DNA from: Squalus acanthias | Lineage: Eukaryota | DNA: 64,000 nucleotides | Assembly (NCBI GenBank): GCA_030390025.1 | Contig: JASTWF010000033.1 | Coordinates: forward strand, 374,001-438,000 | Reading direction: 5' to 3' | In this document: piece after piece, positions 1-64,000 of the stretch | How the letters are laid out: every line of letters begins with the position of its first letter | Numbering within the stretch: the first letter of the stretch is position 1 | Made by a program: the position numbers and the translations under genes | The notes under the pieces: model-generated | Seen by the model: only the letters and a program-made list of their open reading frames with translations | Databases searched by the model: none | What the model was told of the DNA's origin: nothing

Positions 1-200
1 AGAAGTTGATCCTAATTCCCAGATTGGATTTATTAGTGACTGTTGTATATTTATACCCCTAGTTTTGGAATCCCCACAGGTGTAAACATCTTCTCTACAT
101 CTACCCTATCGAAACACTTCATAATGTTAAAGTCTTCTATCAGGTCACCTCGCATCTCTTTTCAAGAGAAAATGTCCCCAGCCTGTTCAGTCTTGATGTA
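1..200 (-). mobile_element. Decayed CR1 LINE 3' ORF2 remnant
   Basis: The reverse complement resembles the CR1 'RLGLFSLEKRRLRGDL' region; the ORF track shows 'LNRLGTFSLEKR'. Boundaries approximate. Confidence 0.45.
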
Positions 201-597
201 AGATGGCGATCCACAAGTACATCCAAGAGTTTTAACAGATGGATTCCCCGACAGTAGAATAGAGATAAGAAGATAATGTATACACTATGCAATTCATTGA
301 CTGTCAGTGTATTCAATATACATATATCAAGGGCATAATGCAAAGATAACTGGTATTCCCCAGGAACCTGACTCAAATGACAGGAAAGAAAGAGGTCTGT
401 GTCTAAATAACAGCTTGCCATGTCCACTGCACAGACCAGTAGAATTTATAAGCGGTGTAATGTATTTGTTGTTATGGATGACCAGTTAATCAATTCTTGG
501 TGATGTTAATCGAGAGACAATGTTACTGGGACATCGCTTTGCTTCCTTGCATTTAGGATTAGGATCGAAGTAGAGGAATGGGAACTAAGTAAAGCGA

Positions 598-934
598 CAG
601 GAAACTCAATAGAGTGATAGGATCTCAATAGAGCCTTAGGATCTCAATAGAGTGTTAGGATATCAATAGAGCGTTAGGATCTCAATAGAGTGTTAGGATA
701 TCAATAGAGTGAAAGGATGTCAATAGAGTGTTAGGATCTTAATAGAGTGATAGGATATCAACAGAGTGATAGATTCTCAATAGAGTGATAGAATCTCAAT
801 AAGTGATAGGATCTCAATTGAGCGATAGGATCTCAATAGAGTGATAGGATATCAATAGAGTGAAATGATCACAATCGAGTGATAGGATCTCAATAGAGTG
901 ATAGGATCTCAGTAGAGTGATAGGATCTCAATAG
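598..934. repeat. 19-bp minisatellite (GATAGGATCTCAATAGAGT)n, left part
   Basis: Tandem degenerate copies are directly visible. Confidence 0.9.
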
Positions 935-3028
935 AGGATGTAATAGCTGAGCACTTGAAAAACAGTGACAGCATCGGACAAAGTCAACATGGATTTTCAA
1001 AAGGTAAATCGTGCTTGACTAATCTACTGGAATTTTTTGAGGATGTAACTGGGAAAATAGATAAGGGAGAACCAGTAAATGTGGTGTATTTGGACTTTCA
1101 AAAGGCTTTCGATAAGCTCCCGCATAAGAGATTAGCGTGTAAATTTAAGGCACATGGGATTGGGGGCAAGGTATTGACTTGGATAGAGAACTGGTTGGTG
1201 GACAGAAAGCAAAGAGTAGGAATGAATGGGTATTTTTCAGAGTGGCAAGCAGTGACTAGTGGGGTACTGCAGGGATCGGTCCTTGGACCCCAGCTATTCA
1301 CAATATACATTAATGATCTAGATAAGGGAACTAAATGTAACGGCCCAAAAATTAGTGTTGCTACGCGAGAGTACGCACTGTGCACTCTCGCGTATTCTGT
1401 CTCCAATTGCCGGTTTTCTGCATGCACTGCGCATGCGCTGAAAACCGGCACTTGGTGAATTCAAAAGGGGGCGGTTCCTAAGTGAACCGTGTGCGCGCTA
1501 CAGGCTGCGCGCACGCAGTGCACTTAGTGCTTTGAACGCGCAGGTAAGTATGGAAGATTTTACACAAAAAGAAAGGAGGTGTAAGACCCTCTTTTAACAA
1601 GGTAAGTAGTTAATTAAGTATTATTTTGAATTTTTTTTAACAGGTATATCTTTTTTAGAGACTTTAAAGACAGTTAAGTTTATTTTTATAACTTTTTAAA
1701 AGATTTTAATTTTTTTCAAAAATTTAATTTTTTGTTTAAAATGGTTAATTTATTTAACTCTACTTATTTTATTAATGTGATGTTTTTTTTATTTAATTGA
1801 GGTTTAGCTGTTCTTTTGGGGGGTATAGATTCATAGCTTTCACAGCACTTATGTGAAAGCTATGAATGAAAGATGGTGTGCTGCCATTGGCTCTAACAAG
1901 GTCACGTGATGCCACAGCTCTCACGAATTAACTGCGCCTGTGGGATACGGAAGCACTGCCCAGCTGCTGTCCAGGACATCAAGTTCGTGCGAGCTGGGAC
2001 TGAAAAAGCCAGCGCGCAGTGAGAGATCGCGGGGAAGCCTTACCCTCGCACGAAGGCTCCCTCACTAATTTTTGGTCCAATATCTCCAAGTTTGCAGATG
2101 ACACAAAGCTGGGTGGGAGTGTGTGCTGCGACGAGGATACCGAGAAACTCCAGGCTGATTTGGACAGGTTGGGTGACTGGGCTGAAGCGTGGCAGATGCA
2201 ATATAACGTGGATAAATGCGAGGTTATCCACTTTCGTGTCAAAAACGAAAGGCAGACTATTATCTGAATGGCAATAGATTGGAGAAGTGGAAGTGCAACG
2301 AGACCTGGGTGTCCTTGTGCACCAGTCGCTGAAGGTAAGCATGCAGGTGCAGCAGGCGGTGAAGAAGGCAAATGGTATGTTGGCCTTCATAGCGAAAGTG
2401 TTTCAGTATAGGAACGGGGATGTCCTGCTGCAGTTGTACAGGGCCTTGGTGAGACCACACCTTGAGTATTGTGTGCAGTATTGATCGCCTTATCTGAGGA
2501 AGGATGTTCTTGCCATGGGGGGAGTTCAGCGAAGATTCACAAGGCTGATACCTGGGATGGCAGGAATGACATATGAGGAGAGATTGTGTCGATTGGGCTT
2601 ATACTCGCTGGAGTATAGAAGAATGAGAGGGGATCTCATCGAAACATACAACATTCTGACAGGTCTGGAAAAACTAGATGCACGAAGAATGTTCCCGATG
2701 GTCGTAGAGTCCAGAATCAGGGGTCATAATCTAAGGGTAAGGGGTAAGCCATTTAGGACAGAAATGAGGAATAATTTCTTCACCCAGAGAGTGGTGAACC
2801 TGTGGAATTCTCTACCACAGAAGGTAGTTGAGGCCAAGTCATTAAATATATTCAAGAATGATTTAGATATATTTCTTAAAGCTAAAGGTATCAAGGGATA
2901 TGGGGAGAAGGCAGGTACGGGGTACTGAGTTTGGATGATCAGCCATGATCTCATCGAATGGCGGAGCAGGCTCGAGGGGCCGAATGGCCTACTTCTGCTC
3001 CTATCTTCTATGTTTCTATGTTTCTATG
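935..3028 (+). mobile_element. 5'-truncated CR1 LINE (RT region and 3' UTR) inserted in the minisatellite, interrupted by a MITE
   Basis: Motifs [34 protein letters not shown] and RPHLEYC; ends in a (TTCTATGT)n tail; contains frameshifts and stops. Confidence 0.93.
1342..2078. mobile_element. Non-autonomous DNA transposon (MITE), probably PIF/Harbinger-type
   Basis: 16-bp TIRs GGCCCAAAAATTAGTG (1342-1357) and CACTAATTTTTGGTCC (2063-2078), one mismatch. Flanked by AAC/AAT (imperfect 3-bp TSD). Removing it restores CR1 'GTKCN-ISKFADD'. Confidence 0.8.
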
Positions 3029-3345
3029 AGGGATAGGATCTCAATAGAGTGATAGGATCTCTATAGAGTGATAGGATATCAATAGATTGATAAGATATCA
3101 ATAGAGTGAAATTATCTCAATAGAGTGATAGGATCTCAAAAGATTGATAGGATCTCACTAGAGTGATAGGATCTCTATAGAGTGATAGGATATCAATAGA
3201 TTGACAGGATATCAATAGAGTTATAGGATCTCAAAAGAGAGATAGGATAACAATAGAGTGATAGGATCTCAATAGAGTGAAAGGATCTCGATAGAATGAT
3301 AAGATATCATTAGAGCGGTAGGATCTCAATAGGTTATCAATATAA
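3029..3345. repeat. 19-bp minisatellite, continuation (further remnants at ~4045-4225)
   Basis: Same GATAGGATCTCAATAGAGT unit. Confidence 0.9.
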
Positions 3346-3351
3346 TGACCT

Positions 3352-4033
3352 TCTCTCTTTCTTAGGCAGTCCCTCGGAACCGAGGAGGACCTGCTTCCAC
3401 ATTAAAAATGAGTTTGCAGATGACTGATCATTCCAATGCGGGACCTACAGTCTCTGCCACAGGTGGGGCAGACGGTGGTTGAAGGGGCGGGTGGGTGGGG
3501 TGCTTGGGTTGACGTGCGCTCCTTGTGCTGCCTGTGCTTGGCTTCCGCTTGCTCCCGGCGAAGTGACTCGAGGTGTTTGGCGCCTTCCTGGATGCTTCTC
3601 CTCCACTTTGTGCGGCCTTGGGCCAGGGATTCCCAGCTGTCGGTGAGGACGTTACACTTTTTCAAGGAGGCTTTGAGGGTGTCCTTGGAGCGTTTCCTCT
3701 GCCCACCTGGGGCTCTCTTGCCTTGTCGGAGATCCAGGTAGAGCGCTTGTTTTGGGAGTCTCGTATCGGGCATTCGGACAATGTGTCTGTCCATCGGAGC
3801 TGATCGAGCGTGGTCAAAGCTTCGATGCTGGGGATGTTGGCCTGAGCAAGAACACTGACATTGGTGCGCCTATCCTGCAAATGAATTTGCAGGATCTTGC
3901 GGAGGCAGCGTTGGTAGTACCTGTCCAGTGCTTTGAGGTGCCTGCTGTACATGGTCCATGTCTCTGTGGCATACAGGAGGGCGGGTATCACTGCTGCTCT
4001 GTAGACCATGAGCTTAGTGCCGGGTCTGAGGTC
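3352..4033 (-). mobile_element. RTE-clade LINE 3' fragment
   Basis: LLYATETW, RMPDTRLPKQ..GKRAPGGQRKR and a C-terminal CPTCGRDCRSRIG..SH zinc finger, typical of RTE ORF2 ends. Confidence 0.8.
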
Positions 4034-4226
4034 ATAGAATGATCATAGCATGATAGGATCTCAATAGAGTGATAGGAACTCAGGGCTGCATTTGGTTCGC
4101 AAAAGAGCAAGCCTATCTAAATTGATAGTTTGTGTCTCAATATAGCAACAGGATTTTAATTTAAGGATCTTTCTAAAGTGATATGAGCTAAATTGAGTGA
4201 CAGAGCATCCGTAATGCAATAGGATG

Positions 4227-5389
4227 TGTAGACTTCGCAAAATCCCCCAGAAACTCGAACAGAGCCCTGAAGGGAGTGATTTTTGGACTTTTCATACAAG
4301 CTTGGGATGATGGGGCCTAAGTGAAGTGATTTGATGTAAAAACCTAAATATCAGGGTGGAAATACCTGAGAAATCTGATTTTTTAAATCTTATTGTTGGG
4401 AGAGACATTTTTTCACAGACACAAGCTGCGAGGGGCGTGGCCGGTCAGTGAACAGATCAAGCTGTCTGGGAACTGTTTGAGACAATGCAAAACTCACAAA
4501 CACATTCAAATATGGATTCCCAGGGGCAAACAAGATGTTGGAAATCTGAAAACGATTCAATGACAATATAACTTCGATCACACAGTTTCATAGCCATTAT
4601 CCCATCAAAAAAACAATCAACCAGGTATCCAGAGAACAGATTTAAAAGCCCGCCAACAGAAGGACAATAGGGTGAAGATTTGGCGCGTAGATAAGGCCGT
4701 GTTTTAAATCGGAAAACGATTAACACTAATCAAAAACCATCGGAACTGGCAAGCCCACCAAAAACTAGATAATTGGACTAAGCAAGAGTCATTTACAATC
4801 AAAAAGGAATTCGTTTTAGTAAGGGGTATTTGGGCGTGAAAAAGTAACAGTATTATTTGAGATCCTGTGCCATAATTTCTCTCTCTTTCAGACTGACTGA
4901 CGACGCGAACACAGCTCTCTCCCTGCTCCAGCAAAACCTACCACAAGCCACGAGGAAGAAGGCCAGAAGACCAGCACGCAAGAAGAAACCAGAGCGACTG
5001 CCTCAGTGACCATCAGACACCTCGCAGCAACAAGGGCCTTACGGAGTCCTTTTAAACAAAAGACTCTAATATCCTGTTAAGGATTCGTTGGTGAGCATTA
5101 TCCCTGATCTCCTGAAACCAAAAACCTAGCTAGATAGTGGAATCTTTGGGAGGGATAAGGTTTTGTTTGATATATTGTCATTTCCCTCGCTTGTACCGTG
5201 TGTTCCCCGAATCTTTGTTTAAGTAATAAGTTTGTTTCAATTTGTTACCTTTTTCTTTTAATAAAGTAAATGTCTTTCATCAGAACGTGTTTACTGCAAT
5301 TTTGTTCACAACCCCTAAATAAGCCCAAAATCTAGGAACAGGAGGGGTGTTGCAGCGATTCGAACTGCTCACTTAAGATACCCCTTACA
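4227..5389 (+). repeat. 5' LTR (1163 bp)
   Basis: TGTAGACTTCGCAAAATCCCCC...GATACCCCTTACA; homologous to 11261-12493; AATAAA near 5260. Confidence 0.9.
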
Positions 5390-5393
5390 TAAA

Positions 5394-5411
5394 TAGCGAC
5401 CGCGGCAGGAC
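5394..5411 (+). promoter_or_regulatory. Primer-binding site complementary to tRNA-Arg(TCG)
   Basis: TAGCGACCGCGGCAGGAC matches the complement of the vertebrate tRNA-Arg(TCG) 3' end (..GTCCTGCCGCGGTCG-CCA) with one mismatch; 4 nt after the LTR. Confidence 0.8.
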
Positions 5412-5533
5412 ATTGGCGAAAGGGTTGTGAAGCAGTAAATGCTGGTTTTGAGCAGAGAACAAAAATGTAAGAGAGGATGTCATCCTATGTATATTAAAAA
5501 GTAAATTTCACCAAGAATTGGGTCCTCAGGCTG

Positions 5534-7342
5534 TTGCATGCTGAACGTCCTATGGACGCTGCAGCTGCATGGACGGAGAGCAAGGAATACAATAAGTCTG
5601 TGGAGAAAGCCATATGGTTGGTCTGCTCCCAGAAACAAATGCAGCTTATGGGGAAGCGCATTCAGGCTCTCACAGAAGAGCTAAATGAAGAAAGCCAACT
5701 GTCCCGTGCCAGAGCTATAGCAGGGGATAGGTTGTTAGCAGAGCTCGGCACAAAAGATCAGGAACAGTCACAGATGCTGGAGGAACACCGTGCCAGTAAG
5801 GGATACCTCCAGTGTAAGGCCACCGAGGACAAAAGTAGTGAACTGGCATTGCGGGAAGAGAACACCCGCCTTGCCAATCAATTAAGGGAGCTCACAGAGA
5901 AGTTAAACGATGTTCAGGCAGCCTATAGAGTAGCCAGTACAAGGGAATTTGAGGTAGGGGACCACGGCCCCTGTCAGAAGCAGATTGAGAGTCTGAAACT
6001 TTCTCTGTCCAAGGCAAAAGGCATGCTGTGCCTGATAAGCCCGGGTGCGGACCTGGCAGACCTGGAAGAGCAGGGGGAGACTGTTCGACCACCACCTGTG
6101 GCGCCAAGGAGAAGCTTGGTTAGGCATCAAGAGGTGCAGACAATCTCTGAGGTTGACAGGGAGTGCACACCAGCACCTGTGGCGCCGAGTTTTGACTCGG
6201 TCCGGCAGCAGGGAGAGGGGGGCGAACCGATGCAGGAGAAGTCGGAGCCAGGGCCAATGTGCACAGCACGACAGCAAAATTTCGGCCCGCCCGCCGGTGG
6301 TGGAGGTCAGGGACCCCTTCAAAGTCAATTCTTGGCTCCCCACGGTACACAACAGCTTAGGGCTATGGTAAGCCACCTGAGTAAACTTACCCAAAAGGAA
6401 GACCCCTCAGTCCACTTTATGGACCAATCAGCAGCCAATAACGATTGTGACGATGCCGAAATGGCAAAATTGCTGCTGTTCCCTTTCGATGGCAAATTGT
6501 ACCAGTCACTCTCTACTGAGAGCAAGAGAGGACAGACCGGGTATGCTGCCGTAATGGAGGAAGTATTAGAGACCATGGGAATAAATGAGGGAAGTCCTTT
6601 CTCCCGGGTGGAGAAAACAGTGCAGCTCGCAGGGGAGACCCCACAGGCTTTCGCAGACAGGCTGTGGCCGGTGTACAGGGGTGCTTGTAATGGGGCTCTC
6701 GACAGGGCTAACCTTAACAGGGACGAGCTGGCCCACTGGCTCCGTAGCCTTGTGGCAATCAGCTTGCCACGAGTCAAAGCCAAGGCTGAGCTTTGGTTTA
6801 ACTCAAGAGATCCCCGGGTCACCGAGGAGGCAGTGGTCAGGCAACTGACCCTAGCCTACCGGAACGGTAGGGGAGCTGAAGACACCCCACCGAAAGGGAA
6901 GGTGCATGAGATAAAGCCCAGTCAGGATAAGAAGGAGTGGCACCAGGAAGGTGGTAAACCTTCCGACACGAAGCGTAGCTGCTTCGGGTGCGGGAAGACT
7001 GGGCATTGGAGAAAGGACTGTAGGAATCCCTGGAATGATAGCCTAGCAAATAAGTCCCCAACTCCTGCCCCAAAAGTAGAGGCACCGACCTCTTCCCCCA
7101 CACTGGACACAATAGTAGCGGCCATCAGAGTCCTATTTGTTGCCCCAGGGAAGGTAGCTACTGGTGCATTGATCCCATCTGCCCCCCCCCCCCCCGTAAC
7201 GCAGACCTATGACTGGAACCAGCGTAGCCTGTCTACCTGTGTTCCCTGGGATACGATGTTGAGAAGGGGGTGGAGAAAGTGCAGGGGAGATGTTTGGTGG
7301 ACACCGGAGCTGCCAGCACGGTGGTCCATTCAGAAGACCTGA
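5534..7342 (+). CDS. gag: Gag-like polyprotein (N-terminal coiled coil, capsid-like region, CCHC knuckle); start and end probably disrupted
   Basis: 602-aa ORF with MHR-like Q..GETPQAFADRL and CFGCGKTGHWRKDC. The start codon is TTG. A poly-C run at ~7182-7195 probably shifts the natural end. Confidence 0.85.
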   Translation: MHAERPMDAAAAWTESKEYNKSVEKAIWLVCSQKQMQLMGKRIQALTEELNEESQLSRARAIAGDRLLAELGTKDQEQSQMLEEHRASKGYLQCKATEDKSSELALREENTRLANQLRELTEKLNDVQAAYRVASTREFEVGDHGPCQKQIESLKLSLSKAKGMLCLISPGADLADLEEQGETVRPPPVAPRRSLVRHQEVQTISEVDRECTPAPVAPSFDSVRQQGEGGEPMQEKSEPGPMCTARQQNFGPPAGGGGQGPLQSQFLAPHGTQQLRAMVSHLSKLTQKEDPSVHFMDQSAANNDCDDAEMAKLLLFPFDGKLYQSLSTESKRGQTGYAAVMEEVLETMGINEGSPFSRVEKTVQLAGETPQAFADRLWPVYRGACNGALDRANLNRDELAHWLRSLVAISLPRVKAKAELWFNSRDPRVTEEAVVRQLTLAYRNGRGAEDTPPKGKVHEIKPSQDKKEWHQEGGKPSDTKRSCFGCGKTGHWRKDCRNPWNDSLANKSPTPAPKVEAPTSSPTLDTIVAAIRVLFVAPGKVATGALIPSAPPPPVTQTYDWNQRSLSTCVPWDTMLRRGWRKCRGDVWWTPELPARWSIQKT

Positions 7343-7740
7343 CCAATTCACCCAGGTTTAACGGGGTCCCCTACAGTTTAATGGGAAATAAAAGGGAACG
7401 AGCAGGCTGGGGCAATGTCCAAACCTTTGGACACAGATTTAGGATCCCTCCATACCACGTGGGAGGATAACCAAAATGCCGACAAGTTGGCCAAGCAGGG
7501 GGTCAGGGAAGGAGAGTGATGGGATCCCTATAAAGCAGGTCCGGTAGCTGCAATCCGGGACAAGGGAGGCACACAGGGGATAGCTTTGCCCCCGGACTTA
7601 AAGCAGGTCCAAGCCCAGAATCCCGTCTTTAAGGCCGTCCTGGTAAAGAGAGAGAATGGGGAGTCCCTAGAAGTTCCGTTCAGGGCAGAGAACGAGATTT
7701 TTAAACAGGTTCACTGGCAAGCAGCCAGTAACCTGGGGAG
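7213..7740 (+). pseudogene. pol: pol remnants: aspartic protease, RNase H tail, possible integrase N-terminus; RT deleted
   Basis: CLVDTGAASTVV (7270 frame) and DNQNADKLAKQG (~7466-7501). No RT or integrase core motifs. Confidence 0.7.
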
Positions 7741-7841
7741 CCAGTACCAGAAAAATCGGCTGCTGTTAGAACCCCAGAGAGTCCACGGGTGGGAGATTGA
7801 CCAGTGTAAACTGTTTAAACCTAGAAAGGGAACAGCCGAAA

Positions 7842-8423
7842 ATGGTGGACTGCCCCCAAGTTAGAAATCCTCAGCCAGCCGCGGCTGTGGTAGACGCACA
7901 AGCTGCAGCGGGAGGGACAGTGTGCTGTCTCACAGGAGAGGTCACTCCACCGATTATGTGGGACTCAAGCACACCGCCAGTGTCCAGAGCCCTAAGAATG
8001 TCTCCCCGCACACCACAGCAAAGGCTACTGTGGCCACAGGTGTATCTGTTTAGAGGGTCCCACCCAAAGAGGGTTACAACTAGAAAAAGGGCGCCCAAGT
8101 GCAGGGTGCGTTCTAAAGTTGGGGATTCCCAGCCTACAGCCTCCAACATTGAGGGTTTCACAGGAGAAGTAGTACTGGAAGAAGAGAGATAGAAGGGTCC
8201 CCCGCCCGCAGCCTCAGGCTGGGAGGAGCCCACAGATATGAACGAGGGCGCTGCAGCCACACAAAAGGGGGTAGTGTGCTGCAGCACAGGACGCAGCTGG
8301 GATGTTAAGATACCCCCAGCGGTTTTGAGGAAGGCCTTCTGGGTCCGGCGATACAGGCCGCACTACACCCAGGTGTACAAGCCATCCAGAGGCCACATAC
8401 GGCAGAGACTAAACAGGATTTAA
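7842..8423 (+). pseudogene. Orphan accessory ORF between pol and env, broken by one in-frame TAG (8190-8192)
   Basis: ORFs 7797-8192 and 8238-8423 are in the same frame and the linker between them is open. Confidence 0.4.
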
Positions 8424-8590
8424 CCTGGCCGTACGGAGATGGGCGGCAAATGTACAGAATTTTCGGTTTTAAGTAATTGCAGTTTTGGTAGTTATGGGTT
8501 ATCAAAGTTTAGTTATTTGTGGAGTTTTTAAGTTTAAGGGCTTGAATAATTATCCAGCCAGATAACCTTTCTGGGACATGGATATAAGTT

Positions 8591-10880
8591 TTGTGTGTGC
8601 CCCGACAGAAAGGACTTCGGAATGACAAGGTTTCTGCTCCTGCTCCCCTGGTAGGGGTGAGCATCGGTGACCGAGGTGACGTAGAGGACTCCCACATCTA
8701 TGGGTATTCAGGAGTGAGAGCACCAGTCGTCACCGCAGTGGGTGGCGAGCGGGGAGTGGAGGAGCTCGCCATCTACTTCCACGAGGGAAGGTGGCCAGGA
8801 TGGTTGGGGTCCAACTCTACTAAATACTCCAACCAACCCGGGTTCACGTACGGGGAGGCCTCCCTCCCATGCCCCAGAATACAGGTCGTTGCCACAAGGG
8901 TCAGTGTCACCGAGGGGAAGCGTGTGTGCCTTACCTGTAAGGGACGAATTCCCTTGAATAGGTGGTGGTGGCACAGGAAGCTGAGCAGGGACGCAGGGGA
9001 CCATACAGCCGACTGGGAAAGATTAGGGAACGACACCTACCGGACAATCACAGGGACCCAAGGAGGAGTGAGTGTTTGTTGGGATAAGTGGTGGGAGTCG
9101 GAACAGGGAGTCTATGTTTGTATGTGGGGATCAGAGGAAGCCTGCCCCACAGGGGTATCCATCATCTTCTCCAGCCAATGGCAAGATGCCGGGGAGGGGA
9201 TAGGGTGGGATTCTAGCCTGCATGGGTGTGTGGTCCCACACATTCCGGTCCCAGTTAATGCCACTGAACTCGTGGCACACACCCGAAAGCCCCAACCCAC
9301 GACCCAGGTACCGAAAACCCTGGAAGAAAAGTGCCCTACCACCACCAAATGAGCAGGGAATGGGTTAGTCCTAGTACCAACCGAAAAGGTACTATACCAG
9401 GGGGTACACTATGCAGTAACTCCAGTAATATTAAACCTTACCGAGGTATACTTACCTGAGTGGTGTCCTAAGGAGACGGAGCAGCTGTACCAGGCCCTGC
9501 TAAAGGAAATGTTTAGGAAATTTTACGAATTAGATTTTGCCAATATAGACAAAGTAGAGCTATACAGAATACACCCTGAGAACCCTATGGGCACGGGTAG
9601 AAAAAGAAGGGAAGCCTGGAATGATGTCTTCACAGCCTATAGTACAGGGTCCTCTGTAATAAATAGCCTGGATGACATGGAATTACAGACACAGATAAAT
9701 GGTTTAAAAACCCAGTTAAGAAAGATCCTGAAGGATGGGAACACAGTGGTAGGCTCAGAGCTACATGAGGACCAAGCTATGACGGTTCATTTAAAGGAAA
9801 TTATTGCAGAATTGGAAAGGCATGCCAAAACAGTAAATGCACTCATACGGGAGGATAGGAATGCATCGGATCAGGCTGCACAGAATGAGGTGTGTGTGCT
9901 GTACGGGGCATGGTTGCTGGGCGAGGGCCGTAGCAACCTGGTGGATTTAAAGCAAGGTTTAGTCCCCTCCTGGATCAGCAACAAGCACCTTGCAGCCCTC
10001 CACCCGTTTAGTAATTCGCTGAGCACATGCCAATTTCATCTAGCCTCTGAAGCCTACCAAGTCCCAATAGATTGTGGGCGTTCAAATCACACTATCATGG
10101 GGATAGTAGTGAGAATGCCGGTCATGAGTGGGACAGCCCGACCCGTACCGGTATACAGGGTGGAGAACATTGGAGTCATTAAAGGGGGTGCACACATCCG
10201 TTTTACAGCGGTCCTACCTTATGTCATAAAGTGGGAGCACGCCATGACAGGTATTGACCTAGACGGGTGCCGGAGCCGGGGTTCACACATCATACTGTGT
10301 CCCCAGCACTTGAACGCCTATTCGAAACCACAATGCGGGTTCAGAGCTGCTGGCGCACGACCTATCAATTGTACCATGGAGGTGATGGCACACGGCCATG
10401 TTTCCCCACAGGTAGCATATATAGGGGGTGGGACATATTGTGTCACCACGGGTGCGTCCCACTACCAGCATGGACACTTCTGGTGTCCGCTAAGTGACAG
10501 CAGTTTCTGTTTTAAACGAGAGGCAGAAGTTCAAGTGGCCCAGGAACAGATTGTCCCCATTCCTGAACCCTCCACTGTTCACCTCACTGTAACAGAAAAC
10601 ATCACCAACCTGCAAAAGTATGTGACTTACTTTGGATATAAAATTCCCCTTCTACCCGAACATCTTACCAACCTACTTAAAGCTGTAGAGATTTCACAAA
10701 AACTTTCCTACACCCTGGAACAGAAAACAGTTGAATTAGGGGCAGAGATTTTGGATATAGTAGTTCCAACCTGCTGGGATATTTTCGAGAATATAGAGGT
10801 GCCTTCCTGGATCAGGATGGCTTCCCATCTTTTGGTGGTCTGCTAGCTCGGGATATTTCTCTACCTGCTGTGAACAAGAT
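8591..10880 (+). pseudogene. env: env: Ig-like domain + class I F-type fusion glycoprotein; in-frame stops at 9350-9352 and 10844-10846
   Basis: ORFs 8591-9352 and 9509-10846 share a frame with an open linker. Features: VSVTEGKRVCLTC..W..GVYVC Ig motif, RKRR furin site, heptad repeat, Cys-rich region, TM-like end. Confidence 0.8.
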
Positions 10881-11249
10881 GAAGGGGAAGGGACGGGGAG
10901 CTCCGCTCCAGACACGATGGGACTTGGGAAGTGCATCAAAATAAAGGCTATGGCCAGGGATGGAACGAAACTTGAATTTTTGTCTTTTAATTAAAAAAAT
11001 TTGTATGTGTGTTGTGTCATTTTTATGATGTGTATGATGTGTTTTTTCCAAGCTGTGCAGGGGTGACCGTCCCTCTCGGTGCTTGGATGTGAAATAAAGA
11101 TTGATTCTTACCTGTATGTCCCTGAAACACCACTTTCAAAAGGGGAATGTATGTTTGGGTTTTTAGTTTAGGTAATACAGGGGAAGGTTGGTTTTCGGGG
11201 ATCGGAATTTTTGCTCACCTGTTAATTATACTAATTCAGTTTTAGTATC

Positions 11250-11260
11250 AAAGTGGGGGA
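11250..11260 (+). promoter_or_regulatory. Polypurine tract
   Basis: AAAGTGGGGGA abutting the TG of the 3' LTR. Confidence 0.8.
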
Positions 11261-12493
11261 TGTAGGCTTCGCAAAATCCCCCAGAAACTCGAACAGAGCC
11301 CGAAAGGGAGTAATTTTGGTCTTTTCATACAAACTTGGGATGATGGGTCCTAAGTGAAGTGATTTGATGTAAAAACCTAAAGATCAGGGAAGAAAAAACC
11401 TGAGGAAACTGACTTTTTGAATCTTACTGTTGGGAGAGACACCTTTCACAGACACAAGCTGCGAGGGGCGTGGCCAGGCAGTGAACAAATCAAGCTGTCT
11501 GGGAATTGTTTACACTACAAATCCTACCAAGGTGCAAGAGACAAAGCAAAAACTCACAAACACATTCAAATATGAATCCCCAGGGGCAAACAAGATGCTG
11601 GAAAACTAAAAACGATTCCTGACGATAAAACTTCCAGCACACAGTTTCATAGCCATCATCCCATCAAAAAATACTAATCAACCAGGTAGCCACTGAACAG
11701 ATTTAAAAGCCCGCCAAAAGATATAGGACAATAGGGGGAGATTTGGCGCGTATATAAGTCTGTGTTTAAATCGGAAAACGATCAAGACATGTTTAACACT
11801 GAGCAAAAGCCATCGGAACTGGCAAGCCCGCCAAAACTAGACAATGGACGAAGCAAGGTTCATTTGCAACCAAAAGGAATCCGTTTTAGTAAGGGTTTTT
11901 TGGGCGCAAAAAAGAAACAGTGTAATTTGAAAGTCTGTGCCATAATTTCTCTCTCTTTCGGACTGCCTGACCACGCGGACACAGCTCTCTCCCTGCTCCA
12001 GCAAAACCTACCACAAGCCACGAGGAAGAAGGCCAGAAAAAAGACCAGCACGCAAGAAGAAACCAGAGCGACTGCCTCAGTGACCATCGGACACCTCGCA
12101 GCAACAAGGGCCTTACAGAGTCTTTTAAACAAAAGACTCTAAAATCCTGTCAAGGATTCGTTGGTGAGCATTATCCCTGATCTCCTGAAAATAAAAACCT
12201 AGCAAGATAGTGGGATCTTTGGGAGGGATAAGGTTTTGTTTGATTTTTTGTCATTTCCCTCGCTTGTAACGTGTGTTCCCCGAATCTGTGTTTAATAATA
12301 AGTGTGTTTCAAGTTTGTTACCTTTTTTCTTTTAACAAAGTAAAATTCTTTCATCAGAAGCTGTCGTTTACTGCAATTTTGTTCACAACCCCTAAATAAG
12401 TCCAAAGTCTAGGAACCGGAGGGGTGTGGGAGCGATTCGAACCGCTCACTGTGTCAGAAAGCGAAGGCTGACCCCATTAAGATACCCCTTGCA
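11261..12493 (+). repeat. 3' LTR (1233 bp)
   Basis: TGTAGGCTTCGCAAAATCCCCC...GATACCCCTTGCA; differs from the 5' LTR by many substitutions and several indels. Confidence 0.9.
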
Positions 12494-13018
12494 ATCTCAT
12501 GCCATCATGTAACTGAGCCCCACACAGATGGATGGGCCAAGGCTCCATTCCAGGCCTGTGGTAGGTTCGTTGTTCTCATTCGGTTGCTACTGACCCCCAT
12601 ATAGAGCAGAAAGGGCAGAGTCCCATCATTGGCCTGTGCTCTGGTGTATCTGGTTCCCAGGGCCTCCCAGTGAAGCGACCACGTGTATATCTGATCTCCA
12701 CATTGATGAACAAATACAACAGCAAAAGAACTCGTGGGAAGATTCCGACAGTTGTGAGAAACCCAGATACCATGTTAATATCTCACCGTCACCATTAGTT
12801 GATGAATCGGTCTAATGGCTCAAAGCGTGTTTTCAAATCAATTTGTTTAACGGATTTTCTTTCAGCGACTATTTCTATGTTCCGACAATAAATGTTACAT
12901 TCTTTAATTTGGACAAGTGAACAGAGACTGGACAGTTGCTGTCTTGCTCCCTGTGACCTGAGGTTTTATCTGGGTAACTTCTGGCTTTAGTATATGTTGT
13001 CAGCTGTGGTCCAAAAAG

Positions 13019-13093
13019 GTCTCTGTGGCGCAATCGGTTAGCCCGTTCAGCTATTAACCGCAAAGGTTAGTAGTTCGAATCCACCCAAAAACA
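13019..13093 (+). pseudogene. tRNA-Asn pseudogene (anticodon now ATT)
   Basis: GTCTCTGTGGCGCAATCGGTTAGC..GTTCGAATCCACCC matches tRNA-Asn(GTT); the acceptor stem is broken. Confidence 0.85.
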
Positions 13094-13374
13094 GTGTTTT
13101 AACTTTTCCAGGTTTTCAAAATGTATATTTTGGCTGCAAGATCATGGAATGAACTGTGTCACTGGGTACAATGTCGGTAAGTATGAGATCATCCACTGGG
13201 ATCGGAGAAAGCCATTTCGTAACATTTTGTTAATGGTGACAGACCAATAGAAACAGGAGGAGGCCATTCAGCTTCTCAGCCCTGTTCCGTCATTCAATTA
13301 GATCCGGGATAATCTGTATCTCAACTGCATTGGCCCGCTTTGGTTCCATATCCAGCTTCACCATTTTGGAATGG

Positions 13375-13535
13375 TCTCATTTTTAGGTGCGCCTGGTGCC
13401 GCTCCTGGCCTGCTCTTCTACACATCTCATTGAACCAGGTATGGTCCCCTGGCTTGATGGTAATAGTAGAGTGAGAGATATGCCGGGCTAGGAAGGCTAC
13501 AGATTGTGGTTGAATACAATTCTGCTGCTGCTGAT
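13375..13535 (-). mobile_element. Fragment of the same LINE family as 14590-15810
   Basis: Encodes ARHISHSTITIKPGDHTWFN, compared with ARHIPQSTITIKPGDQPWFN. Confidence 0.7.
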
Positions 13536-13643
13536 TGCACAGAGAAAATACACGTGTTTTATGAGATATTTTATCATATTTAACCACAGAATTAATGAAA
13601 TTATTCATATTAATTATATTTTAAGGAAAAATATTTTACACAA

Positions 13644-13716
13644 TGTTTCCGCTCGGCTTCTAACAGGGAACCATTCGCGTGTTAGGCGAACGTGATAACC
13701 ACTACAGTACGGAAAC
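13644..13716 (-). pseudogene. tRNA-Val(AAC) pseudogene
   Basis: Reverse complement GTTTCCGTACTGTAGTGGTTATCACGTTCGCCTAACACGCGAA..; the T-loop/B-box is degenerate. Confidence 0.85.
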
Positions 13717-13777
13717 GCTGCTCCGTGAGCTGCAGTAAGAACATCACAGAAGAGAACCGCGGTCTACAAATGTAGGT

Positions 13778-14370
13778 CATAGAATCATAACGGCACAGAA
13801 GGAGGCCATTCGGCCCTTCGAGTCCGTGCTGGCTCTCTGTAGAGCAATCCAGTTAGTCTCATTCCCCCGCTCAATCCCCGTAGCCCAGCAAGTTTATTTC
13901 CCTCAAGTGCCTATCCAGTCTCCCCTTGAGAACATTGAGTGTCTCCACTTCCACCATTTCTGTCGGCAGCGAGTTCCAGGTCCTCACCACTCGCTGCGTA
14001 AACAAGTTTTTCCTCTCGTTCCCCCCTGGACCCTTTGCCCAAAACCTTAAATCTGTGTCCCCTAGTCCTTGTACCATCAATGAGTGGCAACAGCCTTTCC
14101 CCGTCTAGCATATCCAAACACGTCATAATCTTTTACACCACCATCAAATCACCCCTCAAACTCCTTTGCTCCAATGAAAACAAATCCAGCTTCTCCAACC
14201 TGCCCTTGTAGCTAAGGTCCCCCAAAATCGGAGCCATTCTGATAGTTCTCCTCTGCATCCTGTCAAGGGCCTTCACATCCTTCCTAAAGTGTGACGAGTA
14301 GAACTGGACGCAATACTCGATTTGTGGCCTAATCAGCACTTTATAAAGGTTCAGCATAACTTTTCTACAT
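13778..14370 (-). mobile_element. CR1 LINE 3' fragment
   Basis: LYKVLIRPQIEYCVQF, LFSLEQRSLRGDL, FTQRVVRTWNSLP and a tail remnant. Confidence 0.85.
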
Positions 14371-14589
14371 TTGTAATTGTTGATGGTACAAGGAATAGGG
14401 GACACAGATTTAAGGTTTGAGGAATACAGCGTAGAATTTCTAAATTTGCCAATGTCATTAAACTCACCTACGTGGCCTTTTTCCCCAGCGGGGTAAGAGC
14501 TTCGCGGGCTTTTTCAAAGGCAGGGGGCGGGGCCAATTCATTGGTACCCGTATATAGGTGGAGCGCCACCCGGCATCGACGTCGGCACC

Positions 14590-15810
14590 AGTTACGGACA
14601 CTGCAATGACACACCCAGCCCCGACGACCCTGCAAAGTCCTCCTCACCAACATCTGGGGAATTGTACCAAAATTGGGAGAGCTGTCCCACAGACTGGTCA
14701 AGCAACAGCCTGACATGGTCATACTCACAGAATCATATCTTTCAGCCAATGTCTCAAACTCCTCCATCGCCATCCCTGGGTATGTCCTGTCCCACCGGCA
14801 GGACAGACCCACCAGCGGTGGCGGCACAGTGGTATACAGTCGGGAAGGAGTGGCCCTGGGAGGTCTCAACATTGAATCCGGTCCCCATGAAGTCTCATTG
14901 CTTCAGGTCAAGCATGGTTAAGGAAACCTCCTGCTGTTTACCACCGACCGCCCTCCCTCAGCTGATGAATCAGTAATCCTCCATGTTAAACACCACTTGG
15001 AAGAAGCACTGAGAGTAGCAAGGGCACAGAATGTACTCTGGGTGGGGGACTTCAATGTCCATCACCAAGAGTGGCTCGGCAGCACCACTACTGACTGAAC
15101 TGGCCGAGGGCTGAAAGACATAACTGCCAGTCTGGGCCTGCGGCAGGTGGTGAGAGAACCAACACGAGGGAAAAACATACACGACCTCGTCCTCACCAAT
15201 CTACCTGTCGCAGAGGCAAATTTCCATGATGGCATTGGTATCAGTGACCACCGCACAGTCATTGTGGAGACAAAGTCCCGTCTTCACACTGAGGACACCC
15301 TTCATTGTGTTGTGTGGCACTCCCACCGTGCTAAATGGGATAGATTCAGAACAGATCTAGCAGCTCAAAACTGCGCATCCATGAGGCACTGTGGACCATC
15401 AGCAGCAGCAGAATTTTATTCAACCACAATCTGTAACCTCATGGCCCGGCATATCCCTCAGTCTACCATTACCATAAAGCCAGGGGACCAACCTTGGTTC
15501 AATAAGGAGTGTAGAAGGGATGCCAGGAGCAGCACCAGGTGTACCTAAAAATAAGGTACCAACCTGGCGAAGCTGCAACACAGGACTACATTCATGCTAA
15601 AAAGCAGGAGCAGCATGCTATAGACAGGGCTTAGCGACCCCACAATCAACGGATCAGATCAAAGCTCTGCAGTCCTGCCACATCCAGTCGTGAATTGTGG
15701 TGTACAATTAAACAATTAACTAGAGGAGGAGGCTCCATGACTATCCCCATCCTCAATGATGACAGAGCCCATCACATGAGTGGAAAAGACAAGGCTGATG
15801 TGTTTACAAA
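14590..15810 (+). mobile_element. Decayed APE-type LINE (endonuclease region), a family distinct from the main CR1; possibly Zenon-like CR1
   Basis: PDMVILTESYL, RQDRP..GGG, GDFNVHHQEWLG, PTRGKN..DLVLTN and SDH across frameshifts. Confidence 0.75.
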
Positions 15811-15811
15811 C

Positions 15812-16070
15812 ACCTCTCCCCCTCTCTCCTCTCTCCCCTCTCTCTCGCTCTTCCCCTCTTCTCTCTCCCCTCTCTCTACCCTCTCCCCTCTCCCATTTCT
15901 CTCTCTCTCCCCTCGCTCTCCTCATTCTCTCTCTCTCCTCATTCTCTCTATCTCCTCATTCTCTCTCTCTTCCGACGCTCTCTCTCTCTCCGCGCTCTCT
16001 ATCTCTCCATCCTCTCAATCTCCCTGTCCCACTCTCTCTCCCTCCACCTCTATCTCTCCCTTCCCCCTTT
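15812..16070. repeat. CT-rich low-complexity microsatellite
   Basis: Directly visible. Confidence 0.9.
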
Positions 16071-17785
16071 GTATCAGTCTTCACAGTAGAAGACACTAAC
16101 ACCATCCCAATAATATATAATCAGTGGCTATAGGGAGGGGGGAACTTAAAACAATCTCAATCACTAAAGAAAAAGCACTCGGTAAAATAATGGGTTTAAA
16201 GGTGGACAAGTCCCAGGGAACTGATGGTCTGCATCCTAGGGTCATAAAAGTAGTGGCAGCAGAGATAGTGGATGCACTGGTTGCAATCTACCAAAATTCC
16301 TTGGATTCTTGAGAGGTCGCAGTGGATTGGAAAACCGCAAATGTAACGCCACTATTTAGGAAGGGAGGGAGACAGAAAGCAGGAAAATATAGATCAGTTA
16401 GTCTAACATCTGTCATTGGGAAAATGCTGGAGTCCATTATTAAGGAAGCAGTAGCAGGACATTTAGAAAATCGTAATACAGTCAAGCAGAGTCAGCATGG
16501 TTTTATGAATGTTTGACAAATTTGCTGAAGTTCTTTGAGGATGTAACGAGCAGGGTGGATAAAGGGGAACCAGTGGATGTGGTGCATTTGGATTTCTTGA
16601 AGGCATTCGATAAGGTGCCATGTAAAAGGTTACTGCACAAGATAAGAGCTCACGGGGTTGGGGCTAATATATTAGCATGGATAGAGGATTGGCTAACTAA
16701 CAGAAAACAGAGAGTCGGCATAAATAATTCGTTTTCCGGGTGGCAAACGTTAACAAGTGGGATGCTGCAGGGATCAGTGCTGGGGCCTCAACTATTTACA
16801 ATCTATATTAATGACTTGGATAAAGGGACCGTGTGTAATGTAGACTAATTTGCTGATGATACAAAGATAGGTGGGAAAGCAAGTTGTGAAGAGGACACAA
16901 AGAATCTGCAAAGGGATATAGACAGGCTAAGTGAGTGGGCAAACATTTGGCAGATGGAGTTTAATGTGGGAAAGTGTGAGGTTATCCACTTTGATAAAAA
17001 ACATTTAAAAACAATTATTATTCAAATGGAGAGAGATTACAAAATGCTGCAGTACAGAGGGACCTGGAGGACCTTGTGCATGAAACACAAAAAGTTAACA
17101 TGCAGGTATAGCAAGTAATCAGGAACGCAAGTGGAATGTTGTCCTTTATTGAAAGGGGGTTGGAGTATAAAAGCAGGGAAGCCCTGCTACAACTGTACAG
17201 GATATTGGTGAGACCACACCTGGAGTACTGTGTACAGTTTTGGTCTCCATATTTAAGGAGGGGTATTCATGCATTGGAGGCAGTTCAGAGAAGGTTCACG
17301 AGTTTGATTCCAGAGATGAAGGGGTTGACTTATGAAGAAAGGTTGAGCAGGTTGGGCCTAGACTCATTGGAGTTTTGAAGAATGAGAGGTGATCATATTG
17401 AAATATATAAGATACTGAGGGGGCTCGACAAGGTAGATGCAGAGAAGATGTTTCCCCTCACTTGGGAATCTGGAACTAGGGGCCATAGTTTCAGAATAAG
17501 GAGTTGCCCATTTAAAACTGAGATGAGGAGGAATTTCTTCTCTGAGGGTCGTAAATCAGTGGAATTCTCTGCCCCAGAGAGCTGCGGAGGCTGGGTCATT
17601 GAATATATTTAAGGTGGAGATAGACAGATTTTTGAACAATAAGGGAGTGATGGGTTATGGGGAGCAGGCTGGGAAATGGAGCTGAACCCAAGATCAGATC
17701 AGCCATGATCTCATTAAATGGCGGAGCAGGCTCGAGGGGCCAAATGGTCTACTCCTGCTCCTATTTCTTATGTCCTTATGTTCTT
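16070..17785 (+). mobile_element. Decayed 5'-truncated CR1 LINE
   Basis: DGLHPRV, WKTANVTPLFRKGG, LDFLKAFDKV, QGSVLGP and FADD; 3' UTR ends TTCTTATGTCCTTATGTTCT. Confidence 0.92.
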
Positions 17786-18269
17786 TAAACCACATTTTAT
17801 CTCTGATTTCTCGAAGGTTTTTTAAATTAATTAATCAAAGGCCCAAACACTTGGCAGCAGCAATTCATCAGATATGGTAGCCCTTTCACTCAATCATCCA
17901 TGCTTTGTGCATTTGCTGTACAGAAGTTCTCATATTGAAAGTACACTTTGATGGTTTGCCATGGTTTCTCTTAATGCAGTGAACAGAAAAGGCACCAGAG
18001 AAAATCTCGAGATTCACCAGTGTAATATTCGAATCAAAATGGCTATCGATGTGTCGCTATTTGCTCTTGGTGTATGAATGGCCTCCACTAGTGGCCACAG
18101 ATTATTTTCTCTTCTGTAATTTTGAAATAAAAATACCTTTGCATTTTCTGTTGTATCTGCACCACTTCTGGTTTTAACTTTTTCAATTATACATAACTTT
18201 TATTTAAGTTTTGGTTCCTGGGTTGGGGGCGATGCTGACAAGGTTCAATGTATTGCCACTCCCTTGGTG

Positions 18270-18495
18270 CCTCGAGGGCTTTAATATTCAAAGCTAATGG
18301 CGGCTGGAATACAAATGAAAGGAAGCGATGCTTGAGTTTTACAAAGCCTTGGCCAGACCCCATTTGGGGAACTGCATTTAATTTTGGGCATCGACCCTCA
18401 GGACATGTATATATGGCCCTGGAGGAGGAACAGCCCAGATTCACCAGAATGATACAAGGGCTTATAGGGTTAAGTTATGATGACAGGTTGCATAA
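18270..18495 (+). mobile_element. Old CR1 fragment
   Basis: Degenerate ALE..Q.RFTRMIQGL.GLSYDDRL. Confidence 0.55.
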
Positions 18496-20233
18496 ACCCT
18501 ATGCATTTGCTTTACGGAGGGTCTCATGTTAAAGAAGCCACGATGACAGTTGTCCAAGTGTTCTAGTAAAACTGAAATTAGAAAAGGCACAGCAGAAGAT
18601 TACGAGACATAAGATTGAAATCAAATCGCTCATCCATGTATATTAGTTGTCGCTGGTGTTTGAACTGCCTCTACTATTGTCCCGATAATGTGATGTATTT
18701 TGCAATAATTAAATAAAAAAATCTTAACTTCTTTTATTTAATCTGCACCACGTCATGTTCACTTTTTTAATTATTAATTCAGTTTTTTCAATTGTTGCTC
18801 CTTGGTTTGTGGGCAGCTCTGGCAAGGCACCATTTTTTCCCAATCCCAAGGTATCCTGAGGGGATTAAACATAACATCTGAAGGTAGCTCAAATATGAAC
18901 AGGAGGAAATAAGGCTTCAGTTATACAGAGCCTTGGTCAGACCCCGTATGGAGCACCGTGTTGAATTGAAAAGAAAATCCTGGGCTCGACAAAAAGGCTG
19001 TCGATTCACTATCGCCCGTTTTACTGACCCGCCCAGGACCAATTTCATCCTTACCTGTTTATTATATCTACTTTTTTTTGGCTTGAGCATCAACTAATTA
19101 TATTTGTTAATGACGCTGATTTATTAATTTATAGTCTGTGCAGCACAATGCAGAATTCTCACAGGAAGCAGGACGCGAAGAAGTTGCATTTAATCAGACT
19201 TTTTAAAAATGTTATAGAGAGAAAATCAAAGATTGGGGATCTCACATGGGGAAAAGATAAACCTGAAATAAATATCAACAAACTTTAAAATTATATAATT
19301 TTGTTTAAAGTTTATAATAAACTTCATTTTATCACAATGGAGAAATTTGACACTCCACAAAATTAAAAATAGTTATTCAGGGCCATAACGCTTGTTTAGC
19401 AGTCAATTCGCTGTTAAAACCCCAGTTACACCGAATCCATTTAACGGGGTATTTAACAGCGATATTGCCGGGAAAAGCCCGAGTTCCGTCAGTTTCACTG
19501 ATTTCCCTGATTCCACTGATTGCCGGCTATGGGGGTGGGGGCGGGGGCACAGCGCAGCCAGTGTCGGAGCAGTGAATGACTGACCGCAACTTCAGGATTT
19601 CCCTGTTTAGATGCCCATGCGCTACATCCTGAAGTTGCGGTCAGCTTCAGAGGGGTAATAACAGCGAATGTTGTTTGTTCGCCGTCATTAACCACCGCAA
19701 ATTCCAGGCTTTATAAAGGTAACCATTGTAATGCGCGCAGTATCCATCAGCCGAGTGGTAAATTACTCCTCATATACACCTCATGAAGAAGGTTAAACTC
19801 AGAATAACTTGTATTTCAGCAGTAGGACTGCAGGAATCAGTAAACTACCCGGAGATGGTCTCTGTAAAGGGGAACTCGCGGTATTGCCGACTGGTGTTGT
19901 ATCTTTTCGCAGTTACAGTCCATTACATAGAATCACAGTCCGTCCGGCCGACATCCATGAACACAGACAGCAATAAAACCCAATAAACAGTTGGCACGGG
20001 GGTTGTTCCATGTCAGTTTAATTTTATTTAAATGTGTGATTACAGTAAAGGATTTTCCACACACGGCAGCTGCTCCCAGATTACAAAACACACCTTACAT
20101 CAAATTCAATCTCAATCAAATCAGCTCGGTTTGCCTTCAAAACAACAAGATTACAGAGACTGGGTGGTGAGGGGCTGGGATACCGTGTGAAACAACACTG
20201 TAGCCTACGTGTGAAAATCTCCCGTTTTCCTCG

Positions 20234-21135
20234 TTATTTTATAATCTTAGAAAGTACAGTGAAGGGATATTTCACCCCATTCTTCAGCTCCTCTCTGAAC
20301 TTACTCTGGGTCACGGCATAAATAAAAGTGTTTGTGCAGCAACTCAGGAGCTGGAGCATAAACCCAAGTTCTTGTACAATGTTTAACATTGCACCACTAT
20401 CCAACCAGTACATTAAAACAATTCTAGAATACATCGTGGCCACCAGGAGCACAGCCCACAGAAGGATAAAATTCCCCGAGATCACAAAAAGTACAGTAAT
20501 TGATTTTCTTCTGTTTTTAGACTCTGGGTCACTGGGACTCTCCCCGCTGACCCGGTCCCGAAGTCTCTTGCGAATTCTGATGGTCACTAAAATGTGTCTG
20601 ACGGTTAAAACATTGAGCATCAGAATCAGAATAAATGGTCCACACGGGGTCAAAATATAATGTAGCAATTCAATTGCTGCCCATACTGGTGAAAGCATAA
20701 CGCTGAAGGTCATACCGCAGAACCAGGGAAGTCTCATTAGCATATAGTTGCCTGTAAGCATAAAGTACCAGAAAATGTTCTTCACACAGAACAACACAGT
20801 CATTGTTCCAATAACCACCGCCGCCGATTTCTCGGTGCAATATTTGTTTTTTAGCTTCTGGCAACAAATGGCCACAAATCGATCAAAGGTGAAAGAGACG
20901 GTGAACCAGACAGAACAGTCTGTGGCTGCATAAAGTAGGACTGCGTGGATATTACACACGGGAATGTCGTTAAGAAAGCGAAACTTTGTATTATAAACAA
21001 CGGGAATGTGCCTCAGTATCAGATCGATGATAACGACCAGTAAATCCGCCGCTGCCATGGCCAACAGGTACCGAGTGACACATTTGGAGAGACCACACTT
21101 TCCCCGAGACAGGGTCACAATCGTCACTAAGTTAA
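20234..21135 (-). CDS. GPR139-like class A orphan GPCR, exon 2
   Basis: TM1-TM7 with YLLAMAAADLLV, FTFDRFVAIC and CCTNTFIY. Acceptor cccttccttacAG precedes 21135. Open to the stop. Confidence 0.9.
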
Positions 21136-21509
21136 CTGTAAGGAAGGGGGGGAAAGGGAAAATACACATCAGGATTGGAGCTGAAATATCAGTGTCGTGG
21201 ATCAATGGATGTCATTTACTGAGAGCTCACAACATCCCGTGATGGAATCCATCATGACAGAACTTCATGTTAGAGCTAAGACTTCAAGTCAAGTGTCAGT
21301 AATGATTTGTGAATTCAAGGACTGATCAAATTGGTTAAATAAACATGAAAATAACACGGTTATATTTATTCAGAAATGTCCAACAATAGAATGTGGTTTG
21401 CCCTAATGAACAAACAGTAAACACACTGACTGGTGCCAACAAAACCTGATGGTGCTGACAGAAGGTCCCACGGTCAAATCTGGGCCTAGTCAGTTACAAT
21501 TGGAATCAA

Positions 21510-21780
21510 TGACCCTGTGATATGGATGGGTTGATCCCCCTGGTTCCAGCTCCTAAGCAGTGACTCTGGGATGTGCTGAGGGTGTAACCCCCTTGGTCCT
21601 GCTCCTGATCAGTGACTCTGGGATGTGCTGAGGGTGTAAACCCCTTGGTCCTGCTCCTGATCAGTGACTCTGAGATGTGCTGAGGGTGAAACTCCCATTG
21701 GTCCTGCTCCTGATCACTGACTCTGGGAAATGCTGAGTATGTAATCCCCTGACTCCTGATGCTGATCAGAGACCCTGGGT
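21510..21780. repeat. ~49-bp minisatellite (intronic)
   Basis: Repeats of CAGTGACTCTGGGATGTGCTGAGGGTGTAACCCCCTTGGTCCTGCTCCTGAT. Confidence 0.8.
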
Positions 21781-21796
21781 ATTATTGTGATGTCAC

Positions 21797-22440
21797 ATAT
21801 GAACATAGGAGCAGGAGTGTGCCATTCAGCCCATCGAGCCTGTTCCGCCATTTAATGAGATCTGGGCTATCTGTATCCAAACTCCATTCATCTGCCTCGT
21901 GTCTATATAACGTAATACCCAACAAATGCTCAGTTTAGCTGAATCACTTCCCAAAACAGATGTTAGACTATCTAATATTTAATTTCCTGGTATCTCTCTC
22001 TCACCTTTCCTAAATAACAATTGCATTTGCAATTTTGCAACCTAATGGGACAATCCATGACTCGAGAGAGCTTCGGAAGATTACGGCTAAACCATCTGCA
22101 ATTTCCTCACTACTTTCTTTATAACCCTGGGGTGGAAACCAGCTGGTTCTCGGGATTATCAGTCTTCAGTGCCATTATTTTTGCTGATACTGTTTTCTTG
22201 CTTACGTTACCCCGACTACTTTTTCTCTTATATAATTGTAAAAACCTTTTGTGTTGCTCTTGATATCGATCGCAATTTTATTTTCTTATTCCCTCTTTGC
22301 AGCTCTTAATATCTGTGTTGTCTTCCTTTGCTGTTCTTTCTATCTCTGGCAGCTCCCTCGATCTACACTATTATTTTCACTTTTGTATGTTATTTCCATT
22401 AGCTTTATGTTATCTCTCACCTCTTCTGTTGACCATTGTT
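21797..22440 (-). mobile_element. Decayed CR1 fragments (intronic)
   Basis: CR1 3' tail on the minus strand (ACATAGGAGCAGGAG..CCATTCAGCCC..GAGCCTG) plus degenerate ORF2-like sequence. Confidence 0.55.
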
Positions 22441-22461
22441 CACATGATTCCTGCTCCTGGT

Positions 22462-23096
22462 CAGTAACCCTGTGATATGGTGGGGTATACGCCTTGGTCC
22501 TGCTCCTAATCAGTGACCCTCTGATATGGTGGGGTATACGCCTTAGTCCTGCTCCAAATCAGTGACTCTGGGATATGGTCGGGTATACGCCTTGGTCCTG
22601 CTCCTGATCAGTGACCCTGGGATACGGTGGGGTATACGCCTTGGTCCTGCTCCTGATCAGTGACCCTGGGATACGGTGGGGTATACGCCTTGGTCCTGCT
22701 CCTGATCAGTGACCCTGGGATATGGTGGGGTATACACCTTGGTCCTGCTCCTGATCAGTGACCCTGTGATATGGTGGGGTATACGCCTTCGTCCTGCTCC
22801 TGATCAGTGACCCTGGGATACGGTGGGGTATACGCCTTGGTCCTGCTCCTGATCAGTGACCCTGGGTTATGGTTGGGTATACGCCTTTGTCCTGCTCCTG
22901 ATAAGTGACCCTGTGATATGGTGGGGTATACGCCTTGGTCCTGCTCCTGATCAGTGATCCTGTGATATGGTGGGGTATACGCCTTGGTCCTGCTCCTGAT
23001 CAGTGACCCTGGAATATGGTGGGGTATACGCCTTGGTCCTGCTCCTGATCAGTGATCCTGGAATATGATGGGGTATACGCCTTGGTCCTGCTCCTG
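22462..23096. repeat. 49-bp minisatellite, ~13 copies (intronic)
   Basis: Unit CAGTGACCCTGGGATATGGTGGGGTATACGCCTTGGTCCTGCTCCTGAT, period 49; related to the 21510 array. Confidence 0.93.
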
Positions 23097-24194
23097 TACA
23101 CTGTGTAAAATTTTCTGCTGGAAAGTGTCTTTTGAATGTTTGACGAGTAAAAGGATTGTTCAGCCACGTTATGTGCCGTGGCAGAATGACATTTTACACC
23201 TGCTGCCTCGCCTCAAACTTAATGAACGGTAATTTCAGAGTGGTCCCTGGTGCCGAAACCTAGCAAGGGCCTGTATAAACCCGGAGTTTAAATTAATCCG
23301 ACTAGCGGGAAAGGGGTGTGTTCAAGTCGGACACCTGTTTTACTCACCGTCCAATTGTCCGCATCATTGAAGTCAATGCAGAGCGAAATCGGGCGGGCTG
23401 TAAAACGGGTGTCCGGGCCGAACTCGCCCTATTCCCGCCGGGCGGGTTAGCTTCAAATGATAGCTGAAATTAGATACAGAGGCAGAGAACAAGAGTGAAT
23501 TAAAATCATCAATGAAATATTTCAAAATTAACATCAGTCGTGAGATGGGTCTTAACTCGGGACAGCGTAAATCACTCTTAGAGGATATACTTCTAACTAA
23601 AGAGGAGAACAGTACAAGGAGCAGAGGAAGACACCAGGACATGAGGAGAGAGTGGGTCTGGGGAGTCGTTTTTGAAACACTGCAGCAAACAGCTGAGACT
23701 GAGAGAAGGCTGAACCGTCTCCTTCTGTGCAGGAAACATCTGGGGTGTGAAACGGCAGTGGAAAAACAGACCAAAGGAGAATCATCTGTAATCATGTGTG
23801 GAACAGGAGATAGCTGTCTTGTGAAAACTCATCAAGGACACAATACCTTCTGGAAAGGAAGAGAGCGAAACTTAAAAATTCAGTATTGGCAATAATAACG
23901 GAATATTCTCTTTTGCTACCGGATAAAAATGATCAGTAGCCGATTGGCTGGGTATTGTACACACTGCCCGATTTCAGTCATTGATTACTGGCGCAACTTT
24001 TAACTTTCAGCAAAGAAGTAAACGAGACAATATCGAATGGCCAATGTTTCTAAAACCCCACTCCGTTTCGCTATCCTGTAAAATCAATGTAAAGGAAATT
24101 CGTGAGAGGTGTATAATGGGAGCCCAGTGTTACATAACCGATCTTACACTATTACCAATACAAAATGTACTACTTGTCTGTCGATCTGTCAGTA

Positions 24195-24965
<771 letters not shown>

Positions 24966-25871
24966 GATGATTTTGTAATGGGAGAATGTCCATTCGTATT
25001 TCAAAGCTATTCGGATGGGCAGCCACTATAAAGGGGCTGATGATGTAACTAACGATTCGATCTGCCACCTTGTGTTTGAGAAAGGATCTGAATGGAAGTG
25101 AAACAATGCTAATCTGGCGCTGTCCACATGACTGCGAGAACTGAATAGGTTTCAAATTAATAGAGGGAATAAAAAACGATAAAATGATAAAGGAATCTAC
25201 AACGCACCTTACTCCATTTACAATCAATTGGAATTAAAATCAGTTGGAATGATTTATCGCCAATTGCAACTCTGTATCATTAATTTTACCCAACAGATGT
25301 AAAAAAATATCCTTGAAGCCATGAACATATTCCTGATTGGATTTGATTCGATCTTTACTGTTTAACAATCAATCACCGCCTGTCCGGAGCACACACAGAT
25401 AATCGGGGCGGGCAACAGGCCCCTCACCAATAATAGAACCCGCCAGATTCACCTTCCTTTAAAATCAATGGAACGACTGTGGCTGGTTTTGTAAATCCTT
25501 CTCGCCCACTTCTTGTTCCACCGGCCTCCTCATTCGCTGTTTAACGCCCAGAGGGTAAAGTGTAAAATCTACTCCCAGACTCAGACCGGACTGCAGATTG
25601 TAAGATATTCATTAAATAAATCACCCAATGACACTGTCGGGGAACAAGTTACTTTCAGACACAAAGCAAGAGGAATAAACTGAATACAATGATTTTTTGG
25701 ATATGCAGACTTGCATAATGAACACAGTGTTTACAGTTAAATATCGTTTCCAGTATGAAATATTAATATGGTCACTTACAAGGAACACCGACAGCAACTG
25801 GGATTTGACAGTTACAGGCAGGAATACAATTAAAATGGTTACAGGATTAATACCTGGAGATAGATACTTAC

Positions 25872-25956
25872 GAGGGACACCAAAAACAGCGAGGGTGGGA
25901 TAATAAATCGTCTGTACACGTAGAATTGCACGCAATGCCGTAACATATTGTCTCAT
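25872..25956 (-). CDS. GPR139-like GPCR, exon 1
   Basis: MRQYVTALRAILRVQTIYYPTLAVFGVP followed by a GTAAGT donor at 25871. The phase-1 join gives 85+902=987 nt, i.e. 328 aa. Confidence 0.85.
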
Positions 25957-26934
25957 GGTGGACTCCGATCCGTTTTTCCAACTTGTGCTGAACGCTGATC
26001 CCGGGTTGTTCTGCAGACCAAGCTCCGAGAGACACTTTGGGTTAACACATTGAGCGAAGGCCCTTATGTAAGGCGAGATAAATCTCCACTGACATAATTA
26101 GGGCGCAAGGAGACTGACATTAATTACAGTGACTGAACAAACAGATTCAGTTAATCTCTTTTACACAACGTGTTGCAATATCATAAACTATATTTAGCCC
26201 GATATTGCACAGATGTAAAGTGAATCTCCCCAAAGCTCAGGGTTAATCAGACTATGTGGAATAGTCAGTATGACCGCATTGGGTGAAGGGAGAACAGGTT
26301 TAGTTACAGGTTTCTGATGATCTCTGTGATAATGAGGTTCTGTAATTTCAGAGAATTTCTATCCAATTCTCAGTGTGGACTTTAACCTCAGTCAGTGAAA
26401 GCAAACCATCTGGTTGAGCCCCGGGGAATATCCTTTGCTCATTTCTGAACATCCATGGCAAACATTGTCCTATTTCCATTGCCCTTAAAATGCAGACACA
26501 CTCCTGGCGACCGCAAAGAATGTGTGCTCATGACCCGGAATCTTTCCCAGAAAAACACAACCATTGACGCTGTACTTAGTCAGATATGGCCATGTACCTG
26601 CTATAAACATTGAAACATTCCTCAGGACTCCCCACTAATATTGATACACCTCCAGGAACCGGTATAACAAGATCCCAAGAGCCCCAACCCTGTAGATGGT
26701 GATGTAATCATTGGTACCCGAATAAACATGTACAATTGCATGGAACTTACTGGAGTTATGGCACAATTCCTGGGAACCCATTCGCAAATACTTACTATTC
26801 CACATAACCCCTGCAAAGAACTCACTGTCAGGAGTTCTTCCACTTATTTTCTCACTTCCAGTTGCAGAGTGCAAATAAATCACATTTCCAGGGATCGCCA
26901 TTAGACAAAGAGCTAATCCCTAAATTGTTACCGG

Positions 26935-27150
26935 AGACTTCAGTTATGTGGAGAGACTTGAGAATTAGCATGTTTCTTCTTAGAGCAGAGAGGGTTAAAT
27001 GGAGATTTAAATGAGGCGATCAAAATAATGAAGTGTTTGATAGAGTATACAGGGAGAAACTGTTTCCACTGGCAGGAGGGTCGGTAACCAAAGGACACAG
27101 ATTTAGGATAATTTGCATGAAAAAATCCAGGAGGATTATCAGGAGCATTG
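26935..27150 (+). mobile_element. Old CR1 fragment
   Basis: Degenerate FDRVYREKLFPLAGGSVTKGHRF. Confidence 0.65.
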
Positions 27151-27479
27151 TTGTAATGCGGCAATTTGTTCTGATCTGGAATATAGCTCTAGAAATTGTA
27201 CAAGTCCTGAAAATAGGCGCAGGCAGCGCAAAGATCGATCTGCCCCAGTCCTTTCTAAGTGTTGCAGGCAGCACACACAATTCGTGCTGCCTGCTTATTG
27301 GAATGATTGCAATGCTGATCTCAGCGCTAAATCCGCTGCTGATTGGCTTAGTGCTGAACAGGGGGGACAATATCGTGTGCAGTCTACTGGCCAATAAAGT
27401 TTGGCCTAGGTTCGCTGCACTATTAAAGGGGAAGTGCCTTGTTGCAGAAGCACCTCATTGTCATTGTGGAGAAAACCAT

Positions 27480-27720
27480 GTTCCAACAGCTAAGAGAAAG
27501 GACGAGGTGATTTTCAGATGCAGCAATGGAAGCCTTGGTCCTCGAGTTTCAAAGACGCTGTCAGGCCGTCTATCTAAGAGTGGCAAGAGGCTTTCAAGGA
27601 AGGACAACAGAAGGCTGCATGAGGTGATCGCTGAAGCCGTCAGTGCGACAACTGTTAGCCCCAAGACCTGGATGCAATCACGCAAAAAGTTTTATGACCT
27701 CAGACGAGTGGTCAAGGTGG
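27480..27720 (+). pseudogene. Harbinger Myb/SANT-like DNA-binding protein exon remnant
   Basis: FSDAAMEALV.. and ..EAVSA..W.Q.RKKFYDL across a frameshift. Confidence 0.65.
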
Positions 27721-29071
27721 GTGAATGCATCATCAAATGCCATATTGCACCATCTCCACCACAAGCCTCACACATTGCTCAATGCAACACACTGATGGTG
27801 TAGGCATGGATATCGAGCTATTCCCCTTCCCTCACCACATCTCGACCCTTGTGCCTTTCTCCTTTCAGCTACGCTCGAATTTCAACTACGCCAACCTGTC
27901 CCCGAATCTTTGAAGGAGAGCAGAGCAGGAGCACCGTCAATGCATCTGATATTCACAGGCACCAGCTCAGAAAATGGCACTGCGAGGATTTTAGAGTGTA
28001 GTATAGAGGCAGGCTCTGCAGGAGGTGAGTTACTGGACACCAGTGGGCTGCAGCCAGGTCAGGGGGAAAGGATAGATGGGTGTCAGCTCCCCAGTGGGTG
28101 AGTTCATGCACGAGTTCTGATGCACAGGAATCAGATCATGACATCAATGGGACGGCCATCAGAAGAAGGGTGATGGGTATGCACACTGAAATGCTAGGTG
28201 CAATGGCAAGCCTGCCAGAGTGCCGCTTCTCAGTGCCAAGGAGCATGGAGATGTCCAGCTCCAACATTGCACAAAAATTTGCACGGAGCTTGGAGCCCGT
28301 GATTTCCAGGATGGAAATGATGGGCAACTCCATGAGAGACCTGGTAGACCCAGCCATGATGCTGTGTGTGATGGGTGATGTTGCATCTTCCATCGGAGCA
28401 CAGGCAGAAGCGACCCAACGTCTCAGTACTGCAGTGGAAGTTCACATTGCTGCCATCGTGGCTGGATTTACGAGTATGAAGTGCGGGGTCTCACAGCACT
28501 CCGGCAATCTTTCACCAAATAGAAGGCTAGAATTGCAGAGGCGCCACCCTGGGAAGTGGCAGTGGCTCCACAGAGCAAGAACCTGCAGTCCTCTCTCAGG
28601 ATGACAGTATTCATACTCCCACCACTGCAACTCTGGCAGTGCCCTTGCTGCTGCCTGCCATCCAGCCAACTCAGGCTGCTGCCGTACATGCCGAGGTGGT
28701 GCGGTCTACAGCCTGGCATTCTAGGCCCAGAGCTGCTCGAGGTCTTCCTGCAAGGCCATCTGCAGTCTCCCCATTGAAAGTCAGCAGCCTTCCATCAGCC
28801 ATTCTGTAGCCACTGGGGGAGCACTTCGTAGGAGCACGAGAGTAGGAGAAGCAACACGAAAGAAATACAGACACTGAGGGAAAGCACAAGAGTGATTAGA
28901 GTTGACTTTGTTATTCTGATTGTGATTTGATAACTTTATAAATTATGTTTGGAATGTTTGTTTTGTGGTGGCTCTCATTTCAGCTTTGTGACCAGGAAGA
29001 CGCTGTGATGTCCTGTGACAGAGGGATGTTAAGATGGGGAACTGGTGAGCAACAGGCATGTGGAATTTCAT

Positions 29072-29640
29072 TCACTGGAATTGGAATCTGATGAGGCGCT
29101 CACGGACAGCCTGTCCAGAACAAGGATCTACTGCCTGCCTCCTCCCTTCTTCATCCTCCTCTTCTTCGTTCTCCTGCTCTTCCATTTCTACATTTTCCGC
29201 CTCCTGCTCTTCCTCCTCCTCCTCTTCCTCCACTTCCTCCTCCTGCTGAGGTGGTCCCAGAACCCGTGGTGACAATCACTTCGCCCTCAAGATGGCCAAG
29301 TTGCGGCGCATGCAGCAGATCACCACTAAGTGGGACTCCAGTGTTTACTGGAGAGCTCCTCATGAGCGGTCAAGGCTGCGGGACCGTTGCTTTACCACCC
29401 CGATAGTCTGCGCGATGAGTTACCTCGTGGCAGCATGGCTCACATTATATGAGTGCTGTTCCCGAGTGGTGGGGGTATTGGTGAGGTGTCATCAGCCAGG
29501 TGCATAGCGGAAAGCCCTTGTCTCCGAGCAGCCACCCTTTGGTTTGACATGGTGGCTGGAAGATTGCTGGTAAACTAGACTGGTGCAGGATGAAGGCATC
29601 ATGACTGCTGCCAGGATACCAGGCAATCACCCCAATGTGG
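29072..29640 (-). pseudogene. Harbinger (HARBI1-like) DDE transposase C-terminal remnant
   Basis: YPGSSHDAFIL, WLLGDKGFPL..WLMTP and an acidic tail followed by VRERLIRFQF. Confidence 0.85.
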
Positions 29641-29643
29641 GGC

Positions 29644-30478
29644 TACATAGATACATAGATACATAGAAGATAAGAGCAGGAGTAGGCCATCCGGCCCTTC
29701 AATGAGATCATGGCTGATCCTCCAATTCAGTATCCCGTCCCCGCCTTCTCTCCGTAACCCTTAACCCCTTTTGCCTGTAGAAATATATCTAATTCCCTCT
29801 TAAATATATTTAATGAGCTGGCGTACACTGCCCTCTGTGGCAATGAGTTCCACAGGTTCACCACCCTCTGAGTGAAGAAATTCCTCCTCATTTCTGTCCT
29901 AAATGGTTTAGCCCTTATCCTTAACTTATGTCCTCTAGTTCTGTTCTCACCCGCCAAGGGAAACATTCCTTCTGCATCTAGTCTGTCTAGACCTGTCAGA
30001 ATTCTATACACTTCTATGAGGTCCCCTCTCAATCTTCTAAACTCCAGTGTGTACATCCCTAAACTACATAGTCTCTCCTCATAGGTCAATCCCGCCATTC
30101 CTGGTATCAGCCTGGTGAATCGCCGCTGCACCCCCTCCATGGCAAGAACATCTTTCCTCAGATGTGGCGACCAAAACTGTACACAGTACTCGAGGTGTGG
30201 TCTCACCAGTGCCCTGTACAGCTGCAGCAAGGTAGCCCTGTTCCTGTATTCCAACCCTTTTGCTATGAAGGCCAGCATACCGTTTGCCTTCTTGACCGCC
30301 TGTTGCACCTGCATGCTCGCCTTCAGTGACTGGTGTACAAGAACACCCAGGTCTCTCTGTACTTCCCCCTCTCCCAATTTCTTGCCATTTAAATAATAAT
30401 TTGCCCTCCCGTTCCTGCACCCAAGGTGGATAACTTCGCACTTGTCCACATTATAGTGCATCTGCCATTTATCCGCCC
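29644..30478 (-). mobile_element. Young 5'-truncated CR1, same subfamily as the intact element at 40933-45939
   Basis: The open 244-aa ORF is nearly identical to the C-terminus of ORF2 42972-45839; (CTATGTAT)n tail. Confidence 0.95.
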
Positions 30479-31266
30479 TGTAAGTTAAGAGTCTCAGAGT
30501 GTATCGGGTAAACCAGCCAGAACTATTGCTGACTTCCCCTTATCTGTTGTTACAGGGAGGGAGCTGTCGGCTCAGCTTGTTCTACAAATAATGAAGTAGG
30601 TTCTCCAGAATTCCAATGTGTAGAAATAAATCGGCCAACATCAATAATCAATCATATAATTTAGATCTTCTGTGGGAAGGGCCGAGGCTCCATCCCCGTC
30701 CTGAGGTATATTAATTCATTCACTCTGCTCTGTATTGAACTGTAATATCATTTTAGCTGCTCAATTTCTGATTTGATGCTGATAAATAAATTGGCATATC
30801 AGTGGAAAAAGTATGTCTGTTTCATGCAGACACAGACACTGTTTATTTCTCAGTCACTTTCCCCTTTGATCGATTAGTGGCCAATTATTGCCAGAAGCTC
30901 AAAACTAAATATTGCACTGAGAAAAAACAGAGGCAGCAAACAAGTGGATAAGCCCAGTGACTCAGGGAGTGTGTTCCGGATTGCGCTGCCTGAAAGGACG
31001 GTGGAAGCAGATTCAATAGGAACTTTCAAAAGGGAATTGGATAAACTATTGAATAGGAAAAAATTGCAGGGCTGATATCTGAGACATACATACACAAAGA
31101 GAGCACACACACATGTCTGTGTGAGTGTTTGAATCTTTGCCTCAAGCACTGCATAACAACTTCCTCTACCAGGTCCTTGATAGTAAAGTGATCAGTGTTC
31201 AATTTCCCGACGGCTTCTCTCTGTCTGTGTGTCTCTGTGTTTCTTTCTGTCTCTGAGGAAAAGCTA

Positions 31267-31295
31267 CGGCCCGGATTCGATTCTCGGTAAGGAAA
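31267..31295 (+). pseudogene. tRNA-Glu 3' fragment
   Basis: CGGCCCGGATTCGATTCTCGGTAAGGAA; shares its downstream flank with the copy at 31874. Confidence 0.6.
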
Positions 31296-31873
31296 CATTG
31301 CGTTTTGGGGCTGTTTGAACTGCCACCAATCAAAGCAGCCTGATCAAGCTTTCAACTTGCTGCACCGCTGCTAATGCCGCAACAGTCAGCAGCGCATCAT
31401 TCGGTACAGCAATCCAAAATAAACTTCCTTGCCTTCTGTAAAATGACGGCCACCTTTGCCACCGAGGCGGAGAGACTCATCTTTCTGTTTATTTCTGTTT
31501 CTGGGTTTGCTGATGAACTTTGAACTGGCGGCCTGTTCCCGTTAATGGTCACAAGCAGGAAGAGACAGACTCTGACCCCGCGAAATGGGCAAAAGGCTTC
31601 AGTTCAGGACAAATGAATCAATGAAATGTTCGCCCGGCCCCGAGAGAGACAACATCCAGAGAAAAGCACAGAAGGAAATCGATTTCAAGTGGATGCCTGC
31701 CAACACTTGGTGCCTTGGTTTCGCGAACACGTCTTTTGTGTTCTCAACTAAAAAAAATCATTTTGTACAAACAGTTTGCCTGGCGCAAAAGTATCTGAAT
31801 GTCAAAGGCGCACGCAGGAAAGACTGCGTTGCTGAGCTTTCTGGCAACAAGCTTGCTGCAGCTTCCCGCAGCT

Positions 31874-31950
31874 TCCCTGGTGGTCAAGTGGTTAGGATTC
31901 GGCGCTGTCACCCCCCCCTCCCGGCCCCGGTTCGATTCCCGGTCAGGTAA
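31874..31950 (+). pseudogene. tRNA-Glu(CTC)-derived pseudogene (anticodon now GTC)
   Basis: TCCCTGGTGGTCAAGTGGTTAGGATTCGGCGCTGTCAC..GGTTCGATTCCCGGTCAGG; the anticodon stem is disrupted by a C-run. Confidence 0.85.
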
Positions 31951-32359
31951 CAGTGCGTTTTGGGGCTGTTTGAATTGCCACCGATCTTTAAAGGATTCCA
32001 TAGCATCGCCTCGATTATTAACCATAGATCGTAACAATATTTCACACACCGCAACAACCCCGTCCATTTTAGTCTAAGTCCCATTTTCAACGGTCTTAGT
32101 GAATCTTAATTACAGCCAAAGAACCTCTCTGGCACCGAAAATTAACTTTTATACGTGTGGAGACTAATTCATTCAGAATTCATTTGTTTTAGATATTTAA
32201 ATAATAAAAATAATTTTACTGTATTCTGTTTCTTTTCTCTCTCTTGATCTAATCTTTCTTTTCCTCTCTTTATTTCGCTTTCTGTGCCTGATTTGGTATT
32301 GAATTCACTGTTCTAACTTACATTTCCAGCTTCAGATTCTCCGCTGCTCTTTGACTGTA

Positions 32360-33519
32360 TCTTAATGCATGAAACATTCAGAATAAGGTAAACAAATTAA
32401 CAGCGCAAATCGATGTAAACGGATATGATATAATTGAGATTACGGAGACATGGCTGCAGGGTGACCAAGGCTGGGAACTGAATATCCAAGGATATTCGAT
32501 ATGATGGAAGGACAGTCAAAAAGGAAAAGGTGGTGGGTAGCGTTGTTAGTAAAGGATGAAATCAGAGCAATAGTGAGAAAGGATATTGGCCCAGAAAATC
32601 AAGATGCAGAACTTGTCGAGGTGGAGCTAAGAAGCACCAAGGGGCAGAAAACATCGGTGGGAGTTGTCTGTAGGCCTCCAAACAGTAGTGGTAATTAAGG
32701 GGATGGCATCAAACAGGAAATTGGAGATGCATGTAACAAGGGTACTACAGTAATCATGGGTGAGTTTAATCTACATATTGACTGGCCAAACCAAATTAGC
32801 AATAATACTGTGGAGGATGAATTCCTGGAGTGTGTCCGAGATGGGTTTTTTAGACCAGCACGTTGAGGAGCCAACTAGGGAACAGGCTATCCTAGATTGG
32901 GTATTGTGCAATGCGAAGCGATTAATTAATAATCCTGTTGTGCAGAATCCTTTAGGGAAGAGTGACCATAGCATAATAGAATTCTTCATTAAGATGGAAA
33001 GTGAAGAATTCCAATCCGTAACTCGGGTCCTAACTCTAAACAAAGGAAACTACGAAGGTATGAGGAGTGAGTTGGCTATGATAGATTGGGGAGCTTCATT
33101 AAAATGCATGATGGTGGATAGGCAATGGCTACCATTTAAGGAACGAATGCATGAATTGCAGCTGGTATACATTTCTTTCTGGCGCAAAAACGCAAAAGGA
33201 AATGCAGTATAACCATAGCAAACAAAAAAATTAAGGATAGTATTAGATCCAAAGAGGAATCATATCAATTTGACAGAAAAAATAGCAAGCCTGAGGATTG
33301 GGAGCAGTTTAGAGTTCAGAAAAAAGAACCAAGAGATTGATTAAGAAGCAATATAAGAGTGTACTGCAAAAGCTTCTACAAGCATCTAAAAAGAAAAAGA
33401 TTAGTGAAGACAAATGTAGGGCCCTTACAGTCAGAAACGGGAGAATTTATAATGCGGAACAAGGAAATGGCTGAGCAATTAAACAGAAACTTTGGTTCTG
33501 TCTTCAAGGAAGAGGACAC
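32360..33519 (+). mobile_element. Decayed CR1, endonuclease half (left of the ERV)
   Basis: ITETWLQG, RPPNS, PTREQAILDWVLCN, SDH and FGSVFKEEDT. Confidence 0.9.
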
Positions 33520-33997
33520 TGTTGGAGTAAAAATTATAGGGCTTAAAGAATGTAATATAAAAAGTAAATTCGTAAATACAGAATGGTTTCGCTGACACAG
33601 TGCGATGAGTAATGTCTGTGGTCAACAAGTGTTTGTGCGAGGTACAACGGTTACACTTGAGAACCAATCACCGCATGACCAGCCAGTCCGACTAGACAAA
33701 GCTGACACAACATTTTGATGTTTATAGTTTCGATAGGGAAGTAACATTTTTCAGCTTAAAGTGCAGTTTATAATTAGAAGTCTGTTGGTGGGGGAACGTG
33801 ATTGGGTGAAGACATTTGTATGTAATGCATTGCGTTTCCGACCCTATAAAGTATAAAAGAAGTTCCGATATCACTGTAAGGTCGAGAGTGAATTCACTAG
33901 ACCGCGGGGTCTATGGCTCTTCTCCCAGTGCCTCTGTTAAATAAACTGTGATCTTCTGCTTTGAGACAGACTCGAGTGAATTAATTTTTCACCAACA
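33520..33997 (+). repeat. 5' LTR (478 bp)
   Basis: Direct repeat of 38727-39206; TATAAA and AATAAA present. Confidence 0.95.
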
Positions 33998-33999
33998 AT

Positions 34000-34017
34000 T
34001 GGCGTAGTCGGCAGGAT
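34000..34017 (+). promoter_or_regulatory. PBS complementary to tRNA-Ser(AGA/TGA)
   Basis: TGGCGTAGTCGGCAGGAT is the complement of ..ATCCTGCCGACTACG-CCA. Confidence 0.9.
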
Positions 34018-34588
34018 GCTCTGGAACTGAAAGACCACCCGCACCGGTGAACCCGGACGAGAAGTCAATTTTGACCATCCAGAAATTGAGTCACCTGGAA
34101 AGGCGGAGTGACAGTGCCGTAGCATCACGAATCAAGTAAAGTCTGCGAGAGGTAGGAGAACACAGTTGTGAGAGTGCGGATCGCAAGTACTAAAGGGAAC
34201 ACTGTGTAGCGATAAATGTCGCGAAGGAATGAGTGAGTGACGGAATGACTCGGACAAGGAGGGTGCCGGTCTCTTACACCTAGCCTGAGTCTGACTTAAG
34301 AGGACATAGTCCCACGTGATGGCCAGGATCAAGTAGGGGTAGAGGCTCCAAAACACCCTGGGATCGTGAAGTCAGCAAATATATATGTGTGTTGTGACCG
34401 ATTAACCGCTTGAAGGTCTTTAAATTATCAAGAACAAGCCCGAGTAGAGGAACTCAGCATTTGGTAAGACTGTAAGTTGGACTACAAATGGCGTCGGGGA
34501 AATAAATAGAATGGGGACCAATGGGGTCCCTTACTAGGTTCTATGCAGACGACCGGAAGGGTTTAGTTGATAAGATGACGAAGGAAGG

Positions 34589-35548
34589 GTGGGACCCGCT
34601 CCAGAATCCGAAAGTACAAAGAGAGTGGTAGAGGGTCAAAAACAGAAAAAGACAAAAAAGGTGGGGGTGATACTAGGAAACCAATTAGTCGCTTTAATTA
34701 ACAAGGTGCCGCGACTCCACACTAGACTTGCAAGTAAACGTGAAAGAATTCTGGAATTCGAACAAGTGTCAGTATTATACAAAGTTGGCCAGACGGTCCT
34801 TGATGGGTACCGGCTGGACAAAACAGAACTATGGAACGAAAGGCGGGCACATTTGTGCGCCTCGGTAAAAGTCCAGGGCTCCGAAAATGAGGACGAGATG
34901 CCACCTCCTTACACCCCAGAGGCATCAGCCCCTTCCATGGAAGACAGTGATGACGAAAACTTAGAGAAAGAAAAAAAGAACCCAAACGTAATCAAGGCAG
35001 CCCCTTTAAAAAGAGGGGGAACGGTACAAAATCCCACAGCCAAGTACCAAGCTTTTAGCCCCTTAGAAAAACAAACATTATTGAAAGATTTGGGAACACT
35101 GAAGCCCCATAGCACAAATGGGGAATTTTGGAGAAATCTCGAGGAGATGTGGGATATACACGACCTCCATCCTCGGGACATCCAACAGTTAGTATGGGCT
35201 AAATGCCCGGCTGATAAATGGAGGGAGGTGGATAAACAAAACGGCCACCAAGACGGTGGCTGGACCGGCCGTATCGCCTTAATTGCGTACAAGGCGGCCC
35301 AACTCGCGGCCTACAACCCCTTTAAAACAGCGGTCCAGGCGGCCTTTGGAGGATCCTCACCAAATTGGGGACGTATAATGATGATAAAACAGCGGAAAGT
35401 GGGCAGCAGTAGTGATTATGGCGAACGATTGTTCGTCGTATACCAGGAATCATCGGGACAAGCAAACCACCAGATGACAGACCAGCCCTTTATTCAAATG
35501 TTTAAGGACGGGTTGTCCCAATCCCACCAAGCGATATTAAAAATGTGA
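34589..35548 (+). pseudogene. gag: ERV gag (ends frameshifted)
   Basis: PPPY late domain; MHR-like IKQRK..SSSDYGERL; FIQMFKDGL. Confidence 0.8.
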
Positions 35549-35669
35549 ATAGTGGCGGCGAATACATATGATGCGGTGGTCCAGTGGGCGTGTCACATAG
35601 ATGCTAAAGAGGGGATCGTATAAAACACCAGCAGAGGATAGAGGCCCTCTTGGAAGCCGCAAAGGCCCC

Positions 35670-36927
35670 AACACTCGCAGCAGTAATAAAAATAAAGGCG
35701 CACCAGAAAATACAAAATCAGGAACAAAAAGGAACCATGCCGCTGATTTAGCAGCACAGCAAGCTCTTGAACAAGAAGTGGTTGAAGAAAACATAGCCAG
35801 TGCACAGGTGGAAGAAATAGCTATTAGGAAATTACACAAAGAGACCCAAGAAGGGGAGAAACAGGAATGGTAACGCACAGGAGGTGGATCAGACAAGGAA
35901 GCTATATGGCAGAAAAACCGGATGGTGATAGCCCCTGCATGTATCAGACAAATGCTCTTAGAACTATACCATGCAGACGCCCATACAGGAAGAGGGCCGA
36001 TGATTGACCTAATAAGTAAAGAATGGCGGTGGCCTGGGTTAGGAAGAGAGGTGGAAAAACATTGCCAGCGGTGTATGGCGTGTGCCCAGCACAACCCAGC
36101 ACGATCCATTAAGATACGGATGGCCCACCAACCACTGCAGAGGGGCCCATGGGAAAATATACAAATAGACTTCACCGGACCCCTCCCTAGGTCAAGGGGT
36201 AAGAGGTATGGCCTGGTAATAATAGATCAGCTTACCAGGTGGGTTGAGGCATTCCCTGTACTGTATTGCCACCACCGTGGCACAAATAATGGCGGAGGAA
36301 ATAATTCCCAGGTCTGGAATACCGATCCAAATTGACTCAGATCAGGGAACTCACTTTACGGGAGCAGTAGTGAAGAATGTATGCAAGTGGATGGGCATAA
36401 AGCAGAAATTTCACATTCCATACCATCCCCAAAGTTCTGGAATGGTGGAACGAATGAACCGAACCTTGTAAACAGCCGAAGCCAAGGCTTCAGGGGACAA
36501 ACACCAACAGTGGGTTGATGTGTTACCAGCAGTCTTAATGAAACTAAGAGCCACCCCAAACCGAACAACGGGCTTATCATCATATGAGCTAATGACGGGG
36601 AGGGCAATGCAACTCCCCCATGGCATAATAACTGGAGGAGAGGATGTGGGTCCTCTAAAGGATAAGCTCCGAAGGTATGTCCTCGAATTAAGCAGTCAAT
36701 TAAAGGAAATGAGGCAGCAAACGCGGGACAGACAGGAAGAAAAGGATAGGGATTTAGAATTGATCGCTTTCCAATATATCCCTCCAGCCGGGACTAAGGT
36801 AATGGTTAAAGGTTTACCAGGAAAACCCGGGTTTGCCCCAAAATGGTCAGGACCATATCAGATTCTAATTAGTGGAGATGAAGGGCATGGGACGATGGAA
36901 GCACTGGACACAGCTAAAAGTCTATGA
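35670..36927 (+). pseudogene. pol: ERV pol remnant: RNase H tail and integrase
   Basis: IKIKAHQ..NHAADLAA; HHCC (HADAH..CQRCMAC); IQIDFTG, SDQGTHF and YHPQSSGMVERMNRTL. Contains stops and frameshifts. Confidence 0.9.
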
Positions 36928-36945
36928 ACCTTCGCCAGCTTAAAA

Positions 36946-37173
36946 ATGGTTACAAGAGAGCATGTGCCTTTTGTGGGAAGTGAAGAACACGTTAGACAAT
37001 TCAAAGAATGGGAATGGGCGCTAGTACGGACGATGGTATGGACAATATGCATTGTCATAATGGGATACACTATGGGATGCATCGTAAAGCATGTATGGGA
37101 ACAATCCCATCGACTCCAACCGGTCGAGCAGGAGGAGGGAAACCAAATGATTATTATCGAGGAACCAGCATAA
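36946..37173 (+). CDS. Small putative single-TM accessory ORF between pol and env
   Basis: 75 aa, ATG start, hydrophobic WALVRTMVWTICIVIMGYTMGCIV. Confidence 0.35.
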   Translation: MVTREHVPFVGSEEHVRQFKEWEWALVRTMVWTICIVIMGYTMGCIVKHVWEQSHRLQPVEQEEGNQMIIIEEPA

Positions 37174-37277
37174 TGACAGCATTCTATTCACCCCCACAGG
37201 AAAATATAATCTTCAAGCAACAAAGCGGTTCGGTTGGCGATATAGCCTTTGGGACATTGTTAACATAAAGTGATAAG

Positions 37278-38583
37278 ATGAACGTGTTACGCAATATCAT
37301 ATGTAGTTTCCTAGTTTGTATAATCATAATATGTAGCCTCGGGAGGACTCAGGCTAGAGTACCCCCACGGGCCAAAATAGGGTTACAGGTGGACACCTTT
37401 TTATATATGTCATACACATATGCCAAGAGAGTTGATGTTGCCAGCTGTTGGGTCTGCGTCCATGTCCCCACGCACTCAGAGGAAGGAATTCCCCTACAAC
37501 TAATCCCACTTAGTGATGATGAGATGGTCAGTTGGATGTTTGGAGTTAGAGCAGGATGCACAAGTGTGGGCTGTTATGAAGCCAAGACAGACGGCAGAAC
37601 TATAGCAAAGCTGCAACGTCATGGGTACAACCCAGAATATTGTAGTGGGTGGACACGGTCAACATATAACGATTCCTATCTACCACTGTCCTGAGAACAA
37701 AGAGTAAGAACGGACAAGGTGGGGACTATGTCTCGTAAAGAGGGGACGACTGACAGATCCTATTGTGGGCTACAGTAACTGCACATATAACATTGCCTTG
37801 CCTGGTGAGCCGGGTAGTGTGAAACTCCCATCACTAAACAGAAGCGGTCACTTCTCAGTACAATGGGACCCCCCAGAGGTAAATAAGTATACCCCCTACA
37901 ACGGGACTCATTTCGTGTGTGGTCATAGGGCCTATCCCTGATTGCCCCGAGAATGGACGGGTTCTTGTAATCTGGCTTATGTCGTACCCTACATACATCA
38001 CATGGGTTCACTGAAGGACCTCCACGGGAGAACCAGATGAGCCATCACGGAGACTGAAAGATTCTGGGCAATTGCGTTCCCCTGGTATGGAGTAGCTGAA
38101 TTGGCAAGGGAATCCATTAACCTGGCCTCCGTCTTGGAGCAGGTGGCCAACGATACAGCTGAAGCCCTAGTTAAGGTTAATGCAGAGATGGTAGCCCTCC
38201 GCACAGTAGCTCTACAAAATCGGATGGCTCTTGACTATGTGTTGGCAGAAAAAGAGGGTACCGGTTCCCTAATATGTACAGAATGTTGTACCTACATACC
38301 TGATAACTCGGAAGCCATAACTAACTTGGCAGAACACATACAGGAAGAAGTAAAAAAATTAAAACAACCTCCGGCATCCACCCTTTGGTGCTGGGTAACT
38401 GGATGGTTGACTTCACTCGGGACTTCAGTAGTACAAGGATTGATTTTGTTCATTGTTATAATATTAGTGATGTATGGTCTGGCCCTATTGTTAAAATGTT
38501 GTTGCCTTCAAATGTCACGGCCTGCTGTAAGTGTCATGATGGTTAATCAAATGACACCCGGAGAGAGAGATGTGTGGATATGA
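37278..38583 (+). pseudogene. env: ERV env (gamma-type SU-TM)
   Basis: Signal peptide, CWVC motif, ISD LQNRMALDYVLAE, degenerate CX6CC and a TM helix; frameshifted in SU. Confidence 0.9.
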
Positions 38584-38726
38584 GCCCCTATACAAGGATG
38601 CCACAGTCTTACTAACGGACTGTGAGCCCCTGGAATGTAAACATATCTACATACATTACCAGAAATCCGTATGATGCTGGTACCCTGTCACAAAACAAGT
38701 TTTGATCAGGGACCAACAGGAGGGAC

Positions 38727-39206
38727 TGTTGGAGTAAAAATTATAGGGCATAAAGAATGTAATATAAAAAGTAAATTTGTAAATACAGAATGGTTTCGCT
38801 GACATAGTGCGATGAGTAATGTCTGTGGTCAACATGCGTACGTGCAAGGTACAACGGTTACACTTGAGAACCAATCACCGCATGACCAGCCAGTCCGACT
38901 AGACAAAGCTGACACGACATTTCGAAGTTTATAGTTTCGATAGGGAAGTAACATTTTTTAGCTTAAAGTCCAGTTTATAATTAGAAGTCTGTTGCTGAGG
39001 GAACATGATTGGGTGAAGACATTTGTATGTAATGAACTGCGTAACCGGCCCTATAATGTATAAAAGAAGTTCCGGTATCACTGTAAGGTCGAGAAGTGAA
39101 TTCACTAGACCCCGGGTTCTATGTCTCTTCTCCCAGTGCGCGCTGTTAAATAAATTGTGATCTTCTGCTTTGAGACAGACTCGAGTGAATTCATTTTTAA
39201 CCAACA
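38727..39206 (+). repeat. 3' LTR (480 bp), preceded by PPT AGGAGGGAC
   Basis: Direct repeat of the 5' LTR. Confidence 0.95.
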
Positions 39207-39210
39207 ACAC

Positions 39211-40585
39211 AAATAACTTTTCAGAAATGCTAGGGAACCAAGGGTCTAGTGAGAAAGAGGAATTAAAGGAAATCAGAATTAGTAAAACAATAGTGCTGGA
39301 GAAATGAATGGGACTGAAAGCCGATTAATCCCCAGGGACTGATACTCTGCATCCCAGAGTATTAAAGAGGTCGCCATGGGACTAGTGGATGCCTTGGTTG
39401 TCATCTTCCAAAATTCTATAGATTATGGAAAAGATCCTGAAGATTGGATGGTGGCAAATGTAACCCCACTATTTAAAAAAGGAGGGAGAGAGAAAACAGG
39501 GAACTACAGACCGGATAACCTAAGATCAGTAGTAGGGAACATGCTAGAGTCTACTATAAAGGATGTGATAGCAGGACACTTAGAAAATATCAACGGGATT
39601 AGAAAAAGTCAACATGGATTTATGAAAGGGAAATCGTATTTGACAAACCGACTGGAGTTTTTTGAGGATATAACTGGTAGAATAGATATTGGAGAACCAG
39701 TGGATATGTGTATTTGGATTTTCAGATAAAGTCCCACATAAGAGGTTAGTGTACAAAATTAAAGCACATGGGATTGGGGTAATATACTGGCATGGACTGA
39801 AAATTGGTTAACAGACAGGAAACAGAGAATAGGAATAAATGGGTATTTTTTGAGGTGGCAGGCGGTGACTAGTGGGGTACCGCAGGGATCAGTGCTTGGG
39901 CCCCAGCTATTCACAATATATATCAATGATTTGGATGAGGGAACCAAATGTAATATTTCCAATTTGCTGACGACACGAAACTAGGTGGGATTGTGAGTTG
40001 TGAGGAGGATGCAACGAGGCTACAAGGCGATTTAGACAAGTTGAGTGAGTGGGCAAATACATGGCAGATGCAGTATAACGTGGATAACTGTGGAGTTATC
40101 CAAATCGGTAGGAAAAACTGAAAGGCAGAGTTTTATATAAATTGTGATAGATTGGGAAATGTTGATGCACAGAGGGACTTGGGTGTCCTTGTTCACCAGT
40201 CACTGAAAGCAAACATGCAGCAAGCAGTTAGGAAGGAAAATGGTATGTTGGCCTTCATGCAAAAGGATTTGAATACAGGAGCAAGGATGCCTTACTACAG
40301 TTATACAGGGCCTTGGTGAGACCACACCTGGAGTACAGTGTGCAGTTTTGGTCTCCGTACCTAAGAAAGGACACACTTGCCATAGATGGAGTGCAGCGAG
40401 GGTTCACAAGAATATATTTAAGAATGACATACATTTCTAGACACAAAAGGTATCACGGGGAATGGGGAGAGAGCGCGAATATGGTATTGAGTTAGAGGAT
40501 CAGCCATGATCATATTGAATGGTGGAGCAGGCTCGAAGGGCCGAATGACCTACTCCTGCTCCTATTTTACTATGTTTTCTATGTT
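39211..40585 (+). mobile_element. Decayed CR1, RT half and 3' tail (right of the ERV)
   Basis: Continues EEDT|NN after the [30 protein letters not shown] and tail. Confidence 0.9.
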
Positions 40586-40599
40586 TAACGATTAATGAC

Positions 40600-40705
40600 G
40601 TGGTATGGCGATACAGTGGTTCTGTTACTCGACCAATAATCCAGAGACCTGGACTAATGATCCGGGGCCGTGAGTTTAAATCCCACTGCGCCAGGTGAGT
40701 GAAAT
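40600..40705 (+). mobile_element. tRNA-derived SINE 5' fragment
   Basis: A-box-like TGGCGATACAGTGG and B-box-like GAGTTTAAATCCC flanking TAATCCAGAG..GACTAATGATCC. Confidence 0.5.
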
Positions 40706-40932
40706 ACGGCAACAAGGTCGCGAACAGACTGGTTCAGCCTCAGACAGTGACCAGGGATAGGGATGGAGTCGGTGGCCAGGGAACGGAGTTTGTGGCGGGG
40801 ACCAGCACTCAATGGCGATATATCGCTGCCCCCTCAAGGCTACTTGCAAACCTTTCCGCCCAGCAAAATTGCAAATAGTGGACAAGGTTATCTCCACTAT
40901 TCCACTTTGACTCGGCCTTTTCTCATCCATAG

Positions 40933-41495
40933 CTTTCGCGGGCTTTTTTTGCAGAGGCCAGTGTCGGGAGCGGAGAGAGCAGCAGCACAGTGAGTATTTA
41001 AACTCACTTTCGCGGGCTTTTTTTTGCAGAGGCCAGTGTCGGGAGCGGAGAGAGCAGCAGCACAGTGAGTATTTAAACTCACTTTCGCGGGCTTTTTTTT
41101 GCAGAGGCCAGTGTCGGGAGCGGAGAGAGCAGCAGCACAGTGAGTATTTAAACTCACTTTCGCGGGCTTTTTTTTGCAGAGGCCAGTGTCGGGAGCGGAG
41201 AGAGCAGCAGCACAGTGAGTATTTAAACTCACTTTCGCGGGCTTTTTTTTGCAGAGGCCAGTGTCGGGAGCGGAGAGAGCAGCAGCACAGTGAGTATTTA
41301 AACTCACTTTCGCGGGCTTTTTTTTGCAGAGGCCAGTGTCGGGAGCGGAGAGAGCAGCAGCACAGTGAGTATTTAAACTCACTTTCGCGGGCTTTTTTTG
41401 CAGAGGCCAGTGTCGGGAGCGGAGAGAGCAGCAGCACAGTGAGTAGTTAAACTCACTTTCGCGGGCTTTTTTTTTTGCTGAGGCCAGTGTCCGGA
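40933..41495 (+). repeat. CR1 5' UTR 75-bp tandem monomers (~7.5 copies)
   Basis: GCAGAGGCCAG recurs at 40951, 41026, 41101, 41176, 41251, 41326 and 41400. Confidence 0.93.
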
Positions 41496-41949
41496 GAGAC
41501 GAGACCGGAAGCGGACCAGGTGGGAAGCACCCAGGTGAACAGCATTTAAGGAGGGTGGTGGCTTAAACCCGAGTTCCTACAGAGTAGGAACCCCCACCCG
41601 CCCTCCTCCTCTAACCTACTAGTCTTTTAGCAGTCTAAAAACAGAGGTCACAAATTTTTTGGTCTCAGTTTCTTTTCAGCAGGGCAGGAACCGGGAGGAG
41701 CGGGAAGTCGGCGTAGGACCAAGGGGACACAAGACCGGGAAGTCAGCGAAAGACCAGGGAGGTAAGACTAACTGGTAAGTACTTTCCTCAAACCTTCCTA
41801 GAAAGTAAAACTAAAACTAGTGGGATTTGGTTAGTTTAAAAAGGAATAAGAGGAGTACAGTATACATTGGTCTAAGTAAGCTTCGGGAAAACAAAAGTCA
41901 ATAAATAAACTAAAACTAGAAAATTAAAAAGTAATATAAGGGTTAAGTC

Positions 41950-42897
41950 ATGGCAGTAGAGCTCGGACCTGTGTCATGCTCCTCCTGTAACATGTGGGAA
42001 ATCAGGGACGCTTCCTGTGTCCCTGACAACCATGTGTGCGGGAAGTGTGTCCAGCTGCAGCTCATGTGGGACCGCATGACGGCCCTTGAGCTGCGGATGG
42101 ACTCACTTTGGAGCATCCACGATTCTGAGAGGGTTGTGGATAACACATTTAGTGAGTTGGTCACACCGCAGGTTAAGGCCAGCGTAGATAGTACATGGGT
42201 GACCAAAAGGCAGAGCAAGGGCAGGAAGGTAGTGCAGAAATCCCCTGGGGTTGTCTCCCTTAGCAACAGGTTCACCGCCTTAGGTGCTGTTGTCGGGGGG
42301 GATGACTCATCGGGGGAAGGCACCAGCAGCCAGGCTCATGGCACCATGACTGGCTCTGTTGCAAAGAAGGGAGGGAAAAAGAGTGGCAGGGCTATAGTAA
42401 TAGGGGATTCGATTGTAAGGGGAATAGATAGGGGTTTCTGTGGTCGCGACCGAGACTCCAGGATGGTATGTTGCCTCCCTGGTGCAAGGGTCAAGGATGT
42501 CTCGGCGCGGGTGCAGAACATTCTGGAGGGGGAGGGGGAACAGCCAGTTGTCGTGATACATGTTGGTACCAACGACGTAGCTAAAAAAAGGGAAGAGGTC
42601 CTACAAGTAGAATTTAGGGAGTTAGGAGCCAAGCTAAAAAGTAGGACCTCGAAGGTAGTAATCTCTGGATTACTACCAGTGCCACGTGCTAGTAAGAGTA
42701 CAGAGAACAGGATAGTTAGGCTAAATACGTGGCTTGAGCAGTGGTGTAAGAGGGAGGGTTTTAAATTTTTGAGGCATTGGAACCAGTTTTGTGGTAGGTG
42801 TGACCTATACAAAAGGGACGGTCTACACCTGTGCAAAGATGGAACTGATGTTCTCGGGGTAATTTTTGATAAAGCAGTTCGGGAGCATTTAAACTAG
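41950..42897 (+). CDS. CR1 ORF1p (Cys zinc finger, coiled coil, SGNH esterase-like domain)
   Basis: CSSC..CGKC; IGDSIVR, VIHVGTND and DGLHL blocks; 315 aa open. Confidence 0.93.
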   Translation: MAVELGPVSCSSCNMWEIRDASCVPDNHVCGKCVQLQLMWDRMTALELRMDSLWSIHDSERVVDNTFSELVTPQVKASVDSTWVTKRQSKGRKVVQKSPGVVSLSNRFTALGAVVGGDDSSGEGTSSQAHGTMTGSVAKKGGKKSGRAIVIGDSIVRGIDRGFCGRDRDSRMVCCLPGARVKDVSARVQNILEGEGEQPVVVIHVGTNDVAKKREEVLQVEFRELGAKLKSRTSKVVISGLLPVPRASKSTENRIVRLNTWLEQWCKREGFKFLRHWNQFCGRCDLYKRDGLHLCKDGTDVLGVIFDKAVREHLN

Positions 42898-42971
42898 TAT
42901 GGCAGGGGGCTAGAAACCTATGTAGTGAAATAGAGGAAAGTGAAAGGCAGACAGAAATAAATGGTAAAAGA

Positions 42972-45839
42972 GTGAGGAACAAAAAACAAAGGGCCAAACT
43001 AATTCATAAAAAATGTGAGCATAAAAAAAGCCTGAGGGTTTTATACCTTAATGCGAGAAGCATCAGGAACAAGGTAGATGAATTAGCTGTGGAAATAGAG
43101 GTTAATAATTATGATCTAATTGGGATTACGGAAACATGGTTGCAGGGTGAGCAGGGCTGGGAGCTTAACATACAGGGGTATTCAGTATTTAGGAAGGATC
43201 GACAAAAAAGAAAGGGAGGAGGGGTAGCATTGCTGGTAAAAGAAGGGATAAATGCAATTGAAAGGAAGGATATTAACTCAGTTAATACAGAATCTATATG
43301 GGTGGAGCTAAGAAATAGCGAGGGGCGAAAAACATTAATAGGAGTGGTATATAGGCCTCCAAATAGTAAAATAGAGGTTGGGGAGGGCATCACGAGGGAA
43401 ATTAGAGAAGCGTGCAATAAGAGCACAGCTGTCATCATAGGTGACTTTAACTTACATATAGATTGGAATAGCCTAATCAGTAAAAATAATGAGGAGGAGG
43501 AATTCCTTGAGTGTTTAAGGGATGGTTATCTGGATCAATATGTCGAGGAACCAACTCGGGAACAGGCTATATTGGACTGGGTACTGTGCAATGAGAAGGG
43601 ACTAATTAGTAATCTTGTTGTACGGGGACCCTTGGGTCAGAGCGATCATAACATGATCGATTTCTCACTCGAAATGGAGAGCGAAGAAATTGACTCAGAT
43701 ACTAAGGTCCTGAATTTAAACAAGGGGAATTATGATGCCATTAGACGGGAACTGAGTAGGTCTGATTGGACAACGTTCCTGGGAGGACTGGAGGTAGATA
43801 AACAATGGCAAGCATTTAAAGATAGAATGACAAAATTGCAAAAATTGTTTATACCAATCTGGCATAAAAGGAAATCTAAAAAGGTGACTCAACCGTGGAT
43901 AACAGGGGAAATTAGAGACAGCATAAAATCCAAAGATAGGGCGTATAAAATAGCCAAAAAAAGCGCCAGAGCGGAAGATTGGGAACAGTTTAAGATAGAG
44001 CAAAGGAGGACAAAGGGCTTAATCAAGAGGGGCAAAATAGCTTACGAAAGCAAGCTGGCGGAAAATATAAAAACTAACTCCAAAAGCTTTTATAAGTATA
44101 TCAAGAGGAAAAGACTGGTGAAAACCAAAGTTGGCCCATTGCAGTCAGATACGGGGGAATATATAACGGGAAATAAGGAAATGGCAGACCAACTAAATGC
44201 ATACTTTGGGTCAGTCTTTACGAAGGAAGACACAAAAAACCTCCCTGGGATATCGGGAAAAATAGGGACATTTGCAAAGGAGGAACTGACGCAAGTCAAT
44301 ATCTCTAAGGATATGGTGTTAAGGAAGCTAAAGGGATTGAAGGCGGACAAATCCCCAGGGCCTGATAACATGCATCCTAGGGTGCTGAAGGAGGTGGCCC
44401 TAGAGATAGCGGATGCACTAAGTATGATTTTTCAGAATTCATTAGACTCGGGAACAGTGCCCATGGATTGGAGGGTAGCTAACGTTACCCCACTATTCAA
44501 AAAGGGGGGTAGGGAAAAAGCAGGTAATTACAGACCTGTAAGCCTTACATCAGTTGTGGGCAAAATGCTGGAGTCCATCATTAAGGATGAAATAGTGGAG
44601 CACTTAGCAAATGGGGACAGGATAGGACAGAGTCAACATGGATTTACAAAGGGTAAATCGTGCTTGACTAATCTATTGGAATTTTTTGAGGGAGTAACTG
44701 GTAAAATAGATGGGGGAGAGCCAGTAGATGTGGTGTACCTGGACTTCCAAAAGGCCTTCGATAAGGTCCCACATAAAAGATTAGCAGGGAAAATTGAAGC
44801 TCATGGGATAAAGGGGAAAGTATTGACGTGGATAGAGAACTGGCTGTCAGATAGAAAACAGAGAGTTGGAATAAACGGCTCATTTTCTGAATGGCAGGCA
44901 GTAACAAGTGGGGTACCACAGGGATCTGTCCTGGGTCCCCAGCTGTTCACAATTTACATTAATGACCTGGATCAGGGAGTCGGATGCAGCATTTCCAAAT
45001 TTGCAGACGACACTAAACTAGGAGGGGGGGTGGGCTCAGAGGAGGAGACCAGGAAGCTCCAGAGCGATTTGGACAGACTGGGTGATTGGGCGGATAAATG
45101 GCAGATGCACTATAATGTGGACAAGTGCGAAGTTATCCACCTTGGGTGCAGGAACGGGAGGGCAAATTATTATTTAAATGGCAATAAATTGGGAGAGGGG
45201 GAAGTACAGAGAGACCTGGGTGTTCTTGTACACCAGTCACTGAAGGCGAGCATGCAGGTGCAACAGGCGATCAAGAAGGCAAACGGTATGCTGGCCTTCA
45301 TAGCAAAAGGGTTGGAATACAGGAACAGGGATACCTTGCTGCAGCTGTACAGGGCACTGGTGAGACCACACCTCGAGTACTGTGTACAGTTTTGGTCGCC
45401 TCATCTGAGGAAAGATGTTCTTGCCATGGAGGGGGTGCAGCGGCGATTCACCAGGCTGATACCAGGAATGGCGGGATTGACCTATGAGGAGAGACTATGT
45501 AGTTTAGGGATGTACACACTGGAGTTTAGAAGATTGAGAGGGGACCTCATAGAAGTGTATAAAATTCTGACAGGTCTAGACAGACTAGATGCAGAAGGAA
45601 TGTTTCCCTTGGCGGGTGAGAACAGAACTAGAGGACATAATTTAAGGATAAGGGCTAAACCATTTAGGACAGAAATGAGGGGGAATTTCTTCACTCAGAG
45701 GGTGGTGAACCTGTGGAACTCATTGCCACAGAGGGCAGTGTACGCCAGCTCATTAAATATATTTAAGAGGGAATTAGATGTATTTCTACAGGCAAAAGGG
45801 GTTAAGGGTTACGGAGAGAAGGCGGGGACGGGATACTGA
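42972..45839 (+). CDS. CR1 ORF2p (APE endonuclease + reverse transcriptase); frame open from 42873, no in-frame ATG before the endonuclease
   Basis: [38 protein letters not shown] and KFADD; 955 aa uninterrupted. Confidence 0.97.
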   Translation: MRNKKQRAKLIHKKCEHKKSLRVLYLNARSIRNKVDELAVEIEVNNYDLIGITETWLQGEQGWELNIQGYSVFRKDRQKRKGGGVALLVKEGINAIERKDINSVNTESIWVELRNSEGRKTLIGVVYRPPNSKIEVGEGITREIREACNKSTAVIIGDFNLHIDWNSLISKNNEEEEFLECLRDGYLDQYVEEPTREQAILDWVLCNEKGLISNLVVRGPLGQSDHNMIDFSLEMESEEIDSDTKVLNLNKGNYDAIRRELSRSDWTTFLGGLEVDKQWQAFKDRMTKLQKLFIPIWHKRKSKKVTQPWITGEIRDSIKSKDRAYKIAKKSARAEDWEQFKIEQRRTKGLIKRGKIAYESKLAENIKTNSKSFYKYIKRKRLVKTKVGPLQSDTGEYITGNKEMADQLNAYFGSVFTKEDTKNLPGISGKIGTFAKEELTQVNISKDMVLRKLKGLKADKSPGPDNMHPRVLKEVALEIADALSMIFQNSLDSGTVPMDWRVANVTPLFKKGGREKAGNYRPVSLTSVVGKMLESIIKDEIVEHLANGDRIGQSQHGFTKGKSCLTNLLEFFEGVTGKIDGGEPVDVVYLDFQKAFDKVPHKRLAGKIEAHGIKGKVLTWIENWLSDRKQRVGINGSFSEWQAVTSGVPQGSVLGPQLFTIYINDLDQGVGCSISKFADDTKLGGGVGSEEETRKLQSDLDRLGDWADKWQMHYNVDKCEVIHLGCRNGRANYYLNGNKLGEGEVQRDLGVLVHQSLKASMQVQQAIKKANGMLAFIAKGLEYRNRDTLLQLYRALVRPHLEYCVQFWSPHLRKDVLAMEGVQRRFTRLIPGMAGLTYEERLCSLGMYTLEFRRLRGDLIEVYKILTGLDRLDAEGMFPLAGENRTRGHNLRIRAKPFRTEMRGNFFTQRVVNLWNSLPQRAVYASSLNIFKRELDVFLQAKGVKGYGEKAGTGY

Positions 45840-45939
45840 ATTGGAGGATCAGCCATGATCTCATTAAATGGCGGAGCAGGCTCGAAGGGCCGGATGGCCT
45901 ACTCCTGCTCCTATCTTCTATGTATCTATGTATCTATGT

Positions 45940-46202
45940 AACTCGGGTTTAAGCCACCACCCTCCTTAAATGCCGTTCACCTGGGTGCTTCCCACCTGGT
46001 CCGCTTCCGGTCTCGTCGCTCCCGACAACAGCCTGTGAAGAAAAGCCCGCGAAAGTGAGTTCAAATACTCACAGCACTTCACAGCACCTCTGGTCTCGTC
46101 GCTCCCGACAACAGCCTGTGAAGAAAAGCCCGCGAAAGTGAGTTCAAATACTCACAGCACTTCACAGCACCTCTGGTCTCGTCGCTCCCGACAACAGCCT
46201 GT
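45940..46202 (-). mobile_element. Antisense CR1 5' UTR fragment with 83-bp monomers (unit 1)
   Basis: Reverse complement of ~41490-41575 plus related monomers containing GTGAGTATTTGAACTCACTTTCGCGGG. Confidence 0.9.
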
Positions 46203-46748
46203 GGCGGATGGACAGAGTCTGTTGTATCAATGTTTTAAACTGATTTCACTGGCGATCCCCAGCTCTGAATCCCCCAGCAGAGAATTCAAGTAGAGTTTGA
46301 TATAAACGAGATTCAACATCAGTATCAGAACATTACTCTTTGATTCGGGACTCTGATCTCTCTCCAGCATCTCGCTGCTGAAGATTGAACTTGACATAAT
46401 TGCAGCTTGGCTCGGGATCAGTGCGGCTCAGCGGGACTTCGGCCCGTCTCTCCCTTCACAACCCATCAGTGCCGAGAAAAGAACGGGGAATTTTACACAT
46501 GTGTTTTGTTCTGTAACTTTATTTGAACATTTCAGTGCATTTCACGCTGTGTCCAACACGATGAGGTCCCCCCTGGTGTATCAGATTTGTATCTGCATCA
46601 ACACTCCAGCTTTACATTAACACAACCTGAACTCCGAGATCTGGTCCGACCTCATTGCCCCGAAAGTGAGGATTGAGCGGGAGGGGCAATGCCACCCGGG
46701 GTTAGATTTTCCTCCAAGCGGGTGATACAACATTTCATTTACTGTGAA

Positions 46749-46809
46749 GCCCAAATAGCTCAGTTGGGCGAGCGTTAAACTGAAGATCTAAAGATCCCGG
46801 GTTTCGGCA
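46749..46809 (+). pseudogene. tRNA-Phe(GAA) pseudogene with T-arm deletion (copies at 52935-52995 and 59203-59263)
   Basis: GCCCAAATAGCTCAGTTGGGCGAGCGTTAAACTGAAGATCTAAAGATCCCGGGTTTCGGCA followed by TTTTT; the GTCCCTGGTTC segment is missing. Confidence 0.88.
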
Positions 46810-47158
46810 TTTTTGGTTAGGTTGTGTCTCCTTCACTATAAGAAGATAGAAGCAGAAGAGGTTTTCCGCTCGTGAACCCGCGTCCACCAAATGAATGGGA
46901 GTGAAACCACATCTGAGCCGCGGGATCCGGCTCCAGCCGCCCGCTGCGGGTTCGAATCCAGTCGGGTTTGTGAGATTAAAGAGCTCTTTTACTGTTACTT
47001 TCGATTGACACTCTGCCCAGTTGTATATACGAACAGTTAACAATGTTTAAGCGAAGTGGTGTGTTCAATGTTTGTGCAGTAACTCGGTCACCCAGTGTGA
47101 GCCTGAAAGACAATCCCCCAGCCTGGGCTCGAATCTTTCAAACAGGCACTTTGTGACC

Positions 47159-47235
47159 GACCGGTTAGCTCAGTTGGTGAGAACGTGATGCTTCAAGTAA
47201 ATCAATAGCCGCGGGTTTGATCCCCGTATAGGCCA
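47159..47235 (+). pseudogene. tRNA-Ile-derived pseudogene (copies at 53341-53418 and 59609-59686)
   Basis: GACCGGTTAGCTCAGTTGGT..CGCGGGTTTGATCCCCGTA.GGCCA; the anticodon arm is scrambled. Confidence 0.8.
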
Positions 47236-47733
47236 TCAGAATTTGTTCATACTTTTAAGCTTTTTCGAAATACTTAAAATACATACTTTATAAAGAAACA
47301 AATCCACACAGAATCTCACGGGGGAATTATTTGGATTAACATCCATTGTAACTTTGTCACCGTGGCGGAGAGACACATCTTTCTGTTTATTTATGTTTCT
47401 GGGTTTGCTGATGAACGTTGAACTGGCGGCCTGTTCCCGTTAATGGTCACAAGAGGGTAAGAGACAGACAGAGCGGCTCTGACCCCGCGAGATGGGCAAA
47501 AGGCTTCAGTTCAGGAGTAAATGCATCAAATGAAATGTTGGCCAGGCACCGAGAGAGACAACATCCAGAGAAAAGCACAGAAGGAAATAGATCAATCGAA
47601 AACGTTATAAATATTTCCCATGCTTGATGTCTCTCTATTCAATCGCCAACCCTTCAGTGCCGGATAAATAATTCCAGTTTAAGGCGTTCAGTTCGAGAAT
47701 GGCAGCGGAAAGAAACTCAAATGAATTGAAAAC

Positions 47734-47967
47734 TGCCGAATCCCGGGATTGAATCAGGGACCATTATTAAATCTGTAGAGAGAAAAACAGAGTTAACGTT
47801 TCAGGTCGATGACCGTTCGTCTGACGTTAACTGTTTCTCTCTCTACAGATGCTGCCTGATCTGCTGAACATTTCCAGCATTTTCTGTTTTTATTTGAAAT
47901 TTCCAGTATTTTGCTTTTGTACCTTTATAAATCTTCAAGTCGCTCATCCCAACTGAGCTATTGCGGC
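47734..47967 (-). pseudogene. tRNA-Phe pseudogene split by a ~160-bp palindromic insertion (copies at 53917-54150 and 60185-60418)
   Basis: TGCCGAATCCCGGGATTGAATCAGGGACC | insert | ..CCCAACTGAGCTATTGCGGC. Confidence 0.75.
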
Positions 47968-48767
47968 TACGGTGCAACCTACAGTGCGTCATCCTCTCGG
48001 AGGGAAAGGGAAGGGTTTGTGTCCAGAGTCCGCTGCGTTTACATCAAGCATCTAATTCACCTGCAGGTTGGAGGAGCAGAGGAGGCTGGAGGGAAAGAAT
48101 TGATAGGAGCAGAAGGAGAAGCCATTTGAAACTGGCAGAATCTTGTGTCTGACTGTTGTTTCAAATGATGCCGGACAGCCCTGCGTGGATTGGCAGTTTT
48201 CCCAGGAGCTGCATTGTTCGGTGCCTGCATTTTAGACATGGAAACATGTCCATCAGGAGCTTGTGGTAATATTTCACCTCACTGTGCATTTCAAGTGGAT
48301 GCCTACCCGCACTTGGTGCTGTGGTTGCGCGAACATGTCTTTTGTGTTCTTACCTAAAATGTCATTTTATACAAACAGTTTGCCTGGCGCGAAAGAGTTA
48401 AAAAGGGGACAAAGAGTGAAATGGACGGGGTTGCTGCGGTGTGTGAAATATGGTGACGATCTATGGTTATTATCCGAGGCGACGCTGCAGGATCCTTTAA
48501 AGATCTCCCGCGGATCCACTGAAACCAGTTGAGAGGGTTTTTTTGCACCGTCAGGGCAGGAAACGGGAGTGAGTGAGGGACACTGTCGGTATCTGTGCTG
48601 AGTTTGAGTCTGTGAAGAATGGTATGGGCTCAGATAATATACGGAATCTATGAGATATTTTATTGATATTTAATTACAATATGAATGCTTCAATTTTTCA
48701 TATTTGTTCAACTTTAATGGGGAAGTTTTCTTTCCCGTTTCCAACCGGGGACCATTTCTCGAACATA

Positions 48768-48833
48768 GTTTCCCGCCCGGGATTGAATCGGGGCTTGTGA
48801 GGGGAACCTTGATAACCACTACACTACGGAAAC
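48768..48833 (-). pseudogene. tRNA-Val(CAC)-derived pseudogene (copies at 54951-55016 and 61219-61284)
   Basis: Reverse complement begins GTTTCCGTAGTGTAGTGGTTATCA; internal deletion. Confidence 0.8.
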
Positions 48834-49128
48834 CTCTGCTTTGCTAAATATCCAGAAAGATCTGTTCAGCGAGAAGGTGAAATGCTGAATCCCAGATTCT
48901 GGATTAATTTCCTTTCACTAACATTTCTCTGACCGAAACTGCACAAGTCAAAAATGTTCCTTTCAAAGTCATTAAATTCTCGAATTTCCGCGTCGCCACC
49001 CAAATCTTCTGAATCAGATGCCTCCATTTTGCCACTCAATCAATGTCCCTTTGCAATTCCCTGCTCCCATCCACACTAATTACTGCGCCACTGTCGATCA
49101 GCGATAATAGATATTCAAAGTGAACCGG

Positions 49129-49180
49129 CCATGCGAGTTCAGTCGGCAGCAGGCTCTTGGGTTCGGACCCCAAGTTAGGC
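49129..49180 (+). pseudogene. Heavily deleted tRNA-Lys(CTT)-like remnant (repeated in each unit)
   Basis: ..AGTTCAGTCGG..GGGTTCGGACCCCAAGTTAGGCG, compared with tRNA-Lys GGGTTCGAGCCCCACGTTGGGCG. Confidence 0.5.
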
Positions 49181-49736
49181 GAAGGTTATTGTTAAACTTT
49201 TTGTTTGTTGCTTTCACGGCAAATCATCATGAATTCACCGGTAATTTTCTTTGGCACAATGAAAGAAATGCTAACTGAGGGAGAGTCGATACTTCAATCA
49301 TTTTATTTGTGCTTTGCACGTTAACTGTTACCCAGATCTCCTTTTACACACGGTACTTTAGGAGTCTGGTTTAAAGTGTTCATTGCTGATGACACCAGGA
49401 ATCTGGGGCAATATTTGTCAAATTGAACAGCACCGGTTATTTCCACCGTGCTCAAAAAATAGAATCAGCAGTGAACATGAAATCCCATTGTGCTGACATT
49501 CAGATTCAACGCAGTCAGCTTTGAAATAAAGGGAAATTATTTTACAATGAAAAGATTGGGAAGTAAGTGTTACTGGTATTTGTGCCTTTAATTAAAGGTT
49601 GTGGCGTCTGACTCCCGTTCATATTTCTTCTTCCTCTGTTGAATAAGAAAGTGGGAATGACGTTGACCAGACTGCACTGCGCCTGATGTTTGTGAGCTCA
49701 TCCTTTATATTGAGCGGTTTCTCAACATTTGATCGA

Positions 49737-49824
49737 CGTCAGCTTTAGCTCAGCGGTTACTTCGCAGCACCAACTTAATTCTAAGTTCGAACCCTGTCTC
49801 ACCGCGGGCGCTGCCTGGCGTTTT
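49737..49824 (+). ncRNA. vtRNA: Vault RNA-like gene, unit 1
   Basis: GCTTTAGCTCAGCGGTTACTTCG is the vtRNA 5' conserved block. 3' CCGCGGGCGCT..CTGGCG followed by TTTT. Terminal stem CGTCAG/CTGGCG, internal GTTCGAACC, TATA-like at ~-30 and TGACGT at 49658. Confidence 0.85.
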
Positions 49825-51089
49825 ATTGTCATTTTCAACCCCCTGCTTTTACACCGAAACAAATTGTAACGGTGATTTCAATTTAGCTGTGTGAAATTTT
49901 TAGAGGGCAACTTTAAACGATTCATTGCCTACTCCTGTCAGCATCGCGACCCGTGTTCGATTCCCGGTTTTGGAATTAACTTTGATATCAACGTTTTTAA
50001 TTAATTAATGCGAAGTAATTTTATTAAATTACTAACATGCATCTAATGTGAAAAATAAGAATTGTTTTAATGACCATTATTGAACCAATAACTTCCTTTT
50101 GCAGAATGAAATATATTATAATATGGTTACTGAGGGACAGTCAAAACTTCAGTCATTTAATTTGCTCTTTGCCTGTGCTGAACTGTTAACCTATATCTCA
50201 TTGTATACATTGTATTTTGGGAGAATGGTTTAAAATGTTTATTGCTTGTGAGAGCAGGGATCTGGGGCAACTTTTGTTAATTTAACAGGACCGGCTATTT
50301 CACAGAAAAAAAATTCTCTGACATAATGTTTTCAGACCATACACTGACCGATCATTCTTAGGCCCAAAGTGGATGATCTGACACTTGCCCACATTGAACT
50401 CCATTAATCGCTGTTCAGGGGAGATTTAATAGAACTGTTCAAAGTTATGGGGGAAATTGTTTCCACTGGCAGGAGGGTCAGTAGGGCTGTGGGGGAAGAG
50501 CAGCGGAATGGGACTAATTGGATAGCTCTTTCAACGATGCTGCATCAATTGTTCATTTTAATCTGCGATTGATAGATTTTTGTTAACGAAAGGTATTAAA
50601 GGATAATTCAAGTCTGTGAGACTCCTTATAATTGTTTCAATCATCATTAATCAACACACAACATTGTGTTGCTCACTGCAGGAATTGCTAACAAGTTTAC
50701 TGAGTGACAGCCAAACTTGAATAACCTTTTATAGAATCATAGAATCATACAGCACAGAAGGAGGACATTCGGACAATTATTCCCACTCCCCAGCTCTTTT
50801 TCCAAAGCCCTGCAAGTGTTTCTTTTTCAATTTCTTTCCCTTTTGAAAGTTAATATTGAATCTGCTTTTACCACCCTGTCAGGCAGAAAAATGTGTACAT
50901 CAATGTTATCCAAGTCCCATTTCACACAGTGATTTCCCTGCTTTGCATGTCATGAACTTTCATCCCTTCTCATTTTGCACACTCTATTTTAGGAGTTTGT
51001 TTAAAAATGTTCGATGCTTGTGACGTCAGCCATTGCTAGATTGAAAAGGATTGTAGCTCCTTTCCTTGGAAATCTCTGCCCCAAAATGC

Positions 51090-51292
51090 TGTTGATGCTC
51101 ATTCGTTGAGTATATTCGAGGCTGAGATCGATAGATTTTTGGACTGTAGTGGAATCAAGGGAGATGGGGATAGGCAGGAAAGTGGAGTTGAGGTCCAAGA
51201 TCAGCCATTATCTGATTGAATGGCGGTGCAGGCTCGGGGGGCCATAGGGCCGACTCCTGCTCCTAATTCTTTCGTTCTTCTGTTCTTATGTC
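51090..51292 (+). mobile_element. CR1 3' end fragment in the array unit (other CR1 scraps at ~50340-50530 and 50735-50885)
   Basis: IFEAEIDRFL..GIKG-like sequence followed by the GATCAGCCAT..GAATGGCGG..CTCCTGCTCCTA tail. Confidence 0.75.
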
Positions 51293-51518
51293 CTTTCACA
51301 GGAGAGCAAACTCGCCCCTGGACCTGCATGAGGAGCAAGTGCCAACAAAATGTTTCCGAGAAAGTGATACCTCCTACACTGCAGAAACGTCTCCACTTTC
51401 AGTACCAGGTCTGATGGAAATGTTCAGCGAGCAGGTGAAACGCTGAATCCCACTTTTGAGAGACTTCCCAAAGCGCAGCACAAGAAATGTGTTGCCCTTA
51501 GTAATTAAATATAAGCAA

Positions 51519-51601
51519 TGTCAGAATTGGGGTTCGAACTCACGCCTTCAGCGAAGGCTGCGACCTGAACGCAGCGTCTTAGACCGCTCCGCCAACCTGA
51601 C
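51519..51601 (-). pseudogene. tRNA-Leu(CAG), probably a pseudogene (copies at 57703-57785 and partial 63971-64000)
   Basis: Reverse complement GTCAGGTTGGCGGAGCGGTCTAAGACGCTGCGTTCAGGTCGCAG..GTTCGAACCCCAATTCTGACA; mismatches in the acceptor and T stems. Confidence 0.85.
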
Positions 51602-52127
51602 TTAGATTGATGTGTAACTTGTCACTTCCGCATTTAGAAAGTTTCAGTTCGGGTGCTTGTTCAATGCTGCTCGAAGGCTCAGTGACCGGGATATCATCTC
51701 CCCCGGGGTGTTTCTGAGACTGTGCTCGGTGTATGGGGAGGTTTGGCCCGGGTCCGTGGTATCTTGCAGCCCAGGGATGGACAATAACCCTCTGAGCTCT
51801 GGAGCTGAGGAAGAGCGAGTAAATAATGGGTTTGTTTCCGCGTCTGAAATGCGGCTTCGATCTGCTGGTATTAACCGAGGCCGGGGCTGCGAGATGTTGC
51901 ATTTTGTTCACGTTTAATCAGAGGAATATCCTTGTCAGGAGCTGAAAAGGACCAAGAGCTGAAAAAACACAAGACAAAAGATAAGAAATGTAAGCAATTG
52001 TGATAAACTGTTTAAAGTGTTTTCTGGTAGTTTCGTGTTTTAATTGTTTTAATCACCATTCATTAACCGATAGCGTTGTTTTTGCAGAATGAAAGAGATG
52101 CTCACACTGAGGGACAGTCGAAACTTC

Positions 52128-52388
52128 AATTTGTGACCTCTGTTTTTAGACTGCTAAAAGACTAGTAGGTTAGAGGAGGAGGGCGGGTGGGGGTTCCTAC
52201 TCTGTAGGAACTCGGGTTTAAGCCACCACCCTCCTTAAATGCCGTTCACCTGGGTGCTTCCCACCTGGTCCGCTTCCGGTCTCGTCGCTCCCGACAACAG
52301 CCTGTGAAGAAAAGCCCGCGAAAGTGAGTTCAAATACTCACAGCACTTCACAGCACCTCTGGTCTCGTCGCTCCCGACAACAGCCTGT
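52128..52388 (-). mobile_element. Antisense CR1 5' UTR fragment (unit 2; one fewer 83-bp monomer)
   Basis: Reverse complement of ~41490-41655 plus a monomer. Confidence 0.9.
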
Positions 52389-55300
52389 GGCGGATGGACA
52401 GAGTCTGTTGTATCAATGTTTTAAACTGATTTCACTGGCGATCCCCAGCTCTGAATCCCCCAGCAGAGAATTCAAGTAGAGTTTGATATAAACGAGATTC
52501 AACATCAGTATCAGAACATTACTCTTTGATTCGGGACTCTGATCTCTCTCCAGCATCTCGCTGCTGAAGATTGAACTTGACATAATTGCAGCTTGGCTCG
52601 GGATCAGTGCGGCTCAGCGGGACTTCGGCCCGTCTCTCCCTTCACAACCCATCAGTGCCGAGAAAAGAACGGGGAATTTTACACATGTGTTTTGTTCTGT
52701 AACTTTATTTGAACATTTCAGTGCATTTCACGCTGTGTCCAACACGATGAGGTCCCCCCTGGTGTATCAGATTTGTATCTGCATCAACACTCCAGCTTTA
52801 CATTAACACAACCTGAACTCCGAGATCTGGTCCGACCTCATTGCCCCGAAAGTGAGGATTGAGCGGGAGGGGCAATGCCACCCGGGGTTAGATTTTCCTC
52901 CAAGCGGGTGATACAACATTTCATTTACTGTGAAGCCCAAATAGCTCAGTTGGGCGAGCGTTAAACTGAAGATCTAAAGATCCCGGGTTTCGGCATTTTT
53001 GGTTAGGTTGTGTCTCCTTCACTATAAGAAGATAGAATCAGAAGAGGTTTTCCGCTCGTGAACCCGCGTCCACCAAATGAATGGGAGTGAAACCACATCT
53101 GAGCCGCGGGATCCGGCTCCAGCCGCCCGCTGCGGGTTCGAATCCAGTCGGGTTTGTGAGATTAAAGAGCTCTTTTACTGTTACTTTCGATTGACACTCT
53201 GCCCAGTTGTATATACGAACAGTTAACAATGTTTAAGCGATGTGGTGTGTTCAATGTTTGTGCAGTAACTCGGTCACCCAGTGTGAGCCTGAAAGACAAT
53301 CCCCCAGCCTGGGCTCGAATCTTTCAAACAGGCACTTTGTGACCGGTTAGCTCAGTTGGTGAGAACGTGATGCTTCAAGTAAATCAATAGCCGCGGGTTT
53401 GATCCCCGTATAAGGCCATCAGAATTTGTTCATACTTTTAAGCTTTTTCGAAATACTTAAAATACATACTTTATAAAGAAACAAATCCACACAGAATCTC
53501 ACGGGGGAATTATTTGGATTAACATCCATTGTAACTTTGTCACCGTGGCGGAGAGACACATCTTTCTGTTTATTTATGTTTCTGGGTTTGCTGATGAACG
53601 TTGAACTGGCGGCCTGTTCCCGTTAATGGTCACAAGAGGGTAAGAGACAGACAGAGCGGCTCTGACCCCGCGAGATGGGCAAAAGGCTTCAGTTCAGGAG
53701 TAAATGCATCAAATGAAATGTTGGCCCGGCACCGAGAGAGACAACATCCAGAGAAAAGCACAGAAGGAAATAGATCAATCGAAAACGTTATAAATATTTC
53801 CCATGCTTGATGTCTCTCTATTCAATCGCCAACCCTTCAGTGCCGGATAAATAATTCCAGTTTAAGGCGTTCAGTTCGAGAATGGCAGCGGAAAGAAACT
53901 CAAATGAATTGAAAACTGCCGAATCCCGGGATTGAATCAGGGACCATTATTAAATCTGTAGAGAGAAAAACAGAGTTAACGTTTCAGGTCGATGACCGTT
54001 CGTCTGACGTTAACTGTTTCTCTCTCTACAGATGCTGCCTGATCTGCTGAACATTTCCAGCATTTTCTGTTTTTATTTGAAATTTCCAGTATTTTGCTTT
54101 TGTACCTTTATAAATCTTCAAGTCGCTCATCCCAACTGAGCTATTGCGGCTACGGTGCAACCTACAGTGCGTCATCCTCTCGGAGGGAAAGGGAAGGGTT
54201 TGTGTCCAGAGTCCGCTGCGTTTACATCAAGCATCTAATTCACCTGCAGGTTGGAGGAGCAGAGGAGGCTGGAGGGAAAGAAGTGATAGGAGCAGAAGGA
54301 GAAGCCATTTGAAACTGGCAGAATCTTGTGTCTGACTGTTGTTTCAAATGATGCCGGACAGCCCTGCGTGGATTGGCAGTTTTCCCAGGAGCTGCATTGT
54401 TCGGTGCCTGCATTTTAGACATGGAAACATGTCCATCAGGAGCTTGTGGTAATATTTCACCTCACTGTGCATTTCAAGTGGATGCCTACCCGCACTTGGT
54501 GCTGTGGTTGCGCGAACATGTCTTTTGTGTTCTTACCTAAAATGTCATTTTGTACAAACAGTTTGCCTGGCGCGAAAGAGTTAAAAAGGGGACAAAGAGT
54601 GAAATGGACGGGGTTGCTGCGGTGTGTGAAATATGGTGACGATCTATGGTTATTATCCGAGGCGACGCTGCAGGATCCTTTAAAGATCTCCCGCGGATCC
54701 ACTGAAACCAGTTGAGAGGGGTTTTTTGCACCGTCAGGGCAGGAAACGGGAGTGAGTGAGGGACACTGTCGGTATCTGTGCTGAGTTTGAGTCTGTGAAG
54801 AATGGTATGGGCTCAGATAATATACGGAATCTATGAGATATTTTATTGATATTTAATTACAATATGAATGCTTCAATTTTTCATATTTGTTCAACTTTAA
54901 TGGGGAAGTTTTCTTTCCCGTTTCCAACCGGGGACCATTTCTCGAACATAGTTTCCCGCCCGGGATTGAATCGGGGCTTGTGAGGGGAACCTTGATAACC
55001 ACTACACTACGGAAACCTCTGCTTTGCTAAATATCCAGAAAGATCTGTTCAGCGAGAAGGTGAAATGCTGAATCCCAGATTCTGGATTAATTTCCTTTCA
55101 CTAACATTTCTCTGACCGAAACTGCACAAGTCAAAAATGTTCCTTTCAAAGTCATTAAATTCTCGAATTTCCGCGTCGCCACCCAAATCTTCTGAATCAG
55201 ATGCCTCCATTTTGCCACTCAATCAATGTCCCTTTGCAATTCCCTGCTCCCATCCACACTAATTACTGCGCCACTGTCGATCAGCGATAATAGATATTCA

Positions 55301-55919
55301 AAGTGAACCGGCCATGCGAGTTCAGTCGGCAGCAGGCTCTTGGGTTCGGACCCCAAGTTAGGCGAAGGTTATTGTTAAACTTTTTGTTTGTTGCTTTCAC
55401 GGCAAATCATCATGAATTCACCGGTAATTTTCTTTGGCACAATGAAAGAAATGCTAACTGAGGGAGAGTCGATACTTCAATCATTTTATTTGTGCTTTGC
55501 ACGTTAACTGTTACCCAGATCTCCTTTTACACACGGTACTTTAGGAGTCTGGTTTAAAGTGTTCATTGCTGATGACACCAGGAATCTGGGGCAATATTTG
55601 TCAAATTGAACAGCACCGGTTATTTCCACCGTGCTCAAAAAATAGAATCAGCAGTGAACATGAAATCCCATTGTGCTGACATTCAGATTCAACGCAGTCA
55701 GTTTTGAAATAAAGGGAAATTATTTTACAATGAAAAGATTGGGAAGTAAGTGTTACTGGTATTTGTGCCTTTAATTAAAGGTTGTGGCGTCTGACTCCCG
55801 TTCATATTTCTTCTTCCTCTGTTGAATAAGAAAGTGGGAATGACGTTGACCAGACTGCACTGCGCCTGATGTTTGTGAGCTCATCCTTTATATTGAGCGG
55901 TTTCTCAACATTTGATCGA

Positions 55920-56007
55920 CGTCAGCTTTAGCTCAGCGGTTACTTCGCAGCACCAACTTAATTCTAAGTTCGAACCCTGTCTCACCGCGGGCGCTGCCTG
56001 GCGTTTT
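55920..56007 (+). ncRNA. vtRNA: Vault RNA-like gene, unit 2
   Basis: Identical to 49737-49824. Confidence 0.85.
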
Positions 56008-58313
56008 ATTGTCATTTTCAACCCCCTGCTTTTACACCGAAACAAATTGTAACGGTGATTTCAATTTAGCTGTGTGAAATTTTTAGAGGGCAACTTTAAA
56101 CGATTCATTGCCTACTCCTGTCAGCATCGCGACCCGTGTTCGATTCCCGGTTTTGGAATTAACTTTGATATCAACGTTTTTAATTAATTAATGCGAAGTA
56201 ATTTTATTAAATTACTAACATGCATCTAATGTGAAAAATAAGAATTGTTTTAATGACCATTATTGAACCAATAACTTCCTTTTGCAGAATGAAATATATT
56301 ATAATATGGTTACTGAGGGACAGTCAAAACTTCAGTCATTTAATTTGCTCTTTGCCTGTGCTGAACTGTTAACCTATATCTCATTGTATACATTGTATTT
56401 TGGGAGAATGGTTTAAAATGTTTATTGCTTGTGAGAGCAGGGATCTGGGGCAACTTTTGTTAATTTAACAGGATCGGCTATTTCACAGAAAAAAAAATTC
56501 TCTGACATAATGTTTTCAGACCATACACTGACCGATCATTCTTAGGCCCAAAGTGGATGATCTGACACTTGCCCACATTGAACTCCATTAATCGCTGTTC
56601 AGGGGAGATTTAATAGAACTGTTCAAAGTTATGGGGGAAATTGTTTCCACTGGCAGGAGGGTCAGTAGGGCTGTGGGGGAAGAGCAGCGGAATGGCACTA
56701 ATTGGATAGCTCTTTCAACGATGCTGCATCAATTGTTCATTTTAATCTGCGATTGATAGATTTTTGTTAACGAAAGGTATTAAAGGATAATTCAAGTCTG
56801 TGAGACTCCTTATAATTGTTTCAATCATCATTAATCAACACACAACATTGTGTTGCTCACTGCAGGAATTGCTAACAAGTTTACTGAGTGACAGCCAAAC
56901 TTGAATAACCTTTTATAGAATCATAGAATCATACAGCACAGAAGGAGGACATTCGGACAATTATTCCCACTCCCCAGCTCTTTTTCCAAAGCCCTGCAAG
57001 TGTTTCTTTTTCAATTTCTTTCCCTTTTGAAAGTTAATATTGAATCTGCTTTTACCACCCTGTCAGGCAGAAAAATGTGTACATCAATGTTATCCAAGTC
57101 CCATTTCACACAGTGATTTCCCTGCTTTGCATGTCATGAACTTTCATCCCTTCTCATTTTGCACACTCTATTTTAGGAGTTTGTTTAAAAATGTTCGATG
57201 CTTGTGACGTCAGCCATTGCTAGATTGAAAAGGATTGTAGCTCCTTTCCTTGGAAATCTCTGCCCCAAAATGCTGTTGATGCTCATTCGTTGAGTATATT
57301 CGAGGCTGAGATCGATAGATTTTTGGACTGTAGTGGAATCAAGGGAGATGGGGATAGGCAGGAAAGTGGAGTTGAGGTCCAAGATCAGCCATTATCTGAT
57401 TGAATGGCGGTGCAGGCTCGGGGGGCCATAGGGCCGACTCCTGCTCCTAATTCTTTCGTTCTTCTGTTCTTATGTCCTTTCACAGGAGAGCAAACTCGCC
57501 CCTGGACCTGCATGAGGAGCAAGTGCCAACAAAATGTTTCCGAGAAAGTGATACCTCCTACACTGCAGAAACGTCTCCACTTTCAGTACCAGGTCTGATG
57601 GAAATGTTCAGCGAGCAGGTGAAACGCTGAATCCCACTTTTGAGAGACTTCCCAAAGCGCAGCACAAGAAATGTGTTGCCCTTAGTAATTAAATATAAGC
57701 AATGTCAGAATTGGGGTTCGAACTCACGCCTTCAGCGAAGGCTGCGACCTGAACGCAGCGTCTTAGACCGCTCCGCCAACCTGACTGTTAGATTGACTTG
57801 TAACTTGTCACTTCCGCATTTAGAAAGTTTCAGTTCGGGTGCTTGTTCAATGCTGCTCGAAGGCTCAGTGACCGGGATATCATCTCCCCCGGGGTGTTTC
57901 TGAGACTGTGCTCGGTGTATGGGGAGGTTTGGCCCGGGTCCGTGGTATCTTGCAGCCCAGGGATGGACAATAACCCTCTGAGCTCTGGAGCTGAGGAAGA
58001 GCGAGTAAATAATGGGTTTGTTTCCGCGTCTGAAATGCGGCTTCGATCTGCTGGTATTAACCGAGGCCGGGGCTGCGAGATGTTGCATTTTGTTCACGTT
58101 TAATCAGAGGAATATCCTTGTCAGGAGCTGAAAAGGACCAAGAGCTGAAAAAACACAAGACAAAAGATAAGAAATGTAAGCAATTGTGATAAACTGTTTA
58201 AAGTGTTTTCTGGTAGTTTCGTGTTTTAATTGTTTTAATCACCATTCATTAACCGATAGCGTTGTTTTTGCAGAATGAAAGAGATGCTCACACTGAGGGA
58301 CAGTCGAAACTTC

Positions 58314-58656
58314 AATTTGTGACCTCTGTTTTTAGACTGCTAAAAGACTAGTAGGTTAGAGGAGGAGGGCGGGTGGGGGTTCCTACTCTGTAGGAACTCG
58401 GGTTAAGCCACCACCCTCCTTAAATGCCGTTCACCTGGGTGCTTCCCACCTGGTCCGCTTCCGGTCTCGTCGCTCCCGACAACAGCCTGTGAAGAAAAGC
58501 CCGCGAAAGTGAGTTCAAATACTCACAGCACTTCACAGCACCTCTGGTCTCGTCGCTCCCGACAACAGCCTGTGAAGAAAAGCCCGCGAAAGTGAGTTCA
58601 AATACTCACAGCACTTCACAGCACCTCTGGTCTCGTCGCTCCCGACAACAGCCTGT
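58314..58656 (-). mobile_element. Antisense CR1 5' UTR fragment (unit 3)
   Basis: As in unit 2, but with two 83-bp monomers. Confidence 0.9.
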
Positions 58657-61600
58657 GGCGGATGGACAGAGTCTGTTGTATCAATGTTTTAAACTGATTT
58701 CACTGGCGATCCCCAGCTCTGAATCCCCCAGCAGAGAATTCAAGTAGAGTTTGATATAAACGAGATTCAACATCAGTATCAGAACATTACTCTTTGATTC
58801 GGGACTCTGATCTCTCTCCAGCATCTCGCTGCTGAAGATTGAACTTGACATAATTGCAGCTTGGCTCGGGATCAGTGCGGCTCAGCGGGACTTCGGCCCG
58901 TCTCTCCCTTCACAACCCATCAGTGCCGAGAAAAGAACGGGGAATTTTACACATGTGTTTTGTTCTGTAACTTTATTTGAACATTTCAGTGCATTTCACG
59001 CTGTGTCCAACACGATGAGGTCCCCCCTGGTGTATCAGATTTGTATCTGCATCAACACTCCAGCTTTACATTAACACAACCTGAACTCCGAGATCTGGTC
59101 CGACCTCATTGCCCCGAAAGTGAGGATTGAGCGGGAGGGGCAATGCCACCCGGGGTTAGATTTTCCTCCAAGCGGGTGATACAACATTTCATTTACTGTG
59201 AAGCCCAAATAGCTCAGTTGGGCGAGCGTTAAACTGAAGATCTAAAGATCCCGGGTTTCGGCATTTTTGGTTAGGTTGTGTCTCCTTCACTATAAGAAGA
59301 TAGAATCAGAAGAGGTTTTCCGCTCGTGAACCCGCGTCCACCAAATGAATGGGAGTGAAACCACATCTGAGCCGCGGGATCCGGCTCCAGCCGCCCGCTG
59401 CGGGTTCGAATCCAGTCGGGTTTGTGAGATTAAAGAGCTCTTTTACTGTTACTTTCGATTGACACTCTGCCCAGTTGTATATACGAACAGTTAACAATGT
59501 TTAAGCGATGTGGTGTGTTCAATGTTTGTGCAGTAACTCGGTCACCCAGTGTGAGCCTGAAAGACAATCCCCCAGCCTGGGCTCGAATCTTTCAAACAGG
59601 CACTTTGTGACCGGTTAGCTCAGTTGGTGAGAACGTGATGCTTCAAGTAAATCAATAGCCGCGGGTTTGATCCCCGTATAAGGCCATCAGAATTTGTTCA
59701 TACTTTTAAGCTTTTTCGAAATACTTAAAATACATACTTTATAAAGAAACAAATCCACACAGAATCTCACGGGGGAATTATTTGGATTAACATCCATTGT
59801 AACTTTGTCACCGTGGCGGAGAGACACATCTTTCTGTTTATTTATGTTTCTGGGTTTGCTGATGAACGTTGAACTGGCGGCCTGTTCCCGTTAATGGTCA
59901 CAAGAGGGTAAGAGACAGACAGAGCGGCTCTGACCCCGCGAGATGGGCAAAAGGCTTCAGTTCAGGAGTAAATGCATCAAATGAAATGTTGGCCCGGCAC
60001 CGAGAGAGACAACATCCAGAGAAAAGCACAGAAGGAAATAGATCAATCGAAAACGTTATAAATATTTCCCATGCTTGATGTCTCTCTATTCAATCGCCAA
60101 CCCTTCAGTGCCGGATAAATAATTCCAGTTTAAGGCGTTCAGTTCGAGAATGGCAGCGGAAAGAAACTCAAATGAATTGAAAACTGCCGAATCCCGGGAT
60201 TGAATCAGGGACCATTATTAAATCTGTAGAGAGAAAAACAGAGTTAACGTTTCAGGTCGATGACCGTTCGTCTGACGTTAACTGTTTCTCTCTCTACAGA
60301 TGCTGCCTGATCTGCTGAACATTTCCAGCATTTTCTGTTTTTATTTGAAATTTCCAGTATTTTGCTTTTGTACCTTTATAAATCTTCAAGTCGCTCATCC
60401 CAACTGAGCTATTGCGGCTACGGTGCAACCTACAGTGCGTCATCCTCTCGGAGGGAAAGGGAAGGGTTTGTGTCCAGAGTCCGCTGCGTTTACATCAAGC
60501 ATCTAATTCACCTGCAGGTTGGAGGAGCAGAGGAGGCTGGAGGGAAAGAAGTGATAGGAGCAGAAGGAGAAGCCATTTGAAACTGGCAGAATCTTGTGTC
60601 TGACTGTTGTTTCAAATGATGCCGGACAGCCCTGCGTGGATTGGCAGTTTTCCCAGGAGCTGCATTGTTCGGTGCCTGCATTTTAGACATGGAAACATGT
60701 CCATCAGGAGCTTGTGGTAATATTTCACCTCACTGTGCATTTCAAGTGGATGCCTACCCGCACTTGGTGCTGTGGTTGCGCGAACATGTCTTTTGTGTTC
60801 TTACCTAAAATGTCATTTTGTACAAACAGTTTGCCTGGCGCGAAAGAGTTAAAAAGGGGACAAAGAGTGAAATGGACGGGGTTGCTGCGGTGTGTGAAAT
60901 ATGGTGACGATCTATGGTTATTATCCGAGGCGACGCTGCAGGATCCTTTAAAGATCTCCCGCGGATCCACTGAAACCAGTTGAGAGGGGTTTTTTGCACC
61001 GTCAGGGCAGGAAACGGGAGTGAGTGAGGGACACTGTCGGTATCTGTGCTGAGTTTGAGTCTGTGAAGAATGGTATGGGCTCAGATAATATACGGAATCT
61101 ATGAGATATTTTATTGATATTTAATTACAATATGAATGCTTCAATTTTTCATATTTGTTCAACTTTAATGGGGAAGTTTTCTTTCCCGTTTCCAACCGGG
61201 GACCATTTCTCGAACATAGTTTCCCGCCCGGGATTGAATCGGGGCTTGTGAGGGGAACCTTGATAACCACTACACTACGGAAACCTCTGCTTTGCTAAAT
61301 ATCCAGAAAGATCTGTTCAGCGAGAAGGTGAAATGCTGAATCCCAGATTCTGGATTAATTTCCTTTCACTAACATTTCTCTGACCGAAACTGCACAAGTC
61401 AAAAATGTTCCTTTCAAAGTCATTAAATTCTCGAATTTCCGCGTCGCCACCCAAATCTTCTGAATCAGATGCCTCCATTTTGCCACTCAATCAATGTCCC
61501 TTTGCAATTCCCTGCTCCCATCCACACTAATTACTGCGCCACTGTCGATCAGCGATAATAGATATTCAAAGTGAACCGGCCATGCGAGTTCAGTCGGCAG

Positions 61601-62187
61601 CAGGCTCTTGGGTTCGGACCCCAAGTTAGGCGAAGGTTATTGTTAAACTTTTTGTTTGTTGCTTTCACGGCAAATCATCATGAATTCACCGGTAATTTTC
61701 TTTGGCACAATGAAAGAAATGCTAACTGAGGGAGAGTCGATACTTCAATCATTTTATTTGTGCTTTGCACGTTAACTGTTACCCAGATCTCCTTTTACAC
61801 ACGGTACTTTAGGAGTCTGGTTTAAAGTGTTCATTGCTGATGACACCAGGAATCTGGGGCAATATTTGTCAAATTGAACAGCACCGGTTATTTCCACCGT
61901 GCTCAAAAAATAGAATCAGCAGTGAACATGAAATCCCATTGTGCTGACATTCAGATTCAACGCAGTCAGTTTTGAAATAAAGGGAAATTATTTTACAATG
62001 AAAAGATTGGGAAGTAAGTGTTACTGGTATTTGTGCCTTTAATTAAAGGTTGTGGCGTCTGACTCCCGTTCATATTTCTTCTTCCTCTGTTGAATAAGAA
62101 AGTGGGAATGACGTTGACCAGACTGCACTGCGCCTGATGTTTGTGAGCTCATCCTTTATATTGAGCGGTTTCTCAACATTTGATCGA

Positions 62188-62275
62188 CGTCAGCTTTAGC
62201 TCAGCGGTTACTTCGCAGCACCAACTTAATTCTAAGTTCGAACCCTGTCTCACCGCGGGCGCTGCCTGGCGTTTT
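62188..62275 (+). ncRNA. vtRNA: Vault RNA-like gene, unit 3
   Basis: Identical to 49737-49824. Confidence 0.85.
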
Positions 62276-64000
62276 ATTGTCATTTTCAACCCCCTGCTTT
62301 TACACCGAAACAAATTGTAACGGTGATTTCAATTTAGCTGTGTGAAATTTTTAGAGGGCAACTTTAAACGATTCATTGCCTACTCCTGTCAGCATCGCGA
62401 CCCGTGTTCGATTCCCGGTTTTGGAATTAACTTTGATATCAACGTTTTTAATTAATTAATGCGAAGTAATTTTATTAAATTACTAACATGCATCTAATGT
62501 GAAAAATAAGAATTGTTTTAATGACCATTATTGAACCAATAACTTCCTTTTGCAGAATGAAATATATTATAATATGGTTACTGAGGGACAGTCAAAACTT
62601 CAGTCATTTAATTTGCTCTTTGCCTGTGCTGAACTGTTAACCTATATCTCATTGTATACATTGTATTTTGGGAGAATGGTTTAAAATGTTTATTGCTTGT
62701 GAGAGCAGGGATCTGGGGCAACTTTTGTTAATTTAACAGGATCGGCTATTTCACAGAAAAAAAAATTCTCTGACATAATGTTTTCAGACCATACACTGAC
62801 CGATCATTCTTAGGCCCAAAGTGGATGATCTGACACTTGCCCACATTGAACTCCATTAATCGCTGTTCAGGGGAGATTTAATAGAACTGTTCAAAGTTAT
62901 GGGGGAAATTGTTTCCACTGGCAGGAGGGTCAGTAGGGCTGTGGGGGAAGAGCAGCGGAATGGGACTAATTGGATAGCTCTTTCAACGATGCTGCATCAA
63001 TTGTTCATTTTAATCTGCGATTGATAGATTTTTGTTAACGAAAGGTATTAAAGGATAATTCAAGTCTGTGAGACTCCTTATAATTGTTTCAATCATCATT
63101 AATCAACACACAACATTGTGTTGCTCACTGCAGGAATTGCTAACAAGTTTACTGAGTGACAGCCAAACTTGAATAACCTTTTATAGAATCATAGAATCAT
63201 ACAGCACAGAAGGAGGACATTCGGACAATTATTCCCACTCCCCAGCTCTTTTTCCAAAGCCCTGCAAGTGTTTCTTTTTCAATTTCTTTCCCTTTTGAAA
63301 GTTAATATTGAATCTGCTTTTACCACCCTGTCAGGCAGAAAAATGTGTACATCAATGTTATCCAAGTCCCATTTCACACAGTGATTTCCCTGCTTTGCAT
63401 GTCATGAACTTTCATCCCTTCTCATTTTGCACACTCTATTTTAGGAGTTTGTTTAAAAATGTTCGATGCTTGTGACGTCAGCCATTGCTAGATTGAAAAG
63501 GATTGTAGCTCCTTTCCTTGGAAATCTCTGCCCCAAAATGCTGTTGATGCTCATTCGTTGAGTATATTCGAGGCTGAGATCGATAGATTTTTGGACTGTA
63601 GTGGAATCAAGGGAGATGGGGATAGGCAGGAAAGTGGAGTTGAGGTCCAAGATCAGCCATTATCTGATTGAATGGCGGTGCAGGCTCGGGGGGCCATAGG
63701 GCCGACTCCTGCTCCTAATTCTTTCGTTCTTCTGTTCTTATGTCCTTTCACAGGAGAGCAAACTCGCCCCTGGACCTGCATGAGGAGCAAGTGCCAACAA
63801 AATATTTCCGAGAAAGTGATACCTCCTACACTGCAGAAACGTCTCCACTTTCAGTACCAGGTCTGATGGAAATGTTCAGCGAGCAGGTGAAACGCTGAAT
63901 CCCACTTTTGAGAGACTTCCCAAAGCGCAGCACAAGAAATGTGTTGCCCTTAGTAATTAAATATAAGCAATGTCAGAATTGGGGTTCGAACTCACGCCTT

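What the first reader, a model, noticed from the sequence alone, without database searches (positions are those of the whole stretch)
4227..12493. Candidate lokiretrovirus-like provirus in a probable shark genome, surviving as an RT-less gag+env element
Seen: ~1.2-kb LTRs, PBS-Arg(TCG), PPT, a coiled-coil/CCHC Gag and env. Only ~500 bp of pol remains (protease DTGA, RNase H NQNADKLA). Inference: a non-autonomous derivative of a loki-like lineage. From memory, the originally reported host range covered lampreys, bony fishes, amphibians and reptiles but not chondrichthyans; this needs verifying. The visibly diverged LTRs point to an old insertion.
Basis: partly seen in the sequence, partly recalled or inferred. 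Interest (0 to 1): 0.7.

Follow-up and report, generated by a model that had tools for sequence, protein, structure and literature searches.

The report
Dead, enzyme-stripped shark-type provirus
This is a long-dead copy of a retrovirus family common in sharks and skates that lost most of its enzyme gene and carries an unusual envelope resembling paramyxovirus fusion proteins, but the evidence leans towards kinship with snakehead retrovirus rather than the 'lokiretroviruses' it was taken for.

Summary
The provirus is real: LTRs 4227-5389 and 11261-12493 (92% identical, K2P 0.085, no exact target-site duplication), PBS, gag, env, PPT. RT is absent. More pol survives than reported: protease, RNase H end, both ends of integrase and probably a pol tail (7228-8422), joined at three deletions. 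One deletion is clearly, and one borderline, shared by diverged contigs in other runs, which suggests a trans-mobilised RT-less subfamily. Gag and env are both broken here, so nothing 'survives' as coding. Close relatives are named from sharks and skates. Lokiretrovirus membership rests on RT, which I could not test. Indirect signs lean against it: the family occurs in three species where the loki screen found none; no teleost is among 24 env hits looked up; RNase H and RT-end motifs of relatives and the Gag layout resemble snakehead retrovirus (SnRV). For it: F-like env (Atlas lead only) and a loki-like integrase. My odds: SnRV-related 0.55, distinct mosaic lineage 0.27, true loki 0.15. SnRV-like ERVs in chondrichthyans are published; an F-like env on them I did not find in print. 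The scan has noted this family several times on other DNA of this genome.

The parts
4227..5389 (+). 5' LTR, 1163 bp, TG...CA
   Evidence: contigs of three runs join the LTR end to position 5390-5392 (tables 5 and 5c)
5394..5411 (+). primer-binding site, tRNA-Arg type by recall (one mismatch); 12 of 18 identical to the PBS-position 18-mer of SnRV
   Evidence: tRNA assignment recalled, not tested
5477..7207 (+). gag: N-terminal coiled coil, capsid with MHR-like motif, single CCHC knuckle (6977-7024); in-frame stop at 5495; 3' end blurred by a poly-C run
   Evidence: relatives P0001 (45%) and P0002 (39-40%)
7228..7455 (+). protease remnant (DTGA at 7300-7311), frameshifted; 3' end is the first deletion junction (about 7455-7463)
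   Evidence: junction position inferred
7463..7516 (+). last residues of RNase H (NQNADKLA 7469-7492); RT, tether and most of RNase H deleted upstream
   Evidence: P0011 residues 93 onward
7520..7700 (+). RNase H-integrase linker and integrase start, ending at the second junction (7685-7706); zinc finger and catalytic core (about 280 aa) missing
7694..7864 (+). integrase C-terminal remnant (69% to P0011 450-484) with a third junction at about 7796-7801 that drops about 50 aa of the C-terminal domain
7842..8422 (+). 193-codon frame with one stop (8190) and an internal duplication; probably the C-terminal tail of pol, cut off by a frameshift near 7824 private to this copy; accessory gene not excluded
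   Evidence: searches (no family; repeat score reached by 0 of 500 shuffles), 46 table 4, 123
8622..10882 (+). env: signal-peptide-like start, frameshift near 8645, Ig-like segment 8873-9121, RKRR 9599-9610, F-like ectodomain, membrane anchor near 10811-10875; four stops; no CX6CC motif
11250..11260 (+). polypurine tract
11261..12493 (+). 3' LTR, 1233 bp, with 26-, 11- and 27-bp segments absent from the 5' LTR
   Evidence: five contigs of run X6 begin the LTR here with unlike upstream flanks (table 7)

Best explanation
A dead copy of an RT-less deletion derivative of a chondrichthyan endogenous retrovirus family that most likely belongs with the SnRV-related canonical retroviruses (clade Huo), and whose env is of the paramyxovirus-F-like type with an Ig-like head. 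Shown: layout, three pol deletions, broken gag and env, many related copies in several organisms. Inferred: the deletions arose in a parent genome (template jumps in reverse transcription are the usual cause), the deleted RNA kept LTRs, PBS and PPT and was copied and integrated by the enzymes of a full-length helper, and this copy then decayed neutrally, about 4% per LTR (19 to 190 million years on the two rates used in PMC4422223).
For: RT-less layout. Shared junctions: contig X1-4 (7715-7882, laid whole, 14 other letters) spans junction 3 with about 80 letters each side; X7-18 (7468-7731, laid whole, 21 other letters) spans junction 2 with 25-46 letters on the short side. Decay: 319-447 differing places over 7811 bases in the four runs (table 1), about half the LTR distance of 0.085. 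Against loki: env relatives occur in Scyliorhinus torazame (66%), Rhincodon typus (56%) and Chiloscyllium punctatum, three species whose genomes the loki screen scored negative; of 36 env hits, 24 were looked up: 19 chondrichthyan, 3 amphibian, 2 unnamed, 0 teleost, though loki is reported from 120 teleosts. All 24 loki RNase H rows read K-x-x-G-H; relative P0011 reads KVKAH, a word found in the supplement only in SnRV and Xen-1 rows. The RT-end word NPKK of P0022 was found only in SnRV rows. A degenerate RNase H motif of P0011 matched one contig in the viral collection, SnRV (the wildcards were chosen after seeing the SnRV row). SnRV is the top RNase H match among the fetched loci for P0011 and P0022. 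SnRV Gag is 618 aa with coiled coil and one knuckle at residue 537, family Gags 619-628 aa with the knuckle at 537-550 (PMC2717909). Two distant env relatives align to SnRV env above all 200 shuffles.
Against: No RT of the family was obtained apart from a 50-aa degraded end in a gene model (P0022), whose best matches are gamma- and epsilon-type loci before SnRV. The integrase of P0011 is closer to loki: hand counts 95 and 93 of 226 against two loki rows versus 84 of 226 for SnRV and at most 85 for any fetched reference, with the loki/gypsy zinc-finger spacing H-x6-H, not SnRV's. Trees of integrase and RNase H did not join P0011 to SnRV and held no loki rows. The RNase H margin of SnRV over foamy loci is small (49.3 versus 47.0 bits). 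Capsid-only Gag profile gave no SnRV hit, and the shark-only env profile did not separate SnRV env from shuffles; 5 of 7 env pairwise tests, the window's own included, were not above all shuffles. Junction 1 was not shown to be shared. P0011 is a relative at 45-69%, not the parent.
Confidence: 0.55

Rival explanations
1. A distinct mosaic lineage of sharks, skates and frogs: its RT is neither loki nor close to SnRV (or is canonical), but it shares integrase and F-type env ancestry with loki/Odin through domain exchange.
For: Conflict between domains: loki-like integrase, SnRV-like RNase H and Gag, F-like env; unresolved long branches; PMC7947760 reports repeated RNase H and integrase replacement.
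Against: Screens of 1,768 vertebrate genomes reported only canonical retroviruses and loki (PMC9040795). The window's second ERV, which has an ordinary gamma-type env, is as loki-like over a 67-aa stretch of integrase core (34 versus 35 of 67, hand count), so core identity discriminates poorly.
Confidence: 0.27
2. A true lokiretrovirus, extending the host range to chondrichthyans.
For: F-like env by Atlas features (0.93, 209 of 256 shared, PF00523), RXKR site, no CX6CC; integrase identity and zinc-finger spacing; relative named NYNRIN-like; coiled-coil Gag as in zebrafish BHIKHARI (PMC12067270); env relatives in Xenopus tropicalis, a loki host.
Against: Family present in three species screened negative; no teleost env hit among 24 looked up; RNase H lacks the signature of 24 of 24 loki rows; RT-end motif canonical; post-cleavage peptide is polar, unlike the one loki env passage seen. 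Atlas recognition 1831 is below the tool's 2300 mark.
Confidence: 0.15
3. Whatever its clade, the RT-less state belongs to this one locus (deletions after integration, or a chimera of two proviruses, which would explain unequal LTRs and the missing target-site duplication), not to a mobile subfamily.
For: No exact target-site duplication; transitions not above transversions and three long LTR indels; junction 1 not bridged, junction 2 borderline; bridging contigs could be orthologues.
Against: Bridging contigs differ from this copy by about 8%, more than the 3' flank differs in the two runs where a flank contig is listed (2 of 310 and 9 of 284 letters; other runs than the bridging ones); junctions 2 and 3 keep the reading frame; internal drift matches half the LTR distance.
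Confidence: 0.3

Closest known systems
Snakehead retrovirus (SnRV) and related ERVs (clade Huo, PMC6001957; CmiERV lineage I of elephant shark, PMC4422223)
   Same: Gag size and layout (coiled coil, one knuckle, no N-terminal glycine); RNase H words; RT-end word NPKK in a relative; PBS 12 of 18 identical; weak transitive env homology; already known from a chondrichthyan.
   Different: Integrase zinc-finger spacing and identity are not SnRV-like; env is shorter, has an Ig-like head and a short tail, and does not align directly to SnRV env; no 3'ORF seen; pol deleted.
Lokiretroviruses (PMC7947760, PMC9040795), incl. zebrafish BHIKHARI (PMC12067270)
   Same: F-like env with RXKR site; integrase 41-42% identical with the same zinc-finger spacing; coiled-coil Gag; BHIKHARI are non-autonomous.
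   Different: RNase H signature absent; CCHC knuckle present (BHIKHARI-1 is described with a glycine-rich end); env kept whereas BHIKHARI-2 has neither pol nor env; no smc gene; no teleost env relatives found; published screen negative in the same host species.
Envelope-bearing Ty3/gypsy errantiviruses with F-type env (PMC13524379)
   Same: F-type env; gypsy-like capsid features in the Atlas; H-x6-H zinc finger.
   Different: That study found no intact vertebrate element homologous to them; the relative P0011 has a retroviral-type RNase H (PF00075) before integrase and its best solved-structure match is foamy integrase.
ERVs amplified by complementation in trans (mechanism as summarised in PMC10435555)
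   Same: cis signals kept, enzymes lost.
   Different: Here gag and env are both kept while RT and integrase core are lost; helper not identified.

Membership tests
Lokiretrovirus | RT groups with the loki clade | not testable with these tools
   RT deleted here; no full RT of a relative and no loki sequence could be fetched
Lokiretrovirus | Env similar to Mononegavirales F (signal, RXKR, fusion peptide, coiled coil, TM) | tested here: inconclusive
   Atlas top hits PF00523 at 0.93 but recognition below the tool's mark; no PF00523 hit for the window or 32 relatives, one Baculo_F hit E 0.0011; model unusable, pLDDT 36; RKRR and anchor present
Lokiretrovirus | RNase H of the loki/foamy group (conserved K-x-x-G-H in 24 of 24 rows) | tested here: not met
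   by eye on relative P0011 against supplement rows; proxy only
Lokiretrovirus | Integrase close to loki/CGIN1 | tested here: inconclusive
   41-42% by hand versus at most 38%; control ERV equally close in the core; no tree with loki rows
Lokiretrovirus | Tether plus RNase H | not testable with these tools
   region deleted; P0011 starts inside RNase H
SnRV-related ERVs (clade Huo) | RT groups with SnRV | not testable with these tools
   only a 50-aa RT end in P0022; motif shared with SnRV but scores favour gamma/epsilon loci
SnRV-related ERVs (clade Huo) | Gag with coiled coil, MHR, single knuckle, no myristoylation glycine | tested here: met
   SnRV description in PMC2717909; sequence similarity confined to coil and knuckle
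SnRV-related ERVs (clade Huo) | RNase H nearest SnRV | tested here: inconclusive
   top match and unique motif hit but small margin and unresolved tree
SnRV-related ERVs (clade Huo) | pol read through an amber stop in the gag frame | not tested
   gag-pol junction of this copy is disturbed by a poly-C run; no intact junction fetched
Class I ERVs with gamma-type env | ISD and CX6CC in TM (TLV_coat) | tested here: not met
   no CX6CC, no TLV_coat hit; the second ERV of the window does hit TLV_coat
Foamy viruses | Gag without CCHC knuckle | tested here: not met
   knuckle present; criterion from PMC2717909
Non-autonomous ERV subfamily | same deletions at several loci | tested here: inconclusive
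   1 of 3 junctions clearly bridged, 1 borderline, 1 not shown in the 32 contig pieces listed of 8040

The most novel reading that the evidence does not exclude
The family is a shark-and-frog retrovirus lineage with canonical (SnRV-type) Gag, RT and RNase H but a loki-type integrase and an Ig-headed F-type envelope that is also distantly homologous to SnRV env. F-type env would then not be a lokiretrovirus hallmark but an old envelope shared across the loki/canonical split, and RT-less gag+env subfamilies would spread it in trans in shark germlines.
Probability: 0.3. Interest if true: 0.7.

Novelty: new variant of a known kind. Interest (0 to 1): 0.38.

Why it matters
The published account of envelope origins treats F-like env as peculiar to lokiretroviruses and absent from canonical retroviruses (PMC9040795). 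A chondrichthyan family that joins an F-like env to SnRV-like core genes would make the four scenarios of PMC7947760 testable with one RT tree and one env fold. As a host-range extension it matters only if RT proves loki (0.15). This locus itself is a decayed copy and adds mainly a map of the deletion junctions.

Tried and rejected
No whole genome is held, so copies could not be counted in the host. Single-sequence models of env and of P0011 had pLDDT 36 and 33; fold searches with them gave no match at E 0.001 and are not used. Solved-structure searches with env, three relatives of four tried beyond it and SnRV env found no fusion protein; two gave weak antibody-domain hits. Scans for full-length relatives found nothing useful in viral contigs, metagenomes (one weak locus that did not match the element) or prokaryote genomes. 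Loki motifs found no loki locus. No listed run holds half of the element's words and no RNA holder is on record: no statement on expression or on host species. Summed contig depth over the element exceeds the flank 10- to 100-fold in X1 and X9, but the tool says it is no copy number. 'NYNRIN-like' is an automatic name and was not taken as a test. The accessory-gene reading of 7842-8422 was dropped in favour of pol tail. PBS text searches in two supplements were uninformative; the supplement search of PMC9040795 for chondrichthyan names found none, so its Fig. 1B host table was not seen. The loki supplement is cut, so an SnRV integrase row may lie beyond it; bioRxiv supplements were closed. Searches behind 'not found in print'.
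Full report
Observation. The element runs from 4227 to 12493. The LTRs are 1163 and 1233 bp, begin TG and end CA, and align with 1061 matches, 92 mismatches and 22 gaps, K2P 0.085. Contigs of public runs confirm both inner LTR boundaries and show unlike flanks before the LTR start, so this is a multi-locus family. There is no exact target-site duplication. A PBS-like 18-mer lies at 5394-5411 and a purine tract at 11250-11260. The Arg label is my recall, not a tested result.

Gag. The frame from the ATG at 5477 has a stop at 5495 and then runs open past 7200. It has one CCHC knuckle, retroelement-capsid features in the Atlas (0.91) and two unnamed relatives of 619 and 628 aa at 45% and 40%.

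Pol. A search with the read-through remnant found one longer protein, an RNase H-integrase gene model of Heptranchias perlo (P0011, E 2e-26). Against it the window holds the RNase H end, the integrase start (residues 93 to about 170), then residues 450-484, then the last integrase motif. With the protease upstream this gives three deletions: RT, tether and most RNase H; integrase zinc finger and core; about 50 aa of the C-terminal domain. RT is absent. The 193-codon frame at 7842-8422 has no family match. All four runs differ from the window by a frameshift near 7824, and P0011 continues into a short similar word, so it is probably the pol tail.

Env. It has a signal-like start at 8622, a frameshift near 8645 that contigs of all four runs lack, a weak Ig match (E 0.0046, below cut-off), RKRR at 9599, no CX6CC, an anchor near 10811-10875 and four stops. 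The Atlas ranks paramyxovirus F clusters first (0.93; 10 of 10 best family hits in one clan) but recognition is 1831, below 2300. Pfam and PDB sequence searches do not confirm F and the model failed. I hold F-likeness at about 0.8.

Host. Env relatives at 56-77% are named from Pristiophorus, Rhinoraja, Scyliorhinus and Rhincodon. Of 36 hits in the full HMMER search, 24 were looked up: 19 chondrichthyan, 3 amphibian, 2 unnamed; 12 were not looked up. No host gene was tested, so shark versus skate is open.

Loki or not. The loki paper screened six chondrichthyan genomes and scored none (PMC7947760; main text parts 1-3 of 4, supplement searches and parts 76, 77, 81, 82 read). Three of those species carry this env family, and the whale-shark model P0022 joins an RT end, RNase H, integrase start and env; that the protein records come from the very assemblies screened is my inference. 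All 24 loki RNase H rows have K-x-x-G-H, whereas P0011 has KVKAH like SnRV and Xen-1, and NPKK of P0022 was found only in SnRV rows. A P0011 motif pulled one viral contig, 10,688 nt with a 205-codon 3' ORF overlapping env, which fits SnRV as described in PMC12193657 (passages). SnRV is the best RNase H match among the fetched loci, narrowly, and its Gag has the same size and layout (PMC2717909, passages). Against this, the integrase of P0011 is 41-42% identical to two loki rows by hand count, 37% to SnRV and at most 38% to any fetched reference, and has loki-type zinc-finger spacing. A control weakens this: the window's other ERV, with a gamma-type env, is as loki-like over 67 core residues. 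Trees without loki rows left P0011 unresolved (36 and 23 rows, duplicate locus L056 and loci without a hit left out). Env homology to SnRV is weak and transitive: 2 of 7 pairwise tests beat all 200 shuffles, the window's own env did not; the broad profile scored 6.8 bits against a best shuffle of 2.8, the shark-only profile gave no signal. Verdict: SnRV-related 0.55, mosaic 0.27, loki 0.15, other 0.03.

Subfamily or single accident. Four of 22 listed runs, one each from four coded organisms, were laid on 5390-13200. Among 32 listed pieces of 8040, one spans junction 3 well and one spans junction 2 marginally, each about 92% identical to this copy; junction 1 is not bridged. I put a trans-mobilised RT-less subfamily at about 0.65. 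Template switching as the cause and helper enzymes as the motor are inferred from general retrovirology (complementation in trans as summarised in PMC10435555, passages).

Age. The runs differ from this copy at 319-447 places in 7811 bases, about half the LTR distance, which fits neutral decay after insertion. With the mammalian and the ten-fold lower shark rate used in PMC4422223 (part 1 of 2 read) the insertion is 19 to 190 million years old; the range is too wide to mean more than 'old'.

What is known. SnRV-like ERVs are published for elephant shark (PMC4422223) and clade Huo spans all vertebrate groups (PMC6001957, passages). Non-autonomous loki derivatives are published for zebrafish (PMC12067270, passages). 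PMC9040795 (parts 1-2 of 4) states that F-like env is not found in canonical retroviruses. I found no paper on an F-like env in shark ERVs or in SnRV. Also seen in passages only and not decisive: PMC13524379, PMC11089739, PMC12690878, PMC8278194, bioRxiv 2021.11.23.469661; PMC12440569 part 1 of 5. Earlier notes of this scan describe the same kind of element on other DNA of this genome and split between SnRV and loki; they sent me to test SnRV and are not counted as support.

Verdict. Real, dead, RT-less provirus of an abundant chondrichthyan family; headline claim of a shark lokiretrovirus not shown and disfavoured; the lasting interest is the family's mixed ancestry, which needs RT from full-length copies.

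Noticed in passing
window 33518-39207: A second, unrelated degraded ERV: LTRs of about 480 bp at 93% identity, 4-bp target-site duplication, integrase nearest epsilon-type loci, gamma-type env (TLV_coat E 6e-7); no RT match found, so it may be RT-less too.
   Followed up: partly
window about 45900-64000: Three near-identical tandem units of 6.2 kb, each with a vault RNA gene (62.5 bits) and a tRNA-like sequence; a vault RNA array or an assembly duplication.
   Followed up: no
window 41947-45839: Intact-looking CR1-type LINE with a GDSL/esterase ORF1 and a 988-aa ORF2; a fragment at 29694-30478 is 99% identical, so it is young.
   Followed up: no
window 20234-21211 and 25621-26097, minus strand: Probable two-exon rhodopsin-family GPCR (7tm_1 E 4e-17); could fix the host taxon.
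   Followed up: no
P0007, P0014, P0015, P0037: Shark gene models that splice pieces of this env family onto host genes (Niban 1-like, cadherin-related 5-like, fbxo15, a GPCR-like tail): annotation artefacts or exonisation.
   Followed up: no
P0042 cluster (Mantella aurantiaca): Sixteen cluster members, most of the 15 listed being full-length 677-aa env relatives, suggest a young expansion of this env type in a frog.
   Followed up: no
window 530-1009, 2965-3407 and 4040-4075: 19-bp tandem repeat arrays and LINE fragments lie just upstream of the 5' LTR.
   Followed up: no

What the first reader, a model, noticed from the sequence alone, without database searches (positions are those of the whole stretch)
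8591..10880. Retroviral env made of an Ig-like domain fused to an F-type (paramyxo/pneumovirus-like) fusion protein
Seen: ORFs 8591-9352 and 9509-10846 are one frame broken by a single TGA; the linker AGNGLVLVPTEKVLYQGVHYAVTPVILNL..WCP is open. The N-terminal part has the Ig signature VSVTEGKRVCLTC..W..GVYVC and then a Pro/Thr-rich stalk. The C-terminal part has an RKRR furin site, a small-residue fusion-peptide-like segment, a heptad repeat, a long Cys-rich region and a TM-like end. It lacks the CXXC, ISD and CX6CC motifs of gamma-type Env, which are present in the other ERV here. Known: lokiretroviruses were described with Env resembling Mononegavirales F proteins. Inference: this is a chimeric envelope with a captured Ig domain, possibly for receptor binding or immune decoy. 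I do not recall this architecture being described.
Basis: partly seen in the sequence, partly recalled or inferred. Interest (0 to 1): 0.85.

Follow-up and report, generated by a model that had tools for sequence, protein, structure and literature searches.

The report
Ig-like domain on F-type retroviral envelope
A dead copy of an endogenous retrovirus in a probable shark or ray genome carries an envelope gene that joins an antibody-like domain to a paramyxovirus-type fusion protein, a design we did not find described in the papers we searched.

Summary
Window 8588-9352 and 9353-10846 are one frame cut by one TGA. The gene is env of an LTR provirus (LTRs 4227-5389 and 11261-12490) that has gag but only scraps of pol.

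There is a frameshift inside the signal-peptide codons and three stops in the membrane anchor.

Of 30 copies fetched from the same genome, 5 have a fully open 784-codon env. Only the window and its two near-duplicates carry the mid-gene stop.

An AlphaFold model of the C-terminal 519 residues (pLDDT 72) matches only paramyxovirus and pneumovirus F proteins. Foldseek gives E 2.5e-10 and VIA gives Z 12.6 over 360 residues.

The N-terminal domain is Ig-like by profile evidence: Pfam Ig_3 in 6 of 8 segments, all below cut-off, and a PDB profile search whose 60 listed hits are all Ig-superfamily. Its fold prediction failed.

Relatives occur in sharks, a skate and frogs. A published Xenopus lokiretrovirus Env is a bare F without this domain.

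Verdict: a real feature and a new variant of a known kind. Recent capture of the Ig domain is not shown.

The parts
4227..5389 (+). 5' LTR
   Evidence: blastn pairs 4227-5373 with 11261-12450 at 87% identity over 1200 columns. Both copies run on to '...ccccttaca/gca' after a 27-nt length difference.
5498..7342 (+). gag open frame (614 aa) with one CCHC zinc knuckle
   Evidence: Pfam zf-CCHC E 4.6e-4, 20.6 bits, just under the cut-off of 20.8. PDB hits are retroviral nucleocapsid knuckles only, at E 0.03 or weaker. It aligns to the gag of another copy.
7213..8420 (+). Remnant of pol, read in three frames here: start of protease (DTGA), the end of RNase H and the C-terminal end of integrase. RT and the integrase core are missing.
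   Evidence: tblastn of the 402-aa open frame of another copy onto the window. Pfam RVP E 0.055 on a sister copy. blastp to Pol proteins of Latimeria and Xenopus: protease 40% identical at E 3e-10, integrase end 45-49%.
8622..8668 (+). env start codon and signal-peptide codons, frameshifted in this copy
   Evidence: The ATG and MTRFLLLL read in frame 8562; the rest of env reads in frame 8561/8591. The open copy L010 reads through in one frame.
8867..9178 (+). Ig-like domain (env codons 83-186)
   Evidence: Pfam Ig_3 E 0.0012, 19.7 bits against a cut-off of 30. 6 of 8 family segments match Ig_3. Profile against PDB: the 60 listed hits are all Ig-superfamily, best E 9.2e-5. ESM Atlas scores 0.92-0.95 to Ig clusters. 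The sequence shows Cys, then Trp 9-11 residues on, then E-x-x-G-x-Y-x-C 60 residues after the first Cys.
9179..9349 (+). Pro/Thr-rich stalk with an N-glycosylation sequon (NAT at 9257)
   Evidence: Read from the sequence. It has the highest dN/dS of the gene, 0.72.
9350..9352 (+). In-frame TGA (env codon 244)
   Evidence: Among 23 in-frame loci it is present only in L001 (the window) and its near-duplicates L002 and L003.
9353..9598 (+). F2-like segment (strands, then a helix)
   Evidence: Model residues 24 onward align with the first residues of solved F chains. pLDDT is 83-94 over model residues 21-80.
9599..9610 (+). Furin-type cleavage site RKRR
   Evidence: Read from the sequence. An [RK]x[KR]R motif sits at this junction in 7 of 10 relatives checked; the other 3 have only a dibasic pair.
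9611..9658 (+). Fusion-peptide-like segment rich in small residues
   Evidence: Read from the sequence. Confidence is low (pLDDT under 50) over model residues 96-132, as expected of a loop and fusion peptide.
9659..9952 (+). Heptad repeat A: long helices
   Evidence: Model helices 126-153 and 159-223, aligned to the central helix of postfusion F structures.
10049..10552 (+). Beta-rich, Cys-rich head (F domains I and II)
   Evidence: Model strands 256-423, pLDDT mostly 81-96, inside the range covered by most VIA rows, 23-431.
10655..10756 (+). Heptad repeat B helix
   Evidence: Model helix 458-491. A family profile gives weak hits to the HR2-TM region of a coronavirus spike (E 0.01) and of HERV-K Env (E 0.014).
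10817..10885 (+). Membrane anchor region, holding stops at 10844, 10871 and 10880 in this copy (the last two just past the hydrophobic run)
   Evidence: The hydropathy maximum of the open copy is at residues 733-751. Stops.
10886..10975 (+). Short cytoplasmic tail and the natural stop codon
   Evidence: and the alignment to the 784-codon open copy.
11250..11260 (+). Polypurine tract (aaagtggggga) abutting the 3' LTR
   Evidence: Read from the sequence.
11261..12490 (+). 3' LTR

Best explanation
Window 8622-10975 is the env pseudogene of a pol-deleted endogenous retrovirus that belongs to a large family in this genome.

In its open form the gene encodes a 784-residue type I membrane glycoprotein. 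In order it has: a signal peptide; an N-terminal region holding one Ig-like domain; a glycosylated Pro/Thr stalk; and then a complete F-type class I fusion protein (F2-like segment, furin site, fusion peptide, heptad repeat A, beta-rich head, heptad repeat B, membrane anchor, short tail).

Shown here: the single frame, the F fold, the profile-level Ig likeness, the family's copy structure, and purifying selection on env.

Inferred: furin cuts the precursor into an SU-like subunit (Ig-like domain plus F2) and a TM-like subunit (F1). The protein works as a trimer. The Ig-like domain binds the cell receptor and triggers F refolding. One protein would then do the work that paramyxoviruses split between an attachment protein and F.

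Also inferred: because the family has no RT or integrase core, its copies must have been spread with Pol supplied by a helper virus.
For: One gene. 5 of 30 fetched loci are open over all 784 codons. 18 more are in frame with 1-4 scattered stops. The stop at codon 244 is confined to the window and its two near-duplicates. Gene models from a skate and from sharks read through that position.

F type. The AF2 model of residues 222-740 of an open copy has pLDDT 72. Foldseek against PDB gives 241 hits at E 0.001 or better, and every listed row is a paramyxovirus or pneumovirus F, the best at 2.5e-10. VIA-align gives Z 12.6, rmsd 6.5 A and 360 aligned residues to hPIV3 F; all 50 entries shown are F proteins; the alignments start at the start of F2. 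BFVD top hits are glycoproteins of other negative-strand RNA viruses, baculovirus F proteins and F0 proteins.

Ig-like..

Selection. dN/dS is 0.36 overall, 0.29 for the Ig-like part, 0.25 for F2 and 0.31 for F1, against 0.88 and 1.12 in the shifted frames.

No pol. 26 of 30 env loci share the same upstream DNA out to the edge of the locus. 150 of 150 scored protease matches sit in open frames of at most 547 aa. Two further copies are collinear with the window.
Against: No Pfam F family matches the protein. PF00523 gave no hit at E up to 10 on the open copy. The best hit in a relative is E 0.036, 12.8 bits against a cut-off of 29.8.

A family profile against PDB sequences finds no F protein. 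The F assignment therefore rests on a predicted structure of middling confidence.

Every Ig hit is below Pfam's curated cut-off. The N-terminal model was unusable (pLDDT 34.5). A profile of the whole N-terminal part found nothing in PDB. The N-terminal segment of a pol-linked sister lineage gives no Ig hit at E up to 1.

Receptor binding, cleavage, trimer formation and helper dependence were not tested. No helper element with the same LTR and gag and a full pol was found.
Confidence: 0.8

Rival explanations
1. The C-terminal part is an F-type fusion protein, but the N-terminal extension is not an Ig domain. It would be some other fast-evolving receptor-binding or shielding domain whose Cys/Trp pattern only mimics Ig.
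For: All Pfam Ig hits are under the gathering score. AF2 gave pLDDT 34.5. A profile of the whole N-terminal part found no PDB hit. The N-domain of lineage L038 has no Ig hit. MAFFT aligned the shark and frog segments poorly.
Against: 6 of 8 independent segments hit Ig_3, and one each hits V-set and I-set. The 60 listed hits of 642 in the PDB profile search are all Ig-superfamily. In the Atlas, all 10 of the ten best hits that carry a family are in the Ig clan, with recognition 2848. UniRef names the Chiloscyllium relative an Ig-like domain-containing protein. The Cys-Trp-Cys spacing of 58-60 residues holds in both shark and frog members.
Confidence: 0.15
2. It is simply a lokiretrovirus env, that is, a member of the already described lineage whose Env resembles Mononegavirales F.
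For: Lokiretrovirus Env was reported to resemble PF00523, with a signal peptide, an RXKR site, a fusion peptide, a coiled coil and a TM (PMC7947760, section 5). The published Loki-Xtr Env starts its F2 with a GP..G.. word like the one at residue 245 here (supplement passage).
Against: In the Loki-Xtr Env the signal peptide is followed directly by F2, and RPKR lies near residue 110; there is no N-terminal domain. Here the site is at residue 327.

Eight short words typical of this family were absent from that supplement. This is weak evidence, because the stored file is cut and its lines are broken.

That study's supplement lists 0 lokiretroviruses for the 3 Orectolobiformes (Chondrichthyes) genomes it screened, and Callorhinchus milii carries no presence mark there.

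Pol of the nearest pol-bearing lineage carries LPQG..NSP and YVDDLLL, where the Loki Pol sequences printed in the supplement carry CPFGYANSP and YVDDILM. Its nearest solved RT and integrase are from foamy virus.
Confidence: 0.1
3. The Ig-like domain was captured recently from a host immunoglobulin-superfamily gene, making this env a young chimera.
For: The domain's best matches are cellular adhesion molecules (contactin-3, NCAM2, VEGFR2).
Against: Those matches are weak (E about 1e-4) and generic. Relatives only 20-30% identical, in other sharks and in frogs, already have an N-terminal domain with the same Cys/Trp pattern in front of F. Any capture would therefore predate the split of these lineages.
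Confidence: 0.1
4. The locus is a host gene co-opted from env, like a syncytin.
For: Open env frames and dN/dS below 1 exist in the family.
Against: The window copy is flanked by LTRs and sits behind gag. It carries a frameshift and four in-frame stops. The family has at least 86 very similar copies, so the selection signal is that of a replicating element.
Confidence: 0.02

Closest known systems
Fusion (F) glycoproteins of Paramyxoviridae and Pneumoviridae (Pfam PF00523)
   Same: Same predicted fold and same order of parts: F2, furin site, fusion peptide, HRA, domains I and II, HRB, TM. Foldseek E 2.5e-10 and VIA Z 12.6.
   Different: There is no sequence-level match to PF00523. About 230 extra residues with an Ig-like domain sit in front of F2. 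It is encoded by a retrovirus. In paramyxoviruses attachment is done by a separate protein (established knowledge).
Lokiretrovirus Env (Wang and Han 2020, PMC7947760)
   Same: A retroviral Env of F type with a furin site, and a similar word at the start of F2.
   Different: The published Loki-Xtr Env is a bare F of roughly 590 residues with no N-terminal domain. The supplement passages seen show no lokiretrovirus in the cartilaginous fishes listed. The pol motifs of the linked lineage differ.
Foamy virus Env (Fernandez et al. 2024, PMC11468914)
   Same: A retroviral Env whose fusion core has the domains I-III of F (passage read). Feline foamy virus gp130 is a BFVD hit at E 3.4e-4. The nearest solved RT and integrase to the linked pol are from foamy virus.
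   Different: Foamy Env has a leader peptide and its own RBD fold (passage). Here gag carries a CCHC knuckle and gag and pol are in one frame, neither of which is foamy-like (recalled knowledge of foamy viruses; frames).
Shark and frog foamy-like ERVs: CmiFLERV and XtrFLERV (Aiewsakun and Katzourakis 2017, PMC5512871)
   Same: The same odd host pairing of sharks plus a frog. In that study no gene other than pol could be detected in these elements (passages). That would fit an env unrecognisable by similarity.
   Different: Identity with that clade was not tested. No reference RT was available to the tools, and this family has no RT.
Gammaretroviral Env with an N-terminal IgV-like receptor-binding domain (MLV, FeLV)
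   Same: The same design logic: an Ig-like RBD at the N-terminus of SU, then a proline-rich linker, then the fusion machinery (passages of bioRxiv 10.1101/2024.03.17.585361).
   Different: The fusion subunit there is gamma type, with an ISD and CX6CC. Here CX6CC is absent and the fold is F type.
F-type ENV of errantiviruses and baculovirus F (PMC13524379)
   Same: An F-like envelope carried by a reverse-transcribing element. Baculovirus F proteins are BFVD hits at E 1e-10 to 1e-7.
   Different: Those are invertebrate Ty3/gypsy elements. That paper states it found no intact vertebrate ERVs homologous to them (passage). It has 0 occurrences of 'immunoglobulin'.

Membership tests
F-type class I fusion glycoprotein (paramyxovirus/pneumovirus F-like) | Three-domain F fold with a long HRA helix and an HRB helix | tested here: met
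   Foldseek against PDB: best E 2.5e-10, and all listed rows are F proteins. VIA: Z 12.6, rmsd 6.5 A, 360 aligned residues, and all 50 entries are F. The model has pLDDT 72.
F-type class I fusion glycoprotein (paramyxovirus/pneumovirus F-like) | Sequence membership in Pfam PF00523 (Fusion_gly) or PF12259 (Baculo_F) above the curated cut-off | tested here: not met
   No hit for the window half at E up to 0.1, nor for the open copy at E up to 10. Relatives reach only PF00523 E 0.036 (12.8 bits, cut-off 29.8) and Baculo_F E 0.0011 (18.1 bits, cut-off 24.1).
F-type class I fusion glycoprotein (paramyxovirus/pneumovirus F-like) | Multibasic cleavage site directly before a hydrophobic fusion peptide; C-terminal membrane anchor | tested here: met
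   RKRR at 9599-9610, followed by a segment rich in small residues. The motif is present in 7 of 10 relatives. The hydropathy peak is at residues 733-751 of the open copy.
F-type class I fusion glycoprotein (paramyxovirus/pneumovirus F-like) | Trimer that drives membrane fusion | not testable with these tools
   No assay was possible, and no complex prediction was run.
Immunoglobulin superfamily domain | Match to a Pfam Ig-clan model above the gathering score | tested here: not met
   The best is Ig_3 at E 3.6e-4. The window segment scores 19.7 bits against a cut-off of 30. 6 of 8 segments match below threshold.
Immunoglobulin superfamily domain | Profile similarity to solved Ig domains | tested here: met
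   642 PDB sequences at E up to 1. The 60 listed are all Ig-superfamily, led by contactin-3 at 9.2e-5 and NCAM2 at 9.5e-5.
Immunoglobulin superfamily domain | Core pattern: Cys in strand B, Trp about 10-14 residues later, and a D/E-x-G-x-Y-x-C type motif about 55-75 residues after the first Cys | tested here: met
   CLTC, RWWW and E-Q-G-V-Y-V-C, with 60 residues between the two Cys, are read from the window. The frog relative P0025 has 58 residues. The pattern itself is recalled textbook knowledge.
Immunoglobulin superfamily domain | Beta-sandwich fold | tested here: inconclusive
   The AF2 model of residues 17-260 has pLDDT 34.5. The alignment was shallow (9 rows), and the copy that was folded lacks the second Cys.
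Lokiretroviruses | RT branching as sister to all other retroviruses | not testable with these tools
   The family has no RT, and no reference RT sequences could be given to the tools.
Lokiretroviruses | Env built as signal peptide, F2, RXKR, F1, with detectable similarity to PF00523 | tested here: not met
   Here about 230 residues with an Ig-like domain precede F2, and PF00523 is not detected. The published Loki-Xtr Env has RPKR near residue 110.
Foamy-like ERVs (spumaretrovirus-related) | Pol closest to foamy virus Pol | tested here: inconclusive
   Tested only on the Xenopus relative of a pol-bearing sister lineage. For RT plus tether, foamy virus scores 214 bits, MLV 177 and Ty3 146; the best integrase hit is PFV at 122 bits. 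No tree was built. The link to this family rests on env (27% identity, E 5e-64) and on short pol scraps.
Foamy-like ERVs (spumaretrovirus-related) | Gag without a Cys-His box; pol not in frame with gag (features of foamy viruses, recalled) | tested here: not met
   Gag has a CCHC knuckle. Gag and the pol remnant share one frame in copy L033.
Gamma-type retroviral Env | CX6CC in TM, and a CXXC in the C-terminal part of SU | tested here: not met
   There is no CX6CC. The only CXXC words are CLTC, inside the Ig-like segment, and CTKC, in the tail. The fold is F type.

The most novel reading that the evidence does not exclude
This 'Ig-F' protein may be the long-missing env of the shark and frog retrovirus clade whose pol was filed as foamy-like but whose other genes could not be recognised. 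It would represent a third solution for F-type retroviral entry, next to the bare F of lokiretroviruses and the RBD-bearing foamy Env: a receptor-binding Ig domain fused in cis to a whole F protein.

In addition, the family in this genome would be a helper-dependent satellite. It threw away pol but kept gag and env under purifying selection. That implies spread by infection with its own envelope rather than by intracellular retrotransposition, the reverse of the usual fate of defective ERVs.
Probability: 0.35. Interest if true: 0.75.

Novelty: new variant of a known kind. Interest (0 to 1): 0.6.

Why it matters
F-type fusion proteins are now known in negative-strand RNA viruses, baculoviruses, errantiviruses, lokiretroviruses and foamy viruses. 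How each lineage couples receptor binding to F is an open comparative question.

A natural protein with an Ig-like domain in front of a complete F gives a compact, single-chain example. Open natural copies exist, so it could be studied structurally.

It would also give shark and amphibian ERV surveys an env to search with. Papers from 2017 and 2023 reported no detectable env in such elements.

Retention of env under selection in a family that has lost pol is unusual. It bears on how defective retroviruses spread in germ lines.

Tried and rejected
- **Sequence searches of each half against PDB:** nothing significant.
- **Family profile of the F part against PDB:** only weak HR2-TM hits, to a coronavirus spike and to HERV-K Env.
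- **Profile of the whole N-terminal part against PDB:** no hit.
- **AF2 of the N-terminal 244 residues:** pLDDT 34.5, unusable.
- **ESM Atlas on the whole N-terminal part:** recognition 1871 and scores 0.87-0.90, a lead only.
- **Search for a pol-bearing parent of this family:** 150 of 150 scored protease matches lie in frames of at most 547 aa. A word-based protein search with the protease and RNase H scrap against longer proteins found none. The 547-aa frame examined has an extra integrase-end repeat, not RT. So the helper was not found. The search scores only the best candidates, so this does not show absence.
- **Expression:** no listed holder is on record as RNA. The runs laid are contigs of uncertain kind, so nothing can be said about transcription or about an env splice site.
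- **Earlier notes of this scan:** three look-ups, all empty.
- **Paper PMC9972966 on cartilaginous-fish foamy ERVs:** not held, so its description of env, if any, was not seen.
- **Motif look-ups in the lokiretrovirus supplement:** 0 occurrences for eight family words. The file is cut and its lines are broken, so this is weak.
- **Supplements not seen:** those of bioRxiv preprints were not open, and those of the FLERV and shark ERV papers were not consulted. Any of them may bear on novelty.
- **Complex prediction:** not run, because no binding claim depends on it.
Full report
**Observation.** Read with the standard code, window 8588-9352 and 9353-10846 are two stop-to-stop frames in the same phase. 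A single TGA at 9350-9352 separates them.

The gene is larger than the stated span. It runs from an ATG at 8622-8624 to a natural stop at 10973-10975.
- A one-base length difference within the signal-peptide codons puts the ATG out of frame with the rest.
- Three further stops, at 10844, 10871 and 10880, cut the membrane anchor and the first residues after it.

**Setting.** blastn of the region against itself pairs 4227-5373 with 11261-12450 at 87% identity over 1200 columns. Both repeats continue to about 5389 and 12490 after a 27-nt length difference. A polypurine run abuts the 3' repeat. This is therefore an LTR provirus of about 8.3 kb.

It holds a 614-aa gag frame with one CCHC knuckle, and then only 1.2 kb before env. 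In better-kept copies that 1.2 kb is an open frame of up to 402 aa. The frame starts like a retroviral protease (DTGA; Pfam RVP E 0.055), jumps to the last residues of RNase H, and ends with an integrase C-terminal module.

RT and the integrase core are missing, and this is a family trait rather than an accident of this copy:
- 26 of 30 env loci share the same upstream DNA right to the edge of the locus.
- All 150 scored protease matches (of 3,895 candidates) lie in open frames of 79-547 aa.
- Two other copies are collinear with the window from LTR to LTR.

**The two halves are one gene.** A search of the window's own 3.7-Gb genome with the C-terminal half scored 86 matches out of 11,250 first-look candidates. 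All were 88-100% identical. I examined the 30 loci that were fetched:
- 5 (L010, L016, L017, L019, L025) are open over all 784 codons, from ATG to stop.
- 18 are in frame with 1-4 stops at scattered places.
- 6 change frame.
- 1 is cut at its 5' end.

A stop at codon 244 occurs only in the window (L001) and in L002 and L003. These two are 98.3-98.5% identical to the window in DNA and share its other stops, so they are duplicates of the same dead locus.

Gene models from a skate (Rhinoraja longicauda) and from Pristiophorus japonicus, and a protein from an unnamed Logan assembly, also read through that position. The open product has a clear signal peptide, a single RQRR site at residues 327-330, a hydropathy peak at 733-751 and a 30-residue tail.

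**C-terminal part.** Pfam finds no family for it. A family profile finds no F protein among PDB sequences.

An exhaustive phmmer search of 1.84 billion representatives gave 47 hits. Among them were near full-length relatives 20-32% identical. By their source names they come from the sharks Mustelus asterias and Chiloscyllium punctatum and the frogs Pelodytes ibericus and Mantella aurantiaca. Shorter relatives come from Heterodontus francisci, Scyliorhinus torazame and Xenopus tropicalis.

With 33 of these sequences as the alignment, AlphaFold2 modelled residues 222-740 of an open copy at mean pLDDT 72 and pTM 0.56. The structure searches then agreed:
- Foldseek against PDB returned 241 hits at E 0.001 or better. 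Every listed row is a paramyxovirus or pneumovirus F, led by postfusion RSV F (2.5e-10) and hPIV3 F (3.0e-10).
- VIA-align gave Z 12.6 (rmsd 6.5 A, 360 residues) to hPIV3 F. All 50 entries shown are F proteins, and 151 chains reach Z 8 or more.
- TM-scores are only 0.4-0.5. That is expected when a monomer model with a long central helix is compared with pre- and postfusion trimers.

The alignments begin at model residue 24, which pairs with the first residues of mature F2. The F-like part is therefore a complete F, and whatever lies before it is an addition.

In the viral library the best hits are glycoproteins of insect and fish Mononegavirales and related viruses, baculovirus F proteins and F0 proteins. 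The predicted Env proteins of two epsilonretroviruses and of feline foamy virus also appear.

**N-terminal part.** The structure prediction failed (pLDDT 34.5). The alignment had only 9 rows, and the copy that was folded happens to carry another residue in place of the second cysteine. The evidence is therefore from sequence alone:
- The window segment 8867-9178 matches Pfam Ig_3 at E 0.0012 (19.7 bits, cut-off 30).
- Of eight such segments (window, skate, three other cartilaginous-fish sequences, two frogs, one unnamed), 6 match Ig_3, one matches V-set (0.0014) and one I-set. All are below the curated cut-off.
- A profile of the eight segments hits 642 PDB sequences at E up to 1. The 60 listed are all Ig-superfamily domains, led by contactin-3 (9.2e-5), NCAM2 (9.5e-5) and VEGFR2 (3.6e-4).
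- The ESM Atlas features of the 104-residue segment score 0.92-0.95 to clusters of I-set, ig and V-set proteins. Recognition is 2848, and all 10 of the ten best hits that carry a family are in one clan. A third of shuffled proteins also reach that last figure.
- The sequence shows the usual Cys, Trp and G-x-Y-x-C pattern with 58-60 residues between the cysteines, in both shark and frog members.

Against this, the N-terminal segment of a sister lineage (L038) gives no Ig hit at E up to 1. MAFFT also aligned the shark and frog segments poorly. I rate the Ig fold at about 0.8.

**Selection and age.** Pairwise Nei-Gojobori dN/dS among 18 gap-free copies is 0.36. I left out of this set L002 and L003 (duplicates), L023, L026 and L030 (length differences) and the 7 frameshifted or truncated loci.

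| Part of env | dN/dS |
|---|---|
| Whole gene | 0.36 |
| Ig-like domain | 0.29 |
| F2-like segment | 0.25 |
| F1 | 0.31 |
| Stalk | 0.72 |
| Same DNA in shifted frames (controls) | 0.88 and 1.12 |

Much of the divergence among copies thus arose while env was doing a job.

The window's LTRs are 87% alike. Those of the copy holding open env L010 are 98.2% alike. Those of copy L033/L009 are 97.4% alike, though its env carries one stop. The window copy therefore looks older. Its internal DNA is nevertheless still 95-96% identical to other copies, and I cannot fully reconcile the two figures.

**Lineage.** The genome also holds many other env lineages of the same superfamily, 33-81% identical to the Chiloscyllium protein. 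One of them (L038) is open over 784 codons and is 27% identical to the window family from the end of the stalk to the anchor (E 5e-64). It lies behind a pol with RVT_1, the tether-like RNase H domain, RNase H and an integrase core.

The nearest public relative of that pol is a Xenopus tropicalis protein (48% identity), followed by a Latimeria protein. Against solved structures the Xenopus Pol scores as follows:

| Region | Foamy virus | MLV | Ty3 | HIV |
|---|---|---|---|---|
| RT plus tether (bits) | 214 | 177 | 146 | about 47-65 |
| Integrase, best hit (bits) | 122 (PFV) | | | |

Aiewsakun and Katzourakis (PMC5512871, passages) reported that a Xenopus foamy-like ERV clusters with shark ones, and that no gene but pol could be detected in them. 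A 2023 survey likewise found no Env domains in shark spuma-like ERVs (PMC10699275, passages). The match in host pattern is suggestive, but I built no tree. In addition, the gag knuckle and the in-frame gag-pol arrangement are not foamy-like. I therefore leave the lineage open.

**Comparison with lokiretroviruses.** Their Env was described with a signal peptide, an RXKR site, a fusion peptide, a coiled coil, a TM and similarity to PF00523 (PMC7947760, section 5). The supplement prints the Loki-Xtr Env. There the signal peptide runs straight into an F2-like segment, and RPKR lies near residue 110, so it is a bare F. In the window family the same kind of F2 start lies at residue 245, behind the Ig-like domain and the stalk.

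The supplement passages seen show no lokiretrovirus in the cartilaginous fishes listed: 0 of 3 Orectolobiformes genomes, and no presence mark on Callorhinchus milii. I could not align the published sequences with the tools.

**Novelty.** Six literature searches, and passages of eleven papers, turned up the following:
- F-type Env in lokiretroviruses, foamy viruses and errantiviruses.
- IgV-like receptor-binding domains on gamma-type Env (bioRxiv 10.1101/2024.03.17.585361).
- No description of an Ig-like domain on an F-type retroviral Env.

UniRef's automatic name for the Chiloscyllium protein ('Ig-like domain-containing protein') shows that a database pipeline has seen the domain. One relevant paper was not held, and most supplements were not seen.

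I file this as a new variant of a known kind. The likely mechanism (furin cleavage, a trimer, receptor binding by the Ig-like domain that triggers F) is inferred from the families involved and was not tested.

Noticed in passing
window 7213-8420; L033 4504-5712: The pol remnant is kept as an open frame of 402 aa or more in about 21 of 150 scored copies. After the protease, RNase H and integrase scraps it runs into a long low-complexity stretch. Whether it makes a protein of use to the element is unknown.
   Followed up: partly
whole provirus 4227-12490 and sister copies: A family that lost pol but keeps env under purifying selection (dN/dS 0.36). This is the reverse of the usual pattern, in which defective ERVs lose env.
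   Followed up: partly
model of L010 residues 222-740 against BFVD: The predicted Env polyproteins of walleye epidermal hyperplasia virus 1 (E 9.3e-9) and walleye dermal sarcoma virus (E 1.2e-6) match the F-type model. Epsilonretroviral Env may also be F-like.
   Followed up: no
window 8773: Contigs of three public runs from two studies leave the window sequence at this point when read upstream, with 93 unlike letters. This could be a variant N-terminus or a junction.
   Followed up: no
window 4227-5389 versus 11261-12490: The LTR pair is only 87% alike, although the internal DNA is 95-96% identical to other copies. The cause may be faster LTR decay or LTRs of mixed origin.
   Followed up: no
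L038 and L041 (G000 contig C4): A sister provirus with pol (RT, tether, RNase H, integrase) and an open 784-codon env of the same superfamily. Its N-terminal domain gives no Ig hit.
   Followed up: partly
window 41947-45839: A LINE with a GDSL-lipase-like ORF1 and an endonuclease plus RT ORF2 of 988 aa.
   Followed up: no
window 20237-21211 (-): An open frame of 325 aa matching rhodopsin-family 7TM receptors (E 4e-17).
   Followed up: no
window 530-1009 and 2965-3407; 916-1458: Two arrays of a 19-bp tandem repeat flank an RT fragment (RVT_1 E 1.2e-16) of another retroelement.
   Followed up: no

What the first reader, a model, noticed from the sequence alone, without database searches (positions are those of the whole stretch)
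42873..42975. Intact CR1 appears to express ORF2 by -1 ribosomal frameshifting at U_UUA_AAC
Seen: ORF1 ends CAT TTA AAC TAG. The heptamer TTTAAAC (42888-42894) is in X_XXY_YYZ phase directly before the stop. The -1 frame is open from 42873 (..KLVWQGARNLCSEIEE..) straight into ORF2. The annotated ORF2 start is GTG, and the first in-frame Met (SDHNM) lies after the whole endonuclease; nearby ATGs at 42899, 42920 and 42961 are out of frame. Known: UUUAAAC is the coronavirus -1 slippery site. Inference: an ORF1-ORF2 fusion of ~1290 aa (esterase-APE-RT), unlike L1 reinitiation. A similar ORF1 end may be general in vertebrate CR1s, so this may have been proposed before.
Basis: partly seen in the sequence, partly recalled or inferred. 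Interest (0 to 1): 0.7.

Follow-up and report, generated by a model that had tools for sequence, protein, structure and literature searches.

The report
Frameshift signal in vertebrate CR1 LINEs
A common jumping gene of sharks, reptiles and birds ends its first gene with the same seven-letter slippery signal that coronaviruses use, so its copying enzyme is probably made when ribosomes slip back one letter and fuse the two genes, though no experiment has shown this yet.

Summary
An intact cartilaginous-fish CR1 LINE ends ORF1 (esterase) with T_TTA_AAC_TAG (42888-42897). ORF2 (APE+RT) is open in the -1 frame from 42873, and its first in-frame ATG (43653) lies after the endonuclease motifs. Public-run contigs carry the same gap-free junction, so it is not a defect of this copy. 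The heptamer is conserved as DNA: 12 of 12 vertebrate-type metagenome loci that reach the junction have it in phase (most with ORF1 tails 24-33% identical to ours where measured), and published CR1 consensus sequences from 12 species show it. The stop varies (TAG/TAA/TGA). A GGGGG run usually sits 10 nt downstream; no 3' fold was found. Best reading (0.75): programmed -1 frameshifting gives a 1296-aa ORF1-ORF2 fusion. Against: no experiment, no stimulatory structure, and 7 of 10 relatives have an ORF2 AUG before the endonuclease. A distant group instead uses in-frame TGA-CTA/CCA (31 of 41), suggesting fusion by readthrough. -1 frameshifting is stated for Dictyostelium TRE5-A/TRE3-A; I found no CR1 report in 10 searches, but key CR1 papers were not held. 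This scan noted the same idea elsewhere in this genome (e1-8041403).

The parts
40933..41949 (+). 5' UTR of the element, with 7.5 copies of a 75-bp tandem repeat at 40933-41496; exact 5' end not fixed
41950..42897 (+). ORF1, 315 aa: N-terminal CxxC...CxxC, C-terminal SGNH esterase, ends in L-N-stop
   Evidence: PF13472, E 4e-11; 4c1b, E 3e-29
42850..42886 (+). Hairpin just 5' of the heptamer; z -2.2 in this copy only, not conserved in relatives
42888..42894 (+). Slippery heptamer T_TTA_AAC in X_XXY_YYZ phase
42895..42897 (+). ORF1 stop TAG directly 3' of the heptamer (TAA or TGA in some relatives)
42905..42909 (+). GGGGG run 10 nt 3' of the heptamer; candidate stimulator, same position in 11 of 11 vertebrate-type sequences that cover all five positions
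42873..45839 (+). ORF2 reading frame (-1 to ORF1), 988 aa stop to stop; 981 aa follow the shift site
42894..43031 (+). Stop-free, purine-rich linker between shift site and endonuclease; holds the in-frame GTG at 42972 and no ATG
43050..43649 (+). APE endonuclease domain; first in-frame ATG of ORF2 follows at 43653
   Evidence: PF03372
44508..45140 (+). Reverse transcriptase domain
   Evidence: PF00078, E 3e-31
45840..45939 (+). 3' UTR ending in short (ATCTATGT)n repeats, no poly(A)

Best explanation
The element is an intact CR1 LINE. Most ribosomes translate ORF1 and stop at TAG 42895. A minority slip back one base on U_UUA_AAC (Leu and Asn tRNAs re-pair on UUU and AAA), miss the stop and continue through the linker into endonuclease and reverse transcriptase, giving a 1296-aa esterase-linker-APE-RT fusion (junction ...EHLN-LVWQ...). 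This sets a low ORF2p:ORF1p ratio, as gag-pol frameshifting does. The pause probably comes from the adjacent stop codon and/or the G-run 10 nt downstream, not from a local pseudoknot. Shown: sequence anatomy, phase and DNA-level conservation. Inferred: slippage, the fusion protein and the stimulator.
For: (1) In-phase heptamer; no ORF2 ATG until after the APE motifs; U_UUA_AAC is listed among the most shift-prone heptamers for vertebrate-type ribosomes (mammalian, PMC5009743 passage). (2) Family trait: contigs X16 record 22 (42750-43213, 1 difference, no gap) and X11 records 15/16 span the junction; no indel was listed there in any of 4 runs. (3) DNA conservation: of 80 metagenome loci, 29 were vertebrate-type by best ORF1 match, 12 reach the junction and 12 of 12 have TTTAAAC; with the window, all 7 positions are 13 of 13 invariant, while the twelve third-codon positions upstream reach at most 9 of 13. 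In 9 intact tails the other three invariant residues use 2-3 codons each, whereas the final L and N are always TTA and AAC; TTA is only 10% of Leu codons, giving p about 0.012 per independent lineage. (4) Published CR1 consensus sequences: 18 of 23 TTTAAAC+stop hits lie at an ORF1 end (judged by eye), in 12 species from chimaera, sharks and rays to coelacanth, bowfin, frog, lizard and crocodilians; stop TAG 11, TAA 6, TGA 1. (5) Proteins: 80 of 92 homologs with the DGxH motif 26 residues from the end finish in LN; the residue before LN lacks a T-ending codon in only 1 of 94 distinct tails versus 15% nearby; three ray-like proteins run through as ...FKL... (P0035, P0060, P0127). (6) The endonuclease is in the -1 frame and stop-free from the heptamer in 10 of 11 sequences that contain it, over linkers of 33-89 aa; the -1 frame opens only 1-5 codons before the heptamer in 9 of 12; P(open linker) about 0.02 for the window. 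(7) A distant relative has G_TTA_AAC_TAG with an intact 973-aa -1 frame (L001), and other distant ORF1s end in QGN/SGN (10), compatible with G_GGA_AAC (protein only).
Against: No experiment. No stable 3' stem-loop: z 0.1-0.3 in the window and -1.1 to 1.6 across the junction loci; no shared long-range partner for the G-run. An in-frame AUG precedes the endonuclease in 7 of the 10 in-register sequences (4 of them at codon 5, 2 nt after the stop), an eighth has it at the endonuclease start, and only the window and L048 lack one, so AUG reinitiation is open to many relatives. L1 ORF2 is thought to start by AUG-independent initiation (PMC5009743), so a missing AUG does not prove fusion. The loci are kin (most are bird-type), so counts are not independent. 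The supplement hits were found by searching for the motif and have no denominator. The G-run is shifted or absent in several consensus sequences.
Confidence: 0.75

Rival explanations
1. Termination-reinitiation or non-AUG initiation, as in L1 or SART1: ribosomes stop at TAG and restart on the nearby AUG (bird-type elements) or on a near-cognate codon such as GTG 42972 (this family), giving a free ORF2p. The conserved heptamer and G-run would then be a ribosome-tethering or reinitiation signal.
For: AUG before the endonuclease in 7 of 10 in-register sequences, 2 nt after the stop in 4; in-frame ATA, AGG and GTG codons in the window's linker; L1 precedent for AUG-independent initiation and SART1 UAAUG (PMC3894237).
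Against: The AUG position is not conserved (codon 4, 5, 23, 29 or none) while the heptamer is invariant. No UAAUG here, and the ORFs overlap by 25 nt. The conserved word matches the -1 slippage rule in letters and phase, with a variant (G_TTA_AAC) that still fits it. A GTG start leaves the 25 open codons before it unexplained (P 0.07, weak).
Confidence: 0.17
2. Splicing supplies ORF2 with a start codon or joins ORF1 to ORF2 in frame.
For: GT donor-like and AG acceptor-like words occur in the 5' UTR (seen directly).
Against: The linker is 107 of 146 purines, with no AG preceded by more than 11 pyrimidines in 20. None of the 9 listed joints has GT..AG ends or lands at the ORF2 start, and the one raw-read RNA run (X23) supports none. 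Limits: X16 and X11 are only guessed to be RNA, and X23 reads are mostly under 95% alike.
Confidence: 0.03
3. The end of ORF1 is conserved for the protein's sake (a C-terminal L-N), and the heptamer is a by-product; or this copy is a single ORF broken by a private indel.
For: L-N closes the last predicted helix in all vertebrate-type ORF1s; a few database proteins are fused in frame (P0035, P0127).
Against: Protein selection cannot fix TTA, AAC and the preceding third-position T. The junction is identical in family contigs and out of frame in the same way in 10 of 11 sequences. The fused entries are 3 against about 100 that stop at LN.
Confidence: 0.05

Closest known systems
Dictyostelium TRE5-A / TRE3-A non-LTR retrotransposons
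   Same: APE-type LINEs with two ORFs said to require a -1 frameshift for ORF2 translation (PMC5911963, figure-legend passage)
   Different: Other lineage and host, tRNA-gene targeting, oligo(A) tail, no esterase ORF1 described; I did not see their shift site or the primary evidence
Coronavirus (IBV-type) ORF1a/1b -1 frameshift on U_UUA_AAC, and retroviral/LTR gag-pol frameshifting
   Same: Same heptamer, same phase, structural/RNA-binding protein fused to the polymerase at low ratio (PMC5009743 passages)
   Different: Those use a 3' pseudoknot or stem-loop; none found here. A stop abuts the heptamer and a G-run lies 10 nt 3'
Zebrafish ZfL2-1 (L2 clade, esterase ORF1)
   Same: Homologous esterase (4c1b). 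I recall that Kajikawa et al. 2012 (Gene 499:41) proposed ORF2 expression by stop-codon suppression, i.e. also a fusion; only the title was seen in a reference list, the content is recalled
   Different: Teleost L2-type ORF1s do not end in LN; readthrough rather than frameshift
Mammalian L1 and silkworm SART1
   Same: Bicistronic LINE RNA with low ORF2 output
   Different: L1 has a spacer and AUG-independent initiation; SART1 has an overlapping UAAUG. Here the ORFs overlap by 25 nt with no AUG
Arterivirus nsp2 protein-stimulated frameshift
   Same: A short unstructured motif 3' of the shift site acts through bound proteins (nsp1beta with PCBP); the 10-nt spacing is recalled
   Different: C-rich motif and -2/-1 shift there; G-run here, with no binding protein known

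Membership tests
CR1 clade LINE (vertebrate, esterase ORF1) | ORF1 with SGNH esterase | tested here: met
   PF13472 E 4e-11; 4c1b E 3e-29; esterase ORF1 described for CR1 and L2 in PMC13343379
CR1 clade LINE (vertebrate, esterase ORF1) | ORF2 with APE and RT | tested here: met
   PF03372, PF14529, PF00078
CR1 clade LINE (vertebrate, esterase ORF1) | 3' end in a short tandem repeat, no poly(A) (feature recalled) | tested here: met
   (ATCTATGT)n at 45915-45939, same end in the truncated copy at 29644
CR1 clade LINE (vertebrate, esterase ORF1) | RT groups with CR1, not L2 | tested here: inconclusive
   RT 55-57% identical to bird-type loci and L001, far from fish P0134, but the tree held no named CR1 reference and had long-branch warnings. 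The junction closely resembles consensus sequences labelled CR1 (PriPec_CR1-7, ScyCan_CR1-1a)
CR1 clade LINE (vertebrate, esterase ORF1) | Target-site duplication | tested here: inconclusive
   Ends inspected by eye; 5' end not fixed, none recognised
Canonical programmed -1 frameshift | X_XXY_YYZ heptamer in phase inside the ORF overlap | tested here: met
Canonical programmed -1 frameshift | Conservation of the site at nucleotide level beyond amino-acid need | tested here: met
Canonical programmed -1 frameshift | Stimulatory stem-loop or pseudoknot 5-9 nt downstream | tested here: not met
   z about 0 in window and relatives; pseudoknots are not modelled by the folding tool; a conserved G-run is there instead
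Canonical programmed -1 frameshift | Trans-frame product shown by experiment | not testable with these tools
   needs reporter, mass spectrometry or ribosome profiling
L1/SART1-type termination-reinitiation | Spacer with an ORF2 AUG, or overlapping UAAUG | tested here: not met
   25-nt overlap, no in-frame ATG before 43653; met in part by bird-type relatives

The most novel reading that the evidence does not exclude
All vertebrate CR1 LINEs, the dominant repeat of sharks, reptiles and birds, make their reverse transcriptase as an ORF1-ORF2 fusion through one U_UUA_AAC signal kept since before sharks and bony fishes split, driven by a structure-free stimulator (adjacent stop plus a G-run that may bind a protein). 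More widely, esterase-ORF1 LINEs have switched between -1 frameshift (U_UUA_AAC, G_UUA_AAC, probably G_GGA_AAC) and UGA-CUA/CCA readthrough while keeping the fusion, as retroviruses do for gag-pol.
Probability: 0.5. Interest if true: 0.85.

Novelty: new variant of a known kind. Interest (0 to 1): 0.72.

Why it matters
How LINEs translate ORF2 is described as an open question (PMC3894237). This gives a precise seven-base, testable answer for the CR1 clade, and elasmobranch genomes are 22-34% CR1-group DNA (PMC13343379). If true, CR1 ORF2p carries the esterase and dimerising ORF1 part at its N-terminus, full-length CR1 copies with 'no start codon' or a 'frameshift' are intact rather than dead, and attempts to build an active CR1 assay must keep the junction. 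It may also reveal a -1 stimulator that is not a local RNA fold.

Tried and rejected
No whole genome is held, so copies in this genome could not be counted. The other CR1 pieces in the window are 5'-truncated and lack the junction. Local 3' structure: none. 5' hairpin: this copy only. Long-range pairing of the G-run: best partners fall at unrelated places in 6 elements. Viral contigs: three protein scans found nothing, and 0 of 62 pattern matches had a CR1 hit. Prokaryote genome contigs gave 21 weak SGNH loci, not analysed further. DNA for the QGN/SKN/FF-ending ORF1s could not be fetched, so their heptamers are inferred from protein only. Of the 80 metagenome loci, 17 vertebrate-type ones end before the junction and were dropped from the count; L019, L052, L054 (27-31% matches), L050, L057, L058, L076 and L078 were not counted in either group. 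The anchor search in the supplement was circular, because anchors came from earlier hits, and is not used as a count; only about 400 letters per consensus appear searchable. File 1 of the PMC4316615 supplement was not searchable, and file 2 held no ORF1-end hit. Papers not held: Kajikawa 2012, Alisch 2006, Kapitonov and Jurka 2003.
Full report
What is there. Window 40933-45939 holds an intact LINE on the + strand: a 5' UTR with a 75-bp tandem repeat, ORF1 at 41950-42897 (315 aa, SGNH esterase), an ORF2 frame at 42873-45839 with APE and RT domains and a 3' end of short ATCTATGT repeats. The best named ORF1 matches are from sharks and rays (66-69% to two Pristiophorus proteins), so the host is inferred to be a cartilaginous fish. 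No whole genome is held.

Observation. ORF1 ends CAT TTA AAC TAG. The heptamer TTTAAAC (42888-42894) is in X_XXY_YYZ phase, and one base back the frame reads FKLVWQG... without a stop to 45839. The ATGs at 42899, 42920 and 42961 are out of frame. The first in-frame ATG is 43653, after all APE motifs. ORF1 has two other in-phase canonical heptamers, but their -1 frames close after 50 and 2 codons. A canonical heptamer in the short overlap has a chance of about 1-2%.

Not a defect of this copy. Reads and contigs of 4 public runs were laid on 41560-43760. X16 record 22 spans 42750-43213 with one difference and no gap; X11 records 15 and 16 cover both sides. No indel is listed at the junction, and the one difference nearby that all four runs share (42971) makes no ATG. 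None of 9 listed joints has GT..AG ends or enters the ORF2 start. X16 and X11 are only guessed to be RNA; 428 substitution rows were not shown.

Conservation in proteins. In one search, 36 of 72 proteins that end 20-32 residues after the DGxH motif end in LN; the rest are mostly teleost L2-type ORF1s. Named LN-enders include rays, sharks, an eel, a frog, three turtles, a monitor lizard and an alligator. Over all 274 proteins, 80 of 92 with the motif exactly 26 residues from the end finish in LN. The residue before LN is E, K, Q, M or W (no T-ending codon) in 1 of 94 distinct tails against 15% at nearby positions (binomial p 3e-6, kin not independent). The queries themselves ended in LN, a small bias. 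Three proteins run through into FKL (P0035, P0060, P0127), which is TTT AAA CT read one base back.

Conservation in DNA. One metagenome scan, anchored on esterase motifs and not on the heptamer, gave 80 loci. Twenty-nine are vertebrate-type by best ORF1 match (28 nearest the bird-like P0124, which is 44% identical to a shearwater protein; 1 nearest the crocodilian-like P0121); 12 reach the junction and all 12 have TTTAAAC. With the window, the seven positions are 13 of 13 invariant, while the twelve upstream third-codon positions reach at most 9 of 13. The stop is TAG in 8 loci, TAA in 1, TGA in 1 and decayed in 2. In 9 intact tails (window versus others 24-33% identical) the other three invariant residues use 2-3 codons, but the last L and N are always TTA and AAC. 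A GGGGG run lies at heptamer +17 to +21 in 11 of 11 sequences covering it fully. L001, in a separate branch of the esterase tree, has G_TTA_AAC_TAG, an intact 973-aa -1 frame and a G-run 3 nt closer. In the supplement of PMC13343379, 18 of 23 hits for TTTAAAC+stop lie at an ORF1 end by eye, in 12 species. Those hits have no denominator, only about 400 letters per consensus seem searchable, and the G-run is shifted or missing in several.

Frame register. In 10 of 11 sequences containing the endonuclease, it lies in the -1 frame and is stop-free from the heptamer over linkers of 33-89 aa (the exception, L061, is decayed). The -1 frame opens only 1-5 codons upstream of the heptamer in 9 of 12, which confines any shift to the heptamer. 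The window's linker is open in 2% of shuffles.

Results against. No 3' fold beats shuffles and no shared long-range partner was found, so a defining feature of the canonical signal is missing. Seven of the 10 in-register sequences have an AUG before the endonuclease, four of them 2 nt after the stop; only the window and L048 clearly lack one. L1 is thought to start ORF2 without needing its AUG. Reinitiation therefore stays a real rival, and both routes could coexist in bird-type elements. What reinitiation does not explain well is why the invariant word obeys the -1 slippage rule while AUG position, stop identity and linker vary.

A parallel. Forty-two other loci of the scan (host not determined; RT 36-43% identical to ours) form one group. 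Of the 41 that reach the ORF1 end, 35 have TGA there and 31 have TGA-CTA or TGA-CCA, with the endonuclease in the same frame in most that contain it. TGA-CTA is a known readthrough context (recalled). Ten distant ORF1 proteins end in QGN or SGN, compatible with G_GGA_AAC, and others in SKN or FF(R/H); no DNA was available. Fusion by recoding may thus be the rule for esterase-ORF1 LINEs; this is inference.

Mechanism. Most likely (0.75) a small share of ribosomes slip on U_UUA_AAC and make a 1296-aa ORF1-ORF2 fusion. Slow decoding of the adjacent stop and the G-run are candidate stimulators; both are inferred.

Comparison with print. Ten searches found no paper proposing frameshifting for CR1; 'CR1 + retrotransposon + UUUAAAC' gave 0. 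What I saw: PMC5009743, passages and one part of section 3 (no mention of CR1 in the first 300,000 characters held); PMC5911963, passages (TRE5-A and TRE3-A need a -1 frameshift); PMC13343379, passages and supplement searches ('frameshift' 0); PMC3894237, parts 1-2 of 3 and a term search ('frameshift' 0); PMC4120745, PMC3905857 and PMC3708506, passages ('frameshift' 0); PMC4255032, PMC11835228, PMC5006619, PMC4176376, PMC4700185, passages; PMC4316615, one supplement file. Kajikawa 2012, Alisch 2006 and Kapitonov and Jurka 2003 were not held; Haas 1997/2001, Kajikawa 1997 and Repbase Reports were not looked up, and an earlier remark there is quite possible. The scan's note e1-8041403 reached the same idea on another piece of this genome and pointed me to TRE5-A; it is not independent support.

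Verdict. A real, deeply conserved feature; -1 frameshifting is the best explanation but unproven. New variant of a known kind; interest 0.72.

Noticed in passing
window 45940-64000: Tandem array of ~6.2-kb units, 99.7% alike, each with a vault RNA gene (Rfam RF00006 at 49736, 55919, 62187) and a weak tRNA-like hit; the CR1 sits at the array's left edge.
   Followed up: partly
window 45940-46155, 52128-52341, 58314-58609: Each array unit holds an inverted piece 82-93% like this CR1's own 5' UTR, and the element's 3' end abuts one of them.
   Followed up: no
window 40933-41496: 5' UTR tandem repeat, 7.5 x 75 bp at 98% match; most units also contain TTTAAAC, outside any ORF.
   Followed up: no
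window 29644-30478 (-): 5'-truncated copy of the same CR1 family, 97% identical, same 3' microsatellite end: the family is young.
   Followed up: partly
loci L023-L080 (42 of the 80 metagenome loci, host not determined): Esterase-ORF1 LINEs with ORF1 and ORF2 in frame, separated by TGA-CTA (18) or TGA-CCA (13) of 41: candidate stop-codon readthrough.
   Followed up: partly
proteins P0184, P0189, P0192, P0204, P0210, P0218, P0220, P0243, P0245, P0266, P0215, P0227, P0183: Distant ORF1s end in QGN/SGN, SKN or FF(R/H), which fit other slippery heptamers; DNA not available.
   Followed up: partly
window 5498-10846 (+): Long ORFs (614, 254, 497 aa) with a weak zinc-knuckle hit; probably an LTR/retroviral remnant.
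   Followed up: no
window 20234-21211 (-): 325-aa ORF matching rhodopsin-family 7TM receptors (PF00001, E 4e-17).
   Followed up: no
protein P0009: A shark-type CR1 ORF1 (58% identical to ours) is named as a Pseudomonas aeruginosa SGNH hydrolase by its source, probably contamination.
   Followed up: no
runs X1-X16: Runs under eight different organism codes hold 91-93% of the junction region's words, suggesting a very young family shared by several labels; not resolved.
   Followed up: no
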